Part shown: positions 1 through 64,000 of the stretch, in pieces
Numbering within the stretch: the first letter of the stretch is position 1
Layout: each line of letters starts with the position of its first letter
Translations under genes and position numbers: made by a program
The notes under the pieces: model-generated
Seen by the model: only the letters and a program-made list of their open reading frames with translations
Database searches by the model: none
What the model was told of the DNA's origin: nothing
Source of the DNA: an uncultured Candidatus Poseidoniales archaeon
Lineage (GTDB): Archaea > Thermoplasmatota > Poseidoniia > Poseidoniales > Poseidoniaceae
DNA: 64,000 nt
Assembly (NCBI GenBank): GCA_964015875.1
Contig: CAXHEV010000002.1
Location: 11,310 to 75,309 of the forward strand
Direction: 5' to 3'

Positions 1-1174
1 TACGAATCGCATCGCACATCTTCTCTTCATCTTCGAGAATGAAGTGGCTTCCGTAGGCATCGACTAGGTAGCCTCGTGGCTTATTTTCGTCGCCGAGGTC
101 TTCAAGCCGATTTGCGATGACGGCTGTCATACCAGCCTTTTCGATTTGTGCTGTGGCACGGTAGATGAGGTCCTTTTGCTTGATTCCTGATTCAAGTTTG
201 AATCCGATCCTGACTGCGTCCTTGCAAGGTTCTTTGAGGGCTATAATGTGCTTCTCGCTTTCGACTAAATTGACATCGAGTCCGCCTTGTTGACTGGCAA
301 TTTTTCCTTCAGCAGGTGAATCCACCACATAATCAAGAACAGCAGCAGCATGAATCCATGCATCGATTTTATCGTTCGACAGTGCCCTTAGTTCATCAAG
401 CATTAGTTTTGGTTCAACAGCCCGAATGACGAGAGGAAGCCATTCTGGTTGGATGGCTGTAGTGATTCCAGCCACGCATGTAACATCGTGCCCGTGCAGG
501 TAAAGGTCATTGGCCACGGCAAAACCTGTTGCGCCACTGCTGTAATTTTGAATGAAACGAACATCATCGATGGCAGAACGTGTCGCACCGAGGGTCACAA
601 CGATGGACTTACGCAGTGGCTTTTTGCTGTTCACTAAATGACAGAATGTGGCAACTGTAGTCTCATGATTGGGTGTTTTACGCTTCCCTTCCGCTTCTTC
701 ACCCCAGAGCACATTGATGCCCTCTGACCGAGCTCGATCTACCAGATCACTCGTGATTGGATCATTCGCCAAATCAATGTGCATACTTGGCACCATCATC
801 ACCGGTGTGCCTCGACTTCGTGCGACGCTAAGCGCCATCAACAAGGGCCCATTTTGTAGGCCATGTAGGTAGGAAGCCAAGGTGTCTCGTGTTGTAGGCA
901 CAACTAGAACTCCATCAGCCGTGCTGAGTGCTTCCATATCGCCATCCCAATCTGTGATGACTTCCCCTTGTGTCGCCCAACGGACTGCCAACGGCGTGAT
1001 GATGCGCTGGGCTGCAGCGGTCATGATGACTGTAATTTCAGCTCCTTGCCGCCTCAACTCTCTAGCAACTCGCACGGTATCAACAGCTGCTATGCCGCCG
1101 GAAACCCCCAAAACCACACGTCGTCCTGCAAGGGCAGAGCCTCGCACTTCAACGTCAGTATCACGTACCGCCAT
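1..1174 (-). CDS. coaBC: Bifunctional phosphopantothenoylcysteine decarboxylase / phosphopantothenate-cysteine ligase (CoaBC), 3' end outside window
   Basis: My own minus-strand translation from the ATG at 1174..1172 gives MAVRDTDVEVRGSALAGRRVVLGVSGGIAAVDTVRVARELRRQGAEITVIMTAAAQRIITP, a flavoprotein/CoaC fold. It continues into a CoaB-like segment KSIVVTLGATRSAIDDVRFIQNYSSGATGFAVANDLYLHGHDVTCVAG. The reading frame stays open to position 1. It is absent from the ORF track only because no stop lies inside the window. Confidence 0.8.
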   Translation of the reverse strand, partial: MAVRDTDVEVRGSALAGRRVVLGVSGGIAAVDTVRVARELRRQGAEITVIMTAAAQRIITPLAVRWATQGEVITDWDGDMEALSTADGVLVVPTTRDTLASYLHGLQNGPLLMALSVARSRGTPVMMVPSMHIDLANDPITSDLVDRARSEGINVLWGEEAEGKRKTPNHETTVATFCHLVNSKKPLRKSIVVTLGATRSAIDDVRFIQNYSSGATGFAVANDLYLHGHDVTCVAGITTAIQPEWLPLVIRAVEPKLMLDELRALSNDKIDAWIHAAAVLDYVVDSPAEGKIASQQGGLDVNLVESEKHIIALKEPCKDAVRIGFKLESGIKQKDLIYRATAQIEKAGMTAVIANRLEDLGDENKPRGYLVDAYGSHFILEDEEKMCDAIR

Positions 1175-1279
1175 GGTTGGTCCACTATGCACACGAACAT
1201 GATTGCTTCGGCGCAGGACGCACAACGACGAGGGTGTAAGAAAGCATACCCTCAAGGCAGGCAAGTCCGTGGTTTTGTC

Positions 1280-1888
1280 ATGGCCGGGAACCGCGGGGAC
1301 GAACTTGTAGTCGCAGGGATGCGACCACAGCAGTTCCTTGGAAGGGGCAACCCCTATGACCCAATCCACCGTGGGACAACACTCATTCTTTTCATTGACA
1401 GTTTGATTATTCTGTTCGTGATTTATGCCCTTTCAACCATCCTCGCTCCGTCGATCGTTGAAGTTTCACTTGGCTTGAGTGCAGCCCTTCTCACAATGAA
1501 CTGGCTTGCCTATCGCAGGAAATCAAAGTTAGCTTATTGGTTTGCTCCAGTCATCATTGGACTTGCCTCTCTCTTCTTCTTGTTTGAAGCGTTGAGCATG
1601 CTCTGGATGGGGAGTTATTTTTTCGCATTCCTCATGATTTGGGCATGCTTTAGCTCAGTTCGGCGGGTCATGACACACTTCCACCCTGGTTACCGCCATG
1701 CCTATCATAGCACGACCGAAATTATTCCCGATCTTCCACTTGAACCTGGCGAAATGTATGCTGCATGCCCGACATGCCTTGCTGTCCTCGCAATTCGCCC
1801 AGCTATGCTTCACTCAAGCGACAGGTGTCCACACTGTCAAAGTCAACTTGTGAGCGATAAACTCAGTGCAAAGTACGAACAAGAGTAA
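1280..1888 (+). CDS. Membrane protein with four predicted TM helices and a C-terminal CPTC...CPHC zinc ribbon (hypothetical)
   Basis: Track ORF 968..1888. Its 5' third is antisense to CoaBC, so I placed the start at the first ATG after the CoaBC start (1280; 1319 is an alternative). There are hydrophobic helices (LILFIDSLIILFVIYALSTIL, LGLSAALLTMNWLAY, WFAPVIIGLASLFFLF, FFAFLMIWACF). The C-terminal AACPTC...DRCPHCQ looks like a zinc ribbon. Confidence 0.45.
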   Translation: MAGNRGDELVVAGMRPQQFLGRGNPYDPIHRGTTLILFIDSLIILFVIYALSTILAPSIVEVSLGLSAALLTMNWLAYRRKSKLAYWFAPVIIGLASLFFLFEALSMLWMGSYFFAFLMIWACFSSVRRVMTHFHPGYRHAYHSTTEIIPDLPLEPGEMYAACPTCLAVLAIRPAMLHSSDRCPHCQSQLVSDKLSAKYEQE

Positions 1889-1903
1889 GCTGCGTTTGCT
1901 GAT

Positions 1904-2185
1904 TCAAAACTTCGGTTTGACGAACACAGTTGTGGCGTTCTCCAAATCGATGTCGTCATCAACGTCATCATTGGCTTCTTCTGTGTCCACCAATACTTCA
2001 TCAGATTCGGAAGCATGTTTCGGTGAGGATTTCACCTTCTTTCCTTTCTCTAAACGATTGATTTGTTTCTGCATCATTTCGAATTCGATTTCCATATCGT
2101 CCATCAAATCTCGCATTTCTTCCATGCGAGAGCTGAGTCTTTTGGTCAACTTCTTGAGTTTACGTAAGGTTCTGTCTTCAGACAT
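1904..2185 (-). CDS. Small coiled-coil protein with a poly-acidic C-terminal tail (hypothetical), immediately downstream of the MreB-like gene
   Basis: In-frame ATG at 2185 (the track start at 2209 is TTG). The sequence has a heptad-like charged N-terminus (LRKLKKLTKRLSSRMEEMRDLMDDMEIEFEMMQKQINRLEKGKK) and a tail TEEANDDVDDDIDLE. It lies 39 nt after the MreB-like stop on the same strand. Confidence 0.45.
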   Translation of the reverse strand: MSEDRTLRKLKKLTKRLSSRMEEMRDLMDDMEIEFEMMQKQINRLEKGKKVKSSPKHASESDEVLVDTEEANDDVDDDIDLENATTVFVKPKF

Positions 2186-2224
2186 AGATATCTCTCCGTT
2201 GTTGGCCAAGGCCGTAGGTTTGCA

Positions 2225-3250
2225 TCAGCGAGTTGCTAGTGTGAGGGAAGACCACATCTCTTCAGGGACTTCCATAGCCAATCGGAGGCCACCCATTGCG
2301 CCAAGACGCACTGGATCGTCAACCACGTGAACATTGACGTCGCCCATATCTGACAGGCGTCGCTCAATCATTGCTCCGAGGCCCTTGATACCCGATCCGC
2401 CACCTGCAAGCACCATGTTTCGGCGGAACTCATCGTGATACTCTGGGTTCGAGCCTGCGATGAGTTGCTTCACATTGTCAACTATGGGATCAACGATTGC
2501 TTCGCAGGCTGCCTGGAGACAGTCTGTGATGTCGAGATTCATGGCTTTACCTTCGATTGAGAAGTCAACCATGATTGGGTTTTCAGGGGTGTGTGTACCA
2601 ACAAAGGAGTACTGCTCTTTCCATCGGCGAGCCATATCCTTGGTGATTTGGGCACCATTGAACTTGGATTGAATCTCTTTGATGAGTGCACGGTCAATGA
2701 AATCTCCAGCGTGACCGGTATGCATCTGGTCATCTGGACCGGGGATTGTACCATAGACACGGCAAAGGTCAGCAGTTCCTGCACCAATGTCGATGACAAG
2801 GGTGTGTTCAATCATGTCAAGAGCGTAAGCGACCGCAAACGGTTCGGAAATGATCATTGCAGCGTTGACCGAGCCTGCTGCAGCATCAAAAATAGCTGTC
2901 TTGTCAACGTAGGATGCTTCCGCAGGTGCACCGATAACGGCGACGACACGGTCGTATTCTTCAGGGTCTGACAAACCAATGAGGTGGGTGATGAAGTGTG
3001 CAATGAATTCACGGTCTTCTTGAGTATCCTTGATGACACCAAGTTCGAGTGGTCGGAACAGGTTCAATGCAAGTCGATTCTTGAGTGCTTCTTCACCAAA
3101 GAGAACATCACGCTTGAGGAAATTTCGTGCGATTGGGTCCTTAGGTGTACCAATCACAGTCAATTCTTCTTCTTCGTGACTGTCGGAGGAAACCATCACC
3201 GAGCGAAAGGTCCCCAAGTCAATTCCAATGTACAGTACTTCTTCTGCCAT
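2225..3250 (-). CDS. MreB/actin-like ATPase (actin/HSP70 fold)
   Basis: ATG at 3250 (track TTG start at 3334). MreB phosphate-1 motif IGIDLGTFRSVMV, phosphate-2 VIDIGAGTADLCRV and adenosine motif MVLAGGGSGIKGL are all present. Confidence 0.8.
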   Translation of the reverse strand: MAEEVLYIGIDLGTFRSVMVSSDSHEEEELTVIGTPKDPIARNFLKRDVLFGEEALKNRLALNLFRPLELGVIKDTQEDREFIAHFITHLIGLSDPEEYDRVVAVIGAPAEASYVDKTAIFDAAAGSVNAAMIISEPFAVAYALDMIEHTLVIDIGAGTADLCRVYGTIPGPDDQMHTGHAGDFIDRALIKEIQSKFNGAQITKDMARRWKEQYSFVGTHTPENPIMVDFSIEGKAMNLDITDCLQAACEAIVDPIVDNVKQLIAGSNPEYHDEFRRNMVLAGGGSGIKGLGAMIERRLSDMGDVNVHVVDDPVRLGAMGGLRLAMEVPEEMWSSLTLATR

Positions 3251-3396
3251 AGCCTTCCCATCGCGACCTACCTTATGAAGAATACCTCGCTGTTGAGCGG
3301 TCTTGAATGGTGACTCCAAATTACTTGCATTCAAAGTGGGGTTTGATAGATTCTATAGAAAGTGGCACAAGAGGTCAGAAAATGTGACTATTTACC

Positions 3397-4413
3397 TCAG
3401 CACCATGCTTCACAAGTTTCACAATACCATGCTGCATATTCAGGATACAATTTGGCCATCTTCGAACATTGTGTGCACTCTTTGAGGGCTTGATCACCAC
3501 AGACTTCCATGACCATTTGTACGTGATACACATCATCTATTCCGAGTTGCTGTCGCATTGACCAGAGCAACTGATCTTCGCTTGGAGAAATGATTCCGTC
3601 TTCGAGGACGAGTTCGACGACGTTCCGATAATCTTCGAAATCACGGATATCTCTGGCGTCAAGAACGACACCATTCTTCTCAGCAACGATGTCCGTGCCA
3701 CCAGGATCATCAACGAAGAGGACCAATGATTCAGGTTTGAGTTTATCATCTCGTAGTTCTAAGGAGATTCGAACGCCTTCGAGGGTGGCATAGACTAAAT
3801 TTGAGTTGTTGTTGATGACATTGGTGATTGAGCGTGCAGTATCTGCTGCACTGCGGCCTCTTCGCCAACCGTTTGGATCGGCGACATTGAACTCATAGAA
3901 TTCCGTACCAATTCCAGGATACTCCAATCGAATCTCTTCTCCGCCATCAAATCCATTGGCCACAATCGTGAGTGCTGCGACCTCGGTGGAAACGATGTTA
4001 TCGTCGTCATCAAAACTAATCATGAGCGGTTTGCGGTCCTCTGTTGCCGTGTTGAAGTGACCTTTCATGCCACTCATCCATTTGTCTTCTAATCGACCAA
4101 GCGACGCTTCCTGTTCTTCCGTGAGGTTTTTCTCGACGCCTAGAACTCCAGCAAGACTCCCAGATTGAACTTCCTTCTTGAATTCCTCAATCATTTCCGC
4201 ATCTTGCCTGTATGTTGGAGGTGGCATTCGAGTGGACTCTTCGACATGGTTTGGATCGGCCCATTCATGGTTGCAGGAAACGCACATGAGGTAGCCCTTC
4301 ATGGTCGATGATTGAGCCTCACCACCACATCTTGGACAATCTCCGCCTTCGGTGTATTGGAGATTGTCGACTGCATCGCGACGACCTTTCCGTATGTTCC
4401 CAAAGCCTGCCAT
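3397..4413 (-). CDS. Hypothetical protein with an N-terminal zinc ribbon (CPRCG...CVSCNH) and a C-terminal Cys cluster (CTQC...CETCEAWC)
   Basis: ATG at 4413 (track start 4443 is TTG). Two separated CxxC pairs sit at each end, with an acidic middle region. It lies downstream of the thiolase and DUF35-like genes on the same strand. Confidence 0.5.
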   Translation of the reverse strand: MAGFGNIRKGRRDAVDNLQYTEGGDCPRCGGEAQSSTMKGYLMCVSCNHEWADPNHVEESTRMPPPTYRQDAEMIEEFKKEVQSGSLAGVLGVEKNLTEEQEASLGRLEDKWMSGMKGHFNTATEDRKPLMISFDDDDNIVSTEVAALTIVANGFDGGEEIRLEYPGIGTEFYEFNVADPNGWRRGRSAADTARSITNVINNNSNLVYATLEGVRISLELRDDKLKPESLVLFVDDPGGTDIVAEKNGVVLDARDIRDFEDYRNVVELVLEDGIISPSEDQLLWSMRQQLGIDDVYHVQMVMEVCGDQALKECTQCSKMAKLYPEYAAWYCETCEAWC

Positions 4414-4474
4414 AGACGGGCGAGGTGATTGGCTTTCTATCAATACTTTGGGCGATATAAATGGTGAAACAAAA

Positions 4475-5317
4475 TTAATTTGTCACAGGGATTGCTTTCA
4501 TTCCATAGCGGACGAGGCCTTCTTGGGCGTAGATTCTGCGAACAACAAAGGTGACTTGGTCTCCAATTGAGGGTTCATATTGTTCATCGTCAGCGATCAA
4601 AAACACACCACAAGGCCCTTGCTCAAATCGAACAAAAACCGTCTGAATTCCGCCAAGAATAGGTGCTCTCAGTGCAAATTCTGATGGTGCGCCTGCAGCA
4701 CTTAGTTTGGTCCACGATTCCACCACAGCCGATGCCAAGAGTGGACTGTTGGCTTGTTGCATGCGTCTCCCCTCGCCATCCATTTGGCGTGGTGGCCAGA
4801 CGAGTGCGTGGTTATTTGATTGAGCCATAAAGCCCAGCCGTGCTTCAGCCCCTTCCATGTAAGCTGCCTCGGAGACATAGGCGCCTTGTGATACGTGTGT
4901 TGTACTGAGTTCTCTTTGCCACGCAGTTTCCATATCAGTGTAAAATGTTGAATCCATTGATTCGAGCTCAGAGGGTCCGTGGAATCCTAAATCCCGATCC
5001 AAGTCATTCGTAAAGACCAGGGTTGCTTCCTCACCAACCAGAAGATTCCATTCACATGGCTCCTCTTCCTCGCCGCACAAGACATTGACACCAGTTGCGC
5101 TCTTCACGGCAGAAGGGTTGACCAAGGGTAGGCTCCGAATATCACTGAGAATGATTCCACGGCTCGAAAGCAAGTGCAAACCAGCAATGGCCATGGTTGT
5201 GTAATCCGAATCTGCGCCAAAAACAAGAACATCATCATGGATGTAAGGTGTTTGCATCATCAGAGCGTTTTCATCAAACATACCTAGGTATCCTTGCCAC
5301 TCAATCACTTCGTTCAT
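4475..5317 (-). CDS. Thiolase-associated DUF35-like OB-fold protein with an unusual roughly 190-aa N-terminal extension and no zinc ribbon
   Basis: The C-terminal sequence APILGGIQTVFVRFEQGPCGVFLIADDEQYEPSIGDQVTFVVRRIYAQEGLVRYGMKAIP matches the OB-fold half of the DUF35 scaffold that pairs with the archaeal thiolase/HMG-CoA synthase. The ATG at 5317 overlaps the thiolase TGA as ATGA, which suggests translational coupling. The first 105 codons of the track ORF (to 5632) lie in an alternative frame inside the thiolase gene and are rejected. Confidence 0.6.
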   Translation of the reverse strand: MNEVIEWQGYLGMFDENALMMQTPYIHDDVLVFGADSDYTTMAIAGLHLLSSRGIILSDIRSLPLVNPSAVKSATGVNVLCGEEEEPCEWNLLVGEEATLVFTNDLDRDLGFHGPSELESMDSTFYTDMETAWQRELSTTHVSQGAYVSEAAYMEGAEARLGFMAQSNNHALVWPPRQMDGEGRRMQQANSPLLASAVVESWTKLSAAGAPSEFALRAPILGGIQTVFVRFEQGPCGVFLIADDEQYEPSIGDQVTFVVRRIYAQEGLVRYGMKAIPVTN

Positions 5318-6486
5318 GAGCGATCCCTCCCAAATACGTGAACGGCACATGTGGCACCGGAACCACCAACGTTGTGGGTGATTCCAATTTCTGCATCTCG
5401 CACTTGTCGGGCATCTTCCACGCTTCCCCGCAATTGCTTGAACACCTCGACGGCTTGTCCGGTTCCTGTTGCACCAAGTGGGTGCCCCTTCGATTTCAGC
5501 CCCCCGCTCGGGTTGATGCAGACATCGCCTTGGTTGCGGACACCTCGTTGTTCTCGGGCAAATACCCCACCTTGACCACGCTCTGCGAAGCCAAGATCTT
5601 CCGTTGCCATGAGTTCTGCAATGGTAAAACAATCATGGACTTCCGCTAAATCAATGTCATTAGCACTTATTCCAGCTGCTTTGTAGGCTGCGTTTGAGGC
5701 TTGTTGAGTGGCTTTCACTTGCGTGATGCTTGGACGGTCGTGCAATGCTAAGTAATCAGACCCAGCTCCCGAAGAGCGAAGCCAAACTGGATCATCGGTG
5801 AATTGCCGGACCACATGATCGGCTGCAAGAATGACGGCCGACGCACCATCCGAAGTCGGACAGCAATCATACAGCGTCAATGGATCGGCAACCATGAAAC
5901 CACTTTGTGCCTTCTCAAACGAGACCTGCTTACGAATATGTGCCATTTCGTTTTCAAAACCATGCATGTGGTTCTTGACGCTGATATTGACAAGGTCATC
6001 GTGTGTTGAATCGTGCTCGTGAAAATGGCGACGCGCCATCAGCGCATAGGTGCCCGGAAAGGTCAGCCCTGCAAGACGCTCCCACTCGGTATCGCCAGAA
6101 ACGCCAAGCCAAAACCGTCGGCGCTCAGCAGAGAGATCATTCATCTTCTCGATTCCACCTGCAACTACAACATCGGCTTGCCCGCTCTTGATGGCCATCC
6201 ATGCGTCACGTAGAGCAAATCCGGATGATGCACAGGCATTTTCCACACGTCGAACTGGAATACCTTCGAGACCTGAATGTTCGGTGAGCAGTGCTGCGGT
6301 GTTGCCGAGTTGTCCTCCTCCGAAAGCAACGCTTCCGATGAAGGCTTCATCGACATGCCGTGGCTCAAAATTTTGGTCGACGCTTGCAAAGGCTTGCTCA
6401 GCGGCCTCAGCCCACATGCCCTTCAATCCTGACGGGTGGTTTCCGTACTTTGTTTGACCTGCACCAATCACGGCGACATCGACCAT
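5314..6486 (-). CDS. Acetyl-CoA C-acetyltransferase (acetoacetyl-CoA thiolase), mevalonate pathway entry
   Basis: Thiolase fold motifs: the N-terminal MVDVAVIGAGQTKYG, the active-site region NACASSGFALRDAW, and the C-terminal GGLKSKGHPLGATG. ATG at 6486. Confidence 0.9.
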   Translation of the reverse strand: MVDVAVIGAGQTKYGNHPSGLKGMWAEAAEQAFASVDQNFEPRHVDEAFIGSVAFGGGQLGNTAALLTEHSGLEGIPVRRVENACASSGFALRDAWMAIKSGQADVVVAGGIEKMNDLSAERRRFWLGVSGDTEWERLAGLTFPGTYALMARRHFHEHDSTHDDLVNISVKNHMHGFENEMAHIRKQVSFEKAQSGFMVADPLTLYDCCPTSDGASAVILAADHVVRQFTDDPVWLRSSGAGSDYLALHDRPSITQVKATQQASNAAYKAAGISANDIDLAEVHDCFTIAELMATEDLGFAERGQGGVFAREQRGVRNQGDVCINPSGGLKSKGHPLGATGTGQAVEVFKQLRGSVEDARQVRDAEIGITHNVGGSGATCAVHVFGRDRS

Positions 6487-6592
6487 GCCTTAACCAAAAG
6501 CCGTCAGCATTTGATTTGCTCGGTTGAAATCGCATATCGACGCAGTTGGTTTTACCCTATACTCTAAGAACACGGTCTGCTCCCCGCCAAAT

Positions 6593-7300
6593 ATGCTACG
6601 TCAATGTCGCAGTAGGGCCTGCAAAATAAACAACGGATTCTTCTCGGGTCCAAACTGTCATGTGTGCAATGAAGAAGGCAAATTCATCATGAGTGATCGT
6701 GAGGCAAATTCCCTTGGTCGCATGCTTGCATTGGTGCTCCGCCACGCTCCAGAAAAGTTCAATGTTGAAATGGACATCAATGGATGGGTCAACTCTCGTG
6801 AGTTGTCGGAAAATATCGCCAAGCAACGCCGCCACTACCACTGGTTGCGTGGATGGCACTTTGCAGCCATCGCAAGTTCTGATGAAAAAGGACGCTACCA
6901 AGTTGAAGGTGACATGCTTAGAGCAACTTACGGCCACTCCATTGAACTGGAACTCGACCTTCCAACCGATGACATCCCAGAAGCACTTTACTGGCCTTGC
7001 GAACCTGAGCAGGTTGAGACAATCAAGGAACTCGGTATTACTGCAGGCGACCGCAAGCACGTCCACTTGTCAAAATCCATCAGCAACGCCATGGAAGCTG
7101 GTCACGTTCGAATTGATCGTCCTGCCATTCTCGAAATTGATACGGTCAGGGCTATTGCCGACGGCCATGTCATTTACCGAGCAGGTACAACAGTCTATCT
7201 CGTCGATGAAATGCCTGGTGAGTACCTGTACCAAATCGAAGATGATGACCCAATGGTGCTTGAAATAATTGCACAGTGGGAACTCGAAGAAGAAGAGTGA
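6593..7300 (+). CDS. kptA: RNA 2'-phosphotransferase Tpt1/KptA, possibly with an N-terminal Cys4 cluster
   Basis: LGRMLALVLRHAPEKFNVEMDINGWVNSREL is the typical Tpt1 N-terminal motif. The start is ambiguous: the ATG at 6593 retains CRSRAC...NCHVC, while the ATG at 6689 (MSDRE) has a GAAGG 8 nt upstream. The track start at 6524 is TTG. Confidence 0.7.
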   Translation: MLRQCRSRACKINNGFFSGPNCHVCNEEGKFIMSDREANSLGRMLALVLRHAPEKFNVEMDINGWVNSRELSENIAKQRRHYHWLRGWHFAAIASSDEKGRYQVEGDMLRATYGHSIELELDLPTDDIPEALYWPCEPEQVETIKELGITAGDRKHVHLSKSISNAMEAGHVRIDRPAILEIDTVRAIADGHVIYRAGTTVYLVDEMPGEYLYQIEDDDPMVLEIIAQWELEEEE

Positions 7301-7302
7301 AT

Positions 7303-7638
7303 TCACTTTTCTTGTCCACAAGCAGGACAGAAAGTGAGGTCCTGCTCAAGTTGTGCACCACAACTAGCACAGTGCATGCCACCGGTTTTCAGAGCCTCAA
7401 TTTTGTTGACAGGTGGTGCTGCTGGGTCGTTTGCTTTCGGTTTGACCAAGCGCAGCGGGTCGATGCCATGTTCCTGAAGTTCTCTGAATCGATTTCCAAA
7501 AATAATCGCTTCTTGGATGGCTGCTTCAATTTGCCATTGACGTTGTTGTTGCTCTTCTGCATCTGGAATCTCCGTTGACTCCTCCAGTACGGCTTGCAAG
7601 TGTCGCATGAAATCACTGAGGCTCGGGCCTTCTGCCAT
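7303..7638 (-). CDS. Hypothetical protein with a C-terminal zinc ribbon (CASCG...CPACG)
   Basis: ATG at 7638 (track TTG start 7719 would run into the IPK upstream region). The sequence is acidic and Q-rich, with a C-terminal CxxC-x10-CxxC. Confidence 0.4.
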   Translation of the reverse strand: MAEGPSLSDFMRHLQAVLEESTEIPDAEEQQQRQWQIEAAIQEAIIFGNRFRELQEHGIDPLRLVKPKANDPAAPPVNKIEALKTGGMHCASCGAQLEQDLTFCPACGQEK

Positions 7639-7736
7639 GCAAGTGGCTCTCAGCCAAGCCTCATCAATGCTTGGTGTATCTTTCCTTGTTGTTCTCGTTG
7701 AGGCAACCTCATGAGTCAAGGCGGATTGGAGCCACC

Positions 7737-8552
7737 ATGCGTGAACGGGTTGTCATCAAATGGGGCGGTGGCCTCATTACCGACAAGACGACCCTTTGCA
7801 CCCCCAAATTGGAGGTCATCGCAGATCTAGCTGCTGCAGTAAAGCGGTGTATTGACAACGAGGTGGATGTTATTTTGGTTCACGGTGCAGGTTCCTATGG
7901 CCACCTGCGTGCAAGGCACTGGAGGTTGAACGAAGGCAGGGTGAGCGAGGATATTTCACCAGATGACCAATGCTCAACGCAGGATGAAGCGGTCGCCTGT
8001 GTTCGAAAAGAGATGTTGGCGTTGAACGATCACGTATGTTCCGCCCTCCAGCAGATCGGAATTCCGACCGTTGTCCACCCCCCACACCGTTGGGCCAAGG
8101 GCGTTGGAGCTAATTTCCAAGGTTCTCTTTCTCGGTTTGATTCCAGAAATGGCACGGTGGCGATTACCTTCGGTGACGTTGTGCCAGTTGATGGCGAAGC
8201 AGAATTTGGAATTCTGTCCGGTGATGATCTCGTCTTCCGTTTAGCAACAGAAGTTCCCTATGTTGAGCGACTGGTGTTCGCCATCGGTGGTGTTGACGGT
8301 TTACTTCGTTGCCCTCCCGACCGAGCAACCGACGAGGATTTGATTGAAATCTGGTCCCCATCCGTTGAATTTGAAGGTGAGCACCAAAGTGAAATCGATG
8401 TGACTGGTGGAATTGGCCTCAAGGCTGCTCGGGGTGCTCAGGCAGCGGCTCAAGGTGTAGAAGTTCACATGGTCAACGGCGACATTGCCGAGCGCGTCTA
8501 TCATGCTTGCATGGGACATGAAGTTCGAGGCACACGAGTGATTGATTCGTAA
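7737..8552 (+). CDS. Isopentenyl phosphate kinase (amino-acid-kinase fold)
   Basis: MRERVVIKWGGGLITDK...VDVILVHGAGSYGHL matches the IPK/aspartokinase-superfamily glycine-rich N-terminus. ATG at 7737 (the track start 7671 adds a non-homologous leader). Confidence 0.8.
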   Translation: MRERVVIKWGGGLITDKTTLCTPKLEVIADLAAAVKRCIDNEVDVILVHGAGSYGHLRARHWRLNEGRVSEDISPDDQCSTQDEAVACVRKEMLALNDHVCSALQQIGIPTVVHPPHRWAKGVGANFQGSLSRFDSRNGTVAITFGDVVPVDGEAEFGILSGDDLVFRLATEVPYVERLVFAIGGVDGLLRCPPDRATDEDLIEIWSPSVEFEGEHQSEIDVTGGIGLKAARGAQAAAQGVEVHMVNGDIAERVYHACMGHEVRGTRVIDS

Positions 8553-8629
8553 TCTCACTCCGCACTGCTGAACGATTTTGAGAGAACTCTTCATGTAGCG
8601 ACCGCGCATCGAAGGGGTTAGGGATTGCT

Positions 8630-10387
8630 ATGTCAGGCTACGGAATCACGGATGTCCCGACCATCAAATTGGAAGAGGATGAACAAAATTTACTCTCGTC
8701 TCTTGGTGCTGATGCCACACAATCAGCTCTTATGGCTGAGGCGATTATTCTCACTGATGAATGGGATGGCGTTCTTGGACCTGGTTCTAAAATTGCTGCC
8801 CATCGTGGTGCAGGAGCGTACCACCGCGCCTTCAGCGTCCTTTTATTCGATAGCAACAAGCGTCTTCTCCTTCAACGCAGGGCTTCAGACAAAGTGACGT
8901 TCCCCGATGTTTGGGCCAATTCCTGCTGCTCTCATCCACTTCACAGCGATGAAGAGATGGATGAAACCGATTATATTGGTTCAAAACGGGCCGCAGTTCG
9001 CAAGTTGGAGCAGGAACTTGGTATTCCACCCGAGCAAGTCCCTCTCGATTCATTCCACTTCATCACCAAAATGCGATATTCAGCGAGAATGAATGAGATC
9101 TGGATTGAACGTGAAGTAGATCATATTCTCGTCATCCAGGCCGATGTTGACTTGAATCCGAATCCTAACGAAATTTCGGAAGTCAAGTGGGTCACTCGAG
9201 ATGAACTTGAGGAGATGCTGGTCGACGATGATGAGAATGCTGGTATTATCGCCCCATGGTTCCGATGCATCGCAGCACTGGTCATGAATGAAAAATGGTG
9301 GCAGGCTGTCGGCGATTCCGAAGCACTAGAGGACCTCGTGGACGGTCAGATTCACGACATGGGTGATGTCAGCCATATGCTCCCTGATGCACAGGGTGCA
9401 GATTTGGTGACTTCTCTTGCAGAGATCAAGCCTTTGGTTGAAGCACGAATTGAGCGTGCTCTCACCCATACATCTCACCCTCGTCTTTCTGGTGCCATGA
9501 TGCACCTCGTTAAAGGCGGTGGCAAGCGATTACGGGCATGCATGCCATGGATGGTAGCCAAAGCTGTTGGTGATACACATGCAGGCCTTCTCGATGTTGG
9601 TGCTGCGATTGAAACGATTCACAATTTTACGTTAGTTCACGATGACATCATGGATGACGATGATATTCGTCGTGGTCGTAATGCTGTTCACATCGAATAT
9701 GATTTGCCGACAGCCATCAATGCAGGTGATGCTATGCTTGCTATTGCATTTGAAGCGATGGCTGTTGCCGAAGGTATTGAACACGCTATGCTCCCCTTCT
9801 TGGTAAAGCGCATTGGTCGAATGGTGCGCCGTGTATCAGAAGGTCAACAACTCGACATTGATTTTGAGACTACGGAACGTGTGACTGAGGAACAGTACAT
9901 CGAGATGATCACTGGTAAAACCGCTGTGATGTTCCTTACCTGCGCTGAAATTGGCGCTTACCTCTCAGGTGCAGATGAGGAGACCGTGCAGTGCATGCAC
10001 GACTGGGGCCTTGCCGTAGGATTGTGCTTCCAACTCATGGATGATTTGATCGATGCTCTTTCAGATTCGGAAACCCTTGGCAAGCCTTGTGGTTCTGATG
10101 TGGCCCAAGGCAAGCGTACCCTCATGGTTATTCACGCCCTAAGACAACCTGAAAGTGATGCAAAAGCAACCTTGTTGAGTGTACTCGGCAAAGGAGATGC
10201 TGCATCACAAGATGAAATTGATGCTGGTCTCAAAGCACTTGCAGACCTAGGCTCAATTCAATACGCACGTGAACGAGCTGAAGCCTACCACTCGAAGGCA
10301 CATGAATGCCTTGACCAATTACCAGAGGGACCTGCTCTACGAGCCCTTCGGGAGTTAACGGACTTCCAGTTGGCCCGAATCAGTTGA
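8630..10387 (+). CDS. Fusion protein: type-1 isopentenyl-diphosphate isomerase (Nudix IDI) plus geranylgeranyl diphosphate synthase (short-chain trans-prenyltransferase)
   Basis: The N-terminal half has HRAFSVLLFDSNKRLLLQRRASDKVTFPDVWANSCCSHPLH (the catalytic Cys in the CCSHP context) and EREVDHILV (the catalytic Glu). The C-terminal half has the FARM motif LVHDDIMDDDDIRRGR and the SARM motif FQLMDDLID. It is a single uninterrupted 585-codon frame. ATG at 8630, preceded by GAAGGGG. Confidence 0.85.
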   Translation: MSGYGITDVPTIKLEEDEQNLLSSLGADATQSALMAEAIILTDEWDGVLGPGSKIAAHRGAGAYHRAFSVLLFDSNKRLLLQRRASDKVTFPDVWANSCCSHPLHSDEEMDETDYIGSKRAAVRKLEQELGIPPEQVPLDSFHFITKMRYSARMNEIWIEREVDHILVIQADVDLNPNPNEISEVKWVTRDELEEMLVDDDENAGIIAPWFRCIAALVMNEKWWQAVGDSEALEDLVDGQIHDMGDVSHMLPDAQGADLVTSLAEIKPLVEARIERALTHTSHPRLSGAMMHLVKGGGKRLRACMPWMVAKAVGDTHAGLLDVGAAIETIHNFTLVHDDIMDDDDIRRGRNAVHIEYDLPTAINAGDAMLAIAFEAMAVAEGIEHAMLPFLVKRIGRMVRRVSEGQQLDIDFETTERVTEEQYIEMITGKTAVMFLTCAEIGAYLSGADEETVQCMHDWGLAVGLCFQLMDDLIDALSDSETLGKPCGSDVAQGKRTLMVIHALRQPESDAKATLLSVLGKGDAASQDEIDAGLKALADLGSIQYARERAEAYHSKAHECLDQLPEGPALRALRELTDFQLARIS

Positions 10388-10388
10388 T

Positions 10389-10850
10389 TCACTCAATACG
10401 GATTGATTCTCCTTGATGGAGGACGCCTTCGCGAATAACTTCAGCATACCACCGAGTCTTTTGCGGTATCATTTTGTGCGATAAGGCTTTGAATTCCCCA
10501 TCCAGAAATGACGCTTTGATCGTTTTGCAAGGTGGAGCATCACTCGTGATTCGAAGGGTGACTTCCCCAGTTTGAATGAATGAGCCAACCTTGAGTTCAT
10601 TCCAAGCAATGCCCCTAATGAGTAGATTTTCCCCTGTTGTGCCCCCAGATATAGGGTGGCCTTGATCCTGGAGTTGTTGCATGACGTCCAATGACATGAG
10701 ACAAACAGCTCGAGATGGACCTCCATGATGTTTGAGATCATTTTGTCGATCGCCCTCGCAGCCATTGATGGTCACACGCAAGGTTTCCACACGATGCTTT
10801 GGTACGCCTCCAATTGGTGAAGCGAAGAGGCCCTCAATCGAGCCGCCCAT
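10389..10850 (-). CDS. MOSC-domain protein (YiiM-like)
   Basis: ATG at 10850 (track GTG at 10859). It begins 6 nt after the EF-2 stop. It has the MOSC-like beta-barrel signature (GENLLIRGIAWNELKVGS...GEVTLRIT...PCKTIKA). Confidence 0.65.
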   Translation of the reverse strand: MGGSIEGLFASPIGGVPKHRVETLRVTINGCEGDRQNDLKHHGGPSRAVCLMSLDVMQQLQDQGHPISGGTTGENLLIRGIAWNELKVGSFIQTGEVTLRITSDAPPCKTIKASFLDGEFKALSHKMIPQKTRWYAEVIREGVLHQGESIRIE

Positions 10851-10855
10851 TTTTC

Positions 10856-13063
10856 TCACTCGGAATAGTAAGATTCTGGGTAAGGTTCTGGCTTGAGTCC
10901 CTTACGTGTTCGGATTTCTCCAACGACCTTGTCGAACAATTGTGGAGGAAGTTGTTGGAAACCGAGGTTTTCGGTGTTCCAAACTGCTCGTCCTTGGGAT
11001 GCTGCACGAATGTCGTTTGAGAACCCGAAGGTTTCAGCGATTGGCAGAACGCCAACAACAGTTGTGACTTCGCCTTCAGATGGCATATCTTCGATGATTC
11101 CACGGCGGTTGGTTACTTCACGAGTGACTTGTCCTAGCCAGTCATTTGGAACGGAAACGAACGCCTTTTGCATTGGTTCGAGAAGAACGGTGCGAGCCCG
11201 GAGCATAGCGCCCTTGATCCCGTTTCGAACAGCAGGAATTGTTTGCGCAGGTCCACGGTGGATTGCGTCCTCGTGCAACTTTGCATCGACGAGTCGAACA
11301 AACATTCCCTGAACTGGTTCATCAGCAATCGGTCCCTTAACACATACAGCGTTGAACGCTTCGATAATCAATTCACGAGTTTCGTGGAGTCCTTGGATAC
11401 CCTTGGTGTCGTTGACAAGGACGTTGGTTCCGTTGATAGCGTAAATTTTGCGCATCAAATCTTTGTCCATGCCGAGTTCACCGAACATGTTACCTTTTTC
11501 CTTGGCATCACTGGAACGAACTGGGCCATCGCCGAGGTCGCCGTTGCGGAGTGCTTCGACAACTTCGTCAGACAGTGCTTCGATTTCGAAGAAGAATCTG
11601 TTGTGCCGGTTTGGGGACTTGCCCTCAAATGCGTGGCCACGATTGCTGCCTTCGATACCTTCACGGTAAACCACAATCGGTGGGCTAACCTTGACCTTGA
11701 TGTTTTGTTCTTCTTCGATTCGGTACACAGTGATTTCCAAGTGGAGTTCACCCATTCCTGCTAGAAGAGCCTCTCCAGTCTCTGCATTGGTTGTGACTTG
11801 CAACGAAGCATCAGCCTTGGCGAGGGAGCGTAGTGCATCAATGAACTTTGGAAGGTCTTTCATGCTCTTTGGTTCAACCGCCACTGTGACCACAGGGTCA
11901 GAGTAGTGTCGAATGGCTTCGAAAGGTACGAAGTCTTTGTCGTGCGAAAGAGTCACACCGGCTGCGGCCGAACGAATACCAGTAAGCGCTGCGATGTTTC
12001 CTGCAACTACCTTTGGAACGGTAATACGGTCGCCACCAACCATCATGCTAACTTGCTGAACACGTTCGGGCTTTGCAGCTCCGATAGCGAAAACAGATTC
12101 ACCCTGAGCGATTGCACCAGAATAGATTCGACCAACAGCGACTTCACCTGCGTGGGGGTCCATCCAAATTTTTGTGATCATCATTGCCAGTTCTGCTTCA
12201 GGATCGCAAGACATCATCGATTTTCCGATTTCGGATTCAAGGTCTCCAGTCCAAATGTTAGGAACACGGTATGGTTGTGCTTCAACAGGACCTGGCAGCT
12301 TGGTGACGGCCATGTCGAGAAGAACTTCGTGAACAGGCGCCTTAGCAGCAAGGGTCTTTTGGTCTTCATTGTTGCAGTATTCGAAAATTTCCTTGAAGGA
12401 GATGTTCGACTTCGCCATGTAAGGGACGGTGATTCCCCAGTTGTGGTAAGCCGAACCAAAGGCCACAGTACCGTCTGCGACGGAAACTTGCCAGCTCTTC
12501 TTGAATTCTTCAGGAGCGAATTGCTTAATCAATCGGTTGACCTTCTTGATGGTCTCGGTAAACCGAGCCATCATGTCTTCTGGTGTCACTTGCAATTCGT
12601 TGATCAATCGGTCGACCTTGTTGATGAACAGAACCGGCTTGACCTTCTCTTTGAGGGCTTGTCGAACCACAGTTTCTGTTTGTGGCATTGGTCCTTCAAC
12701 AGCACAGGCGAGGATGAAACATCCGTCAACAGCACGCATAGCACGAGTGACGTCACCGCCGAAGTCAACGTGACCTGGTGTGTCGATGAGGTTGATGAGG
12801 AAATCAGTGCCTTCAACGGCGTGGACCATCGAAGCCGATGCTGCGTTGATGGTGATTCCACGAGCTGATTCTTGCTCGTCGAAATCAAGAACACGTGCGG
12901 CACCTGCAAGGTCGCTGGACATCATTCCTGCACCTGCAATCAGGTTGTCGGATAGGGTTGTCTTTCCGTGGTCAATGTGTGCTGCGATGCACAGATTTCG
13001 GATCTGTGGCAAAATGTGCATGACCTCTGTGGCCTTCTTGATGTTGTCTTCCTTTCGTCCCAT
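10856..13063 (-). CDS. Translation elongation factor 2 (aEF-2)
   Basis: The GTP-binding region reads IRNLCIAAHIDHGKTTLSDNLIAGAG. The diphthamide-site motif HEDAIHRG is present. Length is 735 aa. ATG at 13063. Confidence 0.95.
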   Translation of the reverse strand: MGRKEDNIKKATEVMHILPQIRNLCIAAHIDHGKTTLSDNLIAGAGMMSSDLAGAARVLDFDEQESARGITINAASASMVHAVEGTDFLINLIDTPGHVDFGGDVTRAMRAVDGCFILACAVEGPMPQTETVVRQALKEKVKPVLFINKVDRLINELQVTPEDMMARFTETIKKVNRLIKQFAPEEFKKSWQVSVADGTVAFGSAYHNWGITVPYMAKSNISFKEIFEYCNNEDQKTLAAKAPVHEVLLDMAVTKLPGPVEAQPYRVPNIWTGDLESEIGKSMMSCDPEAELAMMITKIWMDPHAGEVAVGRIYSGAIAQGESVFAIGAAKPERVQQVSMMVGGDRITVPKVVAGNIAALTGIRSAAAGVTLSHDKDFVPFEAIRHYSDPVVTVAVEPKSMKDLPKFIDALRSLAKADASLQVTTNAETGEALLAGMGELHLEITVYRIEEEQNIKVKVSPPIVVYREGIEGSNRGHAFEGKSPNRHNRFFFEIEALSDEVVEALRNGDLGDGPVRSSDAKEKGNMFGELGMDKDLMRKIYAINGTNVLVNDTKGIQGLHETRELIIEAFNAVCVKGPIADEPVQGMFVRLVDAKLHEDAIHRGPAQTIPAVRNGIKGAMLRARTVLLEPMQKAFVSVPNDWLGQVTREVTNRRGIIEDMPSEGEVTTVVGVLPIAETFGFSNDIRAASQGRAVWNTENLGFQQLPPQLFDKVVGEIRTRKGLKPEPYPESYYSE

Positions 13064-13185
13064 GAAATCACCTGTGACTTCTCGTCGTTCTTGGCCACCT
13101 GAAAGGGGTTCTTAAGGACCTCGCAACGAAGCCGAAGAAAGCGATGCTGTAAGCCAACAAAGTTTGCACTGTGTCGTGATGAGAA

Positions 13186-13200
13186 CGGGATGGAATCCCG
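13186..13200 (-). other. Small perfect hairpin (CGGGAT-gga-ATCCCG) in the S7 to EF-2 spacer
   Basis: A 6-bp stem with a 3-nt loop lies 24 nt after the S7 stop inside a 160-nt spacer. It could be a partial terminator or processing signal separating r-protein and EF-2 expression. Confidence 0.2.
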
Positions 13201-13223
13201 GTGTTGTATGATTGCTGACTTGA

Positions 13224-13853
13224 TCAGCGAGCAGATGCAGCAATCCGCTCCAACTCTTCCTTCTTGCCAACGGCAAAGGAGGTCACGTCGCCTGCAGCAG
13301 CCTTGGTCAGTTCATTGGTGATGCAACTGGTCAAGGTTCGCTTTGACTTGTGTGTGCCTTGTTGTGCGCCCTTAGCAAGGTTGCGGAGAGCGACGTCAAG
13401 ACGACGGGAGGGGGAGGAGTCAACAGCCTTTGGTTGGGAAACTGCACCGAACTTAATTCGGGTGATTTCTTCCATTGGAGCTGCGTTGCACAAAGCGTCA
13501 ACGAAGGTCTGCAACGGATTTTGGCCAGACTTTTCTGCGATGGTGTCGAGCGAAGTTTCGAAGGCTTTCATTGCGCCTTGCTTCTTCCCAGTGTATGGTC
13601 CTGTTCGCATCAATTTGTTGATGTATCGCTCGACAACCGACAACTTTGCCTTCCCGAACCATGCGTTAGCGTGGCGTCCACCGGTGTGCGGGACACCGAC
13701 GGTTGTGAGGTTGATGTAGGGTGCAAGTCCAGGATCCTTACAGGTGATGCCTGAAGCGTCCCACTTGCCAAAGACAAGGGTTCCAATTCCTGCAATTGGT
13801 CGAACTTCTTCGACTTCTTCCACAATTTCTTCGACGACTTCTGTTTCGGACAT
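13224..13853 (-). CDS. rps7: 30S ribosomal protein S7 (uS7) with a short acidic N-terminal extension
   Basis: ATG at 13853 (MSETEVVEEIVEEVEEV...). The track ORF extends into S12 in another frame and is rejected. The C-terminal part matches S7 (GKKQGAMKAFETSLDTIAEKSGQNPLQTFVDALCNAAPMEEI...RRLDVALRNL). Confidence 0.9.
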   Translation of the reverse strand: MSETEVVEEIVEEVEEVRPIAGIGTLVFGKWDASGITCKDPGLAPYINLTTVGVPHTGGRHANAWFGKAKLSVVERYINKLMRTGPYTGKKQGAMKAFETSLDTIAEKSGQNPLQTFVDALCNAAPMEEITRIKFGAVSQPKAVDSSPSRRLDVALRNLAKGAQQGTHKSKRTLTSCITNELTKAAAGDVTSFAVGKKEELERIAASAR

Positions 13854-13863
13854 GATAAACACC

Positions 13864-14292
13864 TCAGCGGACAGGCTTCTCCTTTCGACCACGGACCATT
13901 TCATCGAGTGAAACACCATTGACTTGGATGACCTTGTAGCGGACACCAGGAATGTCACCGTATGAACGACCCATGCGTCCACCGATACCTTCGACCATGA
14001 CTTCATCGTGTTCGTCAATGAAGTTGATTGCACCATCGCCCGGGGCGAAGGCAGTGAGCTTGTTTCCGTTCTTGATGAGCGAAATCTTGACCGCCTTGCG
14101 GATTCCGGAGTTTGGTTGCTTTGCTTCAATACCGACCTTTTCGATCACGATACCCTTGGCTTGTGTGGAACCAGCAAGCGGGTCGTGCTTGGCTCGGGAT
14201 TTTAGCATACGCTTCTTGTATCGACGGTCAGACCATCGAAACTTTTGGCGGTCTTTTGCCATTTTAGCACCAGCGAAGAGTCCTCTACCCAT
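13864..14292 (-). CDS. rps12: 30S ribosomal protein S12 (uS12)
   Basis: ATG at 14292: [39 protein letters not shown]...[17 protein letters not shown]. The track ORF start 14559 is a non-homologous upstream extension. Confidence 0.9.
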
Positions 14293-14332
14293 GATAATCA
14301 CTGCATTGAAGCATTTTGCCGACTTGAAGCCC

Positions 14333-14340
14333 CTATTTAA
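14333..14340 (-). promoter_or_regulatory. Putative TATA box (TTAAATAG on the minus strand) about 40 nt upstream of the S12 start
   Basis: An AT-rich octamer in the 204-bp region between the divergent S12 and UbiD genes. It was identified by eye only. Confidence 0.2.
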
Positions 14341-14496
14341 CAACAACCATCGAAGCGTGTGAGTCCCATTCAACCCGGAATGTACGGCATGGATTGAAAT
14401 GCATTGAATTTGGGGCGAATTCAAAGGGTGAAAACTGTGTCGGCGGTAAGAGTTTTCTGAACGAAGGTTCAAGCGGCGGGTGCCGGTGGCGCCACC

Positions 14497-15768
14497 ATGG
14501 CATTTCGCGACCACCTGAAAGCGGCTCGAACCGAAAGCGCACCAGTCAGCATCATCCATGGTCTATGGGAGCACTCTCGTGCGTCACACCATGCGTTGAC
14601 TGTTTTTGATAATCTCGTAGAAACACCTGGTCATCGAGCAGCTGTCAATATTCTGACAAGAGATCGTCTATGTGAGGCGATTGGAATTTCACCAGAGGAG
14701 TACATCGATACCCTCGGATGGGCCATGTCCAATCCTAGCGAGCCGGTCATCGTCGATGCGTCCGAAGCAGAATGCTTTGACAATATACAAGAACAGGTTA
14801 ACATCATGAAACTCCCCATTCCACATCACTGGCCACAAGACCGAGGGCGATACTCTTCGGCAAGCGTTATCATTGCCGAAGACAACGGGATACGCAACAT
14901 GTCGTTTCATCGACAATTTGTTCGCGATGAGAATCATCTCGTCGTCCGGCTTGTACCTCGACACCTACGAACCATGACCATGGAAGCAAGAGGGACTGGT
15001 GGTGAAGTCAACATCGCAGTTGTCAACGCTCCAGATCCAGTCGTCCTTCTTGCGGCGGCAATGTCGTTTGATGATAACATCGATGAATTGACGATTGCTG
15101 CTGCTCTGCATGAGAAGCTCTACGGAAAACCACTTCGACTTACACGAATGCCAAACGGCGTGTTGGCGCCCGCAGATGCAGAATATGTTCTGTGGGGGAG
15201 AATTACAGGCGAAAACGACGATGAGGGGCCTTATGTGGACATCACGGGGACCGTCGACGACGTTCGCCAAGAACCAGTCATAGAAATCGAAGGAGTCGTC
15301 CACAGAGATCACCCAATTTTCCATGCGCTGATTCCCGGTGAGGCCGAACACAAGACACTCATGGGCTTACCTCGCGCACCGACCATCAAATCCGCTGTGA
15401 GTGAAGTTTGTGAATGCCTTGATGTCCACATGACCGAAGGCGGTTGTGGGTGGCTGGCTGCTGTGGTGAAAATTCGTCGAACCAAAGAAGAAGATCCGAA
15501 AAACGCCATTATGGCAGCGCTTGCGGGACACCGCAGCATGAAAATGGTCACCATTGTTGATGAGGACATCGATATTACCGACCCCGTGCGTGTCGAATGG
15601 GCAAAGGTCACAAGGTGGCAACCAGACATTGACACCATCATTCTCTCACACCAGAAAGGGAGTTCACTCGATCCGTCACGAGACAGCGATGGATTAACGG
15701 CTAAGGTAGGATTTGATGCAACCCTGCCTTGGGGTGTTGACCATGAAGGTTTCAAATCGGTCCAATGA
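14497..15768 (+). CDS. UbiD-family (prFMN-dependent) decarboxylase
   Basis: At 423 aa it has the typical UbiD length and fold-wide similarity ([48 protein letters not shown]). ATG at 14497. Confidence 0.85.
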
Positions 15769-15815
15769 AGCGAACCATCCGTAGGTTTGTTAGGTGAACC
15801 TCTCCAGTTCAGGCC

Positions 15816-16826
15816 ATGTCGGGGGACAATGCATCGTTGCTGCAGCACCCTCGAAGGAACCTTGGCAACCGCTATCGTTCTCAAGCACAGAAGTTTGCTC
15901 GTTTGGCTGCAAAGGACGAACTTCGATTTAATGAAAACATGGCATGGGCAGAACAAAACGCCCGCCAGGCGTTGTTGCATGATTTCACAGATGAGCAGAA
16001 TTGGCGATGCTTAGCAGATCTCAAACTGATCCTTGGCGACAGTGATGGGCTGGCAGCATTGCTTGAAGATCTGTTTGTGGTGCTTGGCAGAGATGCCGAG
16101 CAGATTGACCAACTGAAAGAAGTTGACTTTCTTTTGGTGGGTGTCGAGTTATTGGAAGCCGCTTTCCTCAAAGATCCCCTTGAGCCTGATGCATGGTGGA
16201 CATTAATCGATTCCACAGAGAATACAGAAGTGGCCATGGTGGACTTTTCTAACCGTTGCAAACGTCTTGATTTCAGCGATCAGAGGGCTAACATTGTCTA
16301 TGGACGTCGTCTTGAGCGAATTCGTTCGAGTGGTCGAGAAGAGGTGTTCATCGAACTGTCGAGGCATTTGCTTGCGCACCGACCAAACAATCACGAATTG
16401 TGGATGGAATTGGGTCGCTTGTATGAGCGTAGAAAGGAAGTTGACGAAGCATGGCTTTGTTACGATCATGTTCAACAATTACGCCCGCACATGACGCCCC
16501 GGGATGAATTCCTTGAACGGCTTAAGCAAGGAATGGATGGCGAATCGACTGGACCATGGACTCGGCCAACTGTGGAAAAGCGCTCTGAGTTCTTGAACCA
16601 AATGCAATCGCTCTCTCAACGAATTTCTACAACCTCGCCCGTTGTTGAAGATGCCATTGAAGAGGAATCTTTGGAACAAAAAGATCCGAACTTGGAGCGC
16701 CTTGAGTTGCTTATGGAAGCGGGTGATGCTTCCGAGGCATTTTTCTTCGCCCGCCGTCTTGTGGCTCAAGGTGAGGCTTGGGCAGAGGCTTGGGTCGACA
16801 AAGCCAAAGCAGCATTTGAGGCTTAA
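15816..16826 (+). CDS. Hypothetical helical-repeat (TPR-like) protein
   Basis: ATG at 15816. The 336-aa product is helical and W/L-rich, with repeats such as [24 protein letters not shown]. Confidence 0.5.
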
Positions 16827-16828
16827 CC

Positions 16829-17242
16829 ATGGGGACTAGCGAGCCTGTTTTTGTGTTAGCTTGGGTCACTGCTCGGAATGGTCCATCATTGCCGATATTT
16901 GAAGGGGGTTCGGTTCTTTTCGTAGAACATCCAACACGTGGTTGGGAAATTCCTGGTGGCCATCTGGAAGAGGGAGAGACTCCTGAAGAGGCCATGATTC
17001 GTGAACTTAAGGAAGAGACTGGGCTGGTTGGAGAAATTCAACGATGGAACAAGACGTATTATCCTAAGGGCTGGGTTGCACACATGGTCGTTGAATCGAC
17101 TCCAACCAAGGCATGGAGCGTTTCGGATTCAAACGTTGTTCAAGTTCGTTGGTGGGACGAAGTTCCACCGCTGATCGAATGGACGAAACAAGAATTCATC
17201 GATCTTTCAAATTGGCATAACGAAAAAGCTGAGGGGCAGTGA
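16829..17242 (+). CDS. Nudix hydrolase
   Basis: Canonical Nudix box [26 protein letters not shown] at 16829, 2 nt after the previous stop. Confidence 0.8.
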
Positions 17243-17274
17243 ATACCACCCAATTCCTCTCTCCAAATTCGTGC

Positions 17275-18339
17275 TTAGAGCATGGTGAGGGTGGCTAATC
17301 TCAGGCCCCATGCTTCGTTGAGTTGTTCATCATCAAGACAAGCTTGTGCGACTGCGGCAAGCATTGGGTCCTCGACAGAATCTGGATTGTTGAGGAGGTC
17401 CTCAAACTGGTCCATTTTACCCATTCGGTGAGCGAGTGTAAGCAATGCACGGAGATCCGGTCGGTCGGCTCCGGAATTGTTCTCTGGCAGTTGAGCACAA
17501 CACCACTCAAATACGCCGTTGACGTCATCCGGGTGAACTTTGAGCACGGGCTCTTCATCCTCAACACCACGAGGTTTAGACTCTGCTACCTGTATCTGCA
17601 TACGTTCAGCGTCTTCATCGATGCAATGACTTGAGAAATCCAAGAACAACGCACCCGCTTCAACAGCCATGTTTGTTTGATGGGCAAGTATAGCGTGAGT
17701 ATGGGCATTCCAAGCATGCCTTGCGGCATCGAATGTATGCCCTAAGCCTGCACGAATACGACTTGCCCCTAGCCTTGAAATAGCCACAGTTTCGTGTGCA
17801 TGGCTGCCGTTTCTTGGGATTTCAGAATAGGTGGTGAGTGCCATCAATGGTTCTCCAGCAGCCATATGGAAAGCAGCTTTATTGATCAGTGATAGATCGT
17901 GATTTCTGCTCGCTTTAGCGACCGAACTCAATCTAGTTTCAGCCCACGTGAGGTCATCAGCAGCCCCTTCATTGTCACCCATCTCATACCGAGTCAATCC
18001 ACGTTCCATACGTAGTCGACCTTCCAATTCCAAGTCACGGGTTTCCTTTGCTCGTGAAATCTCAAGCGCTTCGTTAATGGCTTGTTCAAGACGCGTATCC
18101 CCCAGCATCCTTCGACGTACCAAATTGAGTGTTGCATCTTGGGCAGGCGAAAGTTCAGGTTGAATCAAGGCGAGAAGTTCAGCTGCGTCGAGAAATAATG
18201 CGGCTTCAGCAAGAGGTAACCACGTTTCCCAATTCATTTCATCTCGCCATTGAGTGAGTGTTTCAAGCTCCACAGGCCCCTCTTCTCGCCATTTGGAAAT
18301 GAAATATCCCGGCGCTTTTGGCATTTCGATATCACTCAT
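17275..18339 (-). CDS. Hypothetical protein (354 aa, helical)
   Basis: ATG at 18339 overlaps the DHH gene stop (18336..18338) by 4 nt. No motif recognised. Confidence 0.5.
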   Translation of the reverse strand: MSDIEMPKAPGYFISKWREEGPVELETLTQWRDEMNWETWLPLAEAALFLDAAELLALIQPELSPAQDATLNLVRRRMLGDTRLEQAINEALEISRAKETRDLELEGRLRMERGLTRYEMGDNEGAADDLTWAETRLSSVAKASRNHDLSLINKAAFHMAAGEPLMALTTYSEIPRNGSHAHETVAISRLGASRIRAGLGHTFDAARHAWNAHTHAILAHQTNMAVEAGALFLDFSSHCIDEDAERMQIQVAESKPRGVEDEEPVLKVHPDDVNGVFEWCCAQLPENNSGADRPDLRALLTLAHRMGKMDQFEDLLNNPDSVEDPMLAAVAQACLDDEQLNEAWGLRLATLTML

Positions 18340-19340
18340 GTGTTCGCCTCCGTTCGTGCAGCAACAGCCACTTGGGCAATGAAAGCAGATTCAGCAGCAA
18401 TTCGATCTGCTTTACCAGACCAACCTGCTGCACCGTCGTGGCCACCACCTTCACCACCAAGTCGCTCTGCGACTGCAGCCATGAGGTTTCCGAGATGAAC
18501 ACCCTGTTGAGTGCTTGTTCTTGGTGCCCTAGCAGTCAGACGAGTTTCACCATCACGGAACCTGCTGACCAAGGCAATCTCTGCTCCAGTACCAACAAGC
18601 ATTGTGGCCAGTCGCCCCTCGAGGGTGCCTGAATATGTGTGTACTATATTCCACGAACCAGAATCGATTGATTTCGCTCTTGAAAGTCCTCGAAGCAGGC
18701 TACCTCGTTCACTCGGCGAGGTGGTTTCTGATTCTATAAACTGGAGGAATGAGGCGTAGTCGATGCTTGAATTGTCGAGCAATGCATAGGCAGAAGCGAA
18801 GGCTCCAGAGTCTGCATGACGAAACCTACCCGTATCGGTAATCAGGCCTGCTAAGAGCATCTTACGGACCGCATCGGTTCGAGCTTCTGGAGCATATTCG
18901 AGCAGGTATTGATCGATAATCTGAGTTGTCGCCCTTACGTCCCATTGCAGGTTGAGGTCTTCGTCAGTTAACGTCCAGTCCGAGGTGGCATGGTGGTCAA
19001 GAATACACAAAGGCACCCCATCTGGTAGTGAAACCCCAACTTGGCCTGGGGCTGCGGCGTCGACGATGACGATTCCTCCAATGGCATTTGGCCACGAGGT
19101 GTGAACTGGGGCAATCTTTCGAAATGGTGCTTGGAGTTGATCGACCACTCTTTTTGCCGTTCGTCCCAGGTGTATGCCACATGCCATCAATCGTGGGTGT
19201 GATGCTGCGAGTGCAATAGCGGAGCCAACTGTATCCATGTCCCCATTTTTACCGGTCAAGACCGGTACGGGACCCCGTTCACAAGCTTTGGAGAGCCAAG
19301 CATGAAATGATGCAAGATCTCCAAGTTCTACTTGACTCAT
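18336..19340 (-). CDS. DHH/DHHA1 phosphoesterase (NrnA-like nanoRNase / pAp phosphatase family)
   Basis: DHH motif CILDHHATSDW and DHHA1 motif GGGHDGAAGW. ATG at 19340 (track GTG at 19346), immediately after the prefoldin stop. Confidence 0.75.
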   Translation of the reverse strand: MSQVELGDLASFHAWLSKACERGPVPVLTGKNGDMDTVGSAIALAASHPRLMACGIHLGRTAKRVVDQLQAPFRKIAPVHTSWPNAIGGIVIVDAAAPGQVGVSLPDGVPLCILDHHATSDWTLTDEDLNLQWDVRATTQIIDQYLLEYAPEARTDAVRKMLLAGLITDTGRFRHADSGAFASAYALLDNSSIDYASFLQFIESETTSPSERGSLLRGLSRAKSIDSGSWNIVHTYSGTLEGRLATMLVGTGAEIALVSRFRDGETRLTARAPRTSTQQGVHLGNLMAAVAERLGGEGGGHDGAAGWSGKADRIAAESAFIAQVAVAARTEANT

Positions 19341-19342
19341 AC

Positions 19343-19657
19343 TCACTCAGTTCCTTTGAGTACGGCTTGTAGTTCTTCATAGGTCGCCATAAGTTGTGTT
19401 TCACGCTCGGTGAAGCGAGCAAGGTGTTCATTGAGCGTGAGGAGAGTTTGTTGAAGGTCCTTGAGCAGAGCATCACGGTCCGAGACTTCGACAAGCACGC
19501 CACCCATCTGCTGGTGGAGGCCAAGGTCTTCTGGTTGGTTACTGACCGCGTCGACGGTTGCCTCTAGTTCGACGACCTGTGCGCGCAAGTTCGCCACTTG
19601 TTGTCGGGCTGCCTGCACTTCGTTGACGACGGCTTGGAGTTGTTCCATATTGTCCAT
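19343..19657 (-). CDS. pfdB: Prefoldin beta subunit
   Basis: A 104-aa coiled-coil protein (QLQAVVNEVQAARQQVANLRAQVVELEATVDAV...LLKDLQQTLLTLNEHLARFTERETQLMATYEELQ), found in the exosome-superoperon context. Confidence 0.75.
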   Translation of the reverse strand: MDNMEQLQAVVNEVQAARQQVANLRAQVVELEATVDAVSNQPEDLGLHQQMGGVLVEVSDRDALLKDLQQTLLTLNEHLARFTERETQLMATYEELQAVLKGTE

Positions 19658-19702
19658 GTGTCTACCTCAATCGCTTGGCGTTGATGAATCCTCGCCTGCC
19701 TT

Positions 19703-19960
19703 TCATTCCTTCAAAGCCTCAAAAAGCGAGTCGACGGCGATAAGGCCACGAATTCTCGTGTTCCACATCGCTCGTAGATCTTTAGCTTTGGATTCGTTCA
19801 AACAAAAAGAGAACGAGGTCCGTTCTTCATTCCAGTCAATTGACTCGTCAGTCGTCAATGCGTCGCCAAGGGCTTTGGTTTCGGATGGCGTTGAGGCTTG
19901 TACCTCGAGGGTAAGATTCCATCTTGAACTCACGGTATTCACCGCACTTGCATGCTTCAC
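19703..19960 (-). CDS. pcc1: Probable KEOPS subunit Pcc1 (COG2892 family)
   Basis: The 85-aa C-terminal sequence LRAMWNTRIRGLIAVDSLFEA resembles the Pcc1 helix (LRGTVNSYLRWIKAAIDV). The gene sits between L37ae and prefoldin, as in the conserved archaeal superoperon. The start is GTG, overlapping the L37ae TGA (GTGA). Confidence 0.5.
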   Translation of the reverse strand: MKHASAVNTVSSRWNLTLEVQASTPSETKALGDALTTDESIDWNEERTSFSFCLNESKAKDLRAMWNTRIRGLIAVDSLFEALKE

Positions 19961-20316
19961 TCTTCTTCAGAGATTTCGCCAGCAGCCAATGCACGTTCGT
20001 AGTCCATAGCGGCTTGCTGAGCGATGAAAGCCATGTCGGCAGTTGTAGCGCCTTCAACGGACCGTCGTAGAATTCTGTTGTTCGCATCAGATGCTCGTGT
20101 GAACGGTTCCCATGCGCCTCCAGCGAATGTGTGGTCGCACTTGGAACAGAACCAGATACCTCGTGATTTGCGGGTGACCTTGCGGTACTGGCAAACCGGG
20201 CAAGTATACCTAGCATTTTTCTTGGCCAATGCAGATCCTGCATTTCGTCGAACGGATACACCGTATCGTGCTCCGAATCGTGCTGTTGCACCTGCTTTCT
20301 GTGTTCGCTTTGCCAA
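19957..20316 (-). CDS. rpl37ae: 50S ribosomal protein L37ae (eL43) with a roughly 30-aa C-terminal extension; TTG start
   Basis: MAKRTQKAGATARFGARYGVSVRR...YTCPVCQYRKVTRKSRGIWFCSKCDHTFAGGAW is the canonical L37ae zinc ribbon. The start codon is TTG, with a perfect AGGAGG 8 nt upstream, and it overlaps the Rrp42 TGA. Confidence 0.85.
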   Translation of the reverse strand: MAKRTQKAGATARFGARYGVSVRRNAGSALAKKNARYTCPVCQYRKVTRKSRGIWFCSKCDHTFAGGAWEPFTRASDANNRILRRSVEGATTADMAFIAQQAAMDYERALAAGEISEEE

Positions 20317-21102
20317 TCAGTTCCCCTCCTGGTTTGCAACGAGTTTTCGAAGATCAGTGCATCGTTGATGCGCCACTTCGAATATCTCGGCAAATTCGGC
20401 GGGCGTGAACACCCCTCTTAATCCCTTTTGCAGGGAGTGGAGATGTCCTTCATCGCCCAAAGTAATGTGAATGCGCTCGTCGCCACCCAGTTCTTCTTCT
20501 TCGGATGGATCATAGATGTAGCGTCCACCAACACGAGTGAAGGAGGCCATAATCGGTGTACCATTGACCTTCAACGTGTAATCCTCGCCAACATCGAAAC
20601 GCTCGGCAGGAACCACTGCTGTACGCAGTGCTGCAATAGCAGCAAGTCCACACGCATCGAAGATATTTCCGCCATCTGAAAGAACGTGAATGTCAATCAT
20701 GACACCCCAGACTTTCTCTCCGGGTACAATGCAGAGGCTTTCCATGTCGATGCAACCGGATTCACGGATTCCACGGTCAACGACTCGGCCCAGTTCAATG
20801 GATTGTGGTGAGGGTGGCCCGGGCTCGTACTTTCGATGAGCCACAGGTCGGAGTTCAGCTCCGCACATCAAGGAACCTTGCGTTGGGCGGTCAGGCCATG
20901 GCGTTCGAAGTTCGAACTTAATTCCGGCGTAGACGATTGTGTCGCCCATAACCACTTTTGCTGAGCCTTCAGCGTTGTACAGGCAATCGGTTTCAAGAGA
21001 AACTTCTCTGCCTTCCCAACGACCACGACCGTCGAGGCGCAAATCATCTTCTGCAAGCCGAGCAAGTTCTTGACGAAGCAAGGTTGGAACCAGTTCGACC
21101 AT
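20317..21102 (-). CDS. rrp42: Exosome complex component Rrp42 (RNase PH-like, non-catalytic)
   Basis: RNase PH fold (DGRGRWEGREVSLETDCLYNAEGSAKVVMGDTIVYAG...). ATG at 21102 overlaps the Rrp41 TGA (ATGA). Confidence 0.8.
   Translation of the reverse strand: MVELVPTLLRQELARLAEDDLRLDGRGRWEGREVSLETDCLYNAEGSAKVVMGDTIVYAGIKFELRTPWPDRPTQGSLMCGAELRPVAHRKYEPGPPSPQSIELGRVVDRGIRESGCIDMESLCIVPGEKVWGVMIDIHVLSDGGNIFDACGLAAIAALRTAVVPAERFDVGEDYTLKVNGTPIMASFTRVGGRYIYDPSEEEELGGDERIHITLGDEGHLHSLQKGLRGVFTPAEFAEIFEVAHQRCTDLRKLVANQEGN
20325..20330 (-). promoter_or_regulatory. Shine-Dalgarno AGGAGG serving the TTG start of L37ae
   Basis: The minus-strand sequence AGGAGGGGAACTGATTGGCAAAG shows SD, spacer, the Rrp42 stop TGA and the TTG start. 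Confidence 0.4.
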
Positions 21103-21830
21103 CAGTTCTCACCTCCTTCATATCGGCGCTTGAGAGCATCCACCATAATCTCATGAATCTCACCAGCGGCTTTGAAGTTGTATTCCATGGCGAGGTTGAA
21201 TTCCTCTGGCGATAAATCGCCATCCATCTGCAAGAAAGCGATTTCACCAGTGTTTGGTAGAATTCCGACCGGCAAATCAGCTTGTCCGTAGTTATCTTCT
21301 GCTTTGTCAAGGTCGAGGACAACGGTGTCTTCGACTTTTCCAGATGCAACACCAACGATGAGGTCACGCATTGGAATGCCAGCGTCAGCAAGTGCGACTG
21401 CGGCGGCAGTGATACCTACGCATCGTGTACCGGCTTCAGCTGCTAGAATTTCAATCTCGACACGAATCTTGGAACGAGGGTATCGCTCGACAAGGACAAC
21501 AGATTCGAGTGCTTCAGCAGTGACCTTGGAGATCTCTCGAGATCGTCGGTTGTATCCAGGGCGAATTCTGTCGCTGGTTGAGAAAGGAGCCATGTTGTAT
21601 CGCACGTCAATGACTGCACGGTCTTGGCGTTGAATCTTACGAGGATGCGCTTCCATTGGACCATAAACTGCAGCAACGGCCACGTTCAATCCGTGGGTCA
21701 CCATGGCAGAGCCATCGGCAGCAGGCAGGACACCCGCTTCGACTGTGACAGGTCGCATCTCGTCAATTTTTCTTCCGTCGAGTCGAAGCCCGTCGTCGCG
21801 CAGCAGTTGTACATCACCATATCCACCCAT
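21102..21830 (-). CDS. rrp41: Exosome complex exonuclease Rrp41 (RNase PH catalytic subunit)
   Basis: LRLDGRKIDEMRPVTVEAGVLPAADGSAMVTHG...RSREISKV...GTRCVGITAAAVALADAGIPMRDLIVGVA. ATG at 21830 (track TTG at 21833), sharing one nucleotide with the Rrp4 TGA. Confidence 0.85.
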   Translation of the reverse strand: MGGYGDVQLLRDDGLRLDGRKIDEMRPVTVEAGVLPAADGSAMVTHGLNVAVAAVYGPMEAHPRKIQRQDRAVIDVRYNMAPFSTSDRIRPGYNRRSREISKVTAEALESVVLVERYPRSKIRVEIEILAAEAGTRCVGITAAAVALADAGIPMRDLIVGVASGKVEDTVVLDLDKAEDNYGQADLPVGILPNTGEIAFLQMDGDLSPEEFNLAMEYNFKAAGEIHEIMVDALKRRYEGGEN

Positions 21831-22525
21831 CAAGCATCACCTTTCTTTGGAGCATTTTGTTCAAGAGCAGACAATTCTGCTTCGAATGTTGTTTTGTGGC
21901 CAGAGGCCTGAGTTAGGGCAATCGCTTCACGAGCCCATGCGGTTCCTTCTGCATCGCCATCGATCCAAACTCGACCGTTTTCTCCGATGATGATTCTGCT
22001 GTCTGCAGCATCTCGAAGTCGTTGAACGGTTGCATTGCCTTCGCCTCGCAACCTGTCAATATGATTAATCGGGACAGATACAACTGTGCCTTGGTTGAGC
22101 CGTCGCAGGCCAACACCCTTCATTGTCAAGACCACGTTGTGGCACTCATCCACTTCTTGGACACGTGCCAACACGACATCGCCGATGCCCATGTGTTGTC
22201 GTGCTGCTCCAAACTCGACCTTCCATGGTGCGAGTGACATTGGCAGCAAACCTTGGAATGGGCCGTTGATGTTCATGAACCAGAGGTTGTTTCGAACCTC
22301 TGCTACCACGGCGACGATGAGGTCGCCTGAGCGTGGCATGTATGCACTGTTGATCGGGTCCACCGAAACAGTGTTGTTGAATTCTTTTGCCCACCCAAGT
22401 CGGGTGGCAATAATAGTATCGTTTTGTGCGATTGCACCGCTTCCTACGCGCTTCCCAGCGATTGGCCCGATGGCCATTCCTGGGGTCACGAGGCGCAGCT
22501 CGGCGCCGTTTTGACCGTTGGACAT
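21830..22525 (-). CDS. rrp4: Exosome RNA-binding cap subunit Rrp4 (S1 plus KH)
   Basis: S1 segment GDVVLARVQEVDECHNVVLTMKG and KH segment ATVQRLRDAADSRIIIGENGRVWIDGD. ATG at 22525 (track 22579 adds a hydrophobic non-homologous leader). Confidence 0.8.
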   Translation of the reverse strand: MSNGQNGAELRLVTPGMAIGPIAGKRVGSGAIAQNDTIIATRLGWAKEFNNTVSVDPINSAYMPRSGDLIVAVVAEVRNNLWFMNINGPFQGLLPMSLAPWKVEFGAARQHMGIGDVVLARVQEVDECHNVVLTMKGVGLRRLNQGTVVSVPINHIDRLRGEGNATVQRLRDAADSRIIIGENGRVWIDGDAEGTAWAREAIALTQASGHKTTFEAELSALEQNAPKKGDA

Positions 22526-22613
22526 TTCTTTCTCTCCATTCTGCGCCACCCACCAACCCATGATAAAGCCGACCCCCAAACAAACTGTTGATGAGTGAAG
22601 GTTTTTGCTGCTA

Positions 22614-23303
22614 TTATGAGAGTTCTTTGACCTCAGTATCTGATGATTGTTTCATCACTTGACCAATCAGGTCAGGTTTCATCCCAGCAGGGCATTCGAT
22701 AACTGAGGCCCAAGAGCCATTTTCGAGCCATTGCTCCTTTTGCATGTAGGGCCGTAAAATTCTCGAAACCCTACCCATGGCTGAGCCAGGTACTTTGAAA
22801 GCGAGGCGTACCGATTCGAAGGAGAGAGGAATCATTGGTTTCAAACGGTCGATTGCCTCCTTCACCTGATCCTCCAAATTTTTGAACGGATCAACAGAAT
22901 ACCGCGACTCGTCCAGTGCCAATTCAATACGTGTTTTGGGGTGAGGGCTCTTGGTCTTCGGGTCCACTGCCTGAACGTGGATTTGGTGAACGATTTGTTG
23001 TCGCATTCGCTCAACCATCGCTTTGCGCTGAGATGTTGTCAGTTGGATGCTCCCCTTCGAGAGAATTGTGGTGGCAATGGTTCTGATGTCCTGGGTACCG
23101 AAGGTGTTCTCAATCGCATCTTCAGTCGGACGTTCACCGCCACGTGCATCGTGGAAAACTTCGTCCATAGCCAAAAATGCATTGAGGTCTATGGCGTCTG
23201 GGTCGGCCTTGAATGCATCAACTAAGTCAGGATCAACCAAGACTTCGTAGCGCTTGCCACCTTTCTCCATTCGGGCGAGCACGGCCTTGTCAAGACTTAC
23301 CAT
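22614..23303 (-). CDS. sdo1: Ribosome maturation protein Sdo1 (SBDS family)
   Basis: N-terminal FYSH-domain-like RYEVLVDPDLVDAFKADPDAIDLNAFLAMDEVFHDARGGERPTE. Length 229 aa. ATG at 23303. Confidence 0.85.
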   Translation of the reverse strand: MVSLDKAVLARMEKGGKRYEVLVDPDLVDAFKADPDAIDLNAFLAMDEVFHDARGGERPTEDAIENTFGTQDIRTIATTILSKGSIQLTTSQRKAMVERMRQQIVHQIHVQAVDPKTKSPHPKTRIELALDESRYSVDPFKNLEDQVKEAIDRLKPMIPLSFESVRLAFKVPGSAMGRVSRILRPYMQKEQWLENGSWASVIECPAGMKPDLIGQVMKQSSDTEVKELS

Positions 23304-23359
23304 TGAGTATCCCTCACTCCGCAGAGGCTAACCCAGCACTTCATGCTGGTGGTGGAACT

Positions 23360-24082
23360 TCACTCTTCAAGAGGCTTCAAGCGGTCAATTTGCTTGTTCA
23401 CTTCGGCTCGATCCAAGACACGGTAGCCTTTGTCATCAATGACGGTGACTTCAACAGCCTCTCGGTTCAATTCAGTGTCGTTCGCACTTCGAAGCGCCTC
23501 AAGACCAAGCTTCATTGCAGCATTGAGTGTTAGACCGGGCTTCCAGTTGGACTCAAAGTGGTCAATGACTGTGTTTCGCCCACTGCCGATTGCACCGGCG
23601 TGGTAGGACTGGTAGGCACCACTCGGGTCGGTTTCGTACAGGTGGATGCCGTTGTCATCAACGCCACCAATGAGGAGTGCGGTTCCGAACGGACGGGAGC
23701 CACCGTATTGGGTGAAAGATTGCTTGAAATCGCAAATTTTCTTGACGAGGACGTCCACGGGGATTGTATCGGCGTATGTGATTCTGTTGACCTGTGATTC
23801 GACACGAGCTCGAGCAACGAGTTGACGAGCATCAGCGACGAGTCCCGACGTCGCAATTCCAACATGGTTATCGATCTTGAACATCTTCTCGATGGATTCT
23901 GGGATGATGAGCCTGCTGACGATTCGCTTGTCACACACGAGGACAACGCCGTCACGGAACTTGAGTCCTGCAGTGGTGGTACCACGCTTGACTGATTCTC
24001 GAGCGTACTCGACTTGGAACAATCGCCCATCTGGGCTAAACGTGGTGATGCCGTGGTCATATCCTCTTCCGCTTGGTTGCAT
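23360..24082 (-). CDS. psmA: Proteasome alpha subunit
   Basis: RGYDHGITTFSPDGRLFQVEYARESVKRGTTTAGLKFRDGVVLVCDKR is the canonical alpha-subunit N-terminus. ATG at 24082. Confidence 0.9.
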   Translation of the reverse strand: MQPSGRGYDHGITTFSPDGRLFQVEYARESVKRGTTTAGLKFRDGVVLVCDKRIVSRLIIPESIEKMFKIDNHVGIATSGLVADARQLVARARVESQVNRITYADTIPVDVLVKKICDFKQSFTQYGGSRPFGTALLIGGVDDNGIHLYETDPSGAYQSYHAGAIGSGRNTVIDHFESNWKPGLTLNAAMKLGLEALRSANDTELNREAVEVTVIDDKGYRVLDRAEVNKQIDRLKPLEE

Positions 24083-24089
24083 TTGAATT

Positions 24090-24132
24090 CCCTCATCTGT
24101 CTCGTTGTATCGACGCTTTATGAGGATGAGGG
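24090..24132. repeat. 8-bp inverted repeat CCCTCATC ... GATGAGGG (27-nt spacer) in the psmA/dph6 divergent region
   Basis: Read directly from the sequence. It begins 8 nt upstream of the psmA ATG. It could be a transcription-factor site or a 5' UTR stem. Confidence 0.3.
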
Positions 24133-24258
24133 TGAATGTGGATGAACCCAGACCTTCTCATATTCGTTGCCAACGAACCAGTGATGAACTCCACCTCATA
24201 TGAACCCTCACACGAATTCTACCCCTAACCTCATGAGCGATTACAAGGTGGCCAAAAC

Positions 24259-24927
24259 GTGCGAGTTGCAGTGCTGTCATCTGGAGGGAAAGATTCCGCT
24301 GCCGCTTGGTGGTGGGCCCAATGCAGAGGGTGGGATGTGACTGCATTGGTCACTGTTAACATCACAGGGGACGATTCATGGATGTTTCAAATCCCTGGAA
24401 CTCATCTTGTGGAACACCAAGCAAACTTGGCCAATGTTCCATGGTTGCAGGTGGATACCAAAGGCATTCAGGAGGAAGAGATTTCCGATTTAGAAGCGGC
24501 ACTCTCATCACTCAAAATTGATGGAATTGTCAGTGGTGCATTGCGTTCTGATTATCAAAAAGTAAGGCTGGAGCGTATGGCAGAGCGGCTCGGGATTCAC
24601 AGTTGGACTCCGCTATGGCACCAAAGCAGCCTAGAACACATGCGTGGCTTGGTGTCAAATGGTTTTGAAGTCATGCTAACATCTGTGAGTTGCGATGGTT
24701 TGGACGAATCTTGGCTAGGACAGATCCTCACCGAAAAATCCCTTGCTAAACTCGAGCAAAAAGCCGAACAGTTCAGGTTCAATGTTGATGGTGAAGGTGG
24801 TGAATACGAGACTCTGGTTGTAGGTGGGCCCCACCTGCCCGGCCGATTGAATATTGAAGGTCATGTGGTCTGGAAAGGCAACCGTGGAACGTTCGAATGT
24901 TCCCACGTGGTCTCAGTGGTTCGTTAA
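24259..24927 (+). CDS. dph6: Diphthine-ammonia ligase (Dph6, PP-loop ATPase, MJ0570 family)
   Basis: PP-loop motif VAVLSSGGKDS...EGGEYETLVVGGP. GTG start at 24259; there is no in-frame ATG before the conserved SGGKDS. Confidence 0.75.
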   Translation: MRVAVLSSGGKDSAAAWWWAQCRGWDVTALVTVNITGDDSWMFQIPGTHLVEHQANLANVPWLQVDTKGIQEEEISDLEAALSSLKIDGIVSGALRSDYQKVRLERMAERLGIHSWTPLWHQSSLEHMRGLVSNGFEVMLTSVSCDGLDESWLGQILTEKSLAKLEQKAEQFRFNVDGEGGEYETLVVGGPHLPGRLNIEGHVVWKGNRGTFECSHVVSVVR

Positions 24928-24929
24928 TC

Positions 24930-26279
24930 TCACTTAATCGCTGCACGTGCAAGCGCAACGCATTCGTCAACAAGTTCTCCTGAAACACCAATATGGTTTG
25001 CAGGATCAAACATTGCCTCTAACTCCTCTGCACTAAATGCTGCTGAAATCGCAGGAGTTCTGCTGCATACATCGATGAGCTCTTCTTTGTTGGCAACTGC
25101 AGCAAAGGAGGCTTCTCGAAGAATTTCGTGTGCCTCGTCTCGTGGAATACCGTGCTCGACAAGGTCAATCATCACTTTTTCAGCCATGACAAGTCCCCTT
25201 TGCGATTTGATGTTCTCTAAACAGCGCTCGGCGTCAACCCACATGTTGGTCAGCACGTCTCGGGTTTTTTGAATGACGTCTTCGCACAACGCAGAACCGT
25301 GTGAGAGGGTAAATCGCTCGCTGCTTGAGTTGGCCAGGTCTCGCTCATGCCACAAGAGAGCGTTCTCGTAGGTTGGTATGATCATGGAACGAACAATGCG
25401 TGCAAGACCGGATGCATTTTCTGATTTGATTGGGTTCTTTTTATGAGCCATTGTTGAGGAGCCAACCTGCTTTTTGATGTCGAATCCTTCACCTGCTTCT
25501 TGAATTTCAGAGCGTTGAAGGTTTCGAACTTCCTGTAGAATTTTCTCGCATGTTGCAGCGATATTGGCCAACCAAGACACATATTCGATGTAGCGATCTC
25601 TTCCAACGACTTGCGTGGTGGCAAGAGGAACACCAAGTCCAAGATGGGTCAAAATGAGTCGTTGCAGTTCTCGTGCATTTTCTCCTTGAGCAGCCCCTGT
25701 GCCTACTGCACCAAGGAATTTTCCAACGGCAATACGTGGTGTAGATTCGTCAAGTCGAATCAACTGCCTTCTTAATTCATCCAACCAGACAGCGGCTTTG
25801 AGTCCGAAAGTGATCGGTACCGCTGCTTGGCCGTGAGTTCGCCCCAGCATGACCGTGTCGCGCTCCCGTTCAGCAACATCAGCGCAGACGCCGATAAGCA
25901 AGCAAAGTTGCTCTCGAAGCATGACGATGCTGTCACGAAGTTGTAGGGCGACAGCCGTATCAACAATATCGTTTGATGTGGCCCCAAGATGGATGCACCA
26001 TCCTGCCTCGCCTGCTGCTTCAGCCATGGCTTTGGTTAATGCCATGATGTCGTGACGGGTTTCTGCTTCAATTTCGGAGACTCGTTCTTTGGTGACCGAG
26101 GTGGGATTTGCGATTGATGCCACGATGTCATAATCGGCTTGGGACACTCGACCAAGTTGCATATGAGCCCATATCAACGCACGTTCTACTTCCAGTTGGC
26201 GTTCGTGACGGCCAACTTCGGACCAGATGTGTTTGAATTCTTGATTGCCATACCTGTAGTCGAGTGGGCAGAAGGACAT
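24930..26279 (-). CDS. purB: Adenylosuccinate lyase (PurB)
   Basis: YRYGNQEFKHIWSE...IHLGATSNDIVDTA...fumarate-lyase signature GSSTMAHKKNP. ATG at 26279 (MSFCPLDYRYG); the track extension to 26321 is rejected. Confidence 0.9.
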   Translation of the reverse strand: MSFCPLDYRYGNQEFKHIWSEVGRHERQLEVERALIWAHMQLGRVSQADYDIVASIANPTSVTKERVSEIEAETRHDIMALTKAMAEAAGEAGWCIHLGATSNDIVDTAVALQLRDSIVMLREQLCLLIGVCADVAERERDTVMLGRTHGQAAVPITFGLKAAVWLDELRRQLIRLDESTPRIAVGKFLGAVGTGAAQGENARELQRLILTHLGLGVPLATTQVVGRDRYIEYVSWLANIAATCEKILQEVRNLQRSEIQEAGEGFDIKKQVGSSTMAHKKNPIKSENASGLARIVRSMIIPTYENALLWHERDLANSSSERFTLSHGSALCEDVIQKTRDVLTNMWVDAERCLENIKSQRGLVMAEKVMIDLVEHGIPRDEAHEILREASFAAVANKEELIDVCSRTPAISAAFSAEELEAMFDPANHIGVSGELVDECVALARAAIK

Positions 26280-26355
26280 AGTTGAAGGCTCACGCCTCGA
26301 TTCATCAACATTGCCATTCAATCGAATGGCTTCGCCTTACGTAAACCACCGCTGT

Positions 26356-26796
26356 TCAAGCCGAATCAGCGTTTTCTTGCTGATCAGGTCGCATGGCTGT
26401 TCGAATCAGAATGACAGATGCACCAGTTGACAGGACGAAAAAGACACCAACATAGTTGGAGATGTTGTACCACATCATTGCGACACCGATCAACGATCCA
26501 TATCCCATCATTTGACAGACTGCAGATGCCTTTGCCAAACGCAACAAATGTGATTCACTCAGCGTACCCTCGTGCTCGAGGACATAGGTGTAGATGAGGA
26601 AGTAGATGCCCTGAAAAGGAATGGCTGTGGCAATAATCGTAAGGGCAACCTCACGCACAGCAGTGTAGTGATTCTCTTGTTCGATGCCTTGGAAAAGCAT
26701 GAATGCAGTGTTGGTACCAAGGAGTGCTGCCATGATGGTCCAGCGCTTATCCTGAGAGGATGTCCTGCTCTCAACATTGACCGAACCTTCGTCCAT
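26356..26796 (-). CDS. Hypothetical integral membrane protein (four TM helices)
   Basis: ATG at 26796. Hydrophobic segments: WTIMAALLGTNTAFMLF, LTIIATAIPFQGIYFLIY, LIGVAMMWY, VGVFFVLSTGASVIL. Confidence 0.4.
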   Translation of the reverse strand: MDEGSVNVESRTSSQDKRWTIMAALLGTNTAFMLFQGIEQENHYTAVREVALTIIATAIPFQGIYFLIYTYVLEHEGTLSESHLLRLAKASAVCQMMGYGSLIGVAMMWYNISNYVGVFFVLSTGASVILIRTAMRPDQQENADSA

Positions 26797-26883
26797 GGGG
26801 GTCGGATGTGAGGTTCATGGTTTGATATTTGCCGTTCTTCAAAGACAGCAAGAGTGATTCTTCCACCTCGGTGGATTTTCCGA

Positions 26884-27105
26884 TTATGCCGAGGCGACAA
26901 TCTTGATGAGGATGCCTGTGATGCCTGCGACGATCAAGAGGAGGAGCATCATAGCTAGAGGTCCATATTGATTCTTGTCGGCAACTGCTGTACCAAAGAA
27001 ACCATCCCGGGAAATGGCCTCAGTGAATGAAGCTGCTTCTTCAAATTCTGGCAATGAGCGTCGAGGAATTCGCTCGCCATCTCGGACTACCAAATCGTCT
27101 CCCAT
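26884..27105 (-). CDS. Small tail-anchored membrane protein (hypothetical)
   Basis: 73 aa. ATG at 27105. The C-terminal TM helix is LAMMLLLLIVAGITGILIKIV. Confidence 0.3.
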   Translation of the reverse strand: MGDDLVVRDGERIPRRSLPEFEEAASFTEAISRDGFFGTAVADKNQYGPLAMMLLLLIVAGITGILIKIVASA

Positions 27106-27191
27106 GCCTTTCCGTTAGGCCGGTAGGGCATGAAGGTTGCTCTAATGAACGGTATCGGAAGTATATTGCACGGTGGTCACAAGGATAATCC

Positions 27192-27782
27192 ATGGCTCGC
27201 CTCACGTTTCCGTTTGAGAACGCTCGCGTTCACTTGGCTGTGGAGGGGAGCACAGGCGGCACAACGCTTGGATTACACATGGCGGCTGATGCAATAGGGC
27301 ATGGGGGGAGGGTCCTCTGGGCATCACCTGAAATGCCTGACGGAGTACGATTTGGTCAACTTTTTGAGCATCTTTCACTCGCCGACTCCTCTAAATTTCA
27401 TGCCATGAATCTCGTAGGTTCACTCAGCCAAGCCGTTGAGGTTTTGGTTGAAACCTCAACCGCACTCCCCAGCGTTCGTCTTATTGTATTGGATGATTGG
27501 TGCGCTCAATCAGGTCGAATTCCTTCGGATCGTATAAAGGACGCTGAACATCTTGCTGAGCGATTGAGTAGTGATATTGGTTTGGTCTTAATTTCAAAAG
27601 CTGGAATCAATGCTGGTGGAGAAGGTTCATCGCTCAACATTCGTGGCGAAGACAAAATGAAATCTGCAGGATTCCAGATATGGACACTTGAACGCCCTAC
27701 GGACGGTCCTCGGCGCAATATCACGATGAATGGAGATGTCAATCCCTGCCGAATCGATGACCAAGGATTTGTTGATGTTTAA
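27192..27782 (+). CDS. RecA-superfamily ATPase-like protein with a degenerate Walker A (KaiC/RadB-like remnant)
   Basis: HLAVEGSTGGTTLGLHMAADAIGHGGRVLWASPE resembles the P-loop region of small RecA/KaiC-like proteins but lacks the Lys. A later hydrophobic strand LIVLDDW looks like a Walker B. ATG at 27192. Confidence 0.45.
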   Translation: MARLTFPFENARVHLAVEGSTGGTTLGLHMAADAIGHGGRVLWASPEMPDGVRFGQLFEHLSLADSSKFHAMNLVGSLSQAVEVLVETSTALPSVRLIVLDDWCAQSGRIPSDRIKDAEHLAERLSSDIGLVLISKAGINAGGEGSSLNIRGEDKMKSAGFQIWTLERPTDGPRRNITMNGDVNPCRIDDQGFVDV

Positions 27783-28057
27783 TCATCATCTGTTGGGTCT
27801 TCACCAAGCAATTCTGCCATCTCTTCAAGGGCTTCATCGTCTGGCTCGTCAAATTGAGACGGATCTTTTGCACCGCCTCCCAGTGTGTCTTCACCAGCAA
27901 TTTTAGGCGCACTGGCTTCCAACATGTTGGCTCGGTTTTCCCCAGCACGACGTGCGATGAACCATGCCATCCCAACAAAAAGAACAATCAGAACAACGTA
28001 GGCAATGTTTCGGGTGGTTTGTTCGTCGGCCATGCTTCTATCATGAAGATGCGGCAT
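27779..28057 (-). CDS. Small membrane protein with an acidic C-terminal tail (hypothetical)
   Basis: One TM helix (IAYVVLIVLFVGMAWFIA), then EPDDEALEEMAELLGEDPTDDD. ATG at 28057 or 28033. Confidence 0.3.
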   Translation of the reverse strand: MPHLHDRSMADEQTTRNIAYVVLIVLFVGMAWFIARRAGENRANMLEASAPKIAGEDTLGGGAKDPSQFDEPDDEALEEMAELLGEDPTDDD

Positions 28058-28076
28058 TTAGCCGTTGCCCGAATAT

Positions 28077-29276
28077 TTAGGATGAGTGGTGCACATCCCA
28101 CTCGAGTGGTCTAGCAAGGTGACGTCGTGCATCAATCGGTGGTTGTACCCACGTATTGATCGTCACCTCACGTTCTATCTCGCGCCACGAATTGGACTGC
28201 TTTGCCTTGCATTCAGGACATCGCACACCCTGATTGGTCCCCATTGCTTTCATTGTTCGATTGCACGCTGTACACACCGGCCTTACCTTCAATGGTGTAG
28301 CGTAGGTGATCCGCATTTTCTCAATGTGCACGACACCCGAAGTGGATTCCAATCCACACACATCGATTCGATCACCGGGCTGAAGTGATTGTGCCATCAA
28401 CTTCACATCGCCACTTTCTGCGAACGCCATCCATTCGCCCTCATCGGTTTCGATTTTTGTCGTCCCTCGTCGAAGAATGTCAATACTTTTGACTGTGCTC
28501 GACAGAATTGTTTGGAGGTGATCATCGCTGGCTTGATTGGTCTGGAACACACGAAGACCAATGATTGGTTCTGTTGCCTTCGCTTCCAACAACAATTCAG
28601 CCGCATGTTCAGCTGCTTTTTGAGTAGTGCCTCGAACACCGAACAGAACAGGGCATGTGCCCCTCGGGGAAATTAAGCTTCGTTGAGAAGTTGGGTCCCG
28701 AGTCATGAATGTCTTATCGAGTTGACTTACCCTTTTGATTGCCGCATTGCATACGTTTCTCTCAACACCATTCCAACGCTCTTCTCTTCTCCAAGCGATC
28801 GCCTCCCAGGTCGTCATTTGCTTATGCCAAACAACAGCAGCGATGGCTCCTATGCATCCACGTCCACCCCATTGCCGTGTGGGGGGTGGGCCTTCGTCAA
28901 TGGTGACTCGTGATTGAACTGCTCGTGAATAATATTCCGAAGATGATGGTTGTTCACTGAACCAAACCATTCCCGGATCTGTTGGTGCTTGCGGTCGTTG
29001 ATGGTCGCTTTGTGATACCAACCCACAAAGAGGTGCAAGGTGTTCGTTCCAGTATGCATCTAGAAATTCCATGAGGCGAGGTTCGTCCTCAGTTAACAGT
29101 TCGACAGCAACTGCTGCGTTGCCTCTTGTTCGCTGTTCGGCAAAGGGCCAGAGGCGAACGAGGCTTGGATTGGAAGCGGTAACTCCATCGGGAAGAGCAT
29201 TCAGTAAGCAATGAAGTGTATAGGTTGTACAACCATCTGTGAGCGTATCCGTATCATCCAGTCCAAGCCAGCCCAT
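28077..29276 (-). CDS. tiaS: tRNA(Ile2) 2-agmatinylcytidine synthetase TiaS
   Basis: N-terminal LGLDDTDTLTDGCTTYTLH (the TiaS DDTDS-x-GMCTTY motif). It also has a C-terminal zinc ribbon CTACNRTMK...RCPECK. ATG at 29276. Confidence 0.8.
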   Translation of the reverse strand: MGWLGLDDTDTLTDGCTTYTLHCLLNALPDGVTASNPSLVRLWPFAEQRTRGNAAVAVELLTEDEPRLMEFLDAYWNEHLAPLCGLVSQSDHQRPQAPTDPGMVWFSEQPSSSEYYSRAVQSRVTIDEGPPPTRQWGGRGCIGAIAAVVWHKQMTTWEAIAWRREERWNGVERNVCNAAIKRVSQLDKTFMTRDPTSQRSLISPRGTCPVLFGVRGTTQKAAEHAAELLLEAKATEPIIGLRVFQTNQASDDHLQTILSSTVKSIDILRRGTTKIETDEGEWMAFAESGDVKLMAQSLQPGDRIDVCGLESTSGVVHIEKMRITYATPLKVRPVCTACNRTMKAMGTNQGVRCPECKAKQSNSWREIEREVTINTWVQPPIDARRHLARPLEWDVHHSS

Positions 29277-29280
29277 GTAC

Positions 29281-29964
29281 TCACCTCAGTGGATTGAAGG
29301 GGTCGCCTCTGTCCTTTTGATCAAGAATTCGCTCAGTGACACTTGCCAATCCTAGGTTCCAGTTGACCTTGAAACAACGAACGCCTTGTGCCCATCCAGC
29401 GCCCATGTCACTGTCTCGATCGCCAATCATGGCATCGAGTGGGTGACTTGGTTCAATTTTATCATTCCACCAATTGACTTTAGCCCCTCCACCGATTTCC
29501 ACAACAAGTTGGGATTGCGTTGGCGATTCACCTCGAAATAACTGCTCACCTAATCGCAGCATTCCAGGCATTGGTTTCCTGCACTGGCACCGATCACGAT
29601 GCCGGTGGGGGCAAACAAGGACTGCATCAAAATGTGCATCCTTGTCAACATCCAGGAGCATTTGCCTCATTGCATCGTGAATTTGATGAATTCGATCAAC
29701 CCCCCATAACCCTCGCATAATTGGAGACTGATTGGTGACAATACAAATTTTGTAGCCACCACGTCGCAATTCACCAATAGATTCTGCCACATTCGGTAGC
29801 AGTACGAGTTCAGCAGGGGTGTTGATGTAGTTCGGTGAACCGATATTCAACACGCCATCTCTGTCAATGAAGGCGATGCCTCCATGATTAGGCGCACTTG
29901 CAGGAAGGTCCCGTGGTGTCCATTGAACGATGACCCCCCGCATACCCATGCGTGTGCAATTCAT
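29281..29964 (-). CDS. HAD-IIIA family phosphatase (GmhB / histidinol-phosphatase-like)
   Basis: Motif I FIDRDGVLN, followed by VCPHRHRDRCQCRKPMPGM and the C-terminal GDRDSD. ATG at 29964 (alternatives 29949 and 29943). Confidence 0.7.
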   Translation of the reverse strand: MNCTRMGMRGVIVQWTPRDLPASAPNHGGIAFIDRDGVLNIGSPNYINTPAELVLLPNVAESIGELRRGGYKICIVTNQSPIMRGLWGVDRIHQIHDAMRQMLLDVDKDAHFDAVLVCPHRHRDRCQCRKPMPGMLRLGEQLFRGESPTQSQLVVEIGGGAKVNWWNDKIEPSHPLDAMIGDRDSDMGAGWAQGVRCFKVNWNLGLASVTERILDQKDRGDPFNPLR

Positions 29965-29985
29965 TTGAAGGCGTTTTGCGTTTAG

Positions 29986-30945
29986 ATGGGTTTGCTTGAA
30001 ATGTATCGGCTGTGTGGTTGGCCCATGCTGGTGCCAAACGAGGTGATTTCAGTCGTCGGGGCCGTTGGGCTCATCGCACTGGCTCTTTCATGGCACAGAA
30101 GGAACGCTTCTCCAGTTCGTTTATCACAACTAGGTTGGCTGTGCGTTGGTCTTTATTTCTTCAACGATGCATCAATTTATTTGGCTCATGATGATTTAAT
30201 TTTGACGCTGTTTTCGGTCATGACATTACCGATGGCTGTAGGTATGGCCGTCTGGGAAGCTCGTGCGGAAGACGAAAAAAGCAAAGCGTCACTCACTTGG
30301 GCTCGTGGTGCTGTTGCTTATGCAGGCGGTCCATATCTTCTCATTGCTCACGTTCCATGGCTCAGTGTTCTTGCCATTTGGTTTGTGGCAAGCCAAGCGG
30401 TATTTTTCCTGCGCTTTTCTGGGGGTGACAATATCGTCATGGGTGAAACATGGGTGAATACGGCAGAAGGACAGGTCGCATGGGCTGACTTTGAGGGTAA
30501 CAGATGGTTCATGGGATCATCTGCCGAAGAGTATGTGTTCCAAACAGAATTGCTGCTCGCTGACGGTACGCCAATTGGGATCAACTTTGTCCTGGCCTGT
30601 ACGGCTTTACAATCAATGGTCATATTCATCGGCGCTATCGCTGTCCTCGATATTGATTGGCGACGTCGCTGTCGTGTTTTGTTTCTGACCATTCCACTCA
30701 TCCATGTTCTGAATCTTTTTCGCAATGCAGGCCTGATATGGCTGCATACCACATACGTCGAATGGACGCTTCTTGGCATGTCAGTTTTTGAGTTCGGCCA
30801 CAGCTACGTCGCCCGATTTGTGTCCCTCTTTGCCATGTTCATCATTGCCTTGATCATGTTCGATCTCTTACCAGAATTACACCGGCATATTGTCCGATTG
30901 TTGAAGCCCTTGGGCTTGCTTCAGCCAAAAAACCGTACCAATTAG
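29986..30945 (+). CDS. Exosortase/archaeosortase-family polytopic membrane protein (putative)
   Basis: About seven TM helices. The candidate catalytic Cys205 in VLACTAL sits at a helix start. Arg246 lies in an N-x-x-R context (LNLFRNAG), exactly 41 residues later; this matches the Cys-to-Arg spacing I recall for archaeosortase A (from memory, unverified). A further Arg277 follows. There is a central soluble loop GDNIVMGETWVNTAEGQVAWADFEGNRWF. The gene is convergent with the giant surface protein and overlaps its 3' end by 4 nt. Confidence 0.5.
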   Translation: MGLLEMYRLCGWPMLVPNEVISVVGAVGLIALALSWHRRNASPVRLSQLGWLCVGLYFFNDASIYLAHDDLILTLFSVMTLPMAVGMAVWEARAEDEKSKASLTWARGAVAYAGGPYLLIAHVPWLSVLAIWFVASQAVFFLRFSGGDNIVMGETWVNTAEGQVAWADFEGNRWFMGSSAEEYVFQTELLLADGTPIGINFVLACTALQSMVIFIGAIAVLDIDWRRRCRVLFLTIPLIHVLNLFRNAGLIWLHTTYVEWTLLGMSVFEFGHSYVARFVSLFAMFIIALIMFDLLPELHRHIVRLLKPLGLLQPKNRTN

Positions 30946-33900
30946 CGTTGATGCCAGGGCTCTGTGGGGGAATTTCGAGTCCATGAAACCCCGCTTCCAG
31001 CAGGATATTCGATTGTTTCCGCCCCTGTAGCATCGAGCATTCCCATCAATTGTTGCGGCGGGGCAGAAACGGTTTGAGAAGGCGTAGAATCAAGCAGGTC
31101 AGCAAAGCCGTCCATCGATGTCATATCAACACCAGTTGGTGTTTCTTGTGGTGCAAACGCCTGGTTGTTATCAATCTCTGATACTTCAGGTACGTAGGAT
31201 TCGTTGGATACAGGTGAGGGCACTTCCATGGGAGATTCTTCATTCAGTCCGAGCATTTGAGATGCGATGTCCTGTTGTTTGATTTCTTCCCATTCGTTGG
31301 ATGTTTTTCCATTTTGACCTCGGCTTGCACCGACGAACGCTAAAATCAACAATGCAAACACGATTGCACCAACCAAACCTAGTGAGCCGTAGATGAGGTC
31401 ATTGGAAACACTAGGAGCAAGATCTGAATTGTCTCCAACCCCATCGCCATCTGTGTCTTCGGATTCCTTAGGGTCTTCAGGAAATGCATCTTCGTCATCT
31501 GGTACACCATCTCCATCACCATCGAACGCATCGAATGTTGTTTCACAGATGATGCTTCCAATTTCGAGTTCTTCACTGTTCAAGAATCCGTCTTTATCTG
31601 TATCGAATGCTGATGTGTCGAATTTATTTTTCAGGTCAAATGTTGCAAATTCTTTGACAGAAACTCCCTCGCCAAATGGAGATATTTGAGAAGCAATAAT
31701 CAATAATTCACTCTCACATGAACACAATTCTTGGAGCGCTTCTCTGAATTCTATATCACCATCACCATTCATATCAATTGTAGCAAAGTCACTGGCATCA
31801 GTTTCGTCGCTCGAGATAAATTCGCGCTCGTCAACAACGCCATCACCATTGCGATCCGCTTCCTCAAAGAGTGTTCTTGCTTCGTCTTCGCAGAACGTCT
31901 CAACCCCATTGTCTTCATCCGGATCAACTGGTTCTATCGGTGGGAGAGGTGAATCTTCCCAGAATGCGATGATGCTCACATCACTGATTTCTTCTTCGAC
32001 TATGAGAGTAATATCAAACCGTCCATTGGCGGGTAATTCGATGTAGAGTGTGTGCTCCGTACCTTCGCCTTCTGAGACGATTTCGACTTCTTCTGCTGTG
32101 AATTGATCAACCGGTCGGCCCTGTCTACCCTCCGTCTTTTCACCACCTGCTTTTTCATCTTCAACATCTTCTTCTTCGAAGAAACCACCGAAATTAAATT
32201 CAAGAACCGTCCCTGAGGCTTCCAGTTCAAGGCTTCCAGTTCCTCCATACGTGTTGATTTCAAGATAACTTCCGGGGCTTTCTAGTTCGACGAAGAACAA
32301 TAGTGATTCACCATCTGGTGCTTCTAGTCCAGTAATTTCCTCTCCATTGAACAATTCGATTGGCGTGCCATCATAGGACCAAATGTATCTGTCTTCAAAT
32401 GAAGCTGTAATCAAAATGTTAGCAAAGACATCCTCTGTGGTAAGAAGGATGTACCATGTGCCAGGTGTCGGGTCATTGAATCCGATTTTATCACCTGCGC
32501 CAGGCGTTGAAGATTGGAGGTCATACTCCCCAGCCGTCGGGAATTGCTCAAGACGCATGTACATGGTGGCCTCACCATAACCTTCCGAGAGGTCCACCTC
32601 TAAACGCTCAGTTCCTGTTGGCACCTCGATCTTGAAGTACTGATTTAGACCATCATATCCCGTCAACGGCCCATAGGCAACACCAGGGGTAAGTTCAACG
32701 GCATCTTCTGGAGCTGTGTTATCAGGCGCAAAGGCCATTGTAGCGACAATTGTGAAATCCATGGCTCGTTGGTAGGTGTAAGCTGTGACATAATACCGGC
32801 CTGGTTGAACGTCGTAGAGCGTAGCATCCTGTTCATTGCCTTGTCCACTGTCATAGACAATTTTTCCTTGGTTTGGGTTATTGGTTTCTCCGGAATCATC
32901 AAACTCGGGCTCATCATCGAAGAACCAGAAATCGAACGGATCTGGAACTGTGCCCCACGACAAACCGATGTCGATGTTTCCTGTTCCTCCATAGGTGCTG
33001 ACGGTTAGGCTCGAGAGATTTTCTTCCACATCTACATAATAGTAGAGGACACGATCTTCAAAATCTGCTTGACGTCCAACATCAATGGTTTGACCTGTGA
33101 CTGGAATTCCGTTGTTGAGTTCAGTCATATCCTCCTCAGATGGAGGCGGATCAGCAACGTCCCACGAGACGACCATAGTGTAATCCTCAATATCAGTCTC
33201 GGGGACCAGTAATACCCACCATGCACCGGAGTCTGGCCAGGTGAATTCCTCCCATGCATAGCCCCACATTGCTTCAATGGAACCGTCATTGTCCCAAGAA
33301 CTCGGGATTCTGTTATGACCAAAGTAGATGTTAATTGTGATTTCTTCATTCTTGAATTGGCTAGGGAAGAGATTGAAAAACAATTCTTGGGTCATTTCAT
33401 CAAGGTCCGCAAAGAAAAGAAGGTTGTCCCCTGCGTTGGCCGAAATCCCCTCGATTTCTTCATCGTTTTTAATTTGAATGACTTGGGCAACAATGGTACC
33501 ATCTGGCATCACCCAATCGGCACCAAAAATGGTTCCGGTGGAGTTGGAGGCATCATCGCTTGTGAGCATGCCTTCACCCTCGTGGAAGTTCCAATGTGAG
33601 ACCAATATTGGTTCATCACTGAGATTTGACATTCCCGTTCCAATTGAGATGTTGTCTAACATACCCATGAAATAATTGCAATCACATCCAGCGCCCATGC
33701 TGGCAATGAACAGTTCATCACAATCATCTCCTGATGTAAAGCAGTCATTCGAACCGAAGTCTCCGGCCGGGATCAGCGCTTGTTCAGCACTGATGGCTCC
33801 GGCTGCGACCCCATTCACTCGGAATTCTCCACCGACTCCTTCGATCACTTCGACTTCGACGTGCGACCAAGTTTCAATAGGGACAGTGACATTGGCAGTA

Positions 33901-34634
33901 GGGTGTTGTGAGAGACTGTACTCTGAGGAATAAGCCAGTGTGCCAGCGTTGAGGTACATGCCCCAACCATAATCACCTTTCATGGTGATGAATTGAATGC
34001 CTTCGTCATGGAATGGGTATATCCAAGCGGAGATAGAGATGCTACCGGTAATGTTCAACGCTTCGTTGTGTTCGATCTCAATACGGTCGCCTTCGTCAGC
34101 GAACCTCAAGGAATAGTCAGCACCAGGTCCAACTTCTACCACACCATAGACTGGAAAGTATTGTGGATCATTTTCCAAATCGTTCCAAGTCCCTGGCATA
34201 ATGTTTCCCATGTTGGTGCTGGCGATGTGAACATAACCTTCGTCATCGCTTGCAGAGGGTTGATCTGCACCCCAGTTTCGATAGTAGAAAGGAGCGCCAT
34301 TGTGCCAGCGGTATGCACCGTCATTGTCGTCATCGTACAGTCCGGTCCATAGGTGGCGAGAAGTATTGTCGAACGAGGCGAAGGTATCAAACAACCACTG
34401 GTTTTCAGTCTCATCATCAATCGTGACTAGGAATCCGTCTAAACCACGTGCGACTTCAGCAGCAACGGTCCAAGAGCTCTCACTCAGGAGGTAATATGTG
34501 TGGTTATTTGCAGGGTTAACTGCGGTGTCGAGGATGACGATATCTTCGACGTCTTGGGCTTGGGCTATGGGCGTTATTGGCGCCATAAGGCTCAACAGAA
34601 ATAGCATGACAAGCATCGTTGCCTTTGTGCGCAT
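30942..34634 (-). CDS. Giant secreted, membrane-anchored surface/adhesin-like protein: signal peptide, Cys-less C-type-lectin-like domain, LamG/ConA-like domain, three PPC (pre-peptidase C-terminal) beta domains, dockerin/EF-hand-like Ca-binding loops, one TM helix, and a roughly 150-aa cytoplasmic tail
   Basis: Signal peptide MRTKATMLVMLFLLSLMAPITPIAQAQ. CTLD hallmarks LWTGLYDDDNDGAYRWHNGAPFYYRNWGADQPS...GTWNDLEND, without the usual cysteines. LamG: ISISAWIYPFHDEGIQFITMKGDYGWGMYL...ETWSHVEVEV...FRVNGV. PPC-like: YYYVDVEENLSSLTVSTYGGTGNIDIGLS...GRYYVTAYTY, QYFKIEVPTGTERLEVDLSEGYGEATMYMRL, LLFFVELESPGSYLEINTYGGTGSLELE. Ca loops: DRNGDGVVDEREF, DMNGDGDIEFRE, DTDKDGFLNSEELE, DGDGDGVPDDED, DTDGDGVGDNSD. 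TM helix LIYGSLGLVGAIVFALLILAFVGAS followed by RGQNGK. Confidence 0.85.
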   Translation of the reverse strand: MRTKATMLVMLFLLSLMAPITPIAQAQDVEDIVILDTAVNPANNHTYYLLSESSWTVAAEVARGLDGFLVTIDDETENQWLFDTFASFDNTSRHLWTGLYDDDNDGAYRWHNGAPFYYRNWGADQPSASDDEGYVHIASTNMGNIMPGTWNDLENDPQYFPVYGVVEVGPGADYSLRFADEGDRIEIEHNEALNITGSISISAWIYPFHDEGIQFITMKGDYGWGMYLNAGTLAYSSEYSLSQHPTANVTVPIETWSHVEVEVIEGVGGEFRVNGVAAGAISAEQALIPAGDFGSNDCFTSGDDCDELFIASMGAGCDCNYFMGMLDNISIGTGMSNLSDEPILVSHWNFHEGEGMLTSDDASNSTGTIFGADWVMPDGTIVAQVIQIKNDEEIEGISANAGDNLLFFADLDEMTQELFFNLFPSQFKNEEITINIYFGHNRIPSSWDNDGSIEAMWGYAWEEFTWPDSGAWWVLLVPETDIEDYTMVVSWDVADPPPSEEDMTELNNGIPVTGQTIDVGRQADFEDRVLYYYVDVEENLSSLTVSTYGGTGNIDIGLSWGTVPDPFDFWFFDDEPEFDDSGETNNPNQGKIVYDSGQGNEQDATLYDVQPGRYYVTAYTYQRAMDFTIVATMAFAPDNTAPEDAVELTPGVAYGPLTGYDGLNQYFKIEVPTGTERLEVDLSEGYGEATMYMRLEQFPTAGEYDLQSSTPGAGDKIGFNDPTPGTWYILLTTEDVFANILITASFEDRYIWSYDGTPIELFNGEEITGLEAPDGESLLFFVELESPGSYLEINTYGGTGSLELEASGTVLEFNFGGFFEEEDVEDEKAGGEKTEGRQGRPVDQFTAEEVEIVSEGEGTEHTLYIELPANGRFDITLIVEEEISDVSIIAFWEDSPLPPIEPVDPDEDNGVETFCEDEARTLFEEADRNGDGVVDEREFISSDETDASDFATIDMNGDGDIEFREALQELCSCESELLIIASQISPFGEGVSVKEFATFDLKNKFDTSAFDTDKDGFLNSEELEIGSIICETTFDAFDGDGDGVPDDEDAFPEDPKESEDTDGDGVGDNSDLAPSVSNDLIYGSLGLVGAIVFALLILAFVGASRGQNGKTSNEWEEIKQQDIASQMLGLNEESPMEVPSPVSNESYVPEVSEIDNNQAFAPQETPTGVDMTSMDGFADLLDSTPSQTVSAPPQQLMGMLDATGAETIEYPAGSGVSWTRNSPTEPWHQR

Positions 34635-34656
34635 GGGAAGAACTCCTTACCGTCCG

Positions 34657-34663
34657 ATATATA
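34657..34663 (-). promoter_or_regulatory. TATA box (TATATAT on the minus strand) about 26 nt upstream of the surface-protein ATG, giving a leaderless or very short-leader transcript
   Basis: The minus strand reads ...CCAGTGGGTATATATCGGACGGTAAGGAGTTCTTCCCATG. A purine-rich stretch precedes the TATA box. An AAGGAG also lies 9 nt before the ATG. Confidence 0.35.
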
Positions 34664-34699
34664 CCCACTGGTGCGGTGTTTTTACACTTTGAATTAAAA

Positions 34700-37600
34700 T
34701 CATTTCAGGCGTTTTCCACCGATTCGCAATTCTGTTTGAAGTGGCATTTGATGTTCCCAAGCGAATTCCTTGACAATACGCCAAGCCTTCTCCGAGCCTT
34801 CGTAATCCTTGACATCGATGATTTTATTTCTGGTGTTTGCTTTGAATGCGGCGATTGGTTCAGCATTTTTGAACACTAGGTAGGCTGATCCAAATCCAAA
34901 CCTTTCCTTCATTATATCTGCGAAATATGGAGCGATTGGATCGCTTGGAGGTAGCACGAAATCCCGAATGGGGGGGATGTCTTTGGCTTCATCGAGCAGG
35001 TTTTTGCGACCCCAACAGACCTGATCTAACTCATCGATGAGGAATCCCTTCACGAGCGTTCCATCCTCTTCAAATGATGTCAGAACGGCTTTGATTTCCT
35101 CAGGTTTGAACGGCGTGCCGGCCAATCTCAGTAATTGTTTGAGTGTGATGACGGGGAAGTCTTGAACAAGCGCTCGAATATATTCCCTGCGCAACTCTAT
35201 TGGATCTACGCCGGCACGTAGTTTGACGGTCCTAAAACCACCACGGAAGTCTTGAACGATATGCCCTGATCGAATTAAGGGCTGAACTAATTTTCTAAAT
35301 TCCGATTGAGTCAATGCGTGGCGTTCCTTGAACAGGTTCGGATCCGTATTGCTGCTGAAGAATTCGACGATATCCCACAAATCCTCATCAAAAGGCTCAC
35401 CACGAATAGCTAACAAGTTCTGGAAATGCTCGTACGTTGCCCATACTTGATGGCCACGCAGGTTGATCCCTTGGTGGAGTCGGTTTGCACTTGCCATGCT
35501 CTTAAGATCGACTCGATACAATTCACAACGTCCACGAAGGGCAAAATCATCGCGTATTTCTGTGACCTCACGAAGCGCCATGACCTCATTTTCCATTCTT
35601 GTTTTTTGGTGGAGGTTGTGACGATGGAACAGTGCTCGCTCAGCGATTTCTCGTGGTTGCGGGTCAACGACACCGCCCCGAATCATGCGTTCTCCAGTAA
35701 TCTTGAAACCAATTCGTTCCAGGGCTTCACGTGTTTCTTTACCAAGGCTAGAAACAGGTTCACTGTTGAAGTTTGACAGCACTGCAACATCGACAAGTTG
35801 GTCTGCATGGTTGTCCAGCAGGAGTTTGAATGCATCACAGAATTCATCGATGTAAGCAGTTGGAACGTGTAAATCTTTGATGACGAGGTAGTCATTGATC
35901 TTGAACATTAAGACCTTGCCAATTGGATCAATGCCTTTGAACACAGGCAGGTACCAACCTCGATCAAGGACGCTACGAACTTCCCAAATGAAACGGGACA
36001 CATACGGATCGGATTGTGTAAGGATGCGCATTGTACGGTCTTCACGGCGAGGTTGTTGCAGCAATTCGACTTCCTCTGGCATACAATAAAATGCTTCAGG
36101 ATCAGGCACTAAGGCCATGACTTTTGCAATTCGCCCCGACTTTTCCAAGTTCATCAAAGCTACGGTGAGATCCTCGAATGAGCGAGTGACGTAGAATCTC
36201 AATGTGTTGCCTTTGACCGGTCCCATTCTACGGATCACATCCACCAGAGCGCTCTCGAAATCAAGTGGTTCATAGACCTCGTGAACCCTGTGGAAGAGCG
36301 ACAAGCGTCGTCGTCTGCCAGGGACATCTTCGAATTGTTTAACCACAAGCATTTGCCGCTCCAAGTTCGACATTGCGTACTTGAGATCACGTTGGAGGGA
36401 GCGATGTTCGTCGCCCTTAGGGAAATCGGCCATGATTTCTTGACGAGTGACATTTTCACCAACTGGAATTCTTTTGAGCAGTTCTTCTTCCATCGGACCA
36501 ACCCAAGGTTCGGGCTTGAGTCCGAGGAGCATTGGGATCGTTTCTTTTGTTGTGTAGCCCATTCTGTTGTGCAACAACCGGCCCATGATGACGTCTGAAT
36601 CGAGTTGCAAATCTTGCCAATCTTTGAACCTAAAGTCGGTCACCCTGTAGAGAAGCTCCTGTTGTTTTTGAAACAAGACGTGGGAGTCGAAAGCAGAGAA
36701 ACCATCGCCATATTGCTGGAATGTTTTGTCCAGAACCAAATTTTGAACCCAGCGATATTCAACGACGTCTTCTGAACTATCAATCAAGCGATGCTCGTCA
36801 ATCTTGAGGATGTATTCCGCTTCGTCCGTTTGTTTATAGAATCCTACAGATAGGACATTTCGCGTTTCTAATTCATGGAGAATCTTGTCAACCATCGCTC
36901 GTGGGAACGGTAAACGCTCTTCTAACTGGTCCCCAGTATGAGGACCTTCACTGCCTAACATTTCGATGATCTTGACTCGCATTGCTTCGTGTGGATCACC
37001 CAGTGATTGTTCGGTCCAAGTGGTAGGAGTGCGCTCAGCAAATGCGGTTGCTGTTTTGTAAGAGAGACCGCGCGTGTGCAATTCTCTCAAATCTGTGACG
37101 TCTTTCCCACCGTTGACAGATAAGCAACCGAGGGTCCCGTGAATTTCTGCCATGAACGGCGAGAACCACTTTCCGTCGAGTTGTTCTGAACCAGTACCAT
37201 CAAGTTTGGTAATTCTTCCTTCGGCACATAACTCAGTGACCCAACCTCGAATGGTATCGATTTCGATGCCTGCGAGTTTCTCTTTGTACAGAGGATTGTT
37301 GAATTCTTGATCCAGTCCTCCACCGTGCGACATCAGCGTCATCAATCCCTTTGCATTGGTTGGAATTGGTGCTTTGTCAAGGTAGAATTTGTCCAATTGT
37401 TCACCAGTCAGTTCGGTGGCTAGACTGCGAGTTCCAAGGAGTCGCTGTAAGATGGCTGGATCGATATCTTTGACGAGGTAGGCCCTAGTTTTCATCGCCA
37501 TCAAATCTTCAAATGCAGACATGAACAACGACATTCCAAGCCGGGATGGTACAGTGACTTTATTATGAACAATTCGTGCATCACCTTGCACACATGATTG

Positions 37601-39982
37601 TAAGAATACCTCCAAACTCTTCATGTCGATATCGCCGAACAAGATTTCGTTTTTGGCTTCACGCATCAAAAGGCTGTCATCGGTTGTTCTGTGTTTATTG
37701 AGCAAGGCTTCTGCCTTCTGTTGAAATTGCTGAGGGCTGATTTCTTCGGCACCAATTCGCTTCGGAATAATCATAGAACGACCAGCAACTTCTCTGAATC
37801 GTTTTGCAAAAATTTGGGTGTTGACCACATATCGTTCTATGACTTCGTTGTGGTTATTATTTCTAAATTCCTTATACATCTGTCCAGGGTCAACTTCTTC
37901 TGAAGTTCGTATCAGCAGTCCATTCTCATCGAACGACATTTCGATTACTGCGATGTTGTTGGATTCTGCAATGCCCGCCATGAAGTATCCAAGAGCAGTG
38001 TTGAATCCTCGGCCTCGACATGTGGTAATCATGTAGGTCGGATGGCCACCAGTCAGCACTTGTTCGACAAGAATTCTGTTCGGATCTGGAACTTGGAATG
38101 AATCAAAACTGTGTTCTTCAAGGTGCCTTGCTATGGCGTTTGCAACGTCATTGGACAAACCATAGGCATCACGAAGGAGAATACGTGGGTCCTGTTCTCT
38201 TCGTAGTGAGACAATACAGTGGCCAATGAGGTCCAACAATGCACTGGATAGTTCCCTTGAGCGAGAACGGGCTTCTCCGGACCATGATGGAACAGTTGGA
38301 CGATGGCCAGTGACTGATGCGACATTGACCCTCGTACCTTGGATGTTGGTGACTCTGTATGTTGAACCACCCAAAAGAATCACGTCGCCGCCACGTAGAT
38401 TGGACACGAAGGACCCTGAAAGTTGTCCAAGAATGGAGCCTTCTGCATTGAATACGAGGTATGAATTATCAGGAGCAATGGTTCCAATATTGGTATAATA
38501 AATCATACGAGAATACCCACGTTTTCCGTAGATATTTTCTTCCCAATCTACCCATACACGTCGTTCTTCTTCTAGCATGTCGAGTACTTCTATGAAATCG
38601 TCATACTCGAAATTTCGATAGGACCAAGCATTCACGATAATTTCGTAAGCTTCATCGATGTCAATTTGATTGATAATGACGAGCCCAATCATGAATTGTG
38701 CCACCACATCCAAGCAATTTTCAGGGAAGTCTAGCCTGTCCATGTCGCCGGTTTGAATCGCTGCTTGCAAGGCTGCTAACTCCAACAAATCATCAACGCT
38801 TGAGGGGAGGAAACGGGCACGAGGTATTCCACCAACATGGTGGCCAGCACGGCCTATTCGCTGAAGTGCTGTCGCAATGTCGCCAGGGCTGCCGATTTGC
38901 AGTACGAGATCAACCGAACCAATATCGATACCCATTTCTAACGAGGACGAGGTGACGACGGCTCGAAGATGGCCATGTTTGAGTTTCTTTTCGACGTCTA
39001 AACGTATTTTTTTGTCCATTGAACCGTGATGTCCAGCAACCAAATCACCGAGGTAGGGGCGCAATTTAAGGACAATATTTTCAGTCATTTTTCTTGTGTT
39101 CGCAAACACAAGAGTTGTGTTGTGTGCGGCTATGAAATCTGCAACTGCTTCGATGTTTTTGTCAAATATTTTCATCACTGACAAATCACTGAATTTTGGA
39201 TCTGTGATTAAAATATCTAGGTCCAATTCCCGAGATCCCGAAACCTTTGCAATACATACCTTGGTCGCTGCAGTTCTGCTTTCTTGATCATCGCTAGCCA
39301 CTAAAAATTCTGCAACTGTTTCCAATGGTTCCATCGTAGCAGAAATACCAATTCGTTGCACTGGGCGGGTTAGAAGTGTGTCAAGGTACGACAAAGTTAG
39401 GGCAAGATGGACACCACGCTTGGTTGGTACGAGTGAGTGCAACTCGTCAATGATCATGTATTCGACTTCGCTGACGATCGGTTGGAATCTTGGTGATGTG
39501 ATGGCAATAGCAAGGCTTTCGGGTGTGGTAATGAGGATGTGCGGAGGATTGCGAAGCATCTTTTGGCGTTCGCTTTGAGGTGTATCGCCGGTTCGCAATC
39601 CAACCTTAATCTCCTGGGCACGATCGGGGAGGTAGCGCTCAGATATTTCCTTGAGTGGACCTAGAAGGTTGCGCTGAATATCGTTGGCAAGTGCCTTGAT
39701 TGGTGAGATGTAGACACAATACACCCGCTTCTCGAGTTTTCCATCAAGGGCTCGACGAACCAGCTGGTCAATGATTGAAAGAAAGGCAGTCAACGTCTTA
39801 CCAGAACCTGTAGGGGAGCAAAGCAGCAGGTGCTCTTGCTCAATAATGGCTGGAATTGCTAATTTTTGAGGGCGAGTGAAATCTGGAAATTTATCTTTGA
39901 ACCAGTTTCGAACGGGTGGACATAACCGTTCCAACAAAGCCTCTGTTTCGAGAGGTTGGTCTAGATAGTGTATATCAGCCAT
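34700..39982 (-). CDS. lhr: Full-length Lhr-type DExH-box helicase (Lhr-core plus a long C-terminal region, 1760 aa)
   Basis: Motif I CSPTGSGKT and motif II MIIDELHSLVPTKRGVHLALTLSYL, a close match to Lhr DEIH...KRGAHLAL. Motif VI region QRIGRAGH. Lhr-core spans roughly the first 900 aa and is followed by about 850 more residues. ATG at 39982. Confidence 0.85.
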   Translation of the reverse strand: MADIHYLDQPLETEALLERLCPPVRNWFKDKFPDFTRPQKLAIPAIIEQEHLLLCSPTGSGKTLTAFLSIIDQLVRRALDGKLEKRVYCVYISPIKALANDIQRNLLGPLKEISERYLPDRAQEIKVGLRTGDTPQSERQKMLRNPPHILITTPESLAIAITSPRFQPIVSEVEYMIIDELHSLVPTKRGVHLALTLSYLDTLLTRPVQRIGISATMEPLETVAEFLVASDDQESRTAATKVCIAKVSGSRELDLDILITDPKFSDLSVMKIFDKNIEAVADFIAAHNTTLVFANTRKMTENIVLKLRPYLGDLVAGHHGSMDKKIRLDVEKKLKHGHLRAVVTSSSLEMGIDIGSVDLVLQIGSPGDIATALQRIGRAGHHVGGIPRARFLPSSVDDLLELAALQAAIQTGDMDRLDFPENCLDVVAQFMIGLVIINQIDIDEAYEIIVNAWSYRNFEYDDFIEVLDMLEEERRVWVDWEENIYGKRGYSRMIYYTNIGTIAPDNSYLVFNAEGSILGQLSGSFVSNLRGGDVILLGGSTYRVTNIQGTRVNVASVTGHRPTVPSWSGEARSRSRELSSALLDLIGHCIVSLRREQDPRILLRDAYGLSNDVANAIARHLEEHSFDSFQVPDPNRILVEQVLTGGHPTYMITTCRGRGFNTALGYFMAGIAESNNIAVIEMSFDENGLLIRTSEEVDPGQMYKEFRNNNHNEVIERYVVNTQIFAKRFREVAGRSMIIPKRIGAEEISPQQFQQKAEALLNKHRTTDDSLLMREAKNEILFGDIDMKSLEVFLQSCVQGDARIVHNKVTVPSRLGMSLFMSAFEDLMAMKTRAYLVKDIDPAILQRLLGTRSLATELTGEQLDKFYLDKAPIPTNAKGLMTLMSHGGGLDQEFNNPLYKEKLAGIEIDTIRGWVTELCAEGRITKLDGTGSEQLDGKWFSPFMAEIHGTLGCLSVNGGKDVTDLRELHTRGLSYKTATAFAERTPTTWTEQSLGDPHEAMRVKIIEMLGSEGPHTGDQLEERLPFPRAMVDKILHELETRNVLSVGFYKQTDEAEYILKIDEHRLIDSSEDVVEYRWVQNLVLDKTFQQYGDGFSAFDSHVLFQKQQELLYRVTDFRFKDWQDLQLDSDVIMGRLLHNRMGYTTKETIPMLLGLKPEPWVGPMEEELLKRIPVGENVTRQEIMADFPKGDEHRSLQRDLKYAMSNLERQMLVVKQFEDVPGRRRRLSLFHRVHEVYEPLDFESALVDVIRRMGPVKGNTLRFYVTRSFEDLTVALMNLEKSGRIAKVMALVPDPEAFYCMPEEVELLQQPRREDRTMRILTQSDPYVSRFIWEVRSVLDRGWYLPVFKGIDPIGKVLMFKINDYLVIKDLHVPTAYIDEFCDAFKLLLDNHADQLVDVAVLSNFNSEPVSSLGKETREALERIGFKITGERMIRGGVVDPQPREIAERALFHRHNLHQKTRMENEVMALREVTEIRDDFALRGRCELYRVDLKSMASANRLHQGINLRGHQVWATYEHFQNLLAIRGEPFDEDLWDIVEFFSSNTDPNLFKERHALTQSEFRKLVQPLIRSGHIVQDFRGGFRTVKLRAGVDPIELRREYIRALVQDFPVITLKQLLRLAGTPFKPEEIKAVLTSFEEDGTLVKGFLIDELDQVCWGRKNLLDEAKDIPPIRDFVLPPSDPIAPYFADIMKERFGFGSAYLVFKNAEPIAAFKANTRNKIIDVKDYEGSEKAWRIVKEFAWEHQMPLQTELRIGGKRLK

Positions 39983-40076
39983 TTTTTTCTCACTTGCCCG
40001 TGAGTCCCAATGGAACGAAACGAGTAAATGAACCTGTTGTTTTCATCTGTTGGCACGGGTCGAGGGGAGAATCGAT

Positions 40077-40391
40077 TCAAGCCCATCCCAATCCGCCTTT
40101 TTTCCATCGATTAACGACTTCTGTAGGCGGTCGCGGTGATGGTTTGAGTAAGGGGGATGATTCAGCCTTCGGGGGCGTTTTCACTTCGTGGAGTGCTTGG
40201 GTTGGACACGAACCTATGCAGGAGAGGCAACCAACGCATTGTTCCTCAACGACAACGACGGGACGCTTAGGTTTCGTTCGGCCCTCGGGAGAGTGAAGCA
40301 GGGGAAGAAGTGCTTCAAACGGGCAATGTGGTATGCAAAGGTCACAACCTGTGCAATCTGCTTCGATGATCGCCACCATCGATTGTCCCAT
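40077..40391 (-). CDS. 2x[4Fe-4S] ferredoxin
   Basis: Two clusters: CTGCDLCIPHCP and CVGCLSCIGSCP. 104 aa with a Pro/Lys-rich C-terminal tail. Confidence 0.85.
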   Translation of the reverse strand: MGQSMVAIIEADCTGCDLCIPHCPFEALLPLLHSPEGRTKPKRPVVVVEEQCVGCLSCIGSCPTQALHEVKTPPKAESSPLLKPSPRPPTEVVNRWKKGGLGWA

Positions 40392-40486
40392 GATTCTTGC
40401 ATATCGCCGTGCTTCTTAACGCTACGGTTGGGGCTTTTCATGCAAAAATCGACGGTGAGGTTGAAAGGTGGTTCGTGTTAGGAAGC

Positions 40487-42175
40487 ATGAGCGTGGAATC
40501 GATGCAACAGGATGTTGACCGGCTGGAACGCATGTCTGGGATGTTCAAGCGTCGCGGCATTATTTTGCCAGCCTTTGAAATCCACGGCGGTGCAAAGGGC
40601 CTCTACGATTTTGGACCTGTGGGGGGCCGTCTGCGTAATCGTGTCAATCAAACATGGATCGATCATTGGCTTGCTCTTGGCAACATCGTTGAACTTTCAT
40701 GCCCAACAGTCACTCCGTACGCCGTTTTGGAGGCATCTGGTCACGTGGGAGAATTTTCCGATTTCATGACGATTTGCACAGAATGTGGTGAAGCGAGTCG
40801 CGCAGATACACTCCTTGAATCCTCACACCCCAATCCAGATGCTTTGTCGAAATCAGAGTTGCAAAAAATACTCGGCGATGTCAATCCCTCGTGTCCTAAT
40901 TGTGGGGCGCAAGCATGGAGCGAGGTCACAGCACAGAACCTGATGTTTAACACGACCATAGGGGCAGGGACCTCAGGCCGCCCAGGTTTTCTTCGGCCAG
41001 AAACAGCACAGGGTATGTTTACCTCTTTTCCTGCATTGCTCAGACACAATAGGGACAGGCTACCGTTTGGTGCAATTCAGGTTGGCAAAGGCTACCGGAA
41101 TGAGATTTCTCCACGTCAGGGTATGATTCGTTTGCGTGAGTTCAATATGGCGGAGCTGGAATACTTCATCAACCCACATGAGGATCCACAGCATGATTTT
41201 TCTCCCTGGCAATCGATACCTTTCCGTCTGGTACCCGATGAGGGTGATGAAAAGGAAATGACAATTCAAGACGCATTGGATTCAAACACAGTCCGCCACG
41301 CTACAGTTGGCTATTTTATGGCGCAGACGTATGATTTCTTGGTGAAGGTTGGTATTGATCCGGCTCGCTTGAGATTCAGACAACATGAGTCAGATGAGAT
41401 GGCTCACTATGCAACAGATTGCTGGGACGCAGAAATTCATGGTTCATATGGTTGGGTCGAATGTGTTGGCATCGCACACCGAGGATGCTATGATCTTGAA
41501 GCCCATGAAAAAGCAACGGGGAAAACACTCAGAGCTCGACGTGAATTCAGTGAACCAAAAGTTGTAGAAATCGATGGTTGGACCATGAACGGCGCTACAG
41601 CAGGACCGGCATTCCGAGCCTTAGCTGGCAAGGTCAAAGCAGTGGTCGAAAAGCTTCCCGCAGACGCAACATTCCCACTGGTATGCACCCTTGATGATGG
41701 TCAAGGAGTTGAGGTTTTATCAGAGCATGTCAAACGTCTTCAGCGCACTGAAACCATCACTGGTGAATGGTACATCCCTCACGTGGTTGAGCCTGCATTC
41801 GGTATTGACAGAATCATATGGCATATCCTCGACCACGCTTATGACGATGAGGCTAAAGACGGTGAAGACTACACAATACTGAAACTCAGTGAACATGTTG
41901 CTCCTGTTGATTATTGTGTATTTCCCCTGTTTGAAAAAGATGGAATGGGTGAACTTGCTCGTTCGCTTCACCGCTCACTTTGTAGCAAACGCGGTATCGT
42001 ATCAGTCTACGATAGCAGCGGGTCAATCGGCCGTAGGTACGCTCGTGCGGATGAAATTGGTGTGCCACAATGCTTGACCGTCGACCATCAGTCACTCGAG
42101 GATGCTACGGTCACCATTCGAGACCGTGATTCAGGGGAACAACGACGTGTGACAATTGAAGATATCATTCGCTAA
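40487..42175 (+). CDS. glyS: Glycyl-tRNA synthetase (archaeal/eukaryotic-type class II)
   Basis: FKRRGIILPAFEIHGGAKGLYDFGPVGGRL, the GlyRS signature corresponding to GLYDYGPLG. ATG at 40487 (alternative 40502); the track TTG start at 40397 is rejected. Confidence 0.9.
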   Translation: MSVESMQQDVDRLERMSGMFKRRGIILPAFEIHGGAKGLYDFGPVGGRLRNRVNQTWIDHWLALGNIVELSCPTVTPYAVLEASGHVGEFSDFMTICTECGEASRADTLLESSHPNPDALSKSELQKILGDVNPSCPNCGAQAWSEVTAQNLMFNTTIGAGTSGRPGFLRPETAQGMFTSFPALLRHNRDRLPFGAIQVGKGYRNEISPRQGMIRLREFNMAELEYFINPHEDPQHDFSPWQSIPFRLVPDEGDEKEMTIQDALDSNTVRHATVGYFMAQTYDFLVKVGIDPARLRFRQHESDEMAHYATDCWDAEIHGSYGWVECVGIAHRGCYDLEAHEKATGKTLRARREFSEPKVVEIDGWTMNGATAGPAFRALAGKVKAVVEKLPADATFPLVCTLDDGQGVEVLSEHVKRLQRTETITGEWYIPHVVEPAFGIDRIIWHILDHAYDDEAKDGEDYTILKLSEHVAPVDYCVFPLFEKDGMGELARSLHRSLCSKRGIVSVYDSSGSIGRRYARADEIGVPQCLTVDHQSLEDATVTIRDRDSGEQRRVTIEDIIR

Positions 42176-42230
42176 CTCCGCCTCTGATAACCTCATCAAT
42201 ATTGAAAGACCCTCGGAAAGAACAACCACC

Positions 42231-43766
42231 ATGACCGAGGTGAGCGATTGGACAGAGCGCCACCGCCCCACATCTGAGCGTCATCTCGAAGGCAACGAAG
42301 TTCAGCGTCGAAAAATTCGTGCCTGGCTGGACGATTGGCAGAACGGTAGCCCGAAAAAGAAGGCTATTTTGCTCGTTGGGCCACCCGGTGTCGGAAAAAC
42401 ATCAGTGGCGAGAGCGATTGCTCAGGACCTTGGTTGGAATGTCATTGAATTGAACGCCTCGGACGCTAGAAATGCAGCAGCAATTCGAAAAGCTGCAACT
42501 CAAGGCAGCACACACCGCTCATTGTTTCACGATCCAAACGCAAAAAAGCAGCGAACACTGATTTTACTGGATGAGGTAGACCACATTTCGGGTGGACTTC
42601 GTGCTGTCAGTCAAGATCGGATTTCGAAGGCGATGCAGGGTGCAGATGAAACTGGAAAGGAAGTCAAACTTGCAGGCGACTCCGGAGGGAAAGCAGAATT
42701 GCTCGAACTTTTGGCCAACACTAAACAACCTGTGATTTTGGCATGCAATGAAATCATGGGGCTCTGGGGTAAGGGCTCCAGTTGGCGCAACACTCGAGAT
42801 CGCTTCAAACCACACCTGAATATCATCACCTTTGAACGAGCGAGTAATGAAGCACTAAGAAGGATTGCAAAACGAGTTTTGCGTGAAGAAAATCTCGACT
42901 TCGATGAAGCAGCAGTGAAGGCTTTAGTCGCTAGCAATCCAGGTGATTTACGGGCCTTAGTTCGTGATTTACAAGTCCTTTCATCGACAGCTGACGGTGC
43001 CATTACAAAGGCCATGGTTGAGGCACAAGCAGATTCAGGGCGACGAGATACCACCTTGGAGGTCTTTCCTGGCCTTGATGCTCTGTACAGGTCGAATGAA
43101 GCGAAAAAAGCGGTTGAACTTGGGCGTCTTATTGACAAGCCACCGAGTGAACTCATCAACTGGGTGCACTGGAATAACGCTTCGTTGTTCCCAGAAAAAA
43201 TTTCCATTCGCAGGGCAAACCATACGCTTGCTCTTGCCGCTCAGATGCTTATGGCTCAATACCAGAACACAGCGCATCGTTCATGGTATTGGAGTGGACA
43301 ACTTGCTAGTCTTTCAGCGTCGGTACCGAATAAGGTTCCCTTTAGAGACCGAATATACTCTACCTATCCATCGTTCCTACGTCGCCAAGCCTCCTGGGTC
43401 AGACCAGCCATCGTGGAACGTTTGTCAGAATTCTCTGGCTCCAGTAAAGCAGCAGCAAGGGATGAATTGATGCCACTGCTCTCTGCAATGGTGAAAGATT
43501 CACCCAATCTCGGTGATTCAACTGATTTTTCTCTTTCGATTCAACTCGGATTTTCCGCAGAAGAGCATGCCTCTATGGCAGGTTTGCCACTGAGCCGTCG
43601 TTCAACAAAAGACCTTCTCGAAGCATACAATGTCGAACTTAGTGCTTACACGGCCATGCAAGAAACACCAGATCCACTTCCTGTGGAATCGCCTCCTGAA
43701 TCCTCAGATGACGAGGCTAACGAAACAAATGATGATCCGCCATCAGGTCAGATGAAATTATTCTGA
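42231..43766 (+). CDS. rfcL: Replication factor C large subunit
   Basis: MTEVSDWTERHRP (W-T-E-K-Y-R-P box) and ILLVGPPGVGKTSVARAIA. ATG at 42231 (track TTG at 42156). Confidence 0.85.
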   Translation: MTEVSDWTERHRPTSERHLEGNEVQRRKIRAWLDDWQNGSPKKKAILLVGPPGVGKTSVARAIAQDLGWNVIELNASDARNAAAIRKAATQGSTHRSLFHDPNAKKQRTLILLDEVDHISGGLRAVSQDRISKAMQGADETGKEVKLAGDSGGKAELLELLANTKQPVILACNEIMGLWGKGSSWRNTRDRFKPHLNIITFERASNEALRRIAKRVLREENLDFDEAAVKALVASNPGDLRALVRDLQVLSSTADGAITKAMVEAQADSGRRDTTLEVFPGLDALYRSNEAKKAVELGRLIDKPPSELINWVHWNNASLFPEKISIRRANHTLALAAQMLMAQYQNTAHRSWYWSGQLASLSASVPNKVPFRDRIYSTYPSFLRRQASWVRPAIVERLSEFSGSSKAAARDELMPLLSAMVKDSPNLGDSTDFSLSIQLGFSAEEHASMAGLPLSRRSTKDLLEAYNVELSAYTAMQETPDPLPVESPPESSDDEANETNDDPPSGQMKLF

Positions 43767-43767
43767 C

Positions 43768-45399
43768 CTAGGGCTTCTCATCGTCTTCCATGATTCGACG
43801 GAAGAGGGCAATCGCTGCCCGATCAGACTGAACTTTTTCTTCCCTACGCCATGTGTGCGGGTGCATGAGGATGACTGCTGTGAGAAGCTCAAGTCGACCA
43901 AACCACATTAAGATCGAAGTCATGACTAAAGCACCAGAATTCATTCCAGCCCAAGTTGCAGATGGGCCATAATCACCCAGAGCAGGCCCAGTGTTTCCAA
44001 GTGATGACGCAACGACTGTGATAACGCTCTCGAAGGTATCGCTTGGCATAAAAATGGACAACAAGATGCTTGAGAGGCCAAACAATCCAACCCATACAAA
44101 CAACATACCCACAATTAATCCAATTTGGTTCTGCTCAACGACCTCCCCGTTCATACGAATTTGATCGATTTTTCGAGGTTGGGCAATCTTGACCAATTCT
44201 CTCATGGCCACCTTGAACGCTAGCGTAATTCTTAGCAGCTTTAGTCCACCTGCAGTTGAACCTGCACTCGCACCAACAATCATGAGAATGAAAATGATGA
44301 AATGAGTGACCATAGGCCAAGAATCACTGGCGTAATCTGTCGTTCCATACCCGGTTGACGTACCAATAGAAATGACGTGGAACACACTGTGTCGCAATGA
44401 GGTTCCAACAGAGGTCCCAGAGCCTATGAGTGCACCTGCAATCGCCAATGAGGCGACCAACACATAGATCCCATAGTAGCGGAATTCTTCATCTGCAAAC
44501 GCTTTCTTGAATTCTCGCTCTTTGATGAACCACATCAATGTAAAGTTGATACCTGCAATGAACATGAACACGATGATGATCGTTTCAACAAGCACAGAAT
44601 CGAAATAGCCTATGCTCGCATCGTGAGTCGAAAAACCACCTGATGGAAGCGTTGTCAATGCGTGATTGATTGAATCGAACCAATTCATCGACCCTGTACC
44701 GAATAAAAGGCCAAATTCCAACAATGTCAAGACGATGTAAAGCGACCAAAGGGCAATCGCTGTTTGCTTCAGTTTTGGTCGCAAACGTGACAGGGATGGT
44801 CCAGTTAATTCAGCACGTGCAAGGGCCATACCACCTCCAATGACTCGTGACAAAATCATCATTCCAAGCATGATGATACCCATGCCCCCAAACCATTGAG
44901 TCAATGAACGCCAAAGCAACAAACCACGAGCTTGACTGTTAATGCAATCCTCTGTCACGCCCGGTATGCAGTTCGGACTCATGTTATGTGCGATGACCGT
45001 GGCTCCAGTTGTGGTGAATCCCGACATCGACTCAAACCATGAATTCACAGCACCACGCGCCATGTCGATGAGTGCTATGTCGGGTGTAAATGGTCCGTTG
45101 AACATACCACCAAGCCAATACGGCAGTGCTCCAATAAGGACTGCAATTGGCCACACGAGAGCAACACCAGCAAATGCTTCCTTGTCCCGCAATCGCTCGC
45201 TTGTGTTGGTACGTGTGCCAAAACTGACCATCAAGATGCCCACAAATGCTGAGATGAAGGATGGGATTGCAAAGGCCCTCAGCGCCAGTTCAACAGAATC
45301 CAAGGCACCAGTTAACACACCACATACAGCAAGAGGTATCGATAACGCAATGAGCGTCCACCCCAAGATCAGATACAGCACGTCTGAGCGCATGGCCAT
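43768..45399 (-). CDS. trkH: TrkH/KtrB-family K+ transporter
   Basis: Repeated selectivity-filter-like loops SGFTTTGATV and GTSTGYGTTD, and GGLKLLRI. ATG at 45399 shares one nucleotide with the TrkA TGA. Confidence 0.85.
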   Translation of the reverse strand: MAMRSDVLYLILGWTLIALSIPLAVCGVLTGALDSVELALRAFAIPSFISAFVGILMVSFGTRTNTSERLRDKEAFAGVALVWPIAVLIGALPYWLGGMFNGPFTPDIALIDMARGAVNSWFESMSGFTTTGATVIAHNMSPNCIPGVTEDCINSQARGLLLWRSLTQWFGGMGIIMLGMMILSRVIGGGMALARAELTGPSLSRLRPKLKQTAIALWSLYIVLTLLEFGLLFGTGSMNWFDSINHALTTLPSGGFSTHDASIGYFDSVLVETIIIVFMFIAGINFTLMWFIKEREFKKAFADEEFRYYGIYVLVASLAIAGALIGSGTSVGTSLRHSVFHVISIGTSTGYGTTDYASDSWPMVTHFIIFILMIVGASAGSTAGGLKLLRITLAFKVAMRELVKIAQPRKIDQIRMNGEVVEQNQIGLIVGMLFVWVGLFGLSSILLSIFMPSDTFESVITVVASSLGNTGPALGDYGPSATWAGMNSGALVMTSILMWFGRLELLTAVILMHPHTWRREEKVQSDRAAIALFRRIMEDDEKP

Positions 45400-46817
45400 C
45401 ACACCCTGAATCGCTTTTCAACATCTGAAATCCTGTCTGGACTGCAGAAGATAATCAAACGATCTCCGTCCAATAATGTCTTTTCAGGCGAAGGTCTGAG
45501 TGATTCCCACATTCCAGATGTGTTTCGTCGTTGGATGAAAGCAATTCTCATCCATTCTGGGAAATTTGCTTCAACTATTCTCTTGCCAGAAAATTTAGCT
45601 CTATCGTTTACTTCCATACTGACACCTACAATGTTTGGAATGTTGGTGAGCAGCGCATATGCACCTGCTGTTTTGGTATGAATTTGAGCGAGCATGTTAT
45701 CCACAGCAACTCGCTTTCGATCAACTGCGAAGGTGATTCCCATTCTTTGGGTGACTTTGACTAAGTCAGCATCGTACAAGAGTAAACCTGTCCGCTGAAC
45801 ACCCATGTCGCTTGCCAGTAGTGCTGCTGCAATACTAGCTAAATCATCTTGCAGTGCAGCGATTGCAATGTGGTGGTCAGGTATGCCGATTTCTGTGAGA
45901 ATGTCCCGATCAAGATGATCTCCGTGAATGACCTCAAGGTTTGGATGTGCCCCAGTTGTTGAACCTGACAATTCATTCGCCATTTGCAAATCACGTTCAA
46001 TGACAGTAACTTTTGCACCGGATTCAAGCCAATCATCGGCGATTCTGCGTCCAATTTTGTTTGCTCCAATAACGGCCACTCTAGGATTTACTGGAAAATC
46101 GGTTGCGACATGGCCGAAAATATTGAGGATTCGGTTAAAACTCGTTAGACCGGTCGTTGCAACTGCAATTCGATCGTTAGGAACAAGCATGAAATCTCCG
46201 TCTGGGACAATGCTCTTTTCGCCCTCTCGCTTCAAACCGACAATCAGAGGCATTCCGCCCTCAATTTGGGTTGAAGCTTCCCTGAGGGTACTGAAAACGA
46301 CGCTCTTGGCGTTGCTCGTTACATCCAGTTCGATAATGTAAGCATCATGGCCAAAGGGAATGACCTCTTCAATCGAAGAAGACCTAAGCCCTGAATGAAG
46401 TCTCTGAATCGCCCCCTCGAGCGGATTGACCACATGGTTGACCTTCGCCCATTCCCTAAGGTATCCACTGTTTTGTTCTTCGATGAAATTCATACCACGG
46501 ACCCTGCAAATAGAAAGCAATGGATCAGCGTTCTCCGGAGCCAACTCGAGGAAAGCGTGGTTGGCAAGTGCACATGCGAGGAGATTTCGCTCGTCAGAAT
46601 TTGTTGCTGCGACGAAGACTGAGGAATGCCCTATACCTGCCTCATGCAATTTTTCCCGCTTGGTAAGGTCGCCATGAATGACGAGTACATCCAAATTCTG
46701 TGCATTCTTGACGGCCCTCGAATCCGAATCGACTAGGACAACGTCGATATCTTCAGCACGCAGGGCTTTGGCCAAGTCGGTTCCGACTCTTCCTGCTCCA
46801 CCAATTATTATTCTCAT
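45399..46817 (-). CDS. trkA: TrkA K+ uptake regulatory protein (tandem RCK/NAD-binding domains)
   Basis: MRIIIGGAGRVGTDLAKAL, plus a second Rossmann segment AVIGANKIGRRIADD. ATG at 46817 (track GTG at 46826). Confidence 0.85.
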   Translation of the reverse strand: MRIIIGGAGRVGTDLAKALRAEDIDVVLVDSDSRAVKNAQNLDVLVIHGDLTKREKLHEAGIGHSSVFVAATNSDERNLLACALANHAFLELAPENADPLLSICRVRGMNFIEEQNSGYLREWAKVNHVVNPLEGAIQRLHSGLRSSSIEEVIPFGHDAYIIELDVTSNAKSVVFSTLREASTQIEGGMPLIVGLKREGEKSIVPDGDFMLVPNDRIAVATTGLTSFNRILNIFGHVATDFPVNPRVAVIGANKIGRRIADDWLESGAKVTVIERDLQMANELSGSTTGAHPNLEVIHGDHLDRDILTEIGIPDHHIAIAALQDDLASIAAALLASDMGVQRTGLLLYDADLVKVTQRMGITFAVDRKRVAVDNMLAQIHTKTAGAYALLTNIPNIVGVSMEVNDRAKFSGKRIVEANFPEWMRIAFIQRRNTSGMWESLRPSPEKTLLDGDRLIIFCSPDRISDVEKRFRV

Positions 46818-46822
46818 CAAAA

Positions 46823-48415
46823 TCACCCGAGGTTTTCAGCCACCATTGGCACCTTGAACGTACCACCATTCACATTCACGTCACCAACGGTTGTCCACAG
46901 TGGCGGCGAACGGTCGATGCCTGTCGAATACATACCTGGCCGATAATATGCATTGAGGAGGTCACCGCTTGGATCTGGTTCTTCGATGTATGCGATGTAA
47001 GCTGTGGGTGTGTGAAGAAGCCATTTGTTGTTGACCACATCGACTTGACCCTGAACATAGCATGTTGCAAGTTCAATATCTCGTTCCTCGCAATACTCTT
47101 GGCTGAGGGGGAGCTGAATGTATCCCCAAGCGTGTGCTTCCCAGACCTGATAGTTTCCGTCTGTCAAAGCACCAAAGGCATACCAACCGGGAAGGTTCTT
47201 GACCCGCAACAAGGATAGGAAGGCGTTGGTTTGTTCATCACAATCACCCGTTCCGGCTGCAAGGCATTCCGGACCACTGCGCGCAATAATCGGAGCTTGC
47301 TTGTCATAGGTTGCGTGCTTGTGAAGATAATCGAAAGCTGCCCGTGCGTAGCCATATGCGTTCTCTGTCTCCCCTTCAGGAAGACTTTGGCTGATTTGAT
47401 TTGCTACTTCAATCACTTCTTCGTGTTGGGCATTGATGGCCCAGCCACCAAGCGATCGACTGTCGATGACAGGGCTCATGCCCCGGTCGTACCACTTTGC
47501 GGTTCGAAATTGTTGTGCGTCTCCAAATGCATCACGAAGAGAGACGTCATCAAAGGTCCCGCTGGTGTCCATACTGATGCCGTTATCAATCCCATTGATT
47601 CGTGAATCCACACGTCCAGAATCCCACCACGAGTAGGCAGTACTTGTGAGTGTGATTGTGAACATAAACGACGATGTTTGACCTGGATCCAGATTCAACT
47701 TCACCTTAACACACGATGCAACACCGCAGAAGTCATTCCCCTCGCCGCTACCCGGCCACCATAATTCATGACCGTTATTTGTGGTGATTTTATCCTCGAC
47801 CGAGCGCGTTGGTAATCCATTCAATGGAATGTTAAACACCTCATTCGTGTCGATTGTCATGGTGAGTGCCGTGATTTTTTGAACGCTCTGTGTTGGCATA
47901 GCAAGCGAATCATCAGTATATTCAAAATGGGTGTTTGACCCATTCAGTGATCTCACATCAGGTGGAATGACTATATTTTCCATAAGATACCCCTCACCAC
48001 CATTATTGACGACTTCAATAGTTTTCGCGACTGAATAGGTTGTTTCGATTGGGTAGAGGTGGAACGGGGCTGCCTGTAAGAGAACAGATTCCTTGACCGC
48101 AGCAAATTGCGCTATTGATGCTTCTTGAACAGTCGGAGATGTGAACACGAAAGCAATGAAAATCACCATGACAATCATTCGTGATTTGTTTCGTGTTCGT
48201 TTCATGATGTTTTTCGATCGCCCTGAATGGGTTTGTATGACCCCGGGTGCAGTAGGCCTGCTCGTCATTTTGTAGGTCGTTTCTTTAGAGCCGCTGTTAA
48301 ATTGCTGTTCCAAGGCAAATTCCTTGGAGTCAAGATTTGCCAACACGCGACCGCATGAATAGCAAATTGTGTCGCCCGGTAAGGTGACACTTCGGCAATA
48401 AGGGCAGGAACCCAT
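46823..48415 (-). CDS. Transglutaminase-like cysteine-protease-fold membrane protein with an N-terminal cytoplasmic zinc ribbon
   Basis: CPYC...CYSCG at residues 4-22. TM helix MIVMVIFIAFVFT. Extracellular TG-like core GTGDCDEQTNAFLSLLRVKNLPGWYAFG (Cys) ... EAHAWGYIQL (His). ATG at 48415. Confidence 0.7.
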   Translation of the reverse strand: MGSCPYCRSVTLPGDTICYSCGRVLANLDSKEFALEQQFNSGSKETTYKMTSRPTAPGVIQTHSGRSKNIMKRTRNKSRMIVMVIFIAFVFTSPTVQEASIAQFAAVKESVLLQAAPFHLYPIETTYSVAKTIEVVNNGGEGYLMENIVIPPDVRSLNGSNTHFEYTDDSLAMPTQSVQKITALTMTIDTNEVFNIPLNGLPTRSVEDKITTNNGHELWWPGSGEGNDFCGVASCVKVKLNLDPGQTSSFMFTITLTSTAYSWWDSGRVDSRINGIDNGISMDTSGTFDDVSLRDAFGDAQQFRTAKWYDRGMSPVIDSRSLGGWAINAQHEEVIEVANQISQSLPEGETENAYGYARAAFDYLHKHATYDKQAPIIARSGPECLAAGTGDCDEQTNAFLSLLRVKNLPGWYAFGALTDGNYQVWEAHAWGYIQLPLSQEYCEERDIELATCYVQGQVDVVNNKWLLHTPTAYIAYIEEPDPSGDLLNAYYRPGMYSTGIDRSPPLWTTVGDVNVNGGTFKVPMVAENLG

Positions 48416-48540
48416 GAGTGTAAGGCTGAGCGGGCGTTGTATAACCGTTGTGTGCGGAAGGCCCCAATAATGCTTAATTCTTAAGAACCTAGATTTACGA
48501 CTTATCTAGCATTTAGCATCCTTAGTGAATATTTACTTAC

Positions 48541-49308
48541 TCAATTACTAATTTTCTTGGCTTCCATTTCCGATGCAAGTTTCTCGCGAACTTGTCGTGC
48601 CCACATTTTACGAAGACGTTTTTTGCCTTCGCTAGGGATTGAATCCCAAATCCATTCATCGGCTTTCCTGTTCACTAGCAATGCAAAAGGAATGATGAAC
48701 ACCCAGGCAAGTGGATCCACTACGGCATAGGCGAACATCACAAGGTATGCACATCGCCAAAAGGTCGAACGTAGAACAGCGCCCCACCGTCTTCCTTCAA
48801 GCATGAGTTGTCCGTGAAAACAGCAAATCAAAGCCTCAGTTCGTGGTGCGAAGAGGCCAAACCCAACTACGGTAGCCCATAGCGTCGGGCTGAGAAGAGA
48901 TGATTGAATCTCGTACACCCTGTACAAATGAACCATGCCGACCATCGCTCCAATAGCTAAACCCAATGCCCAACCACTTGTTGGTTGTGAGGAACCGGAC
49001 CGGACTCGTTCCCGCCTTAGCAGCAAATGTGCTCCCACGGATGCCATCAGGCACAAGATGAGTAAATTTATCGGATTCACAACAGCGTTTGCATTGTCTG
49101 CAACGAATTCAAGATACGGTAAGAGTATGAAATTATGGGACAGTGAGGCGTATATCCCACCGAGAAGGATGCCCCAAAATACATTGCTCCAAGCGGTTGG
49201 TAGATCATAAAATCCAGAGTACTTTGTCATGACACCTCGCCATCCGAGGGTCATGCCTATCAGCGATGTTATCGCTGCGGCCTGAAACAGAAAGAAGGTC
49301 GAGGCCAT
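48541..49308 (-). CDS. Hypothetical polytopic membrane protein
   Basis: ATG at 49308. About six hydrophobic helices. No motif recognised. Confidence 0.4.
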   Translation of the reverse strand: MASTFFLFQAAAITSLIGMTLGWRGVMTKYSGFYDLPTAWSNVFWGILLGGIYASLSHNFILLPYLEFVADNANAVVNPINLLILCLMASVGAHLLLRRERVRSGSSQPTSGWALGLAIGAMVGMVHLYRVYEIQSSLLSPTLWATVVGFGLFAPRTEALICCFHGQLMLEGRRWGAVLRSTFWRCAYLVMFAYAVVDPLAWVFIIPFALLVNRKADEWIWDSIPSEGKKRLRKMWARQVREKLASEMEAKKISN

Positions 49309-49397
49309 GTCCCTCCCTGACCACCGCCCTTCATCAAAGCGTTGCCTTAATCTGAGAATGGCGTTGGATTCAAAGACCTCGATGGGTAGCCCACCTC

Positions 49398-50657
49398 ATG
49401 GCTCGACTGCTTTTGTTCGGTGGCAAAGGAGGCGTTGGCAAAACAACAACCTCTGCTGCAACCGCTGTATGGTTGGCCGATGCAGGTCTTCGTGTGCTCC
49501 TTGTATCCAGCGATCCAGCGCATTCGACCTCTGATTCTCTCGATGTTAAATTGGATTCAAAACCAACTCCAGTGGAGGGTGTACCGGGACTTTTCGGTTT
49601 GGAAATGGATCCCGAATCCAAAATTTCCTCTGCCTTACCAAAGTTGGGTGAAATGATGAACAACATGAATGGGAGTGGCGGCCTTGGTGGCTTGGGTGGA
49701 TTGAGCATGATGCTTGAGCCTAATGCTAAGGAAGAAATGGATTCAATGCGAGATGAGGTCAAAGCATCAGATATGGTCATTCCAGGTCTTGATGAAGCTC
49801 TTGCCTTTGATGAATTGCTCCGGCATGTCGAAGACCCAACATGGGATGTTATCGTCTTTGACACCGCCCCTACCGGCCACACCCTCAGGTTTCTTTCACT
49901 TCCAGAACTCATCGAGTCATGGTCTGACAAAATCATTCGCATGATGCGGGTATCAGGAGGCTTACGCTCTATGTTGTTTGGGCGGAAAGAAAGTGATGCA
50001 ATGAAAGAAGAAATCGAACGCTTTCGACGTCGCGTTCTCCATGTCCGCCGAGTGCTGTCGAACGAATCCATCACATCGTTTACATTGGTCACAATTCCAG
50101 AACGAATGGGAATCAATGAAACATTGCGAGCCCACACATCACTTACTGAGTATAAATTACCTGTTCCAAATTGTCTTGTCAACAGATTGACGCCTGAATT
50201 TGATCACCCGTTCCTTGCTCACAGGCGCGCAGCAGAATTGGAGCGTGTTGAGGAATTGAGAACTAAGATGCCAGATGTCAACATTGCAACAATGGAACTT
50301 CTTGATGACGAAGTGGTAGGAATTGAAGCACTTCGAGAGGTTGGAGTCCGACTTTATGGGGAGGTCAAACCACATCCGAGTGATCTTGGTCCACACGGCA
50401 TTGGGACATCGCTTCAACATTCTATACATCGGGGTATGACGAGGAATATTGATGGTGATACCGAACGAATTTCTCTTCACTATCCCGGAATTGCTCGTGA
50501 GGAACTCTCACTTCGAAGTGAGGATGGCATTCTCTATGTTGGATTAAACGGTCGAGAGCGTGAAGTTGTCACTTCGGTACCAACAAAAGCGAGCAAGGTC
50601 ACTGCAAAACTCGAGGGTGATGTTTTGCATCTTGATGTTCCACTTGACCAGGATTGA
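49398..50657 (+). CDS. ArsA/Get3-family ATPase with a C-terminal HSP20-like (ArsA_HSP20) domain
   Basis: P-loop GGKGGVGKTT, the DPAHS switch, and the DTAPTGHTLR signature. A Gly-rich linker GSGGLGGLGGL follows. The C-terminal ISLHYPGIAREELSLRSEDGILYVGLNGREREV...LEGDVLHLDVP is a beta-sandwich like alpha-crystallin. Confidence 0.85.
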   Translation: MARLLLFGGKGGVGKTTTSAATAVWLADAGLRVLLVSSDPAHSTSDSLDVKLDSKPTPVEGVPGLFGLEMDPESKISSALPKLGEMMNNMNGSGGLGGLGGLSMMLEPNAKEEMDSMRDEVKASDMVIPGLDEALAFDELLRHVEDPTWDVIVFDTAPTGHTLRFLSLPELIESWSDKIIRMMRVSGGLRSMLFGRKESDAMKEEIERFRRRVLHVRRVLSNESITSFTLVTIPERMGINETLRAHTSLTEYKLPVPNCLVNRLTPEFDHPFLAHRRAAELERVEELRTKMPDVNIATMELLDDEVVGIEALREVGVRLYGEVKPHPSDLGPHGIGTSLQHSIHRGMTRNIDGDTERISLHYPGIAREELSLRSEDGILYVGLNGREREVVTSVPTKASKVTAKLEGDVLHLDVPLDQD

Positions 50658-50708
50658 TGCAATACATCTCATGGGTGGGTTGAAATGGAGAAGCGGATTC
50701 GCTGAGCC

Positions 50709-52079
50709 ATGGCACTCGAAGGCCTTTCTAGGGGTATTTTCCGCTCCATAGGTTTGCTCAAGAGCAAGCGAAAGTTGGATGATGAAGAACTTCGAGAGAT
50801 GACTCGTAGCCTTCGTCGTGCCCTTCAGGAAGCGGATTTCAACGTCCGTCAAACCAAAGAAATCGTTGAACGTATGGAATCAAGGTTGCGCGAAGAGCAG
50901 CCCAGACCGGGGATTACGCTCCAAACCCATGCCATGAATATTCTCTACACTGAGTTGGTCAGGCTTCTGGGTCCAGCTCATCAATTCCAGCCTCACGGCG
51001 CTACGCTATTGCTTGTGGGGTTGTACGGACAAGGTAAGACCACAACCACTGCAAAATTGGCAGAATGGTACCGTCGCAAGCATGGCCTACGCGTCGCAGT
51101 GATCGAGGCTGACGTCCATCGTCCTGGCGCCTTTGCCCAACTCTCGCAATTGCTTGAAGACTCTTCAGTTCAGGTGTATGGTGAACCAGATACAAAGGAT
51201 GCGCCAACCATCGTTCGTAATGGCCTGAAAGCATGTGCAGCAGCAGATCTTGTCATTGTCGACACAGCAGGTCGTCATCAATTAGACCAAGAGCTCGTCG
51301 ATGAATTGGAACAAATTTCTGGATTAACTCGTGCCAATGAGCGATGGCTTGTCATCGATGCACAAGTCGGTCAAGCAGCAGGACCTGTAGCAGCCTCGTT
51401 CCATACGCTCGCAGGCGTGACAGGGATTGTCATTACCAAACTCGACGGTACCGCCCGTGGTGGCGGAGCACTGTCTGCTGTTGCCGCAACTGGTGCCCCC
51501 ATTGTTCACATAGGTGTAGGAGAGAATATTGGAGATTTGGAGAAGTTCGAATCCGACCGATTCATTTCTCGCTTGCTTGGAATGGGTGATATTCAGGGCC
51601 TGATCGACTTGGCACCTGAAGACATGGATGAAGAAGAGGCCATGCGACTCACGCAACGTTTGATGAGTGGTCGTTTCACACTCAATGACATGTACAAGCA
51701 AATGGAAATGATGTCAAAAGTTGGAACAATTGACAAACTTATGTCGTTTTTACCGGGTAATATGCTTGGTGGCATGGGCGCTATGTCGAAGGGGCAAAAA
51801 GAAGCCATGCAGGGCAATCTTGATCGCTATCGTACCATCATGGACAGCATGACTGCATGGGAGAAAAACGAACCAGCTAAAATCAAAGCCGATCGCATCC
51901 GTCGTGTCGCACGTGGTGCAGGTGTTCGCGAAAAAGACGTTCGCGAACTTATCGCACAGTGGAACCGTTCACGCAAGATGATGAAGGGCATGGGTGGCAA
52001 TCGCAAACTCAACAAACAAATGCGGAAGATGATGAAGGATGGAGATATGGATATGGATCCTTCCTCTTTCGGCATGTGA
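50709..52079 (+). CDS. srp54: Signal recognition particle protein SRP54
   Basis: N domain, then G domain LLLVGLYGQGKTTTTAKLA...DTAGRH...KLDGTARGG, then the Met-rich M domain (MMKGMGGNRKLNKQMRKMMKDGDMDMD). Confidence 0.9.
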   Translation: MALEGLSRGIFRSIGLLKSKRKLDDEELREMTRSLRRALQEADFNVRQTKEIVERMESRLREEQPRPGITLQTHAMNILYTELVRLLGPAHQFQPHGATLLLVGLYGQGKTTTTAKLAEWYRRKHGLRVAVIEADVHRPGAFAQLSQLLEDSSVQVYGEPDTKDAPTIVRNGLKACAAADLVIVDTAGRHQLDQELVDELEQISGLTRANERWLVIDAQVGQAAGPVAASFHTLAGVTGIVITKLDGTARGGGALSAVAATGAPIVHIGVGENIGDLEKFESDRFISRLLGMGDIQGLIDLAPEDMDEEEAMRLTQRLMSGRFTLNDMYKQMEMMSKVGTIDKLMSFLPGNMLGGMGAMSKGQKEAMQGNLDRYRTIMDSMTAWEKNEPAKIKADRIRRVARGAGVREKDVRELIAQWNRSRKMMKGMGGNRKLNKQMRKMMKDGDMDMDPSSFGM

Positions 52080-52102
52080 TTGGCTTCTATACAAGCTTCA
52101 AT

Positions 52103-52120
52103 GGAGAGGTTTTTTTCAAA
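52103..52120 (+). terminator. Oligo-T tract (T7), possibly the archaeal terminator of the arsA-srp54 unit
   Basis: GGAGAGGTTTTTTTCAAATCTCTG lies about 30 nt after the SRP54 stop, in the 56-bp convergent gap with ProRS. Confidence 0.3.
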
Positions 52121-52135
52121 TCTCTGAGTTCAACT

Positions 52136-53665
52136 TCAGTAGGTCTTCGCCAAGAGAACTCGACGTATGGTTGGAGTTCCACTCATGTGGCACGGACGAG
52201 CCTCGTCGTAATCGTCTGTTGAATCACCAAGGAAAGCAAATCCAGTCAATCGTTCGATGGCTTCAGCATGTGCATCAGTTCCATCGAAAGGTAATTCGTA
52301 GATGTGGCCATCCTTGACTTCACCTTCGAGAACATAGGTATCATCTACGAGGTTAATCGGTGGCAGAGGTTGAATGACATCAGACATGTGAGCTTGTGAT
52401 CGCTTCCGCAGTTCATCAGAAATCTCATCTAACACATGAAGGCAAGCCTCGGCAATATTGTCCATTGGAAGCGGTTCCTTTCCACCTGTTCGGCGGGCTG
52501 CAAAAGCCGTACCTTGAGCAATGTCTCTAGGACCAATATCCAGACGCAATGGGACACCTTTGATTTCCCAATCATAGTATTTCTGTCCAGAACGAATATC
52601 ACGTGCATCGACCTTGACTCGCAGTCCGTGCTTGCGTAATGTTTTGGCAACGTCTTCAGCAACTGCGACCGTATCGACATCAGAATTTTTCTTGATCATC
52701 GGGCATATGACAATCTGGTAAGGTGCAACGGCTGGCGGCATGATGAGGCCATTTTCATCTCCATGCATTCCGACAACTGCACCTAAAAGGCGCTCGGACA
52801 TTCCGTAGGTTGTTTGATGGCAGTGTTGTTGCTCCGCTTCGAGGTTCTCATAAGTGATATCGAAAGCCTTGGCCCACTGGTCTCGGTAGTGGTGGCATGA
52901 TGCTACTTGTAGGGTTCGACCATTCGGCATTACAGCATCGATTCCAATGGTGTACCACGCTCCGGGGAAGGTGTCCCATAGTGGGCGTTTAGCTTTGATA
53001 ACAGGCAAGCATAGATCTTGCATGAGGTTGTCAACAATTTGCAAATCCTGTTCGATTTGACGAGTAGCGTCTTCTTCATCTGCGTGTGCCGTATGTGCTT
53101 CAAAGAAATGAATTTCCCGTACACGGATGAATGAGCGGGTTTGTTTTGTTTCATAGCGGAACGTATTGACCATTTGATAGACCTTCAATGGTAGGTCTTT
53201 GTGGGAACGAATCCATAGTGGGAACATCGTGTACATTGCTGTCTCGGACGTTGGTCGCAAAAACATGGGGATGTCGAGTTCATTCTCACCAGCATGCTTG
53301 ACCCAATAGACCTCTTTCTTGAAGCCACCTTCTTCGTCTTCATCGCGCAAATCATCAGGGTCTACCCCCTCTTCTCTGGCTCGCTTGAGCCGTGCTACCA
53401 ATGCATTTTCGCGCTCCAAGAGATGCTCAGGAATCAAAAGTGGAAAATTAACTTCTTCATGGTCGGTTCGTTCCATTTCATTGTGCGTGAGCGCATCAAT
53501 GAGTTTCATTGTCTTCCATCCGTATGGACGCCAAACATCCATGCCCTTGATTGGATATCGTTTGTCGACAAGTTCAGCGGCCTCGACAATGAATGGATAC
53601 CATTCGTTGAAGTTCTCTTCTTTCGAAGGAATACCGCGCTTGGCCTTGCCGGGTCCTTGGCTCAT
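52136..53665 (-). CDS. proS: Prolyl-tRNA synthetase (archaeal-type class II)
   Basis: FNEWYPFIVEAAELVD...LRPTSETAMYTMF...YQMVNTFRYE, with a C-terminal zinc-binding-domain-like end. ATG at 53665 (MSQGPG...). Confidence 0.9.
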   Translation of the reverse strand: MSQGPGKAKRGIPSKEENFNEWYPFIVEAAELVDKRYPIKGMDVWRPYGWKTMKLIDALTHNEMERTDHEEVNFPLLIPEHLLERENALVARLKRAREEGVDPDDLRDEDEEGGFKKEVYWVKHAGENELDIPMFLRPTSETAMYTMFPLWIRSHKDLPLKVYQMVNTFRYETKQTRSFIRVREIHFFEAHTAHADEEDATRQIEQDLQIVDNLMQDLCLPVIKAKRPLWDTFPGAWYTIGIDAVMPNGRTLQVASCHHYRDQWAKAFDITYENLEAEQQHCHQTTYGMSERLLGAVVGMHGDENGLIMPPAVAPYQIVICPMIKKNSDVDTVAVAEDVAKTLRKHGLRVKVDARDIRSGQKYYDWEIKGVPLRLDIGPRDIAQGTAFAARRTGGKEPLPMDNIAEACLHVLDEISDELRKRSQAHMSDVIQPLPPINLVDDTYVLEGEVKDGHIYELPFDGTDAHAEAIERLTGFAFLGDSTDDYDEARPCHMSGTPTIRRVLLAKTY

Positions 53666-53691
53666 GGATGCTATCCGCCGCCACCTGCTCA

Positions 53692-53967
53692 TCAAGATGA
53701 CGCATCATTCACTGCAGGAACCTGCACTTGATTCACTTTGACAAAAGCCACCAAAGCAGCACCACACCACACGGCCTCAAGGATTAGAAATGCCCACTCA
53801 TCAATCAAATAAGCACGGATTCCTAACAAACCGGAACCAACAGCCATGAGCAACAAATAGGTCGTTTGCTTGCTGTGGAGGACATTGCGTGTTTCCAAAA
53901 CAAAAGCAAGTAAAATCAAAATCATCCCCAGATAGGAGAGAAAAAGGGAGGCAGCATCCACATCCAT
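53692..53967 (-). CDS. Small membrane protein (three TM helices, hypothetical)
   Basis: 91 aa. ATG at 53967. Hydrophobic throughout. Confidence 0.35.
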   Translation of the reverse strand: MDVDAASLFLSYLGMILILLAFVLETRNVLHSKQTTYLLLMAVGSGLLGIRAYLIDEWAFLILEAVWCGAALVAFVKVNQVQVPAVNDASS

Positions 53968-53971
53968 GTGA

Positions 53972-54559
53972 TCACGAACGTCGCCAGGCGATGATCATTG
54001 CGGCAAGGAGGGCGACAATGGCAACGATATCAGGAATGCCAAATGGTCCATCCGGGTATGGAAGAGACCAACCCATACCGGTGCCGAGTTCGTGGAGACT
54101 TGCAAGATTCATTTTTGTGTAGCCATCAGAAGGGCACAGATCGCTTTCTAAGCACCCACTACCAAACACCGAGTGGAGCAAACCAAACAGATTTGCGACA
54201 ACCAAAATCAAGAGGGTACCCAGAGCGAAAAATGGCATCTTCGATCCGTTAGCGGTAGCCGGGAGAGGTGCAATTGGCGGCAAATCGCCACCGAGTGTTG
54301 GCAATTCTGCAGGCGAGGCAGGTGCAATGTCACCAATGACTTCAATCAGCATGTCAGTCGGTGGAGCAACTTCGGTGACACCTGCATCCGACAGGGATGG
54401 AGCATCGACCATGTCTCGAGCTTTTTTGGGGCGAGCCGGAGTAATCTTGATTCCGTATAATCGGTCAGCAAGTGATACCAATGCGGGGTCATCAGCAATA
54501 TCTTCAGGGGACAAATCACCATCCAACAATTGTTGTAACTTATCACGAGATGAGTTCAT
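53972..54559 (-). CDS. Hypothetical membrane protein with a Pro-rich extracytoplasmic stretch
   Basis: ATG at 54559 (track TTG at 54580). Two TM helices (FFALGTLLILVVANLFGLL, IVAIVALLAAMIIAW). Confidence 0.4.
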   Translation of the reverse strand: MNSSRDKLQQLLDGDLSPEDIADDPALVSLADRLYGIKITPARPKKARDMVDAPSLSDAGVTEVAPPTDMLIEVIGDIAPASPAELPTLGGDLPPIAPLPATANGSKMPFFALGTLLILVVANLFGLLHSVFGSGCLESDLCPSDGYTKMNLASLHELGTGMGWSLPYPDGPFGIPDIVAIVALLAAMIIAWRRS

Positions 54560-54633
54560 TCGATACCCCCTGCGTACCAAGCGTAGAGGACTTCATTGAA
54601 GAATCCTCCTTCTCAAGGAAATTATGTCAATCC

Positions 54634-55296
54634 TCAAGCATGACCGGCCTTTTCGACTTCAGCCCAGTCCTTCATGAAGCCTGCAAGTCCTTTGTCTGTG
54701 AGTGGATGGGTCATTAATTGCCTGAATGTTTTGGCAGGCATTGTTGCCGTGTGTGCACCCAGTTGAATACACTGTAGGACATGTGTTGGATGGCGAATTG
54801 ATGCAGCAAGTACTTTTGTCGTGATCGATGGGTAATTGTTCCAGGTTTCCATGATTTCTGCAATCAAGTTCATTCCATCGTGCCCAGTGTCATCGATTCG
54901 TCCAATAAATGGCGAAACGTAGGTGGCACCTGCTTTGGCTGCCATCAGGGCTTGTGAAGCGGAGAAAATCAATGTCACATTGGTCTTAATTCCTTCTTCG
55001 GTTAGTATTTTTGTCGCAGCTAAGCCTTCGGGAGTGCATGGGATTTTGATGATGACATTTTCTGGAAGTTCTTGCTTGAGGGCTCGACCCTGTGCGACCA
55101 TTCCCTCTGTATCCATTGCAGTGACTTCAGCAGAAATAGGTCCGGAACAAATCGATGCAATTTCTGCTACCACCTGTTTGAAATCACGTCCACTTTTCTT
55201 AATCAATGAAGGATTTGTCGTCACGCCATCAAGGATGCCCCAAGCAGCAATTTCTCTAATTTCGTCTACATCAGCGGTATCTAGGAAGAACTCCAT
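54634..55296 (-). CDS. tal: Transaldolase / fructose-6-phosphate aldolase (short TalC/FSA type)
   Basis: [32 protein letters not shown] ... the Schiff-base Lys is in the IIKIP context ... [10 protein letters not shown]. Length 220 aa. Confidence 0.85.
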
Positions 55297-55352
55297 GATT
55301 GCCTACTCGCCGATGCGCTCCTTCAACTATCCGCTTGTCATGGATCGAGGAT

Positions 55353-55715
55353 TTATTGGTATTCAGTGTATTTTGCAGAGGAACCCCTGACTTGATCTGC
55401 GGGGTATTTTTCTGCATTAATCGCGAATTTTTCATTCATAATGGTCACGGGGTTCAAACCCAAGACACTACATAATCGCAGGCAATACATCATGACGTCG
55501 GCAGTTTCATTCGCCAGGTCATTCATCAGCCCTTCGTCACTTTGGACCTCTGCAATACTAGGATTGGACCATTGTATGGTCTCCGAAAGTTCAGCAGCTT
55601 CTACGCACACCGATGCAACCAAATTCTTGATGCTATGGAATTGATTCCAATCTCGCTCTGCTACAAACTCATCAAGACGTTGCATGATGTGTGACAAACT
55701 ATCAGTATCGCTCAT
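55353..55715 (-). CDS. MazG-like nucleotide pyrophosphohydrolase (all-alpha NTP-PPase)
   Basis: DWNQFHSIKNLVASVCVEAAELSETIQW...LANETADVMMYCLRL shows the EExxE/D metal-binding helices. Length 120 aa. Confidence 0.7.
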   Translation of the reverse strand: MSDTDSLSHIMQRLDEFVAERDWNQFHSIKNLVASVCVEAAELSETIQWSNPSIAEVQSDEGLMNDLANETADVMMYCLRLCSVLGLNPVTIMNEKFAINAEKYPADQVRGSSAKYTEYQ

Positions 55716-55754
55716 GAACAGCGTTCATGGCCATCGCTAATGGTTGTTGCCGTA

Positions 55755-56693
55755 TCACTTACGACTGATGGCCTTTCGTGCTGCTTTGGCGATATAAGGT
55801 GCGGAGATGTTCATCAAATCCAGCATCTCATCAGCCTGACCAGATTCTCCGAACCGATCTGGCACACCAACCATTTCCAAAGGAGCAAACGTGTTCGCCA
55901 CGAGGTGTTCGGCTACTGCGCTACCAAGACCACCAATGATGTTGTGATCTTCTGCAGTTACAAGTGCTCCACATCGCTCGACAAGCGAATCAATCAGAGC
56001 CCCGTCAAGTGGTTTTAGTGTGTGCATATCAATAACCGAAGCACTGATTCCATCTGCCTCCAATGCTTTGGCGGCTTTGATTGATTCTGAAACCATGACG
56101 CCACATGCAATAATTGCAACGTCAGTTCCATTTTTCAGTTCAATACCTTTACCGATAACAATAGTGCCATCCTCGGCATCATCATACATCACTGGTGTCT
56201 TGTTTCGGGCTGTGCGCGTGTAAGAGGGCGAGGAGGTTGAAGCAAGTTGTTTGGTAAGTTCTCGTGTGCTCACATCGTCACAGGGGTGGAGCACAACAAC
56301 GTTAGGCAACGTTCGGAACACTGCAAGATCTTCAATAGATTGAGCGGATGAACCATCAGTGCCTGTGTGCGTCCCGCCGTGACTGCCACAAAGATGGACA
56401 GCAAGATTCGGCCGCGCCACACCGTTTCTCATTTGTTCGAAAGCACGTTCAGTAAAGATTGCGAACGTGCTGGCGAATGGAATGTATCCTGATGCGGCCA
56501 TACCGGCACCAACGAGAAGCATGTTTTGTTCCCCGATGCCACATGAAACTGTGCGTTCTGGATGTGCTTTCCTAAAGTGAAGGGATTTGGTAGATTTTCC
56601 TAAATCTGCTTCAAGAACGACGACTTTTGGGTTGCCAGCCAAATCGAGTAAAGCTTGGCCATAGCCATCTCTTGTGGCTGCCATTCTGGTCAT
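55755..56693 (-). CDS. Transketolase, C-terminal (Pyr/C) subunit
   Basis: GIGEQNMLLVGAGMAASGYIPFASTFAIF...CGSHGGTHTGTDGSSAQSIEDLAVFRTLPN. ATG at 56693 overlaps the TktA-N TGA (ATGA). Confidence 0.9.
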   Translation of the reverse strand: MTRMAATRDGYGQALLDLAGNPKVVVLEADLGKSTKSLHFRKAHPERTVSCGIGEQNMLLVGAGMAASGYIPFASTFAIFTERAFEQMRNGVARPNLAVHLCGSHGGTHTGTDGSSAQSIEDLAVFRTLPNVVVLHPCDDVSTRELTKQLASTSSPSYTRTARNKTPVMYDDAEDGTIVIGKGIELKNGTDVAIIACGVMVSESIKAAKALEADGISASVIDMHTLKPLDGALIDSLVERCGALVTAEDHNIIGGLGSAVAEHLVANTFAPLEMVGVPDRFGESGQADEMLDLMNISAPYIAKAARKAISRK

Positions 56694-57523
56694 GCTTCCA
56701 CCTCCCCAAGTTCGAGCATGGCCTGCTGGAATTGCTCCTCATTTGGAGCAGCACCGTGGAAGGCGGGATTGTTCTCCATGTAGGATATCCCGCCACCCTT
56801 GATGGTGTGGGCGATTAAAATCGAGGGTCGATTGGAGTTATCCTCTGATTCAAGGAAATCTAACCCTTCCATGATTTCAGTCATGTTGTGTCCATCAATT
56901 TCTTTGACGTTCCATCCAAATGAGCGCCATTTCGCAGGGATGTCGAACATTCGCATCTGCTCTTCACAGAAGTCGTCATTCTGAATGCGGTTCCGGTCAA
57001 GAATAACCTTGAGGTTGCCCAATTCATGGTGGGCGGCAGCCATTGCAGCCTCCCAAACACTTCCTTCTTGCATTTCTCCATCACCGATCATCACAAAAGC
57101 ACGTCGAGAACTTTGGTCAAGCCGTGCTGCCATTGCACATCCCATACCGAATGAGAGCCCCATGCCGAGCGAGCCCGCAGAAAAGTCTACGCCAGGGCAC
57201 CACTTCATGTCGACGTGGCCTTGACAAACTCCGCCCAAGACACGATATGATTTGAGATCATCATGACTGATGAAACCCATTTCGGCAAGCACGGCATACA
57301 TGCCTGGTGAGGCGTGTCCTTTCGATAGAATAAATCGGTCACGGTCTGACCATTCAGGATCATCAGGGCGTACACGCATCCGTGTTGAGTACAATGCGGC
57401 GAGGAGGTCAATTTCTGACAGTGAACCACCAGGATGCCCAGCTTGTGCACGATAGACCATCTTTACAATCTCGACCCTGCACTTTCGTGCCATTTCTTCA
57501 ACTTCGGCGATGCTTGTGGACAT
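56690..57523 (-). CDS. Transketolase, N-terminal (TPP-binding) subunit
   Basis: GHPGGSLSEIDLLAALY...SKGHASPGMYAVLAEMG...GSLGMGLSFGMG...MIGDGEMQEGSVWEA. Confidence 0.9.
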   Translation of the reverse strand: MSTSIAEVEEMARKCRVEIVKMVYRAQAGHPGGSLSEIDLLAALYSTRMRVRPDDPEWSDRDRFILSKGHASPGMYAVLAEMGFISHDDLKSYRVLGGVCQGHVDMKWCPGVDFSAGSLGMGLSFGMGCAMAARLDQSSRRAFVMIGDGEMQEGSVWEAAMAAAHHELGNLKVILDRNRIQNDDFCEEQMRMFDIPAKWRSFGWNVKEIDGHNMTEIMEGLDFLESEDNSNRPSILIAHTIKGGGISYMENNPAFHGAAPNEEQFQQAMLELGEVEA

Positions 57524-57597
57524 ATTCTCCCCTGTTATCCGGTTGCCTTCACGGACGACCTTTGATGCTTGTGCATCGTACAGTTGAGGAAAAATTC

Positions 57598-59658
57598 TCA
57601 GTTTTTGCTCGGTGGAATGAACGCATTCTTGAATTTCTTCAGCACATCCATAGCCACAACCACTGCATCAGTAAGTAGATTGTTGCCCTTTGGCAAGGCT
57701 CGTGTAGCGAGCCAAACAAATACGGCCACAAACCATCCAAAGAACACAAGGGAAAGGATATTGTTCAGCGTGACGACACCGAATATTTCTGGCAGATTGA
57801 TATCTAATACGATCAAAACGGCAATGAGAACGCCAAGAATAGACTCACCAGCAATGAATCCAGCACCGATCAGGACACCTCTGTTTTCGACTTCTTTCGC
57901 AGCGCTCATAGCTTCCTTGGATGGGAGGACATCCAAACGACCATCGACACGATAGTGTGCTGTTCGTAGTGCAAAGTAGGAGATGATTCCACCGAGCATA
58001 ATAGGCACAGAAAGGCCGAGAGGAAGGTAGATGCCAATGGCCACAGACATAACTGGCATTTTTAGATAAATTAAAACAATGGCAATCATTGCTCCAAGAG
58101 TCACCATTGGGAGGTTTAGATTCCCAACAAACGCACCTTGAATTATTGCCCCAATCAATTCTGCTTGCGGTGCAAACAGAGCGTTGGAACAGTCGTACTG
58201 ATCAGCAACTGGTAAGTTGAGATTCGTGTTGGCACATGCAGTTTTTGAAATTTGAAATGCATTGTGCAGGAGGGCTAATGTCGGTCCAATGACAATTGCA
58301 CCTGTAATCACACCAATGATCTCTGCAATTTGTTGCCGCCAAGGTGTGGCACCAACCATATGTCCGGTTTTCAGATCTTGCATAACGTCCCCGGCAATCG
58401 CAGCAGACGACGCTACAACAGCAGCAATGAGCAGTGTGGCGAGCATTAATTCTTCTCGGCCTAGGCCAAGAAGTAAGTCACCAACAACCCAAACGAGTGC
58501 TACAGTGAACAATAATGTTGCAATGGTCATGCCCGATACCGGTGAGTTCGATGAGCCAACCACACCGGCAATGTAGCCTGCCACCGCTGCGAAAAAGAAG
58601 GCGACGACAGCCAAGAACACTGCACCAGCGAGTGCCAACCCCAGAGAACCTGTTGACCACCAGTAGAATAGGAAAGTGAAGATAACGAGGACGCCGCAAA
58701 ACATGATGACCTTATCGAGCGGCAAATCAATCTCAGTTCGTAATTGTTCAGCGTCCCCATCTTCAGTCTTAATCAAGGCCTTCGAAAGTCCTGTAATGAT
58801 GGTTTTCCGCATTGACCACAGGGTGTAGACGCCACCAACCACCATCGCACCAACACCGACATAACGTATCTGGGATGCCCAGATGTCATAGAAACCATCA
58901 ACCAATGTGTCCGAGTTTGGCCAACCATGGATCAACCCATACATTGGAACGAGCAAACCAAATCCAATAACGCCTCCAAGGAAAATGTAGGAGGCGATTC
59001 GAATACCAACAATGTAGCCAACGGATAGTAAGGCAATCGAGAGATCCATGCCAGCATAGAGCCGAGTGCCAAGGAAGCCTACCGCCGCCTCCACTGTGTG
59101 GTGAGTCACGTGGAATCCTTTGACCATGAGTCCGTAAATAGCACCAATACCTAGAGCGTAGACAATCGCAAGCGCACCCTCGCCACCTTCCTCTCCAGCC
59201 ACAAGGACTTCCCTGCAAGCAACACCTTCGGGATATGGTAGCGCTTCTTCCACAATGAATAGTCTTCGAAGTGCAATTGTGAACATGGTCCCTAACAATC
59301 CACCCAGGGTGGCAATAGCGAGGGTGTCAAACCACTGTATGTCGTCCCACAATCCGATTACAAGCATTGCAGGAACTGTAAAAATAACGCCAGCAGCAAG
59401 TGATTCACCTGCGCTCGCCATTGTTTGCACAGCGTTGTTTTCAAGGATGCTCACGTCTTTGAAAAGGGAACGAAGTATGATCATTGACATGACAGCAGCA
59501 GGAATACTTGCAGAAACTGTCATACCGGCGTAGAGACCCAAATAGGCATTCGCTGCAGTCATCAATATCCCGAGTAAAATACCCACTATGATTACGCGGA
59601 GCGTGAGTTCATGTGGCGATTCTGATGCCGGAATATACGGCTGATGTTCCCCGCTCAT
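57598..59658 (-). CDS. OPT-superfamily oligopeptide transporter
   Basis: At least 15 TM helices with the typical OPT length (about 690 aa) and Gly-rich helices. ATG at 59658 (track GTG at 59691). Confidence 0.75.
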   Translation of the reverse strand: MSGEHQPYIPASESPHELTLRVIIVGILLGILMTAANAYLGLYAGMTVSASIPAAVMSMIILRSLFKDVSILENNAVQTMASAGESLAAGVIFTVPAMLVIGLWDDIQWFDTLAIATLGGLLGTMFTIALRRLFIVEEALPYPEGVACREVLVAGEEGGEGALAIVYALGIGAIYGLMVKGFHVTHHTVEAAVGFLGTRLYAGMDLSIALLSVGYIVGIRIASYIFLGGVIGFGLLVPMYGLIHGWPNSDTLVDGFYDIWASQIRYVGVGAMVVGGVYTLWSMRKTIITGLSKALIKTEDGDAEQLRTEIDLPLDKVIMFCGVLVIFTFLFYWWSTGSLGLALAGAVFLAVVAFFFAAVAGYIAGVVGSSNSPVSGMTIATLLFTVALVWVVGDLLLGLGREELMLATLLIAAVVASSAAIAGDVMQDLKTGHMVGATPWRQQIAEIIGVITGAIVIGPTLALLHNAFQISKTACANTNLNLPVADQYDCSNALFAPQAELIGAIIQGAFVGNLNLPMVTLGAMIAIVLIYLKMPVMSVAIGIYLPLGLSVPIMLGGIISYFALRTAHYRVDGRLDVLPSKEAMSAAKEVENRGVLIGAGFIAGESILGVLIAVLIVLDINLPEIFGVVTLNNILSLVFFGWFVAVFVWLATRALPKGNNLLTDAVVVAMDVLKKFKNAFIPPSKN

Positions 59659-59787
59659 CGCCCTAGCCACAGAGAACAGGTTGTTCAACACATCGCCCTA
59701 GAATCAAGGGCATTCCACCATTATTATCATAAGGCCTCCATAGAACCCATAGGCGAGAGTACCAACTCTCATGGGTGGTTTTTTTTG

Positions 59788-62685
59788 ATGAGCAATGCAT
59801 GGCACGACATTAGTCCAGAAGAAACTTTTTCGAAACTTGAAACCCAATCTGAAGGCCTCACAGAGCAAGAAGTTCTCATTCGTCGAGAGAAGTACGGGCA
59901 AAATAAGTTACAAGAACCGGATAAAACACCAGCATGGCTACGATTCCTCTCTCAATACAATGATCCACTCAATTATCTCTTGATCGGTGCGGCACTCATT
60001 GCGCTTGCCATCAATCCCGAACACCCAGGGGATGCTATTTTCATATTCCTCGTGTTGACGGCAAATGCAACATTCGGTTTCTGGCAAGAAGGACAGGCAG
60101 AACAAGCCATGGATGCTCTGAAACAGATGGCCGTATCAAGCTGCATCGTCGTGCGTGATGGTGTTGAGCAGGAAGTTTCCACACCATTATTGGTTCCAGG
60201 AGACGTCGTCAAACTGGAAGAAGGTATCAATGTCCCAGCAGATGTAAGGATTGTAGAATCATACCAGTGTAAAGTCGATGAGTCCTCGCTGACAGGTGAA
60301 TCCGATAGCATTAGCAAGACAACAGCGGCTCTTCCAGCGGAAGCCTTGCTCGCAGATCGCAATAACATGGCCTATATGGGTACCAGCATCGCAACAGGCA
60401 GAGCTGTTGGGATCGTAGTCAACGTTGGCATGAATACAGAACTTGGCCGAATTGCAAGTGACATTGTAGGGTCGGAATCACCTAAAACACCTCTCGAGCA
60501 CAAACTTGAGTCCCTCGGTAAGTTCCTTGGTTTCATAGCACTTATTGTTGCGGTGCTTTTGGTGTCGATTGAACTCATCATCGCTCTTGGCGATCCTACG
60601 GCCAATCTGAGGGACGTGGCGATTGAGCAATTCATTATTGCCATTGCAATATTTGTTGCCATTGTTCCAGAAGGATTACCCATTATTCTGGTGATTACAC
60701 TCGCTCTTGGTATGCGTAATATGGCCCAACACAAAGCGATTATTCGTCGTATGAAGGCCGTTGAAACCCTCGGTTCAACAACAGTAATTTGCTCGGATAA
60801 AACAGGAACACTCACGAAAAATCAAATGACAGCTCGACAGTTGACGACAACAGAAGGAACATTCACTATTTCTGGTGAAGGGTTCAAACCTTCTGGAGAT
60901 CTCTCCTATAACGGCACTGTGGTCACCAATGATGAATTGTCAACCTTTCAAAGTGATTTGGCATTTCGACTCTCTGCTGCCTGTTTGAGTTTGTGCCATA
61001 ATTCTCAAATTTCGAAAGTTGATGGACAATGGCAGGCCTTAGGAGACCCAACAGATTCTGCATGTGCGGTACTCGGTTGGAAGATCAATGGAGATGTGAA
61101 GAAATTCGCACAACGACATTCGAGGCTTCATGAATTCTTCTTTGATACAACCCGAAAAAGAATGTCCGTCATTCATGACTATGAAGGCGAGCGCTGGGTC
61201 TTCTCTAAGGGTGGTGCCGGCGGTTATGTCACACTTGTCGATTGGAAAATCAAAGACGGAGAAATCGTTCCTATCGAACAAACAGACTTCGATTTGGCTT
61301 CGGAAGCCAACAAAGAAATGGCGGGTCAAGCGATGCGAGTTATCGCTCTCTGTGCACGCCGGCTTGGTGATGATGAGGACATTAACGACCTCAAAACAGT
61401 TGAATCAAGTTTTATTTTCTTGGGACTTGTTGGCATTATGGATCCACCTCGTGCTGAAGTCAAGGACGCCATAGAATTGTGCCAGCGAGCAGGCATACGT
61501 GTCAAGATGATCACTGGTGATCAACAATATACAGCAGAAGCAATTGGACGAGAACTCAACATAACAGAAGGAGGTATCGCTCCAGTTCACGGCGGAGCCT
61601 TATCTTCTTTTGATGATGACCAAATGGCAGAAGCATCGTCCCAAGCATCCATTTTCTCGAGGGTCACACCTGAACAGAAAATGCGCATTGTTTCCTCTCT
61701 ACAAGATCAGGGTGAAATTGTTGCCATGACAGGTGATGGTGTGAATGATGCACCAGCCCTGTCACGCGCCAACATTGGAATTGCAATGGGGATTGCGGGT
61801 ACAGATGTGGCAAAAGATGCCGCTGATATGGTGCTTCAAGATGATAATTTTGCTAATATCGTCCATGCGGTGGAGGAAGGCCGAAAAATCTACCAAAACA
61901 TTCGCAACTTTGTGAGATACCAAGTATCCACCAACGTTGCAGCTGTTGCTTTGATTATCATCTCCACGCTGTTGTTTGGTTGGAAGTTGCCATTGACAGC
62001 AACTCAAATCCTTGTGATTAACATCCTCATGGACGGGCCACCAGCCGTTGCCTTGGGTGTAGAAAAGAAGCATGGTGATGTTATGAATCAACCCCCGAGG
62101 CCTGTGAATGAAGGCCTTCCAAGTTCGAAAGACATCGCCCTTATTTTCTTCTTAGGTGCAGTCATGGTCACGGGAACCCTATTGGTCTTCTTCCTTGCAG
62201 GTGGGGGAGTTTGGGAAAAGGGAGATTCATGTAATTTGCATCCGTTAGAAGACCCTGCAAATGCTCCGTTTGATGTTGAACTTTGTGAACAAGGCGATGA
62301 AGTAGCGCTTGCCCAATCACACGACTACAAGAATGACTTGTTTGATCATGCACAGACCATGACCTTTGGTGTGTTCATTGTGTATCAACTGTTCAATGTC
62401 ATGAATTGCAGAAGCAATCGTGAAAGTGCGTTTAAACTCGGTCTTTTCTCAAATAAGTGGATCAACTATGCATTCCTTCTTTCGCTTGGTTTGTTGTTGT
62501 TCTTCGTACAATTTGCCGAAGCCACCATTCCATTTACTTCCATCGCCATTGGTTCGCTCATGACAACAACGCCCCTTAATTCCACAGATTGGGCCATCAT
62601 ATTCGCTGTGGCTGGTTCTGTGTTTGTCATTGAAGAGTTTCGTAAATTCATCGTCAACTCAAAGTTCTTCATGCCAGGAAACTAA
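59788..62685 (+). CDS. P2-type cation-transporting ATPase (Ca2+-ATPase-like)
   Basis: TGES, the PEGLPIILVITLALG helix-4 site, the DKTGTLT phosphorylation motif, TGDGVNDAPAL and GDQQYTAEAIG. ATG at 59788 (MSNAWHDISPEE); the track extension from 59644 is rejected. Confidence 0.9.
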   Translation: MSNAWHDISPEETFSKLETQSEGLTEQEVLIRREKYGQNKLQEPDKTPAWLRFLSQYNDPLNYLLIGAALIALAINPEHPGDAIFIFLVLTANATFGFWQEGQAEQAMDALKQMAVSSCIVVRDGVEQEVSTPLLVPGDVVKLEEGINVPADVRIVESYQCKVDESSLTGESDSISKTTAALPAEALLADRNNMAYMGTSIATGRAVGIVVNVGMNTELGRIASDIVGSESPKTPLEHKLESLGKFLGFIALIVAVLLVSIELIIALGDPTANLRDVAIEQFIIAIAIFVAIVPEGLPIILVITLALGMRNMAQHKAIIRRMKAVETLGSTTVICSDKTGTLTKNQMTARQLTTTEGTFTISGEGFKPSGDLSYNGTVVTNDELSTFQSDLAFRLSAACLSLCHNSQISKVDGQWQALGDPTDSACAVLGWKINGDVKKFAQRHSRLHEFFFDTTRKRMSVIHDYEGERWVFSKGGAGGYVTLVDWKIKDGEIVPIEQTDFDLASEANKEMAGQAMRVIALCARRLGDDEDINDLKTVESSFIFLGLVGIMDPPRAEVKDAIELCQRAGIRVKMITGDQQYTAEAIGRELNITEGGIAPVHGGALSSFDDDQMAEASSQASIFSRVTPEQKMRIVSSLQDQGEIVAMTGDGVNDAPALSRANIGIAMGIAGTDVAKDAADMVLQDDNFANIVHAVEEGRKIYQNIRNFVRYQVSTNVAAVALIIISTLLFGWKLPLTATQILVINILMDGPPAVALGVEKKHGDVMNQPPRPVNEGLPSSKDIALIFFLGAVMVTGTLLVFFLAGGGVWEKGDSCNLHPLEDPANAPFDVELCEQGDEVALAQSHDYKNDLFDHAQTMTFGVFIVYQLFNVMNCRSNRESAFKLGLFSNKWINYAFLLSLGLLLFFVQFAEATIPFTSIAIGSLMTTTPLNSTDWAIIFAVAGSVFVIEEFRKFIVNSKFFMPGN

Positions 62686-62744
62686 ATTGGATTGTCTCAC
62701 GGGGAAAACCACATCTTCAAGAACACAACACGTGAGGATTAGGC

Positions 62745-63959
62745 ATGTCAGTGTGGACTTCGTCAAGAAGCGAGGCTGGCTGTTCACCGGACTGGCAGAC
62801 GACTTTAGCCCGCAACCTGGCCTCCACTGCAGACTGGAGCCCCCCTCTCCACCCTATCGTCAAGAAATTAGCGACTGGCCAACCGCTCAATGTTGCTGAC
62901 GGACTGCTTCTTTACAACCACGCAGATTTGAACGAAGTAGGAAGGCTCGCTCACCACGTGCGAACGGCAAGATTCGACAATATGGCATTCTTCAACAGTA
63001 ATGTTCACGTGAACCAGACAAATGTTTGCGTTCTAGCGTGCAAGTTCTGTGCCTTTAGGCGAAGCAAGAAAGCCAAGGACGCCTATGCGCTAGACATCGA
63101 AGCCTACATTGAAGACTTGGGTCAATATTCCGACCACGTTGATGAAGTCCATTCCGTGGGAGGATTGCATCCTGATTGGGGTGTAGAGCACTATGAAGAA
63201 CTATTCAAAGCTACAAGAGAAACCTACCCTCACATCACCATCAAAGCCTTGACTGCTGTCGAAATAAAACACCTTTCACTTGTATCAGATATGAGTTATG
63301 AGGAAACATTGACACGGCTCAAGGATGCAGGGCTTGGTTCCCTTCCAGGTGGTGGGGCAGAGATCCTCGATGATGATGTCCGCGCCATCATTTGCAACGG
63401 CAAGGAAAGTTCCGAAGAATACCTAGAAATTCATCGCACTGCTCACAAGGTCGGCCTTTCAACCAATTGCACAATGTTGTTTGGCACGATAGAAACCCTA
63501 GAGCAACGTCTCAACCACATGGTTTCCCTGAGAGAATTAGCTCGCGAAACTCGTGGTTTCCAATGCTTTGTCCCCTATCCATACCTTCCTGACAACAGCC
63601 GTCTCCCAGAAGCTCAATTAGCCACAGGTAGTGAAATATTGAGAACGATTGCTATTTCTCGCTTGATGCTGGACACGATCCCCCACATCAAGGCTTATCG
63701 AATGAACATCGGTGATGAGTTAGCGGAATTAGCTCTTCAATTTGGCGCAGATGATATCGATGGGACGGTCCAAAAAGAGTCAATCATGCATCTCGCCGGC
63801 TCAACCACACCGCTAGAACACGATCGTTTCCAGCTCTCTAGGTTGATCAAAGACGCAGGCTGCGTCCCAATTCAGAGAAATACAACCTATGAACGATTCG
63901 AGGTCTATCAAGCTCCAGCACCAAAACGAATTCGTCGGCTCAATGTTGTCCAAAACTGA
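62745..63959 (+). CDS. Radical SAM enzyme of the MqnC/MqnE (futalosine pathway) / CofH-like family
   Basis: LLYNHADLNEVGRLAHHVR...NVHVNQTNVCVLACKFCAF shows C-x3-C-x2-C in the CKFCAF context typical of MqnC/MqnE. ATG at 62745. Confidence 0.75.
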   Translation: MSVWTSSRSEAGCSPDWQTTLARNLASTADWSPPLHPIVKKLATGQPLNVADGLLLYNHADLNEVGRLAHHVRTARFDNMAFFNSNVHVNQTNVCVLACKFCAFRRSKKAKDAYALDIEAYIEDLGQYSDHVDEVHSVGGLHPDWGVEHYEELFKATRETYPHITIKALTAVEIKHLSLVSDMSYEETLTRLKDAGLGSLPGGGAEILDDDVRAIICNGKESSEEYLEIHRTAHKVGLSTNCTMLFGTIETLEQRLNHMVSLRELARETRGFQCFVPYPYLPDNSRLPEAQLATGSEILRTIAISRLMLDTIPHIKAYRMNIGDELAELALQFGADDIDGTVQKESIMHLAGSTTPLEHDRFQLSRLIKDAGCVPIQRNTTYERFEVYQAPAPKRIRRLNVVQN

Positions 63960-64000
63960 GGTCACTGCATGGCAACAACTGAGCAGCAATGGAAAACCGT

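Follow-up and report, generated by a model that had tools for sequence, protein, structure and literature searches.

A predicted isomerase-prenyl synthase fusion protein conserved in Marine Group II (Poseidoniales) archaea

Natural fusions in which a long-type IPP isomerase (IDI1) forms the N-terminal part of a protein, with another isoprenoid enzyme downstream, have been documented in diatoms and other algae, where the partner is squalene synthase (IDI-SQS; PMC6723447). A fusion of isomerase and GGPP synthase (GGPPS) has also been engineered, to raise GGPP supply, by joining the Pichia IDI and the Sulfolobus GGPPS as IDI-(GGGGS)2-GGPPS, and it increases the yield of a GGPP-dependent product in yeast (PMC6786277). 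As separate proteins, the two enzymes have well-described counterparts in human IDI1 (2icj, 2dho) and in the archaeal type-I GGPPS of Geoglobus acetivorans (5jfq) and Pyrococcus horikoshii (1wy0), which stand alone at ~320-340 aa.

Here we analyze an archaeal gene that compares with all of these. It lies in a window (the whole stretch of DNA that was analysed) of 64 kb from a member of the Poseidoniales. Its isomerase half shares with human IDI1 the Nudix fold, the Cys/Glu pair, the His/Glu metal site and a C-terminal extension ending in I-H/Y-x-M, but it forms the N-terminal part of a longer polypeptide, and its C-terminus continues into a prenyl synthase. That synthase has the fold, the first and second Asp-rich motifs (FARM and SARM) and the HNFTLVHDDIMD context of the archaeal GGPPS, and the protein adds to them a 249-residue N-terminal isomerase. 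The IDI-SQS proteins P0153, P0163, P0207 and P0223 are among the nearest relatives of the IDI domain, at 45-50% identity; however, the algal fusions are eukaryotic, and their squalene synthase (PF00494) does not act directly on the product of IDI, whereas the partner synthase of the archaeal protein would use DMAPP directly. The engineered protein combines the same activities and arranges them identically from N- to C-terminus, but it is synthetic and relies on a flexible 10-residue linker, in contrast to the ~5-residue, sequence-invariant junction of the natural one. A full-text literature search, where absence is no proof, gave no paper on an IDI1-GGPPS fusion that occurs naturally in archaea. 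Both component enzymes belong to textbook families.

Two genes and the features of the fusion

The region 7737-10387 contains two genes, not one (Table 1). The sequence-only reading had proposed a single uninterrupted frame of 585 codons with the isopentenyl phosphate kinase (IPK) next door, and both parts of that proposal were borne out: the frame has no internal stop, and the adjacent co-directional gene passes the equivalog test of NF040647 (143.2 bits for a cutoff of 120), with the alignment of its homologues beginning at residue 1. The domain and motif matches of the fusion and of IPK are far beyond chance.

Table 1. Coordinates of the two genes and of the features of the fusion protein within the window.
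Feature	Position	Strand	Remarks
Isopentenyl phosphate kinase (IPK), 271 aa	7737..8552	+	NF040647 IPPK_Arch; Pfam AA_kinase
Spacer between IPK and fusion gene, 77 bp	8553..8629	+	sequence read
Predicted IDI1-GGPPS fusion gene	8630..10387	+	single ORF, 585 aa (585 codons), 64.5 kDa, pI 4.7; ATG start, TGA stop, 0 internal stops
Predicted type-1 IPP isomerase domain, residues ~26-244	8705..9361	+	TIGR02150; long, eukaryote-like, with C-terminal IHDM motif
NSCCSHP, putative catalytic Cys100 and metal ligand His102	8918..8938	+	aligned to human NTCCSHP
EREVDH, putative metal ligand Glu160 and catalytic Glu162	9107..9124	+	aligned to human EHEIDY
Fusion junction IHDMGDVSHMLP, residues 241-252	9350..9385	+	end of IDI, ~5-residue link GDVSH, Met250
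Predicted trans-prenyl diphosphate synthase domain, residues 250-585, archaeal type-I GGPPS-like	9377..10384	+	PF00348
Chain-length region and FARM in FTLVHDDIMDDDD	9626..9664	+	Phe333 five residues before D338-D-I-M-D342; motif without insertion
SARM DDLID, D471-D-L-I-D475	10040..10054	+	motif read and alignment to 5jfq

Predicted activities of the two halves

The NUDIX family of Pfam covers residues 64-202 of the fusion (E 5e-16), and the isomerase half passes the NCBIfam model TIGR02150 IPP_isom_1 with 156.3 bits against a cutoff of 105.8, and likewise NF002995 (133.8 against 127). Its match to human IDI1 (2icj) reaches 177 bits (E 2.5e-51), compared with only 49 bits for the IDI of E. coli, and its AF2 model has the Nudix alpha/beta fold, superposing on 2icj with a TM of 0.90 and an rmsd of 2.0 over 223 columns. 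In alignment A1, 53 sequences that cover fused and unfused relatives, H58, H65, C100, H102, Y150, E160, E162 and W210 are invariant, as are C99, S101, P103 and D164; the C100/E162 pair and the metal site formed by H58, H65, H102 and E160 align to the corresponding residues of human IDI1. A complete Nudix-type IDI, with its Cys in CCSHP and its Glu in EREVDH, is what had been claimed from the sequence, and it is what we find. Judged by these matches, the isomerase half is a long, eukaryote-like IDI of type 1, predicted to be flavin-independent. Long-type IDI1 also occurs in bacteria such as Endozoicomonas (47-48% identity), and since the neighbour-joining tree of the IDI domain offers no resolution at depth, a transfer from eukaryotes is not claimed. 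The usual archaeal isomerase is the type-2 IDI, and tblastn with the enzyme of a distant relative (L085) as query gave no match to it within the 64-kb window.

In the other half, polyprenyl_synt (PF00348) covers residues 284-531 (E 2e-65, 220.8 bits for a gathering score of 27). Both Asp-rich motifs of a trans-isoprenyl diphosphate synthase are present, DDIMD at 338-342 and DDLID at 471-475, and the prenyltransferase is complete, as the sequence-only reading had it; Phe333 at position -5 and a FARM without the two-residue insertion place it with the archaeal type-I GGPPS. The Geoglobus acetivorans enzyme 5jfq matches it with 217 bits, and the AF2 model fits 5jfq_B with a TM of 0.92. Across the 80 species loci described below, the Asp-rich and chain-length blocks are 92-100% conserved, with 97% for the chain-length/FARM block and 92% for the block 466-480 around the SARM.

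Each half could nevertheless do something other than what its name suggests. Pfam assigns the N-terminal half to the general NUDIX family only, as would suit a hydrolase or a regulatory pseudo-enzyme with no isomerase activity. This is very improbable, considering that the half exceeds the cutoff of an IDI1 equivalog model and that fused and unfused relatives alike retain every catalytic and metal residue without change. Moreover, the distant relative carries a type-2 IDI in the same genomic slot (TIGR02151, 325 > 281), which argues for functional equivalence. The chain length of the prenyl product calls for more caution. The best-scoring NCBIfam chain-length model is that of the short-chain FPP/GGPP synthase IdsA (IdsA_Meth NF040698, 285.6 for a cutoff of 468), the GGPP and geranylfarnesyl models score slightly lower (GGPP_syn NF041003, 259.5 for 500; gerfarn_diphsyn NF040789, 240 for 560), and all three scores are below their cutoffs, which would agree with an enzyme whose main product is not C20, either a bifunctional FPP/GGPP synthase or a C25 synthase. 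But the stand-alone GGPPS of two relatives, L082 and L085, also fall below the chain-length cutoffs, so the low scores reflect the distance of the lineage and not the fusion. A Phe at -5 of an uninserted DDxxD is the signature of archaeal type-I GGPPS, recognized through mutagenesis of the Sulfolobus enzyme, and the HNFTLVHDDIMD chain-length context of the fusion is identical to that of the solved GGPPS 5jfq. A main product other than C20 is therefore rather unlikely. The earlier name, GGPP synthase, holds as far as motifs and homology go, with every NCBIfam chain-length cutoff missed, and for this reason we infer C20 (GGPP) as the product from the sequence.

Distribution, junction and origin of the fusion

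The fused ORF is uninterrupted in 78 of 80 species-representative genomes of the Poseidoniales (Marine Group II), the 80 loci being those of GTDB species representatives. In the remaining two the ORF is cut by contig ends, meaning that every complete locus is fused (78/78). The 2012 Marine Group II genome of Puget Sound is among those with an intact fusion. Synteny around the fusion is fully conserved over the 80 loci, and IPK lies directly upstream in every locus that reaches that far. The fusion also extends to a second, deeper clade (L087, L091, L092) at 53% identity, including L091, where IPK is rearranged relative to the fusion and the fusion is still present. The tables of Tully 2019 list two of the 80 loci, one of them of the 576-aa class, as MGIIa, from which it follows that all 80 are probably MGIIa; that the second clade corresponds to MGIIb is a guess on our part.

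The two enzymes are not fused everywhere. A related lineage of low GC (L082, L094) encodes IDI1 (224-235 aa) and GGPPS (332 aa) in separate genes with a 4-bp ATGA overlap, and in the more distant L085 this slot holds IPK, a type-2 IDI (FMN) and an unfused GGPPS. All three share with the window a neighbourhood of thiolase, Tpt1, a small zinc-ribbon protein, IPK, isomerase, GGPPS, EF-2, S7, S12 and UbiD. As two overlapping genes suffice in the related lineage, the enzymes need not be fused in order to function. Two separate genes in relatives had been named in the sequence-only reading as the finding that would speak against a genuine fusion. Such genes do exist in L082/L094, but they belong to a separate lineage, and every complete locus of the main group keeps the fused ORF whole, so the fusion stands.

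At the junction, IHDMGDVSHMLP is nearly invariant in the protein and the linker is effectively ~5 residues long. Residues I241, H242, D243, M244 and G245 are invariant (79/79) while their third codon positions vary. The junction aligns to the end of the separate L082 isomerase, ...KGDLT followed by a stop, and to the beginning of its GGPPS, MSLPD. The AF2 model has a pLDDT of ~89 over residues 241-270; one of the five models of the fusion reached a pLDDT of 84.7 and a pTM of 0.85, and the other four 72-75.

These data bear on how the fused ORF should be understood. The ATGA overlap of the split lineage implies that a single sequencing or assembly indel, erasing the stop between adjacent genes, would be enough to create a false fusion, and one protein from that lineage (P0292), fused in a single contig with frameshift-like N- and C-termini, looks like such a case. 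For the fusion at large there is next to no chance of this: the ORF is intact in every complete locus of the different species, full-length two-domain proteins form more than 120 clusters, and the fusion recurs in hundreds of independent assemblies and on contigs of up to 1.9 Mb, with many different assemblers and sources represented. Besides, the protein sequence at the junction is conserved while synonymous sites vary. Replication across assemblies has already refuted an artefact. A real fusion could still yield two products, the full-length protein and a free GGPPS initiated internally at Met250, a residue that is kept in 76/79 species, matches the start Met of the L082 GGPPS and is preceded in the window, 9 nt upstream of its ATG, by a Shine-Dalgarno-like GGTGAT (Gly245-Asp246). 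We regard this as unlikely, because three species have a Leu codon (CTG, TTG or TTA) in place of Met250, the second clade has no Met at its junction, and the third positions of Gly245 (GGT/GGC/GGA/GGG) and Asp246 (GAT/GAC) vary freely. What is conserved is thus the amino acids and not a ribosome-binding sequence, and an internal ribosome-binding site at the junction was rejected on these grounds.

The number of fusion events is a more evenly balanced question. Junctions differ in sequence and length between clades (IHDMGDVSHM-LPDAQ, IHNFGRIDLV-PSPIIG, VHRVSETS---TL), and fusions of IDI with a prenyl synthase have arisen independently outside the group (P0135, P0194), as would be expected if an ancestral overlapping pair had been fused two or three times within Poseidoniales. 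However, the split lineage groups with the fused lineages of the second clade in neighbour-joining trees of EF-2 (71% bootstrap) and of the IDI domain (85.5%), and on that topology one fusion followed by one fission in L082/L094 needs no more events. Repeated fusion is a serious possibility, to which we give somewhat less than an even chance.

Proposed function and significance

In our view, the fusion protein is quite likely to be truly bifunctional, with the activities predicted for its halves, and to be a conserved characteristic of Marine Group II. In the proposed scheme, the adjacent IPK would supply IPP from isopentenyl phosphate. The N-terminal isomerase would convert part of it to DMAPP, using Cys100 and Glu162 as protonation-deprotonation pair together with a divalent metal site, and the C-terminal prenyltransferase would condense DMAPP with three IPP into geranylgeranyl diphosphate, the presumed C20 precursor of the archaeal ether lipids as well as of carotenoid and retinal. 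With the domains joined nearly end to end by the short invariant junction, fusion would impose 1:1 co-expression and place the source of the DMAPP primer beside its consumer. Dimerisation may take place through the synthase half, and the fusion may bring a kinetic advantage or channelling.

A more ambitious picture can be drawn, although we hold it to be doubtful. The protein could be a rigid machine dedicated to the path from IPP to GGPP, in which the invariant junction would fix the isomerase on the synthase dimer, DMAPP would pass to the synthase on the spot and the ratio of DMAPP to IPP would be set to suit C20 synthesis. Such a fusion could be ancient, dating to the base of Poseidoniales, after a eukaryote-like type-1 IDI had replaced the ancestral type-2 IDI in the same slot, and could have been undone once, in L082/L094. 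If this were true, the group would offer a natural fused/split pair for testing the benefit of metabolic fusions to a cell. In any case, the protein is a natural counterpart to fusions that have been engineered deliberately, and the closely related unfused lineage provides a ready comparison.

Marine Group II archaea are photoheterotrophs, and few archaea in the surface ocean are more abundant. We know of no cultured representative, and statements on which lipids they produce and by what route therefore depend entirely on gene content. Our analysis suggests that in these organisms the entry to all C20 isoprenoids, from ether lipids to the retinal of proteorhodopsin, would pass through one polypeptide, and that this route carries a eukaryote-like, flavin-independent isomerase and not the usual archaeal type-2 enzyme. 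Automated annotation names one half of the gene only, as isopentenyl-diphosphate delta-isomerase at NCBI and as GGPP synthase type I at JGI, so that pathway reconstructions can score the other step as missing.

A replicated two-domain gene

The uninterrupted 585-codon frame that the sequence-only reading had described as an IPP isomerase (IDI) joined to a prenyltransferase is borne out: Pfam finds both domains, no stop lies within the frame, and the IDI and prenyltransferase motifs quoted there each sit at the position claimed. The isopentenyl phosphate kinase (IPK) gene it had placed upstream is likewise recognised by its family model (see table). In NCBIfam, the N-terminal half belongs to equivalog TIGR02150, type-1 IPP isomerase (156.3 bits against a cutoff of 105.8), and the best models for the C-terminal half are archaeal short-chain synthases (IdsA_Meth, 285.6 bits; GGPP_syn, 259.5; geranylfarnesyl, 240), none of whose equivalog cutoffs is reached.

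Features of the fusion locus and its surroundings in the window
Feature	Position	Strand	Remarks
IDI1-GGPPS fusion gene	8630-10387	+	one ATG-to-TGA ORF, 585 codons, 0 internal stops
NUDIX domain	fusion residues 64-202		Pfam
Polyprenyl synthetase domain	fusion residues 284-531		Pfam, E 2e-65
IPK gene	7737-8552	+	NF040647 143.2 vs cutoff 120; co-directional, 77 bp upstream of fusion
UbiD-family decarboxylase	14497-15768	+	TIGR00148 305 vs 245 bits; beyond EF-2, S7, S12
MOSC-domain gene	10389-10859	-	between fusion and EF-2; 5' end overlaps EF-2 3' end (stop codon) by 4 bp
Two conserved ORFs	3397-4443, 4475-5317	-	between thiolase and MreB/Salactin-like actin homologue (2225-3334)
Zinc-ribbon (DUF7575-like) ORF	7303-7719	-	homologue alignments begin at about residue 15-28

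The fusion is genuine, and an artefact of sequencing or assembly is excluded. Its spread, a point raised by the earlier reading, proved wide: over 120 protein clusters, 70-97% identical, contain both domains at full length, and they are drawn from ENA, JGI, NCBI, Logan and Tara assemblies with contigs of up to 1.9 Mb. Taking one genome per GTDB species gave 80 loci, all of them Poseidoniales (Marine Group II) and drawn from MAGs or single-cell genomes, including the 2012 Puget Sound MG-II chromosome CM001443.1, whose fusion is 89% identical. The frame is single and unbroken (574-586 codons) in 78 of these species loci; the other two end at contig edges. Gene order is constant where the contig reaches: thiolase(-), Tpt1(+), zinc-ribbon protein(-), IPK(+), fusion(+), MOSC(-), EF-2(-). 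The Puget Sound genome belongs to subgroup IIa (Rinke et al., PMC6461757), two of the 80 loci, one of them of the 576-aa class, are assigned to MGIIa in the tables of Tully et al., and all 80 are probably MGIIa.

The two halves and their junction

With 177 bits (E 2.5e-51) for human IDI1 and only about 49 for E. coli IDI, the isomerase half is of the long, eukaryote-like type. Its catalytic Cys100 and Glu162, its metal ligands, Tyr150 and Trp210 align to human IDI1, and none of them varies across 53 aligned sequences from fused and unfused relatives. A Phe five residues ahead of an uninserted DDxxD is the signature of archaeal type-I geranylgeranyl diphosphate synthases (GGPPS), where it bears on chain-length determination; the HNFTLVHDDIMD context, with Phe at -5 of the uninserted DDxxD, is identical in the synthase half and in the GGPPS of Geoglobus acetivorans, a solved structure matched at 217 bits. 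The best of five AlphaFold2 models of the fusion (pLDDT 84.7, pTM 0.85; the remaining four at 72-75) superposes with a TM of 0.92 on 5jfq_B, the G. acetivorans enzyme, and of 0.90 on 2icj, human IDI1, and fold comparison with this model found no PDB chain spanning both halves.

The sole variable, indel-carrying stretch near the junction covers residues 226-240. Residues 241-252 (IHDMGDVSHMLP) are nearly invariant (I241, H242, D243, M244 and G245 each in 79/79 sequences, M250 in 76/79), yet the third bases of the same codons change freely, so that constraint acts on the protein. In the model, pLDDT is about 89 over residues 241-270, and residues 241-246 form a beta strand. IHDM at the junction aligns with I-Y-R-M, which we take to be the C-terminus of human IDI1, and Met250 lines up with the first Met of the stand-alone GGPPS in a split lineage; the real linker is therefore about five residues (GDVSH). 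Met250 might also act as an internal start yielding a second product, a reading that we disfavour since Leu variants occur at this position, synonymous sites around the junction are variable, and a second fused clade has no Met there.

In the proposed route, IPK would deliver IPP, the isomerase half would make the DMAPP primer, and the synthase half would add three IPP to DMAPP to give GGPP. Fixed stoichiometry and proximity are presumably what fusion offers; in yeast, an engineered IDI-linker-GGPPS with the same domain order gave a higher yield of GGPP-dependent product (PMC6786277). For the natural protein we infer the activities of both halves and a C20 product, as well as its quaternary structure and any channelling. 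Both enzyme families are textbook ones, and enzymes of neighbouring pathway steps are often found fused. Fusion sequences have been public since 2012, automatic annotation giving one function or the other, and we found no paper in the searchable literature describing a natural IDI1-GGPPS fusion. The result has consequences for annotation in an uncultured, globally abundant archaeal group, and its value lies also in a eukaryote-like type-1 IDI within an archaeon and in a natural fused-versus-split pair open to experiment.

Relatives, polarity and other IDI fusions

The nearest stand-alone GGPPS relatives led us to loci whose neighbourhood is that of the fusion carriers but whose content differs. 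The split lineage (L082-L084 and L094-L095), of low GC (0.35 in L082) and with an EF-2 80-83% identical to that of fusion carriers (L082), has IPK, a separate IDI1 (224-235 aa; TIGR02150 145.9 bits in L082) and a separate GGPPS (332 aa), the last two genes overlapping by ATGA on dozens of independent contigs. The more distant locus L085 (GC 0.69; EF-2 75-76%) has IPK, a type-2 FMN-dependent IDI (TIGR02151 325.5 against a cutoff of 281.3) and a separate GGPPS. Using the L082 EF-2 as query, we found the second fused clade, plausibly MGIIb, with fusions of 569 aa in L087/L088 (53% identity to the window's), 554 aa in L091 and 552 aa in L092. At L091:3963-6913 IPK is inverted beside EF-2 and the fusion gene is divergent from it, the adjacency being lost and the fusion itself retained.

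In the most distant relative the slot between IPK and GGPPS is taken by a type-2 IDI; elsewhere a type-1 IDI occupies it, split or fused. This pattern suggests that the isomerase was swapped in place and that fusion came afterwards. An EF-2 neighbour-joining tree puts the split lineage beside L092, within the second fused clade (71% and 67% bootstrap), and the split-lineage IDI clusters with the IDI halves of L087, L091 and L092 (85.5% bootstrap); these placements favour either a single old fusion that was later undone or fusion on two to three separate occasions. Junction sequences differ from clade to clade, the L082 boundary (...KGDLT* / MSLPD) being closest in likeness to the MGIIa junction (GDVSHMLPD), and one indel at the ATGA overlap suffices to convert split to fused or the reverse.

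Two irregular sequences touch on this boundary. P0292, from the split lineage, is a lone 304-aa gene call reading from IDI into GGPPS with frameshift-like ends, the appearance that a false fusion at the ATGA overlap would have, in contrast to the window's gene. L086:2640-2889, on a 2.9-kb contig whose fusion is MGIIa-like and has an IDI sharing 63% identity with the window's, carries an in-frame TAG exactly at residue 240, directly before IHDMGD, the frame being normal beyond; a sequencing error, a pseudogene or a recent return to the split state could each explain it.

A wider search of 1.84 billion cluster representatives gave, outside the Marine Group II cluster, three more architectures that join an IDI to a prenyl synthase, apparently independent fusions. 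P0122 is 45% identical and lies on a single 3-kb contig; the IDI of P0135 (JGI name 'GGPPS type 3') falls among algal IDI-SQS proteins, and its synthase motif LLVDDIEDNSKLRRG is one we take to be that of eukaryotic type-III GGPPS; P0194 (L081:499-2043) has a short bacterial-type IDI and sits on a 31% GC contig. The same search gave IDI-SQS, HMGR-IDI and DUF6962-IDI fusions, with an HMG-CoA reductase-IDI (P0261, 672 aa) and a DUF6962-IDI (P0181, 468 aa) among the nearest relatives. IDI1 has therefore repeatedly been fused to enzymes acting later in isoprenoid synthesis, and the Marine Group II fusion is by far the most populated.

Neighbouring genes

The UbiD-family gene holds the same position in L082, L085, L087, L089 and L092, and the best PDB match of its product is a generic UbiD enzyme, 6h6v. 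We take anhydromevalonate phosphate decarboxylase to belong to the UbiD family. In the archaeal mevalonate pathway this decarboxylase requires prenylated FMN (PMC12547664), and the gene could therefore encode the step supplying IPK. The MOSC gene, present in nearly all MGIIa loci (missing from 3/80: L009, L010 and L020) and missing from L082, L087, L092 and L085, therefore looks like a clade-specific insertion.

HMG-CoA synthase and a DUF35 protein are the usual partners of archaeal thiolases; neither was seen at the window locus. The two conserved ORFs beyond the thiolase have no Pfam or NCBIfam match; L082, L087 and L089 have similar-sized genes without domain hits at the corresponding place. 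Judging from where its homologues begin to align, the zinc-ribbon ORF is probably called too long, its true start lying downstream, which would likely leave a divergent intergenic region of about 100 bp ahead of IPK, not 17 bp. Unrelated to the fusion, a 1230-aa protein with C-type lectin, PPC and EF-hand matches (30942-34634, minus strand) adjoins a 1760-aa Lhr-type helicase with an AlkZ-like glycosylase region (34700-39982, minus strand).

Follow-up and report, generated by a model that had tools for sequence, protein, structure and literature searches.

At positions 29986-30945 (+) of the window, the 64,000-nucleotide stretch of DNA analysed here, an open reading frame for a polytopic membrane protein converges with the gene of a 1230-aa surface protein. 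This arrangement raises the questions of whether the membrane protein is a sortase-like enzyme, as the sequence-only reading of the locus proposed, and whether its giant neighbour is its substrate, as that reading hinted. We consider it probable (about 0.8), judging from the sequence comparisons below, that the reading frame encodes an orthologue of archaeosortase A (ArtA) of a Poseidoniaceae (Marine Group II) archaeon. Marine Group II archaea are among the most abundant archaea of the surface ocean and are still uncultured, and the surface proteins of Poseidoniales are thought to attach to and degrade particulate and high-molecular-weight organic matter. The presence of ArtA in Marine Group II is already known from public annotation, and the assignment is in this respect routine: these archaea carry ArtA machinery for the lipid-anchoring of surface proteins.

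Family assignment

The proposal of an exosortase/archaeosortase-like enzyme, which was to be checked against the TIGR models, is borne out by two of them. The window protein scores 96.7 bits on TIGR04125 (archaeosortase A; cutoff 75), with residues 24-306 aligned to model positions 5-260 of 271, and 50 bits on TIGR04178 (exosortase/archaeosortase signature; cutoff 23; model positions 4-96 of 97). The signature region, which holds the catalytic residues, covers residues 202-296 (30589-30873, +). TIGR04125 is likewise matched by all 49 distant representatives tested, which share 19-53% identity with the window protein (best E 6e-74), and NCBI and JGI already name orthologues "archaeosortase A". 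Other subfamilies (ArtB-H, Xrt*, heimdallarchaeosortase) were rejected, as all their scores lie far under the cutoffs: the next best NCBIfam subfamily model, heimdallarchaeosortase, reaches 30.4 bits against a cutoff of 130, XrtX 28.6 against 170 and ArtH 15.6 against 200.

Alternatively, the protein might have nothing to do with sortases and belong to some other kind of polytopic membrane protein (CPBP proteases, rhomboids or transporters, for example), the Cys/Arg pattern then being a coincidence. Pfam-A would fit such a reading, in that it returns no significant match for the window protein (DUF2637 alone appears, sub-threshold, and Exosortase_EpsH does not reach E <= 1). Against it stand the two curated models exceeded, the precomputed PF09721 matches on many orthologues, a Cys/Asn/Arg/His signature that persists unchanged, or almost so, in relatives with as little as 19% identity, and the absence of any match to CPBP, rhomboid or transporter models in NCBIfam or Pfam at E <= 1. 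None of the findings by which the sequence-only reading would have been abandoned, namely failure of the HMM search, unconserved Cys and Arg or grouping with such unrelated families, was thus made, and coincidence is on this sequence evidence effectively refuted.

A scan of the genome collection with an alignment of the closer relatives gave 426 relatives, of which the best 80 are, essentially without exception, labelled as Poseidoniales/Poseidoniaceae or as unclassified euryarchaeotal MAGs; two among them carry bacterial bin labels. The best relative in the collection shares 95% identity with the window ArtA, and the ArtA of the MG-II chromosome CM001443.1 shares 87%.

Gene model

The artA reading frame, delimited from ATG to stop and supported by the TIGR04125 match and the names of the orthologues, comprises 319 aa. 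Its true start is probably M14 (ATG at nt 30025), giving a protein of 306 aa, because the extension upstream of this codon is interrupted by in-frame stops in the closest relative (L010, 95% identity) as well as in L023 and L038, and is missing from most homologues (the residue-10 column is a gap in 99 of 116). At the other end the stop codons of the two convergent genes interlock, TAG at 30943-30945 (+) and TAA at 30942-30944 (-). Read directly from both codons, the overlap is 4 nt, exactly as had been claimed.

Catalytic residues and topology

The cysteine that the sequence-only reading pointed out in the context VLACTAL is C205 (codon 30598-30600, +), the predicted nucleophile, and corresponds to Cys173 of Haloferax volcanii ArtA. 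The arginine in LNLFRNAG, placed 41 residues further on, is R246, equivalent to Arg214 of H. volcanii and part of the motif N-L-F-R (N243-R246, codons 30712-30723, +). According to PMC9263693, Cys173, Arg214 and Arg253 are critical in H. volcanii ArtA by mutagenesis, and the Cys-Arg spacing of 41 given in the sequence-only reading holds there. It also holds in the PGAP-annotated ArtA of Natronorubrum (327.8 bits on TIGR04125), in the alignment with which C205, N243 and R246 fall on C195, N233 and R236.

C205, R246 and R277 are invariant in all 116 close homologues, among which the remaining cysteines (C10, C53 and C229) vary. In 87 distant relatives, C205 is conserved in 86, N243 and R246 in all 87 and H272 in 83. 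The third arginine of the earlier reading, R277 (codons H272-R277 at 30799-30816, +), is present but invariant only within Poseidoniales. It is not an arginine family-wide, because most distant relatives carry Lys in this column (72/87, with Arg in 12/87) and Natronorubrum ArtA has Gln (Q280). N243 and the nearly invariant H272 are the better conserved positions. The R277 column and a loop arginine of Natronorubrum ArtA (R268) are both candidates for the counterpart of Arg253 of H. volcanii.

Hydropathy and the positive-inside rule yield seven hydrophobic segments, in agreement with the seven-TM topology first suggested, whereas the AlphaFold2 model, of moderate quality (pLDDT 72.4, pTM 0.66), contains eight long helices. 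Basic clusters at residues 37-45, 226-230 and 300-317 fit a cytoplasmic location. The latter two flank the catalytic helices, and the catalytic residues are predicted to lie near the extracytoplasmic helix ends. Just N-terminal of the Cys-bearing helix, the hydrophilic residues 147-200 (30424-30585, +) form a predicted extracytoplasmic loop or small beta-sheet domain, with AlphaFold2 strands at 151-159, 162-165, 185-190 and 196-200 and many positions invariant within Poseidoniales. A Foldseek search of the PDB with the model gave no match at E <= 0.001, and phmmer of the PDB returned nothing relevant, so that there is no experimental structure of the family for comparison.

Proposed mechanism

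We infer, by analogy with the characterised H. volcanii enzyme, that the window ArtA is a polytopic membrane cysteine endopeptidase/transpeptidase. The comparisons above show its family, the conserved residues and the gene order; its activity, the sidedness of its residues and its substrates are predictions. [quoted passage not shown] A thioester acyl-enzyme would result, the helix and tail being released, and this intermediate would then be resolved by an amine on a membrane lipid, for which archaetidylethanolamine has been proposed. R246, together with N243 and H272, may constitute the conserved catalytic environment. The thioester and archaetidylethanolamine model stems from work on H. volcanii (PMC7157517). 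In the window archaeon, too, the mature protein would stay lipid-anchored on the cell surface.

Search for substrates and partners

The substrates of ArtA are usually dispersed in the genome, and known ArtA genomes encode between 1 and 52 PGF-CTERM proteins. By analogy, the window ArtA should act on PGF-CTERM proteins whose genes lie in other parts of the genome. Neither the 64-kb window nor about 17 kb of additional flank yielded such a protein, and therefore the cognate substrates are assumed. Six-frame scans for PGF-type tails were likewise negative in 1.5 Mb of the relatives' loci, which represent essentially one housekeeping region many times over, and in the extra flanks. The search covered about 81 kb, or about 4% of a genome of roughly 2 Mb, and finding no substrate is therefore expected even if ten or more are present. 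A Pfam scan of ten window genes showed no homologue of PssA or PssD.

A 202-aa reading frame at 53972-54580 (-), with the tail ...DGPFGIPDIVAIVALLAAMIIAWRRS, has the right shape for an ArtA substrate and was rejected as a non-conserved coincidence. It scores 9.7 bits on TIGR04126 (PGF-CTERM; cutoff 24.5), by the helix and basic part only. The order of its motif is PFG, the Pro is unconserved among 118 orthologues, and the predicted protein, which contains two helices, lacks a signal peptide. In H. volcanii, changing PGF to PFG or permuting it blocked processing, according to PMC6098224.

Alternatively, the Poseidoniales enzyme may recognise, on dispersed substrates, a C-terminal signal that is peculiar to its lineage and differs from PGF. 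The window ArtA is by its score a divergent branch of the family, and its specificity could differ: it falls well below haloarchaeal ArtA on TIGR04125 (96.7 against 327.8 bits), no PGF-type tail occurs in the region sampled, and in the literature searched we found no description of an archaeosortase or of PGF-CTERM in Poseidoniales. The coverage of the genome makes the lack of PGF tails expected, however, TIGR04125 is by far the best model, and the sequence neighbours are all ArtA. We regard such a shift as unlikely.

The giant neighbour

The adjacent gene (30942-34634, -) encodes a 1230-aa surface protein with C-type lectin, PPC and EF-hand domains (Pfam Lectin_C, PPC, EF-hand) and thrombospondin-type-3-like repeats. 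It has an N-terminal segment resembling a signal peptide and a single C-terminal hydrophobic transmembrane helix, residues 1080-1103 (31326-31397, -), recognised by hydropathy and in alignments of 6 and 59 orthologues. The tail that follows is shorter than the 150 aa first estimated, with about 127 aa (residues 1104-1230; 30945-31325, -). It is predicted to be cytoplasmic and bears conserved motifs, EWE..K..QMLGM right after the helix and LMGM.D..G.E.IEYP.GSG..W.R at the end, with a column conservation of 0.63 in the terminal motif and 0.22 in the linker. Since the helix is followed by such a tail, the protein has no extreme C-terminal signal with a short basic end. The segment preceding the helix reads APSV(A/S)NDLIYG in 59 orthologues and contains no PGF, and TIGR04126 gave nothing at E <= 10 on the helix region. 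The C-terminal module was also considered as a recurrent tag and rejected: a 160-aa query, in a word-seeded search of limited sensitivity, found only 11 short orthologous fragments.

It is conceivable that the two genes form a dedicated pair. A divergent Poseidoniaceae ArtA, shifted to a non-PGF signal, would then cut within the giant lectin/PPC protein. The signal, non-canonical and internal, would consist of APSVANDLIYG, the helix and Arg/Lys, with the cut at the junction of the first two. This would leave the ectodomain on a lipid anchor and set free the 127-aa cytoplasmic tail, similar to HVO_0405 of H. volcanii. ArtA can indeed process a signal that is not C-terminal (PMC9263693 and PMC6098224), and the pre-helix segment of the giant protein is highly conserved (0.93). 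That segment is, however, the last thrombospondin-type-3-like repeat, and its conservation does not exceed that of the best ectodomain blocks (0.90-0.97). Moreover, the giant protein lacks both a PGF motif and a TIGR04126 match, while permutation of PGF abolishes processing in H. volcanii (PMC6098224). The conserved terminal motifs suggest that the tail is retained and functional, and the word-seeded search turned up the C-terminal module on no other proteins.

The gene order at first sight favours the same pairing. In essentially all Poseidoniaceae genomes whose flanks are long enough, the two genes lie directly side by side (57 of 80 with a full-length-class giant gene, 13 of 80 with a truncated one and three recovered by hand), and the adjacency is kept in L079, where the giant gene is inverted and co-directional with artA. 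Yet the whole 20-kb block is collinear in Poseidoniaceae genomes, and therefore this adjacency is not specific; an inversion of the giant gene alone trivially keeps the same neighbours. In four ArtA lineages with 36-43% identity to the window protein the giant gene is missing, and the convergent neighbour that directly overlaps artA is the Lhr helicase gene. The 3' overlap therefore reflects genome compaction and the giant gene a lineage-specific insertion, and synteny was rejected as evidence for a functional link. The association is older on the other side of artA, where a gene for a GmhB-like HAD-IIIA phosphatase (29281-29964, -) is divergently oriented (118.9 bits on NF006506, under the cutoff of 178; 83 bits on TIGR01662, above 44.6). 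This gene stays with artA at greater depth in L090 and L091, with a GmhA-like gene in between; in L092 and L093 the same GmhA-like gene adjoins artA and is followed by a further reading frame.

The hinted link between enzyme and neighbour hence finds no support: there is no PGF, the tail is conserved and the gene is missing beside distant artA. We judge cleavage of the giant protein by ArtA very improbable, more so than a shifted signal on dispersed substrates. Most likely, the giant neighbour is a conventional type I membrane protein from which neither the helix nor the conserved cytoplasmic tail is removed. A non-PGF signal or processing of the giant neighbour would, if true, widen the known specificity of archaeosortases, but the evidence points away from both. 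A census of ArtA substrates across Poseidoniales would tell which surface proteins, perhaps an S-layer protein among them, are lipid-anchored.

Comparison with known systems

The closest counterparts of the window ArtA are the ArtA proteins of H. volcanii (HVO_0915) and Natronorubrum bangense (WP_049890003.1), which belong to the same TIGR04125 family. They share with it the Cys-41-Arg arrangement, the Asn three residues before the Arg and the His that opens the last helix. Like it, they are polytopic in the membrane and much the same in length (303 aa in H. volcanii, about 306 aa here). Identity over the catalytic region is about 31%, and the family scores differ widely (327.8 vs 96.7 bits), as does the R277 column, with Gln in Natronorubrum and Arg in the window protein. 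The host differs as well: it lives as a heterotroph in the marine plankton and has a compact genome.

More distantly, ArtB-ArtH, heimdallarchaeosortase, XrtA-XrtY and EpsH share the TIGR04178 region of about 97 residues and a presumed cleavage of a tripartite signal by Cys. Several of these other subfamilies are dedicated enzymes encoded beside a single substrate, whereas ArtA normally serves dispersed substrates. The sortase A of Gram-positive bacteria is a functional analogue, a Cys transpeptidase that cleaves a C-terminal signal of motif, helix and basic residues, passes through a thioester and uses a conserved Arg. Neither its sequence nor its fold is related to that of ArtA; it is held by one membrane anchor instead of being polytopic, and it attaches its substrates to a peptidoglycan precursor instead of a membrane lipid.

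For the giant neighbour, the nearest parallel is the H. volcanii ArtA substrate HVO_0405, in which the helix is likewise followed by a long C-terminal extension and a terminal tag is missing. HVO_0405 keeps a canonical PGF, and its extension arose by a strain-specific gene fusion (PMC6098224); by contrast, PGF is absent from the giant protein, whose tail is conserved in about 60 species.

Family membership of the archaeosortase

The product of the ORF at 29986-30945 (+) is, by every criterion that can be applied to its sequence, a member of the archaeosortase A (ArtA) family. The sequence-only reading had taken it for an exosortase/archaeosortase-type enzyme, and the HMM comparison it called for supports this, as do the conserved signature residues. 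Against the ArtA model TIGR04125 (cutoff 75) the protein reaches 96.7 bits, covering nearly the whole model, and it reaches 50 bits against the exosortase/archaeosortase signature TIGR04178 (cutoff 23), while the runner-up subfamily models stay far under their cutoffs (heimdallarchaeosortase 30.4 vs. 130, XrtX 28.6 vs. 170). Pfam-A returned nothing significant for the exact sequence; precomputed PF09721 matches are found on many orthologues. For haloarchaeal comparison we used the PGAP-annotated artA on a Natronorubrum bangense replicon, whose product reaches 327.8 bits on TIGR04125, and this score gap marks the Poseidoniales enzyme as a divergent branch of ArtA.

Word-seeded searching among 5.8 billion proteins yielded 407 homologues, of which the named ones are called "archaeosortase A" (NCBI) or "archaeosortase A (PGF-CTERM-specific)" (JGI) with Candidatus Poseidoniales as source, and HMMER, run exhaustively over 1.84 billion cluster representatives, yielded 244 relatives. 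All 49 full-length representatives tested (19-53% identity; best E 6e-74) match the ArtA model. Among the best 80 of 426 relatives in a species-representative genome collection, essentially all are labelled as Poseidoniales/Poseidoniaceae (Marine Group IIa) or as unclassified euryarchaeotal MAGs, two carrying bacterial bin labels. The top genome match is 95% identical, and that of the 2012 MG-II chromosome CM001443.1 is 87% identical. As orthologues are publicly annotated as archaeosortase A, the feature is already known. The literature searched contained no mention of archaeosortase together with Poseidoniales or Thermoplasmatota. Nothing surprising was observed.

The proposed seven-TM topology agrees with hydropathy, which displays seven hydrophobic segments, but the AlphaFold2 model (49 homologues as input, pLDDT 72.4, pTM 0.66) has eight long helices, so that the helix count is seven to eight. 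Within residues 151-200 the model also has a small element of beta-sheet. Basic clusters at residues 37-45, 226-230 and 300-317 fit a cytoplasmic side. The PDB copy searched contained no experimental structure of the fold.

Gene boundaries and genomic context

Both ORFs described earlier are present, that of artA with 319 aa and the convergent one of 1230 aa at 30942-34634 (-), which encodes a giant surface protein. Their 4-nt overlap is real, the stops being interlocked in TTAG (TAG at 30943-30945 on the plus strand, TAA at 30942-30944 on the minus strand). The listed artA start, however, probably lies 13 codons too far upstream. In-frame stops interrupt the upstream extension in the closest relative (L010, 95% identity) and in two further loci (L023, L038), and 99 of 116 homologues show a gap at the residue-10 column, i.e., the extension is absent there. 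The gene is therefore likely to span 30025-30945 and to encode 306 aa from M14. Most homologues begin at the position that corresponds to M14 (nt 30025), the first 13 codons (29986-30024) are probably untranslated, and the divergent intergenic gap to the neighbouring HAD gene becomes 60 nt instead of 21 nt.

In practically all Poseidoniaceae genomes with sufficient flanking sequence artA and the giant gene are adjacent, and there the whole 20-kb block (exosome, proteasome, ADSL, TiaS, HAD, artA, giant gene, Lhr) is collinear. In one subclade (L079) the giant gene is inverted and co-directional with artA, at 6246-10025 (+) and 63 bp downstream of it; in the tail of its product the terminal motif LMGM...EYP..SG..W.R is missing, and the C-terminus reads ...MSDVLDNLFD instead. 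Four ArtA lineages at 36-43% identity (L090-L093) lack the giant gene, and artA there overlaps the 3' end of lhr, from which we infer that the giant gene was inserted between artA and lhr in a lineage-specific manner. In these related lineages the 3' end of the gene for the very large Lhr-type helicase (34700-39982 (-), 1760 aa in the window) is the ancestral convergent overlapping partner of artA. The 3' overlap of artA with the giant gene is accordingly a product of genome compaction, not a sign of coupling.

A GmhB-like HAD-IIIA phosphatase gene (29281-29964 (-)) is divergent from artA in every lineage examined, and in distant lineages a GmhA-like SIS isomerase gene lies between the two (L090 165-1397; L091 8686-9918). 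Both proteins score under their equivalog cutoffs. Speculatively, the maturation of surface proteins may be connected through these genes with the synthesis of heptose or glycans.

Elsewhere in the window, the product of 2225-3250 (-) seems to belong to the archaeal actin family of cytoskeletal proteins, with precomputed Pfam matches to MreB_Mbl and Salactin on a matching contig (L098 13237-14262) and faint ones to Actin and Volactin. The 73-aa ORF at 26884-27105 (-) looks like a conserved tail-anchored protein, with a terminal hydrophobic helix after a conserved NQYGP motif; this tail also occurs at several Poseidoniaceae loci (L018, L027, L043, L085). A gene adjoining TrkA- and TrkH-like genes (46823-48415 (-), 530 aa) encodes a protein that begins with a Cys-rich, zinc-ribbon-like segment and also has a single helix and a domain of the transglutaminase-core type (PF01841, 32.8 bits).

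Candidate substrates

The giant protein has a signal-peptide-like N-terminus, C-type lectin, PPC and EF-hand domains (Pfam), thrombospondin-type-3-like Asp-rich repeats and a single helix at about residues 1080-1103. A long tail does follow the helix as first described, although with 127 aa rather than 150. The hinted functional link between artA and this adhesin lacks support on several counts besides the absence of the giant gene from distant lineages, and the protein is not supported as an ArtA substrate. The PGF-CTERM model TIGR04126 does not match its helix region even at E <= 10, the pre-helix sequence being APSV(A/S)NDLIYG. This block, the last of the Ca-binding-type repeats, is conserved at 0.93 across 59 orthologues, which is no higher than the values of the most conserved ectodomain blocks (0.90-0.97). 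A sorting tag should turn up on several proteins, but a word-seeded search showed no recurrence of the C-terminal module outside orthologues. The terminal motif LMGM.D..G.E.IEYP.GSG..W.R is conserved at 0.63 among orthologues vs. 0.22 for the linker, which suggests that the predicted cytoplasmic tail is retained and functional. This tail (30945-31325 (-)) carries EWE..K..QMLGM right after the helix, separated from the terminal motif by a variable Ser/Pro/Glu-rich linker, and its motifs might be where a cytoplasmic partner docks. The internal ArtA signal of HVO_0405 is a weak precedent, since according to PMC6098224 it keeps PGF, which the giant protein lacks, and originated in a gene fusion specific to one strain.

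When the window was scanned in six frames, a single tripartite-shaped C-terminal tail appeared, on the 202-aa ORF at 53972-54580 (-), which we reject as a substrate. TIGR04126 gives 9.7 bits (cutoff 24.5) on its helix and basic part only; the motif reads PFG, and 118 orthologues do not conserve the Pro (consensus G-x-[YF]-G-I-P-D-I-V-A). Permutation of PGF to PFG is reported to abolish processing in H. volcanii (PMC6098224). The protein also lacks a signal peptide and contains two helices. Its Poseidoniaceae-specific family (~191 aa; 439 homologues, all named hypothetical) shares a strongly conserved, cytoplasmic-looking N-terminal domain (LL.GD.SPE.IA.DP.LVSLADR.YGIK), a pair of helices, an outer loop with Cys and the conserved motif [YF]GIPDIVA ahead of the last helix. 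About 17 kb of extra flanks on the probable source contig (ERZ27265851:k141_243898, 294 kb) contained no candidate. Window and flanks together amount to about 4% of a genome of some 2 Mb, a sample that is uninformative unless substrates are very numerous; as ArtA substrates are normally dispersed, with 1 to 52 per genome (PMC6098224), none would be expected near artA.

Catalytic residues and comparison with known archaeosortases

The present analysis establishes that the protein belongs to the ArtA family and keeps the signature residues. By analogy with the H. volcanii system (PMC6098224, PMC7157517), the enzyme would recognise secreted proteins that a tripartite signal at the C-terminus (PGF motif, hydrophobic helix, basic residues) temporarily retains in the membrane. 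Its Cys would form a thioester acyl-enzyme with release of helix and tail, and the amine of archaetidylethanolamine, made by PssA and PssD, would resolve this intermediate, leaving the protein lipid-anchored.

In H. volcanii ArtA, Cys173, Arg214 and Arg253 are reported as critical (PMC9263693), so the Cys-to-Arg spacing of 41 given for archaeosortase A in the sequence-only reading is correct. Here, C205 lies within VLACTAL, R246 follows exactly 41 residues later within LNLFRNAG, and R277 comes next (319-aa numbering). All three are invariant in 116 close homologues, across which the other cysteines (C10, C53, C229) vary. As this close set shares about 100 invariant columns, the comparison was repeated on 87 distant representatives: C205 is kept in 86, N243 and R246 in all 87, and H272 in 83. 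The proposed third Arg, a candidate counterpart of Arg253, is present and constant among close relatives, but Arg here is a variant specific to Poseidoniales at a position that is mostly Lys (K in 72/87, R in 12/87 distant representatives). Alignment to the Natronorubrum enzyme places C195 and R236, likewise 41 apart, on C205 and R246, which maps the Cys and the first Arg securely; N233 and H275 fall on N243 and H272, and the R277 column is occupied by Gln.

Follow-up and report, generated by a model that had tools for sequence, protein, structure and literature searches.

A cysteine-free C-type lectin-like domain in a putative membrane-anchored, calcium-binding surface protein of marine group IIa archaea

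The minus strand of the window, that is, the whole 64,000-nucleotide stretch of DNA analysed here, contains an open reading frame for a 1230-residue protein that an earlier note had described as an unusual domain mosaic for an archaeon, combining lectin-like domains with beta-sandwiches and Ca-binding loops. This raises the question of whether the gene is genuine and of what such a protein would do at the cell surface. The reading frame and its convergent neighbour are the following:

30942..34634, minus strand: lectin-type surface-protein open reading frame, ATG start, 1230 aa
29986..30945, plus strand: archaeosortase A (ArtA), convergent neighbour (NCBIfam TIGR04125, 96.7 bits against a cut-off of 75)

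The suspicion that the reading frame might be a chimeric assembly artefact is dispelled by a 99%-identical database protein, by full-length orthologues and by conserved synteny. More than 100 full-length orthologues were retrieved, with identities of 47-99%, and relatives occur in 197 species genomes of GTDB, the best 80 of these 197 all being Poseidoniales. The reading frame is a real, single-copy gene common to marine group IIa (Poseidoniaceae) archaea. Its archaeal source is borne out by relatives named Poseidoniaceae or Poseidonia, and by the TiaS and ArtA genes in its neighbourhood. Located in a housekeeping neighbourhood with conserved synteny, it is a syntenic core gene of the whole archaeal family and no oddity of a single window, and the term "unusual" does not apply to it in that sense. 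The ArtA and lectin genes face each other tail-to-tail across the family, and here their stop codons overlap; ArtA lies at most 2.2 kb downstream of the lectin gene in 65 loci and directly adjacent in 43, and a further locus, which is truncated, has it on the opposite side of the match. ArtA is a conserved context of the lectin gene, not a proven functional partner. The same window also encodes an OPT oligopeptide transporter.

Upstream of the coding sequence and at its beginning, the following elements can be recognised:

34657..34686, minus strand: promoter-like region, with TATA-like GTATATAT, ACCAGT and upstream TGTAAAAACA
34664-34657, minus strand: TATA-like GTATATAT, -30..-23 relative to the ATG
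34672-34667, minus strand: ACCAGT, -38..-33 relative to the ATG
34686-34677, minus strand: upstream element TGTAAAAACA, from the sequence
34557..34634, minus strand: start codon and predicted Sec-type signal peptide, residues 1-26, MRTKATMLVMLFLLSLMAPITPIAQA followed by Q (hydropathy, sequence)

The TATATAT box reported previously is indeed present at 34663-34657, with its centre 26 nt upstream of the ATG. Besides, a footprint of the form ACCA[AGT]T-N3-TTGATAAG/TTGATATA, in short ACCAAT-N3-TTGATAAG, is found at the same positions in most of 78 orthologous loci, the remainder of the spacer around it being unconserved. This footprint fits an archaeal BRE/TATA element placed some 26 nt ahead of a leaderless start. 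The putative promoter is defined by its position and phylogenetic conservation, and the strong expression predicted earlier is an overstatement. A Shine-Dalgarno-like AAGGAG follows the TATA element ahead of the ATG and is not kept in the orthologous loci compared. The n-region and hydrophobic core of the signal peptide are also present in orthologues, and cleavage is predicted after residue 26.

The mature protein would begin with the lectin-like domain:

34125..34556, minus strand: Cys-free C-type lectin-like domain (CTLD), residues 27-170 (Pfam Lectin_C, PDB phmmer, hhalign)

The assignment of the N-terminal region to the CTLD family withstands domain mapping, since Pfam Lectin_C (PF00059) matches residues 53-144 with 31.0 bits, the gathering cut-off being 22.6. 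Lectin_C matches are obtained in 33 of 33 orthologues (best E 3.6e-11), and phmmer against PDB retrieves the CTLDs of PLA2R, the mannose receptor, CL-P1 and CEL-I, with single domains down to E 1e-7. As for the landmarks previously listed, WTGL (96-99) and W110-x-x-G113 are in place, whereas Y118-x-N-W121-x4-P126 has four residues from W to P and not three; W110-H-N-G113 and Y118-R-N-W121 are, like WTGL, core CTLD landmarks, and none of the 33 orthologues departs from the W, G and L residues of the three. With a mean pairwise identity of 0.73 in the 33-orthologue alignment, the CTLD is among the best conserved parts of the protein.

The proposal that every structural Cys is replaced is correct for the CTLD and incorrect for the protein as a whole. 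No Cys is found in residues 1-297 of this protein, nor in the CTLD (residues 27-172) of any of the 33 orthologues, and the two conserved disulfides (C1-C4, C2-C3) are accordingly missing, the canonical positions being filled by A62, Y134 and N155 (from the alignment with MBP-A) and by V166 (by inspection). Eight invariant Cys are nevertheless present elsewhere, namely 298, 305, 317 and 319 in the LamG domain and 915, 971, 973 and 1030 in the EF-hand block, so that Cys loss is specific to the CTLD. Because many bacterial Lectin_C domains are also devoid of structural Cys, paired disulfides appear as a trait of an animal subgroup and not of the Pfam family.

Regarding the putative ligand site, hhalign places Q125-P-S127, E132 and W150-N-D152 on residues that we take to be E185-P-N187, E193 and W204-N-D206 of rat MBP-A. 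Four of the five Ca-site-2 ligand positions are thereby kept, with Ser instead of Asn/Asp at the end of the EPN/QPD triplet. Q125, P126, E132 and WND are invariant in the orthologues, and S127 is conserved to at least 90%. In the same alignment, D101 and D105 fall on two Ca-site-1 residues, and two other Ca-site-1 positions are non-acidic (A128, G133). The AF2 model shows the secondary-structure order beta-beta-alpha-alpha-beta...beta, with a core pLDDT of 67-82 and a long loop, the candidate Ca2+/sugar site, that falls below 50 and is not placed. Structural searches returned no CTLD match, because LamG hits filled the lists. The protein was also considered as a DGR variable protein with a CLec fold and rejected as such, the CTLD being N-terminal, highly conserved and matched to canonical Lectin_C; no reverse transcriptase is found among the scanned neighbours of the gene.

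Five beta-rich domains follow the CTLD:

33483..34124, minus strand: LamG/ConA-like (Laminin_G_3, pentraxin-like) jelly-roll, residues 171-384, with invariant Cys 298, 305, 317 and 319
33147..33482, minus strand: PPC-like beta-sandwich 1, residues 385-496 (AF2 pLDDT ~90)
32715..33146, minus strand: PPC-like beta-sandwich 2, residues 497-640; an acidic insertion at ~574-589 is disordered (AF2)
32385..32714, minus strand: canonical PPC domain (third sandwich), residues 641-750 (PF04151, 41.8 bits against 25.9; AF2)
31944..32384, minus strand: PPC-like beta-sandwich 4, residues 751-897; an E/K-rich insertion at ~816-842 is disordered (AF2, hhalign)

The LamG domain announced next to the CTLD is recovered both as a match to Laminin_G_3 of the ConA-like lectin-glucanase superfamily (PF13385) above the gathering score and as a jelly-roll fold. 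Where three PPC domains had been counted, AF2 (mean pLDDT 80.7) and hhalign (E values of 2e-10, 2e-11 and 2e-5) reveal four homologous PPC-like sandwiches, of which Pfam PF04151 detects one above its cut-off and two below it, the remaining one going undetected. More precisely, sandwich 1 (residues 385-500) has no Pfam match and is linked to sandwich 4 by hhalign (probability 96.8%, E 2e-10). Sandwich 2 (residues 497-645) reaches a Pfam PPC E of 7.5e-4 and 20.7 bits, below the cut-off of 25.9, and its hhalign links are to sandwiches 4 and 3 (E 2e-11 and 2e-5, respectively), while sandwich 4 (residues 747-900) gives a partial match at E 0.035. The canonical third PPC domain is the best conserved of the four (mean pairwise identity 0.69), and Foldseek gives the collagen-binding domains of ColG (5iku) as a structural match with E 2.6e-9.

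Between these sandwiches and the membrane lie two segments with predicted Ca2+-binding loops:

31548..31943, minus strand: helical EF-hand block, residues 898-1029, with invariant Cys 915, 971 and 973 (Pfam, AF2)
31401..31547, minus strand: acidic segment next to the membrane, residues 1030-1078, containing two loops of the TSP3-like form DxDxDGxxDxxD and invariant Cys 1030

The Ca-binding region proposed earlier is upheld. When residues 896-1080 are scanned alone, EF-hand_5 scores 45.4 bits (cut-off 25.9) and EF-hand_1 43.7 bits over four stretches, although EF-hand scores remain below the cut-offs when the full-length protein is scanned. The block contains the canonical loops DRNGDGVVDERE (927-938), DMNGDGDIEFRE (954-965) and DTDKDGFLNSEE (1011-1022), and AF2 models it as eight short helices in a helix-loop-helix pattern with a pLDDT of 80-90. 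The acidic segment contains the TSP3-like copies DGDGDGVPDDED and DTDGDGVGDNSD at residues 1038-1049 and 1061-1072, respectively, with Pfam values below the cut-offs (TSP_3 E 0.12, TSP3_bac E 0.25); AF2 confidence is low over this segment, which is the most conserved of the protein (mean pairwise identity 0.83).

The remainder of the protein comprises its predicted anchor and tail:

31323..31400, minus strand: single transmembrane helix, residues ~1079-1104, followed by R/K (hydropathy reaching 2.75 in a Kyte-Doolittle window)
31071..31322, minus strand: variable cytoplasmic linker, residues 1105-1188, S/T/P/Q-rich and acidic (composition)
30942..31070, minus strand: conserved C-terminal motif, residues 1189-1230, and stop codon (LMGMxDxxGxExIEYPxGSGxxWxRxxxxxxW)

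Type-I anchoring with a long tail, another element of the earlier note, is maintained in view of the signal-peptide-like N-terminus (1-26), the single transmembrane helix, also seen in the orthologue alignment, and the acidic S/T/P/Q-rich tail of about 125 residues. The linker, which has no Pfam match and a mean pairwise identity of 0.21, is probably disordered. The C-terminal motif, on the contrary, has a mean pairwise identity of 0.50 and is present in 32 of 33 orthologues, P0098 being the one devoid of it. Ten orthologous copies of the motif gave no Pfam family at E<=10, and no second copy is found elsewhere within the window. The modules that make up the protein are of known types.

Comparison with known systems further qualifies the idea of an unusual mosaic, as the Cys-free CTLD is part of a large prokaryotic clade in which it is often accompanied by Laminin_G_3. 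Marine bacteria produce Lectin_C domains with no structural Cys, as in the archaeal CTLD (e.g., P0203 of GCA_044224905.1 and the PEP-CTERM protein P0196), the bacterial and archaeal domains having in common the hallmark NPxN(G/N)HxYYLL...W..AEA...LxG.L.TI.D..EN.W...TF...R.LW(I/T)GL.D...EG...W..G.P..Y.NW..(E/Q)P(N/D/S)...E.Y....WND...YGVVEV. P0203 is 43% identical to the archaeal domain (E 7e-29), and the bacterial domains reach 60-116 bits per domain with the family profile, far above the 8-34 bits of animal CTLDs from PDB with a single-sequence query. The bacterial proteins frequently contain Laminin_G_3, and NPCBM, galactose-binding-like and cadherin-like domains and Big_9 also occur in them, so that the CTLD is found together with modules for carbohydrate binding or adhesion. 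They keep EPN/QPD/EPS and WND where the archaeal family has QPS, and carry CTLDs in tandem whereas the archaeal one is single, with a longer, nearly invariant beta3-beta4 insertion, HIA(S/G)TNMGNIMPG. The archaeal protein ends in a transmembrane helix and cytoplasmic tail, in contrast to the PEP-CTERM or T9SS-associated modules found in two of the bacterial relatives examined.

Animal Ca2+-dependent C-type lectins (MBP-A, CL-P1, CEL-I, mannose-receptor/PLA2R) belong to the same Pfam family, and the WIGL-type motif, WxxG, (E/Q)Px...E...WND and two Ca-site-1 acidic residues align; the archaeal domain differs by its four missing structural Cys, its Ser as third motif residue and an identity of ~24-30%, its fold and Ca2+ binding being predicted. 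As regards architecture, large Ca2+-dependent bacterial adhesins such as the ice-binding adhesin MpIBP of Marinomonas primoryensis carry their ligand-binding region at the far end of a repetitive stalk. They follow a like logic of ligand-binding lectin-type distal domains, beta-sandwich stalk and many Ca2+ sites that would be filled in seawater, whereas the archaeal protein has no RTX/T1SS signal and no long identical-repeat array, possesses its own transmembrane anchor and uses other domain families.

The domain assignments, the topology signals, the conservation, the synteny and the promoter footprint are all observed. In their light we regard the protein, with moderate confidence, as a Ca2+-dependent surface protein of Poseidoniaceae that binds glycans and is anchored in the membrane in type-I topology, an adhesin or receptor being the most likely function. 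Once the protein has been exported by the Sec route and has lost its signal peptide, the Cys-free CTLD and the adjoining LamG/pentraxin-like domain would form the tip, kept off the cell by a stalk of four PPC-type beta-sandwiches; the EF-hand block and the two TSP3-like acidic loops would be loaded with, and stiffened by, seawater Ca2+. A single transmembrane helix would serve as anchor, and the disordered linker would lead to the conserved motif of about 40 residues, presumably touching an intracellular partner. The CTLD may bind a sugar hydroxyl pair via Ca2+ held by Q125, S127, E132, N151 and D152, positions which we take to be those of the E185/N187/E193/N205/D206 site of mannose-binding protein. 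We infer from the sequence that Ca2+ and sugar are bound, that the protein is displayed on the surface and that it mediates adhesion, and the same holds for any role given to the tail; a glycan-binding adhesin matches the retained Ca2+/sugar-site residues. It should be kept in mind that the ligands of many CTLDs are proteins, ice or minerals, not sugars. Across the family, the CTLD and its long loop hardly vary, and the gene is present in a single copy, in conserved order and among housekeeping genes. The ligand would therefore probably be a single conserved glycan, whether a widespread polysaccharide of algae or particles or a glycan of the cell's own envelope, and not a set of shifting targets.

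The near-invariant tip is atypical for adhesins facing diverse surfaces and is no less in keeping with a structural function or with self-recognition. The protein could accordingly be an envelope component (S-layer, S-layer-anchoring protein or glycocalyx organiser) whose tip binds own glycans or a neighbouring envelope protein, with the Ca2+ stalk setting the spacing and no foreign-surface attachment, a reading that we consider rather unlikely. Such invariance is expected of a fixed self ligand, and a single-copy core gene with family-wide synteny, housekeeping surroundings and a conserved promoter is in agreement with it, as are sequons N44 and N248, kept in 33 of 33 orthologues. The extreme acidity of the protein (241 D+E versus 42 K+R) and its many Ca-binding motifs point in the same direction, haloarchaeal S-layer glycoproteins being likewise very acidic and rich in Ca-binding motifs. 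The conserved adjacency to ArtA could be added to these points, but it weighs little because every gene in the block is syntenic. The protein resembles PGF-CTERM/ArtA substrates, such as the Haloferax volcanii S-layer glycoprotein, in being a predicted acidic surface protein of archaea that has a hydrophobic helix towards its C-terminus, and its gene lies beside artA. However, it was rejected as a PGF-CTERM substrate: NDLIY(G/S) precedes the helix instead of PGF, 126 residues follow it, with a conserved motif and not a short basic tail, and the NCBIfam scan gave no PGF-CTERM model (TIGR04126-type). Lacking this signal and having a long conserved tail, it is no canonical ArtA substrate. Moreover, Pfam and NCBIfam scans reveal no likeness to any known S-layer family, and the highly expressed MG-II surface proteins of one metatranscriptome belong elsewhere, being collagen-like disordered proteins and not members of this family (PMC5069720).

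By analogy with animal type-I lectin receptors, the protein might instead act as a transmembrane sensor relaying outside glycan or Ca2+ binding through the helix to a C-terminal motif that recruits a partner. The conservation of this motif behind an unconserved linker, its novelty, which makes a new interaction module conceivable, and the type-I topology with positive-inside residues following the helix speak for such relay. Yet neither the protein nor any conserved neighbour has a signalling domain (kinase, HAMP, MCP etc.), the P0098-type clade keeps the ectodomain without the motif, and a conserved tail would be equally suited to anchoring, sorting or turnover, which makes the sensor improbable. 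It is very improbable that the protein captures substrate for hydrolysis outside the cell, tethering glycoproteins or polysaccharides at the surface for secreted MGII peptidases or glycosidases, with PPC domains that would stem from secreted proteases. PPC domains are typically C-terminal in secreted peptidases, as the name of Pfam PF04151 implies, and the structural match to ColG, the OPT transporter of the window and the high expression of extracellular S8 peptidases by MG-II (PMC5069720) would be consistent with capture. Nevertheless, Pfam and NCBIfam scans detect no catalytic domain anywhere in the 1230 residues, no peptidase is present among the conserved neighbours, and capture overlaps with the adhesin reading to the extent that sequence alone hardly separates the two.

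A bolder reading, to which we give only a slim chance, would make the protein the main MGIIa glycan receptor, with a disulfide-free bacterial-type CTLD, a single transmembrane helix and a new cytoplasmic motif of about 40 residues, through which phytoplankton or particle attachment, or magrovirus docking, would be sensed inside. If true, animal lectin receptors would have an archaeal equivalent in this protein, and the ArtA adjacency would reflect coordinated envelope remodelling. Literature searches found no experimental or expression evidence for the protein; 'thrombospondin' genes figure among the traits for adhesion that Rinke et al. 2019 (PMC6461757) give for Poseidoniales.

The lectin gene is an uninterrupted open reading frame with an ATG start, and the topology signals read from it in the earlier note were borne out: the 1230-codon product begins with a hydrophobic N-terminal signal (residues 1-26), has one further hydrophobic helix at about 1079-1104 with R/K directly after it, and ends in a cytoplasmic tail of 126 S/T/P/Q-rich residues. 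The protein contains 241 D+E versus 42 K+R, and only eight Cys, at positions 298, 305, 317, 319, 915, 971, 973 and 1030. The gene and its two neighbours are located as follows.

29986-30945, plus strand: archaeosortase A (ArtA; TIGR04125, 96.7 bits vs cut-off 75)
30942-34634, minus strand: lectin gene
34700-39982, minus strand: Lhr-type helicase of 1760 aa (DEAD, Helicase_C, WH_Lhr, DEAD_assoc)

One database protein is 99% identical, and more than 100 full-length relatives with 47-76% identity are present in the protein database, those that are named belonging to Candidatus Poseidoniaceae or Poseidonia and being labelled 'pre-peptidase C-terminal domain-containing protein' or 'lectin-like protein'. 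Most orthologues are annotated either 'hypothetical' or with the former label. When one genome per GTDB species was scanned, relatives were detected in 197 of them; the best 80 belong without exception to Poseidoniales, with the original MG-II composite genome CM001443.1 among their number. The gene is single-copy and strongly conserved, and the source organism is a marine group IIa (MGIIa) archaeon. The chimeric assembly feared in the earlier note is ruled out by the 99%-identical protein, the full-length orthologues and the conserved synteny.

The kept gene order comprises the Lhr helicase, the lectin gene, the convergent ArtA, a HAD phosphatase and TiaS. Among the loci from the best 80 of the 197 genomes, ArtA lies at most 2.2 kb downstream of the lectin gene in 65 of 80, and on the opposite side of the match in one additional truncated locus. 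It is directly adjacent in 43 loci and separated elsewhere by one inserted gene, which is Oxidored_FMN in the two loci with genes listed. The remainder of the window is housekeeping in nature (EF-2, SRP54, aminoacyl-tRNA synthetases, Trk, a P-type ATPase and an OPT transporter). Given the kept gene order and this setting, the lectin gene belongs to the family's syntenic core and is no island gene. As the entire block is syntenic, the adjacency of ArtA alone says little and may simply reflect block synteny. No PGF-CTERM signal was found in the lectin protein by NCBIfam scan, inspection of the sequence, orthologue alignment or motif search, and this absence, together with the long, functional-looking tail after the helix, rules the protein out as a canonical ArtA substrate. 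The two genes stand tail-to-tail with overlapping stop codons (30942-30945); at orthologous loci they are 3-17 nt apart or have a single gene between them. Because there is no spacer, the convergent transcripts must terminate within each other's coding region. On the other side, the C-terminus of the Lhr-type helicase bears an AlkZ-like DNA glycosylase region, and Poseidonia loci have the same fusion at an unchanged length of 1760 aa.

Turning to the protein itself, the cysteine-free C-type lectin domain (CTLD, residues 27-170) matches Pfam Lectin_C at 31.0 bits vs a gathering cut-off of 22.6, as do all 33 orthologues scanned, and a phmmer search of PDB sequences returned PLA2R, the mannose-receptor family, CL-P1, CEL-I, lithostathine, DC-SIGN and other CTLDs. 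Cys is absent from the domain in all 33 orthologues and the eight Cys outside it are invariant in their alignment, so that the lack of disulfides in the CTLD belongs to the lineage of the domain and is not a trait of the organism. In an hhalign comparison with a hand-entered rat MBP-A sequence, C128, C195 and C209 align with A62, Y134 and N155; the position of the fourth structural Cys corresponds, by inspection, to V166. In the same comparison, E185-P-N187, E193 and W204-N-D206 of that MBP-A sequence align with Q125-P-S127, E132 and W150-N-D152, and D161/E165 with D101/D105. Q125, P126, E132 and the WND residues are invariant among the orthologues, and S127 is at least 90% conserved. Taken together, this alignment and this invariance suggest that the putative principal Ca2+/sugar site is largely retained, with Ser replacing Asn/Asp. 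Structure prediction, which the earlier note proposed as a check on the disulfide-free CTLD fold, settles that question only in part: the AF2 model stays below pLDDT 50 over the long loop (about residues 104-154), and fold searches are dominated by LamG matches. A DGR target is ruled out by the N-terminal location and high conservation of the domain. Two N-x-S/T sequons, N44 within the CTLD hallmark NPxNNHTY (window about 34503-34505) and N248 in LamG (about 33891-33893), are kept in 33 of 33 orthologues and are possible N-glycosylation sites. N44 could instead have a structural role, since bacterial relatives have N-G-H at this position.

Searched with the CTLD profile, a set of 1.84 billion representative proteins produced 17,390 matches at E<=0.001. 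When the top 150 were re-scored per domain, many proteins from outside the family had cysteine-free CTLDs (60-116 bits) with the same hallmark motifs, EPN/QPD/EPS followed by WND. One of these, P0203, a bacterial relative from GCA_044224905.1, shares 43% identity with the archaeal CTLD (E 7e-29), also carries Laminin_G_3 domains, and has DUF1501, DUF7133 and cytochrome-c genes around it on a contig of 2.25 Mb. Among the other proteins, sigma-54/Kdo neighbours occur, as does a PEP-CTERM signal. Judging from such gene neighbourhoods, the closest non-family proteins would be of bacterial origin. Their Lectin_C domains are accompanied by LamG_3, NPCBM, galactose-binding-like, cadherin-like and Big_9 modules. 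The shared motifs, the identity to P0203 and the co-occurrence with LamG_3 indicate that the archaeal CTLD is a member of this prokaryotic clade, to which the CTLD-LamG pairing plausibly belongs as well. The bacterial clade includes P0196, P0187, P0229, P0174, P0203, P0213 and others, as well as loci L003, L084 and L085; its domains often occur in tandem and are combined with LamG_3, NPCBM, PEP-CTERM or T9SS-associated modules. No literature on this large clade was found, and a tblastn search of 50,697 phage records for viral homologues yielded only a Flavobacterium-phage C-type lectin (27-31% identity).

Behind the CTLD, LamG (residues 171-384) reaches 34.6 bits for Laminin_G_3 vs a cut-off of 27.6 when the segment is scanned alone, and is modelled by AF2 at pLDDT of about 90. 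Within residues 380-1078, AF2 models four beta-sandwiches (mean pLDDT over the whole stretch 80.7), at about 385-493, 500-635, 642-747 and 759-894, forming a PPC-like stalk (385-897) whose Foldseek matches are the tandem collagen-binding domains of ColG and CUB arrays. Pfam PPC is clear in sandwich 3, marginal in 2 and 4, and without a match in 1, while profile-profile comparison links sandwiches 1 and 4 (E 2e-10), 2 and 4 (E 2e-11) and 2 and 3 (E 2e-5). The PPC domains proposed in the earlier note are thus present, and the model and these links put their predicted number at four rather than three. The Ca-binding region (898-1078) comprises a helical block (915-1029) with three canonical EF-hand loops, for which EF-hand models exceed their Pfam cut-offs in a scan restricted to this segment, and then a short acidic segment in which a motif search located two DxDxDGxxDxxD loops; Pfam TSP_3 is below significance there.

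Conservation is unevenly distributed along the protein.

Mean pairwise identity of protein segments among 33 orthologues
TSP3-like segment: 0.83
CTLD: 0.73
Canonical PPC: 0.69
LamG: 0.58
Last 42 residues: 0.50
EF-hand block: 0.39
Cytoplasmic linker: 0.21

The motif LMGMxDxxGxExIEYPxGSGxxWxRxxxxxxW at the very end (residues 1189-1230; window 30945-31070, minus strand) is found in 32 of 33 orthologues. It has no Pfam family at E<=10, as scanned with the window's tail and 10 orthologous motifs, and a motif search detected no further copy in the window. The clade typified by the orthologue P0098 ends early and does not carry it. A tip under such strong constraint, together with the conserved cytoplasmic end, favours a single fixed ligand outside the cell and a partner within it.

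Taken as a whole, the observation of the earlier note is largely right, and its glycan-binding adhesin is a reasonable interpretation, although over-sold. On the sequence evidence, the protein is somewhat more probably than otherwise an adhesin or receptor that binds glycans in a Ca2+-dependent manner, carried on the PPC stalk and held by its own transmembrane anchor. An envelope-structural role, or binding of the cell's own glycans, is unlikely, and a signalling receptor more doubtful again; substrate capture is improbable, no catalytic domain having been found in the protein by Pfam and NCBIfam scans. An adhesin or receptor of this type would be a modular Ca2+-dependent lectin-type surface protein, a kind already known and with no new mechanism. 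Its main points of note are that it is conserved throughout the family, in an archaeal lineage both dominant and uncultured, and that its CTLD is disulfide-free and of bacterial type.

Marine group II archaea are uncultured and among the most abundant planktonic archaea. The case for how they attach to particles or phytoplankton has been built chiefly on archaellum, 'thrombospondin' and flotillin genes (PMC6461757). Rinke et al. (PMC6461757) name 'thrombospondin' genes as adhesion markers in Poseidoniales; the present family may be among these genes. Neither a paper on the family nor data on its expression turned up in the literature search. The lectin gene offers a concrete, family-wide candidate surface lectin for such attachment, with CTLD-LamG (residues 27-385) as an expressible ectodomain whose putative Ca2+/sugar site is well defined. 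Moreover, that a disulfide-free canonical Lectin_C is common in marine prokaryotes and also occurs in archaea bears on CTLD evolution and, because most orthologues are labelled 'hypothetical' or PPC-containing, on annotation.

Upstream of the ATG, the spacer was compared across 78 orthologous loci, where only ACCA[AGT]T-N3-TTGATAAG/TTGATATA at -38..-22 and an element further upstream are conserved. The window's ACCAGT-GGG-TATATAT lies exactly at these positions, and the TATATAT box described in the earlier note, whose gene end at 34663 includes it, was confirmed at 34663-34657, its centre 26 nt ahead of the start codon, with the same element in orthologous loci. In archaea, a BRE/TATA pair so placed is a known promoter layout giving leaderless or near-leaderless mRNA, and the conserved footprint fits such a pair. 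SD-led translation was rejected, the AAGGAG at -14..-9, between TATA element and ATG, being unconserved in orthologues. The second element, TGTAAAATCA (TGTAAAA(A/T)CA), often precedes the BRE/TATA-like pair by about 10 nt in the 78 loci and may bind a regulator; it lies at window 34677-34686 (minus strand), holds the same position in L004-L083 and is common to many Poseidoniaceae genera.

Elsewhere in the window, an open reading frame of 585 aa (8630-10387, plus strand) joins an N-terminal NUDIX domain to a polyprenyl synthetase domain in an unusual fusion, and a protein of 530 aa that has a transglutaminase-like core (46823-48415, minus strand) adjoins the TrkA/TrkH genes.
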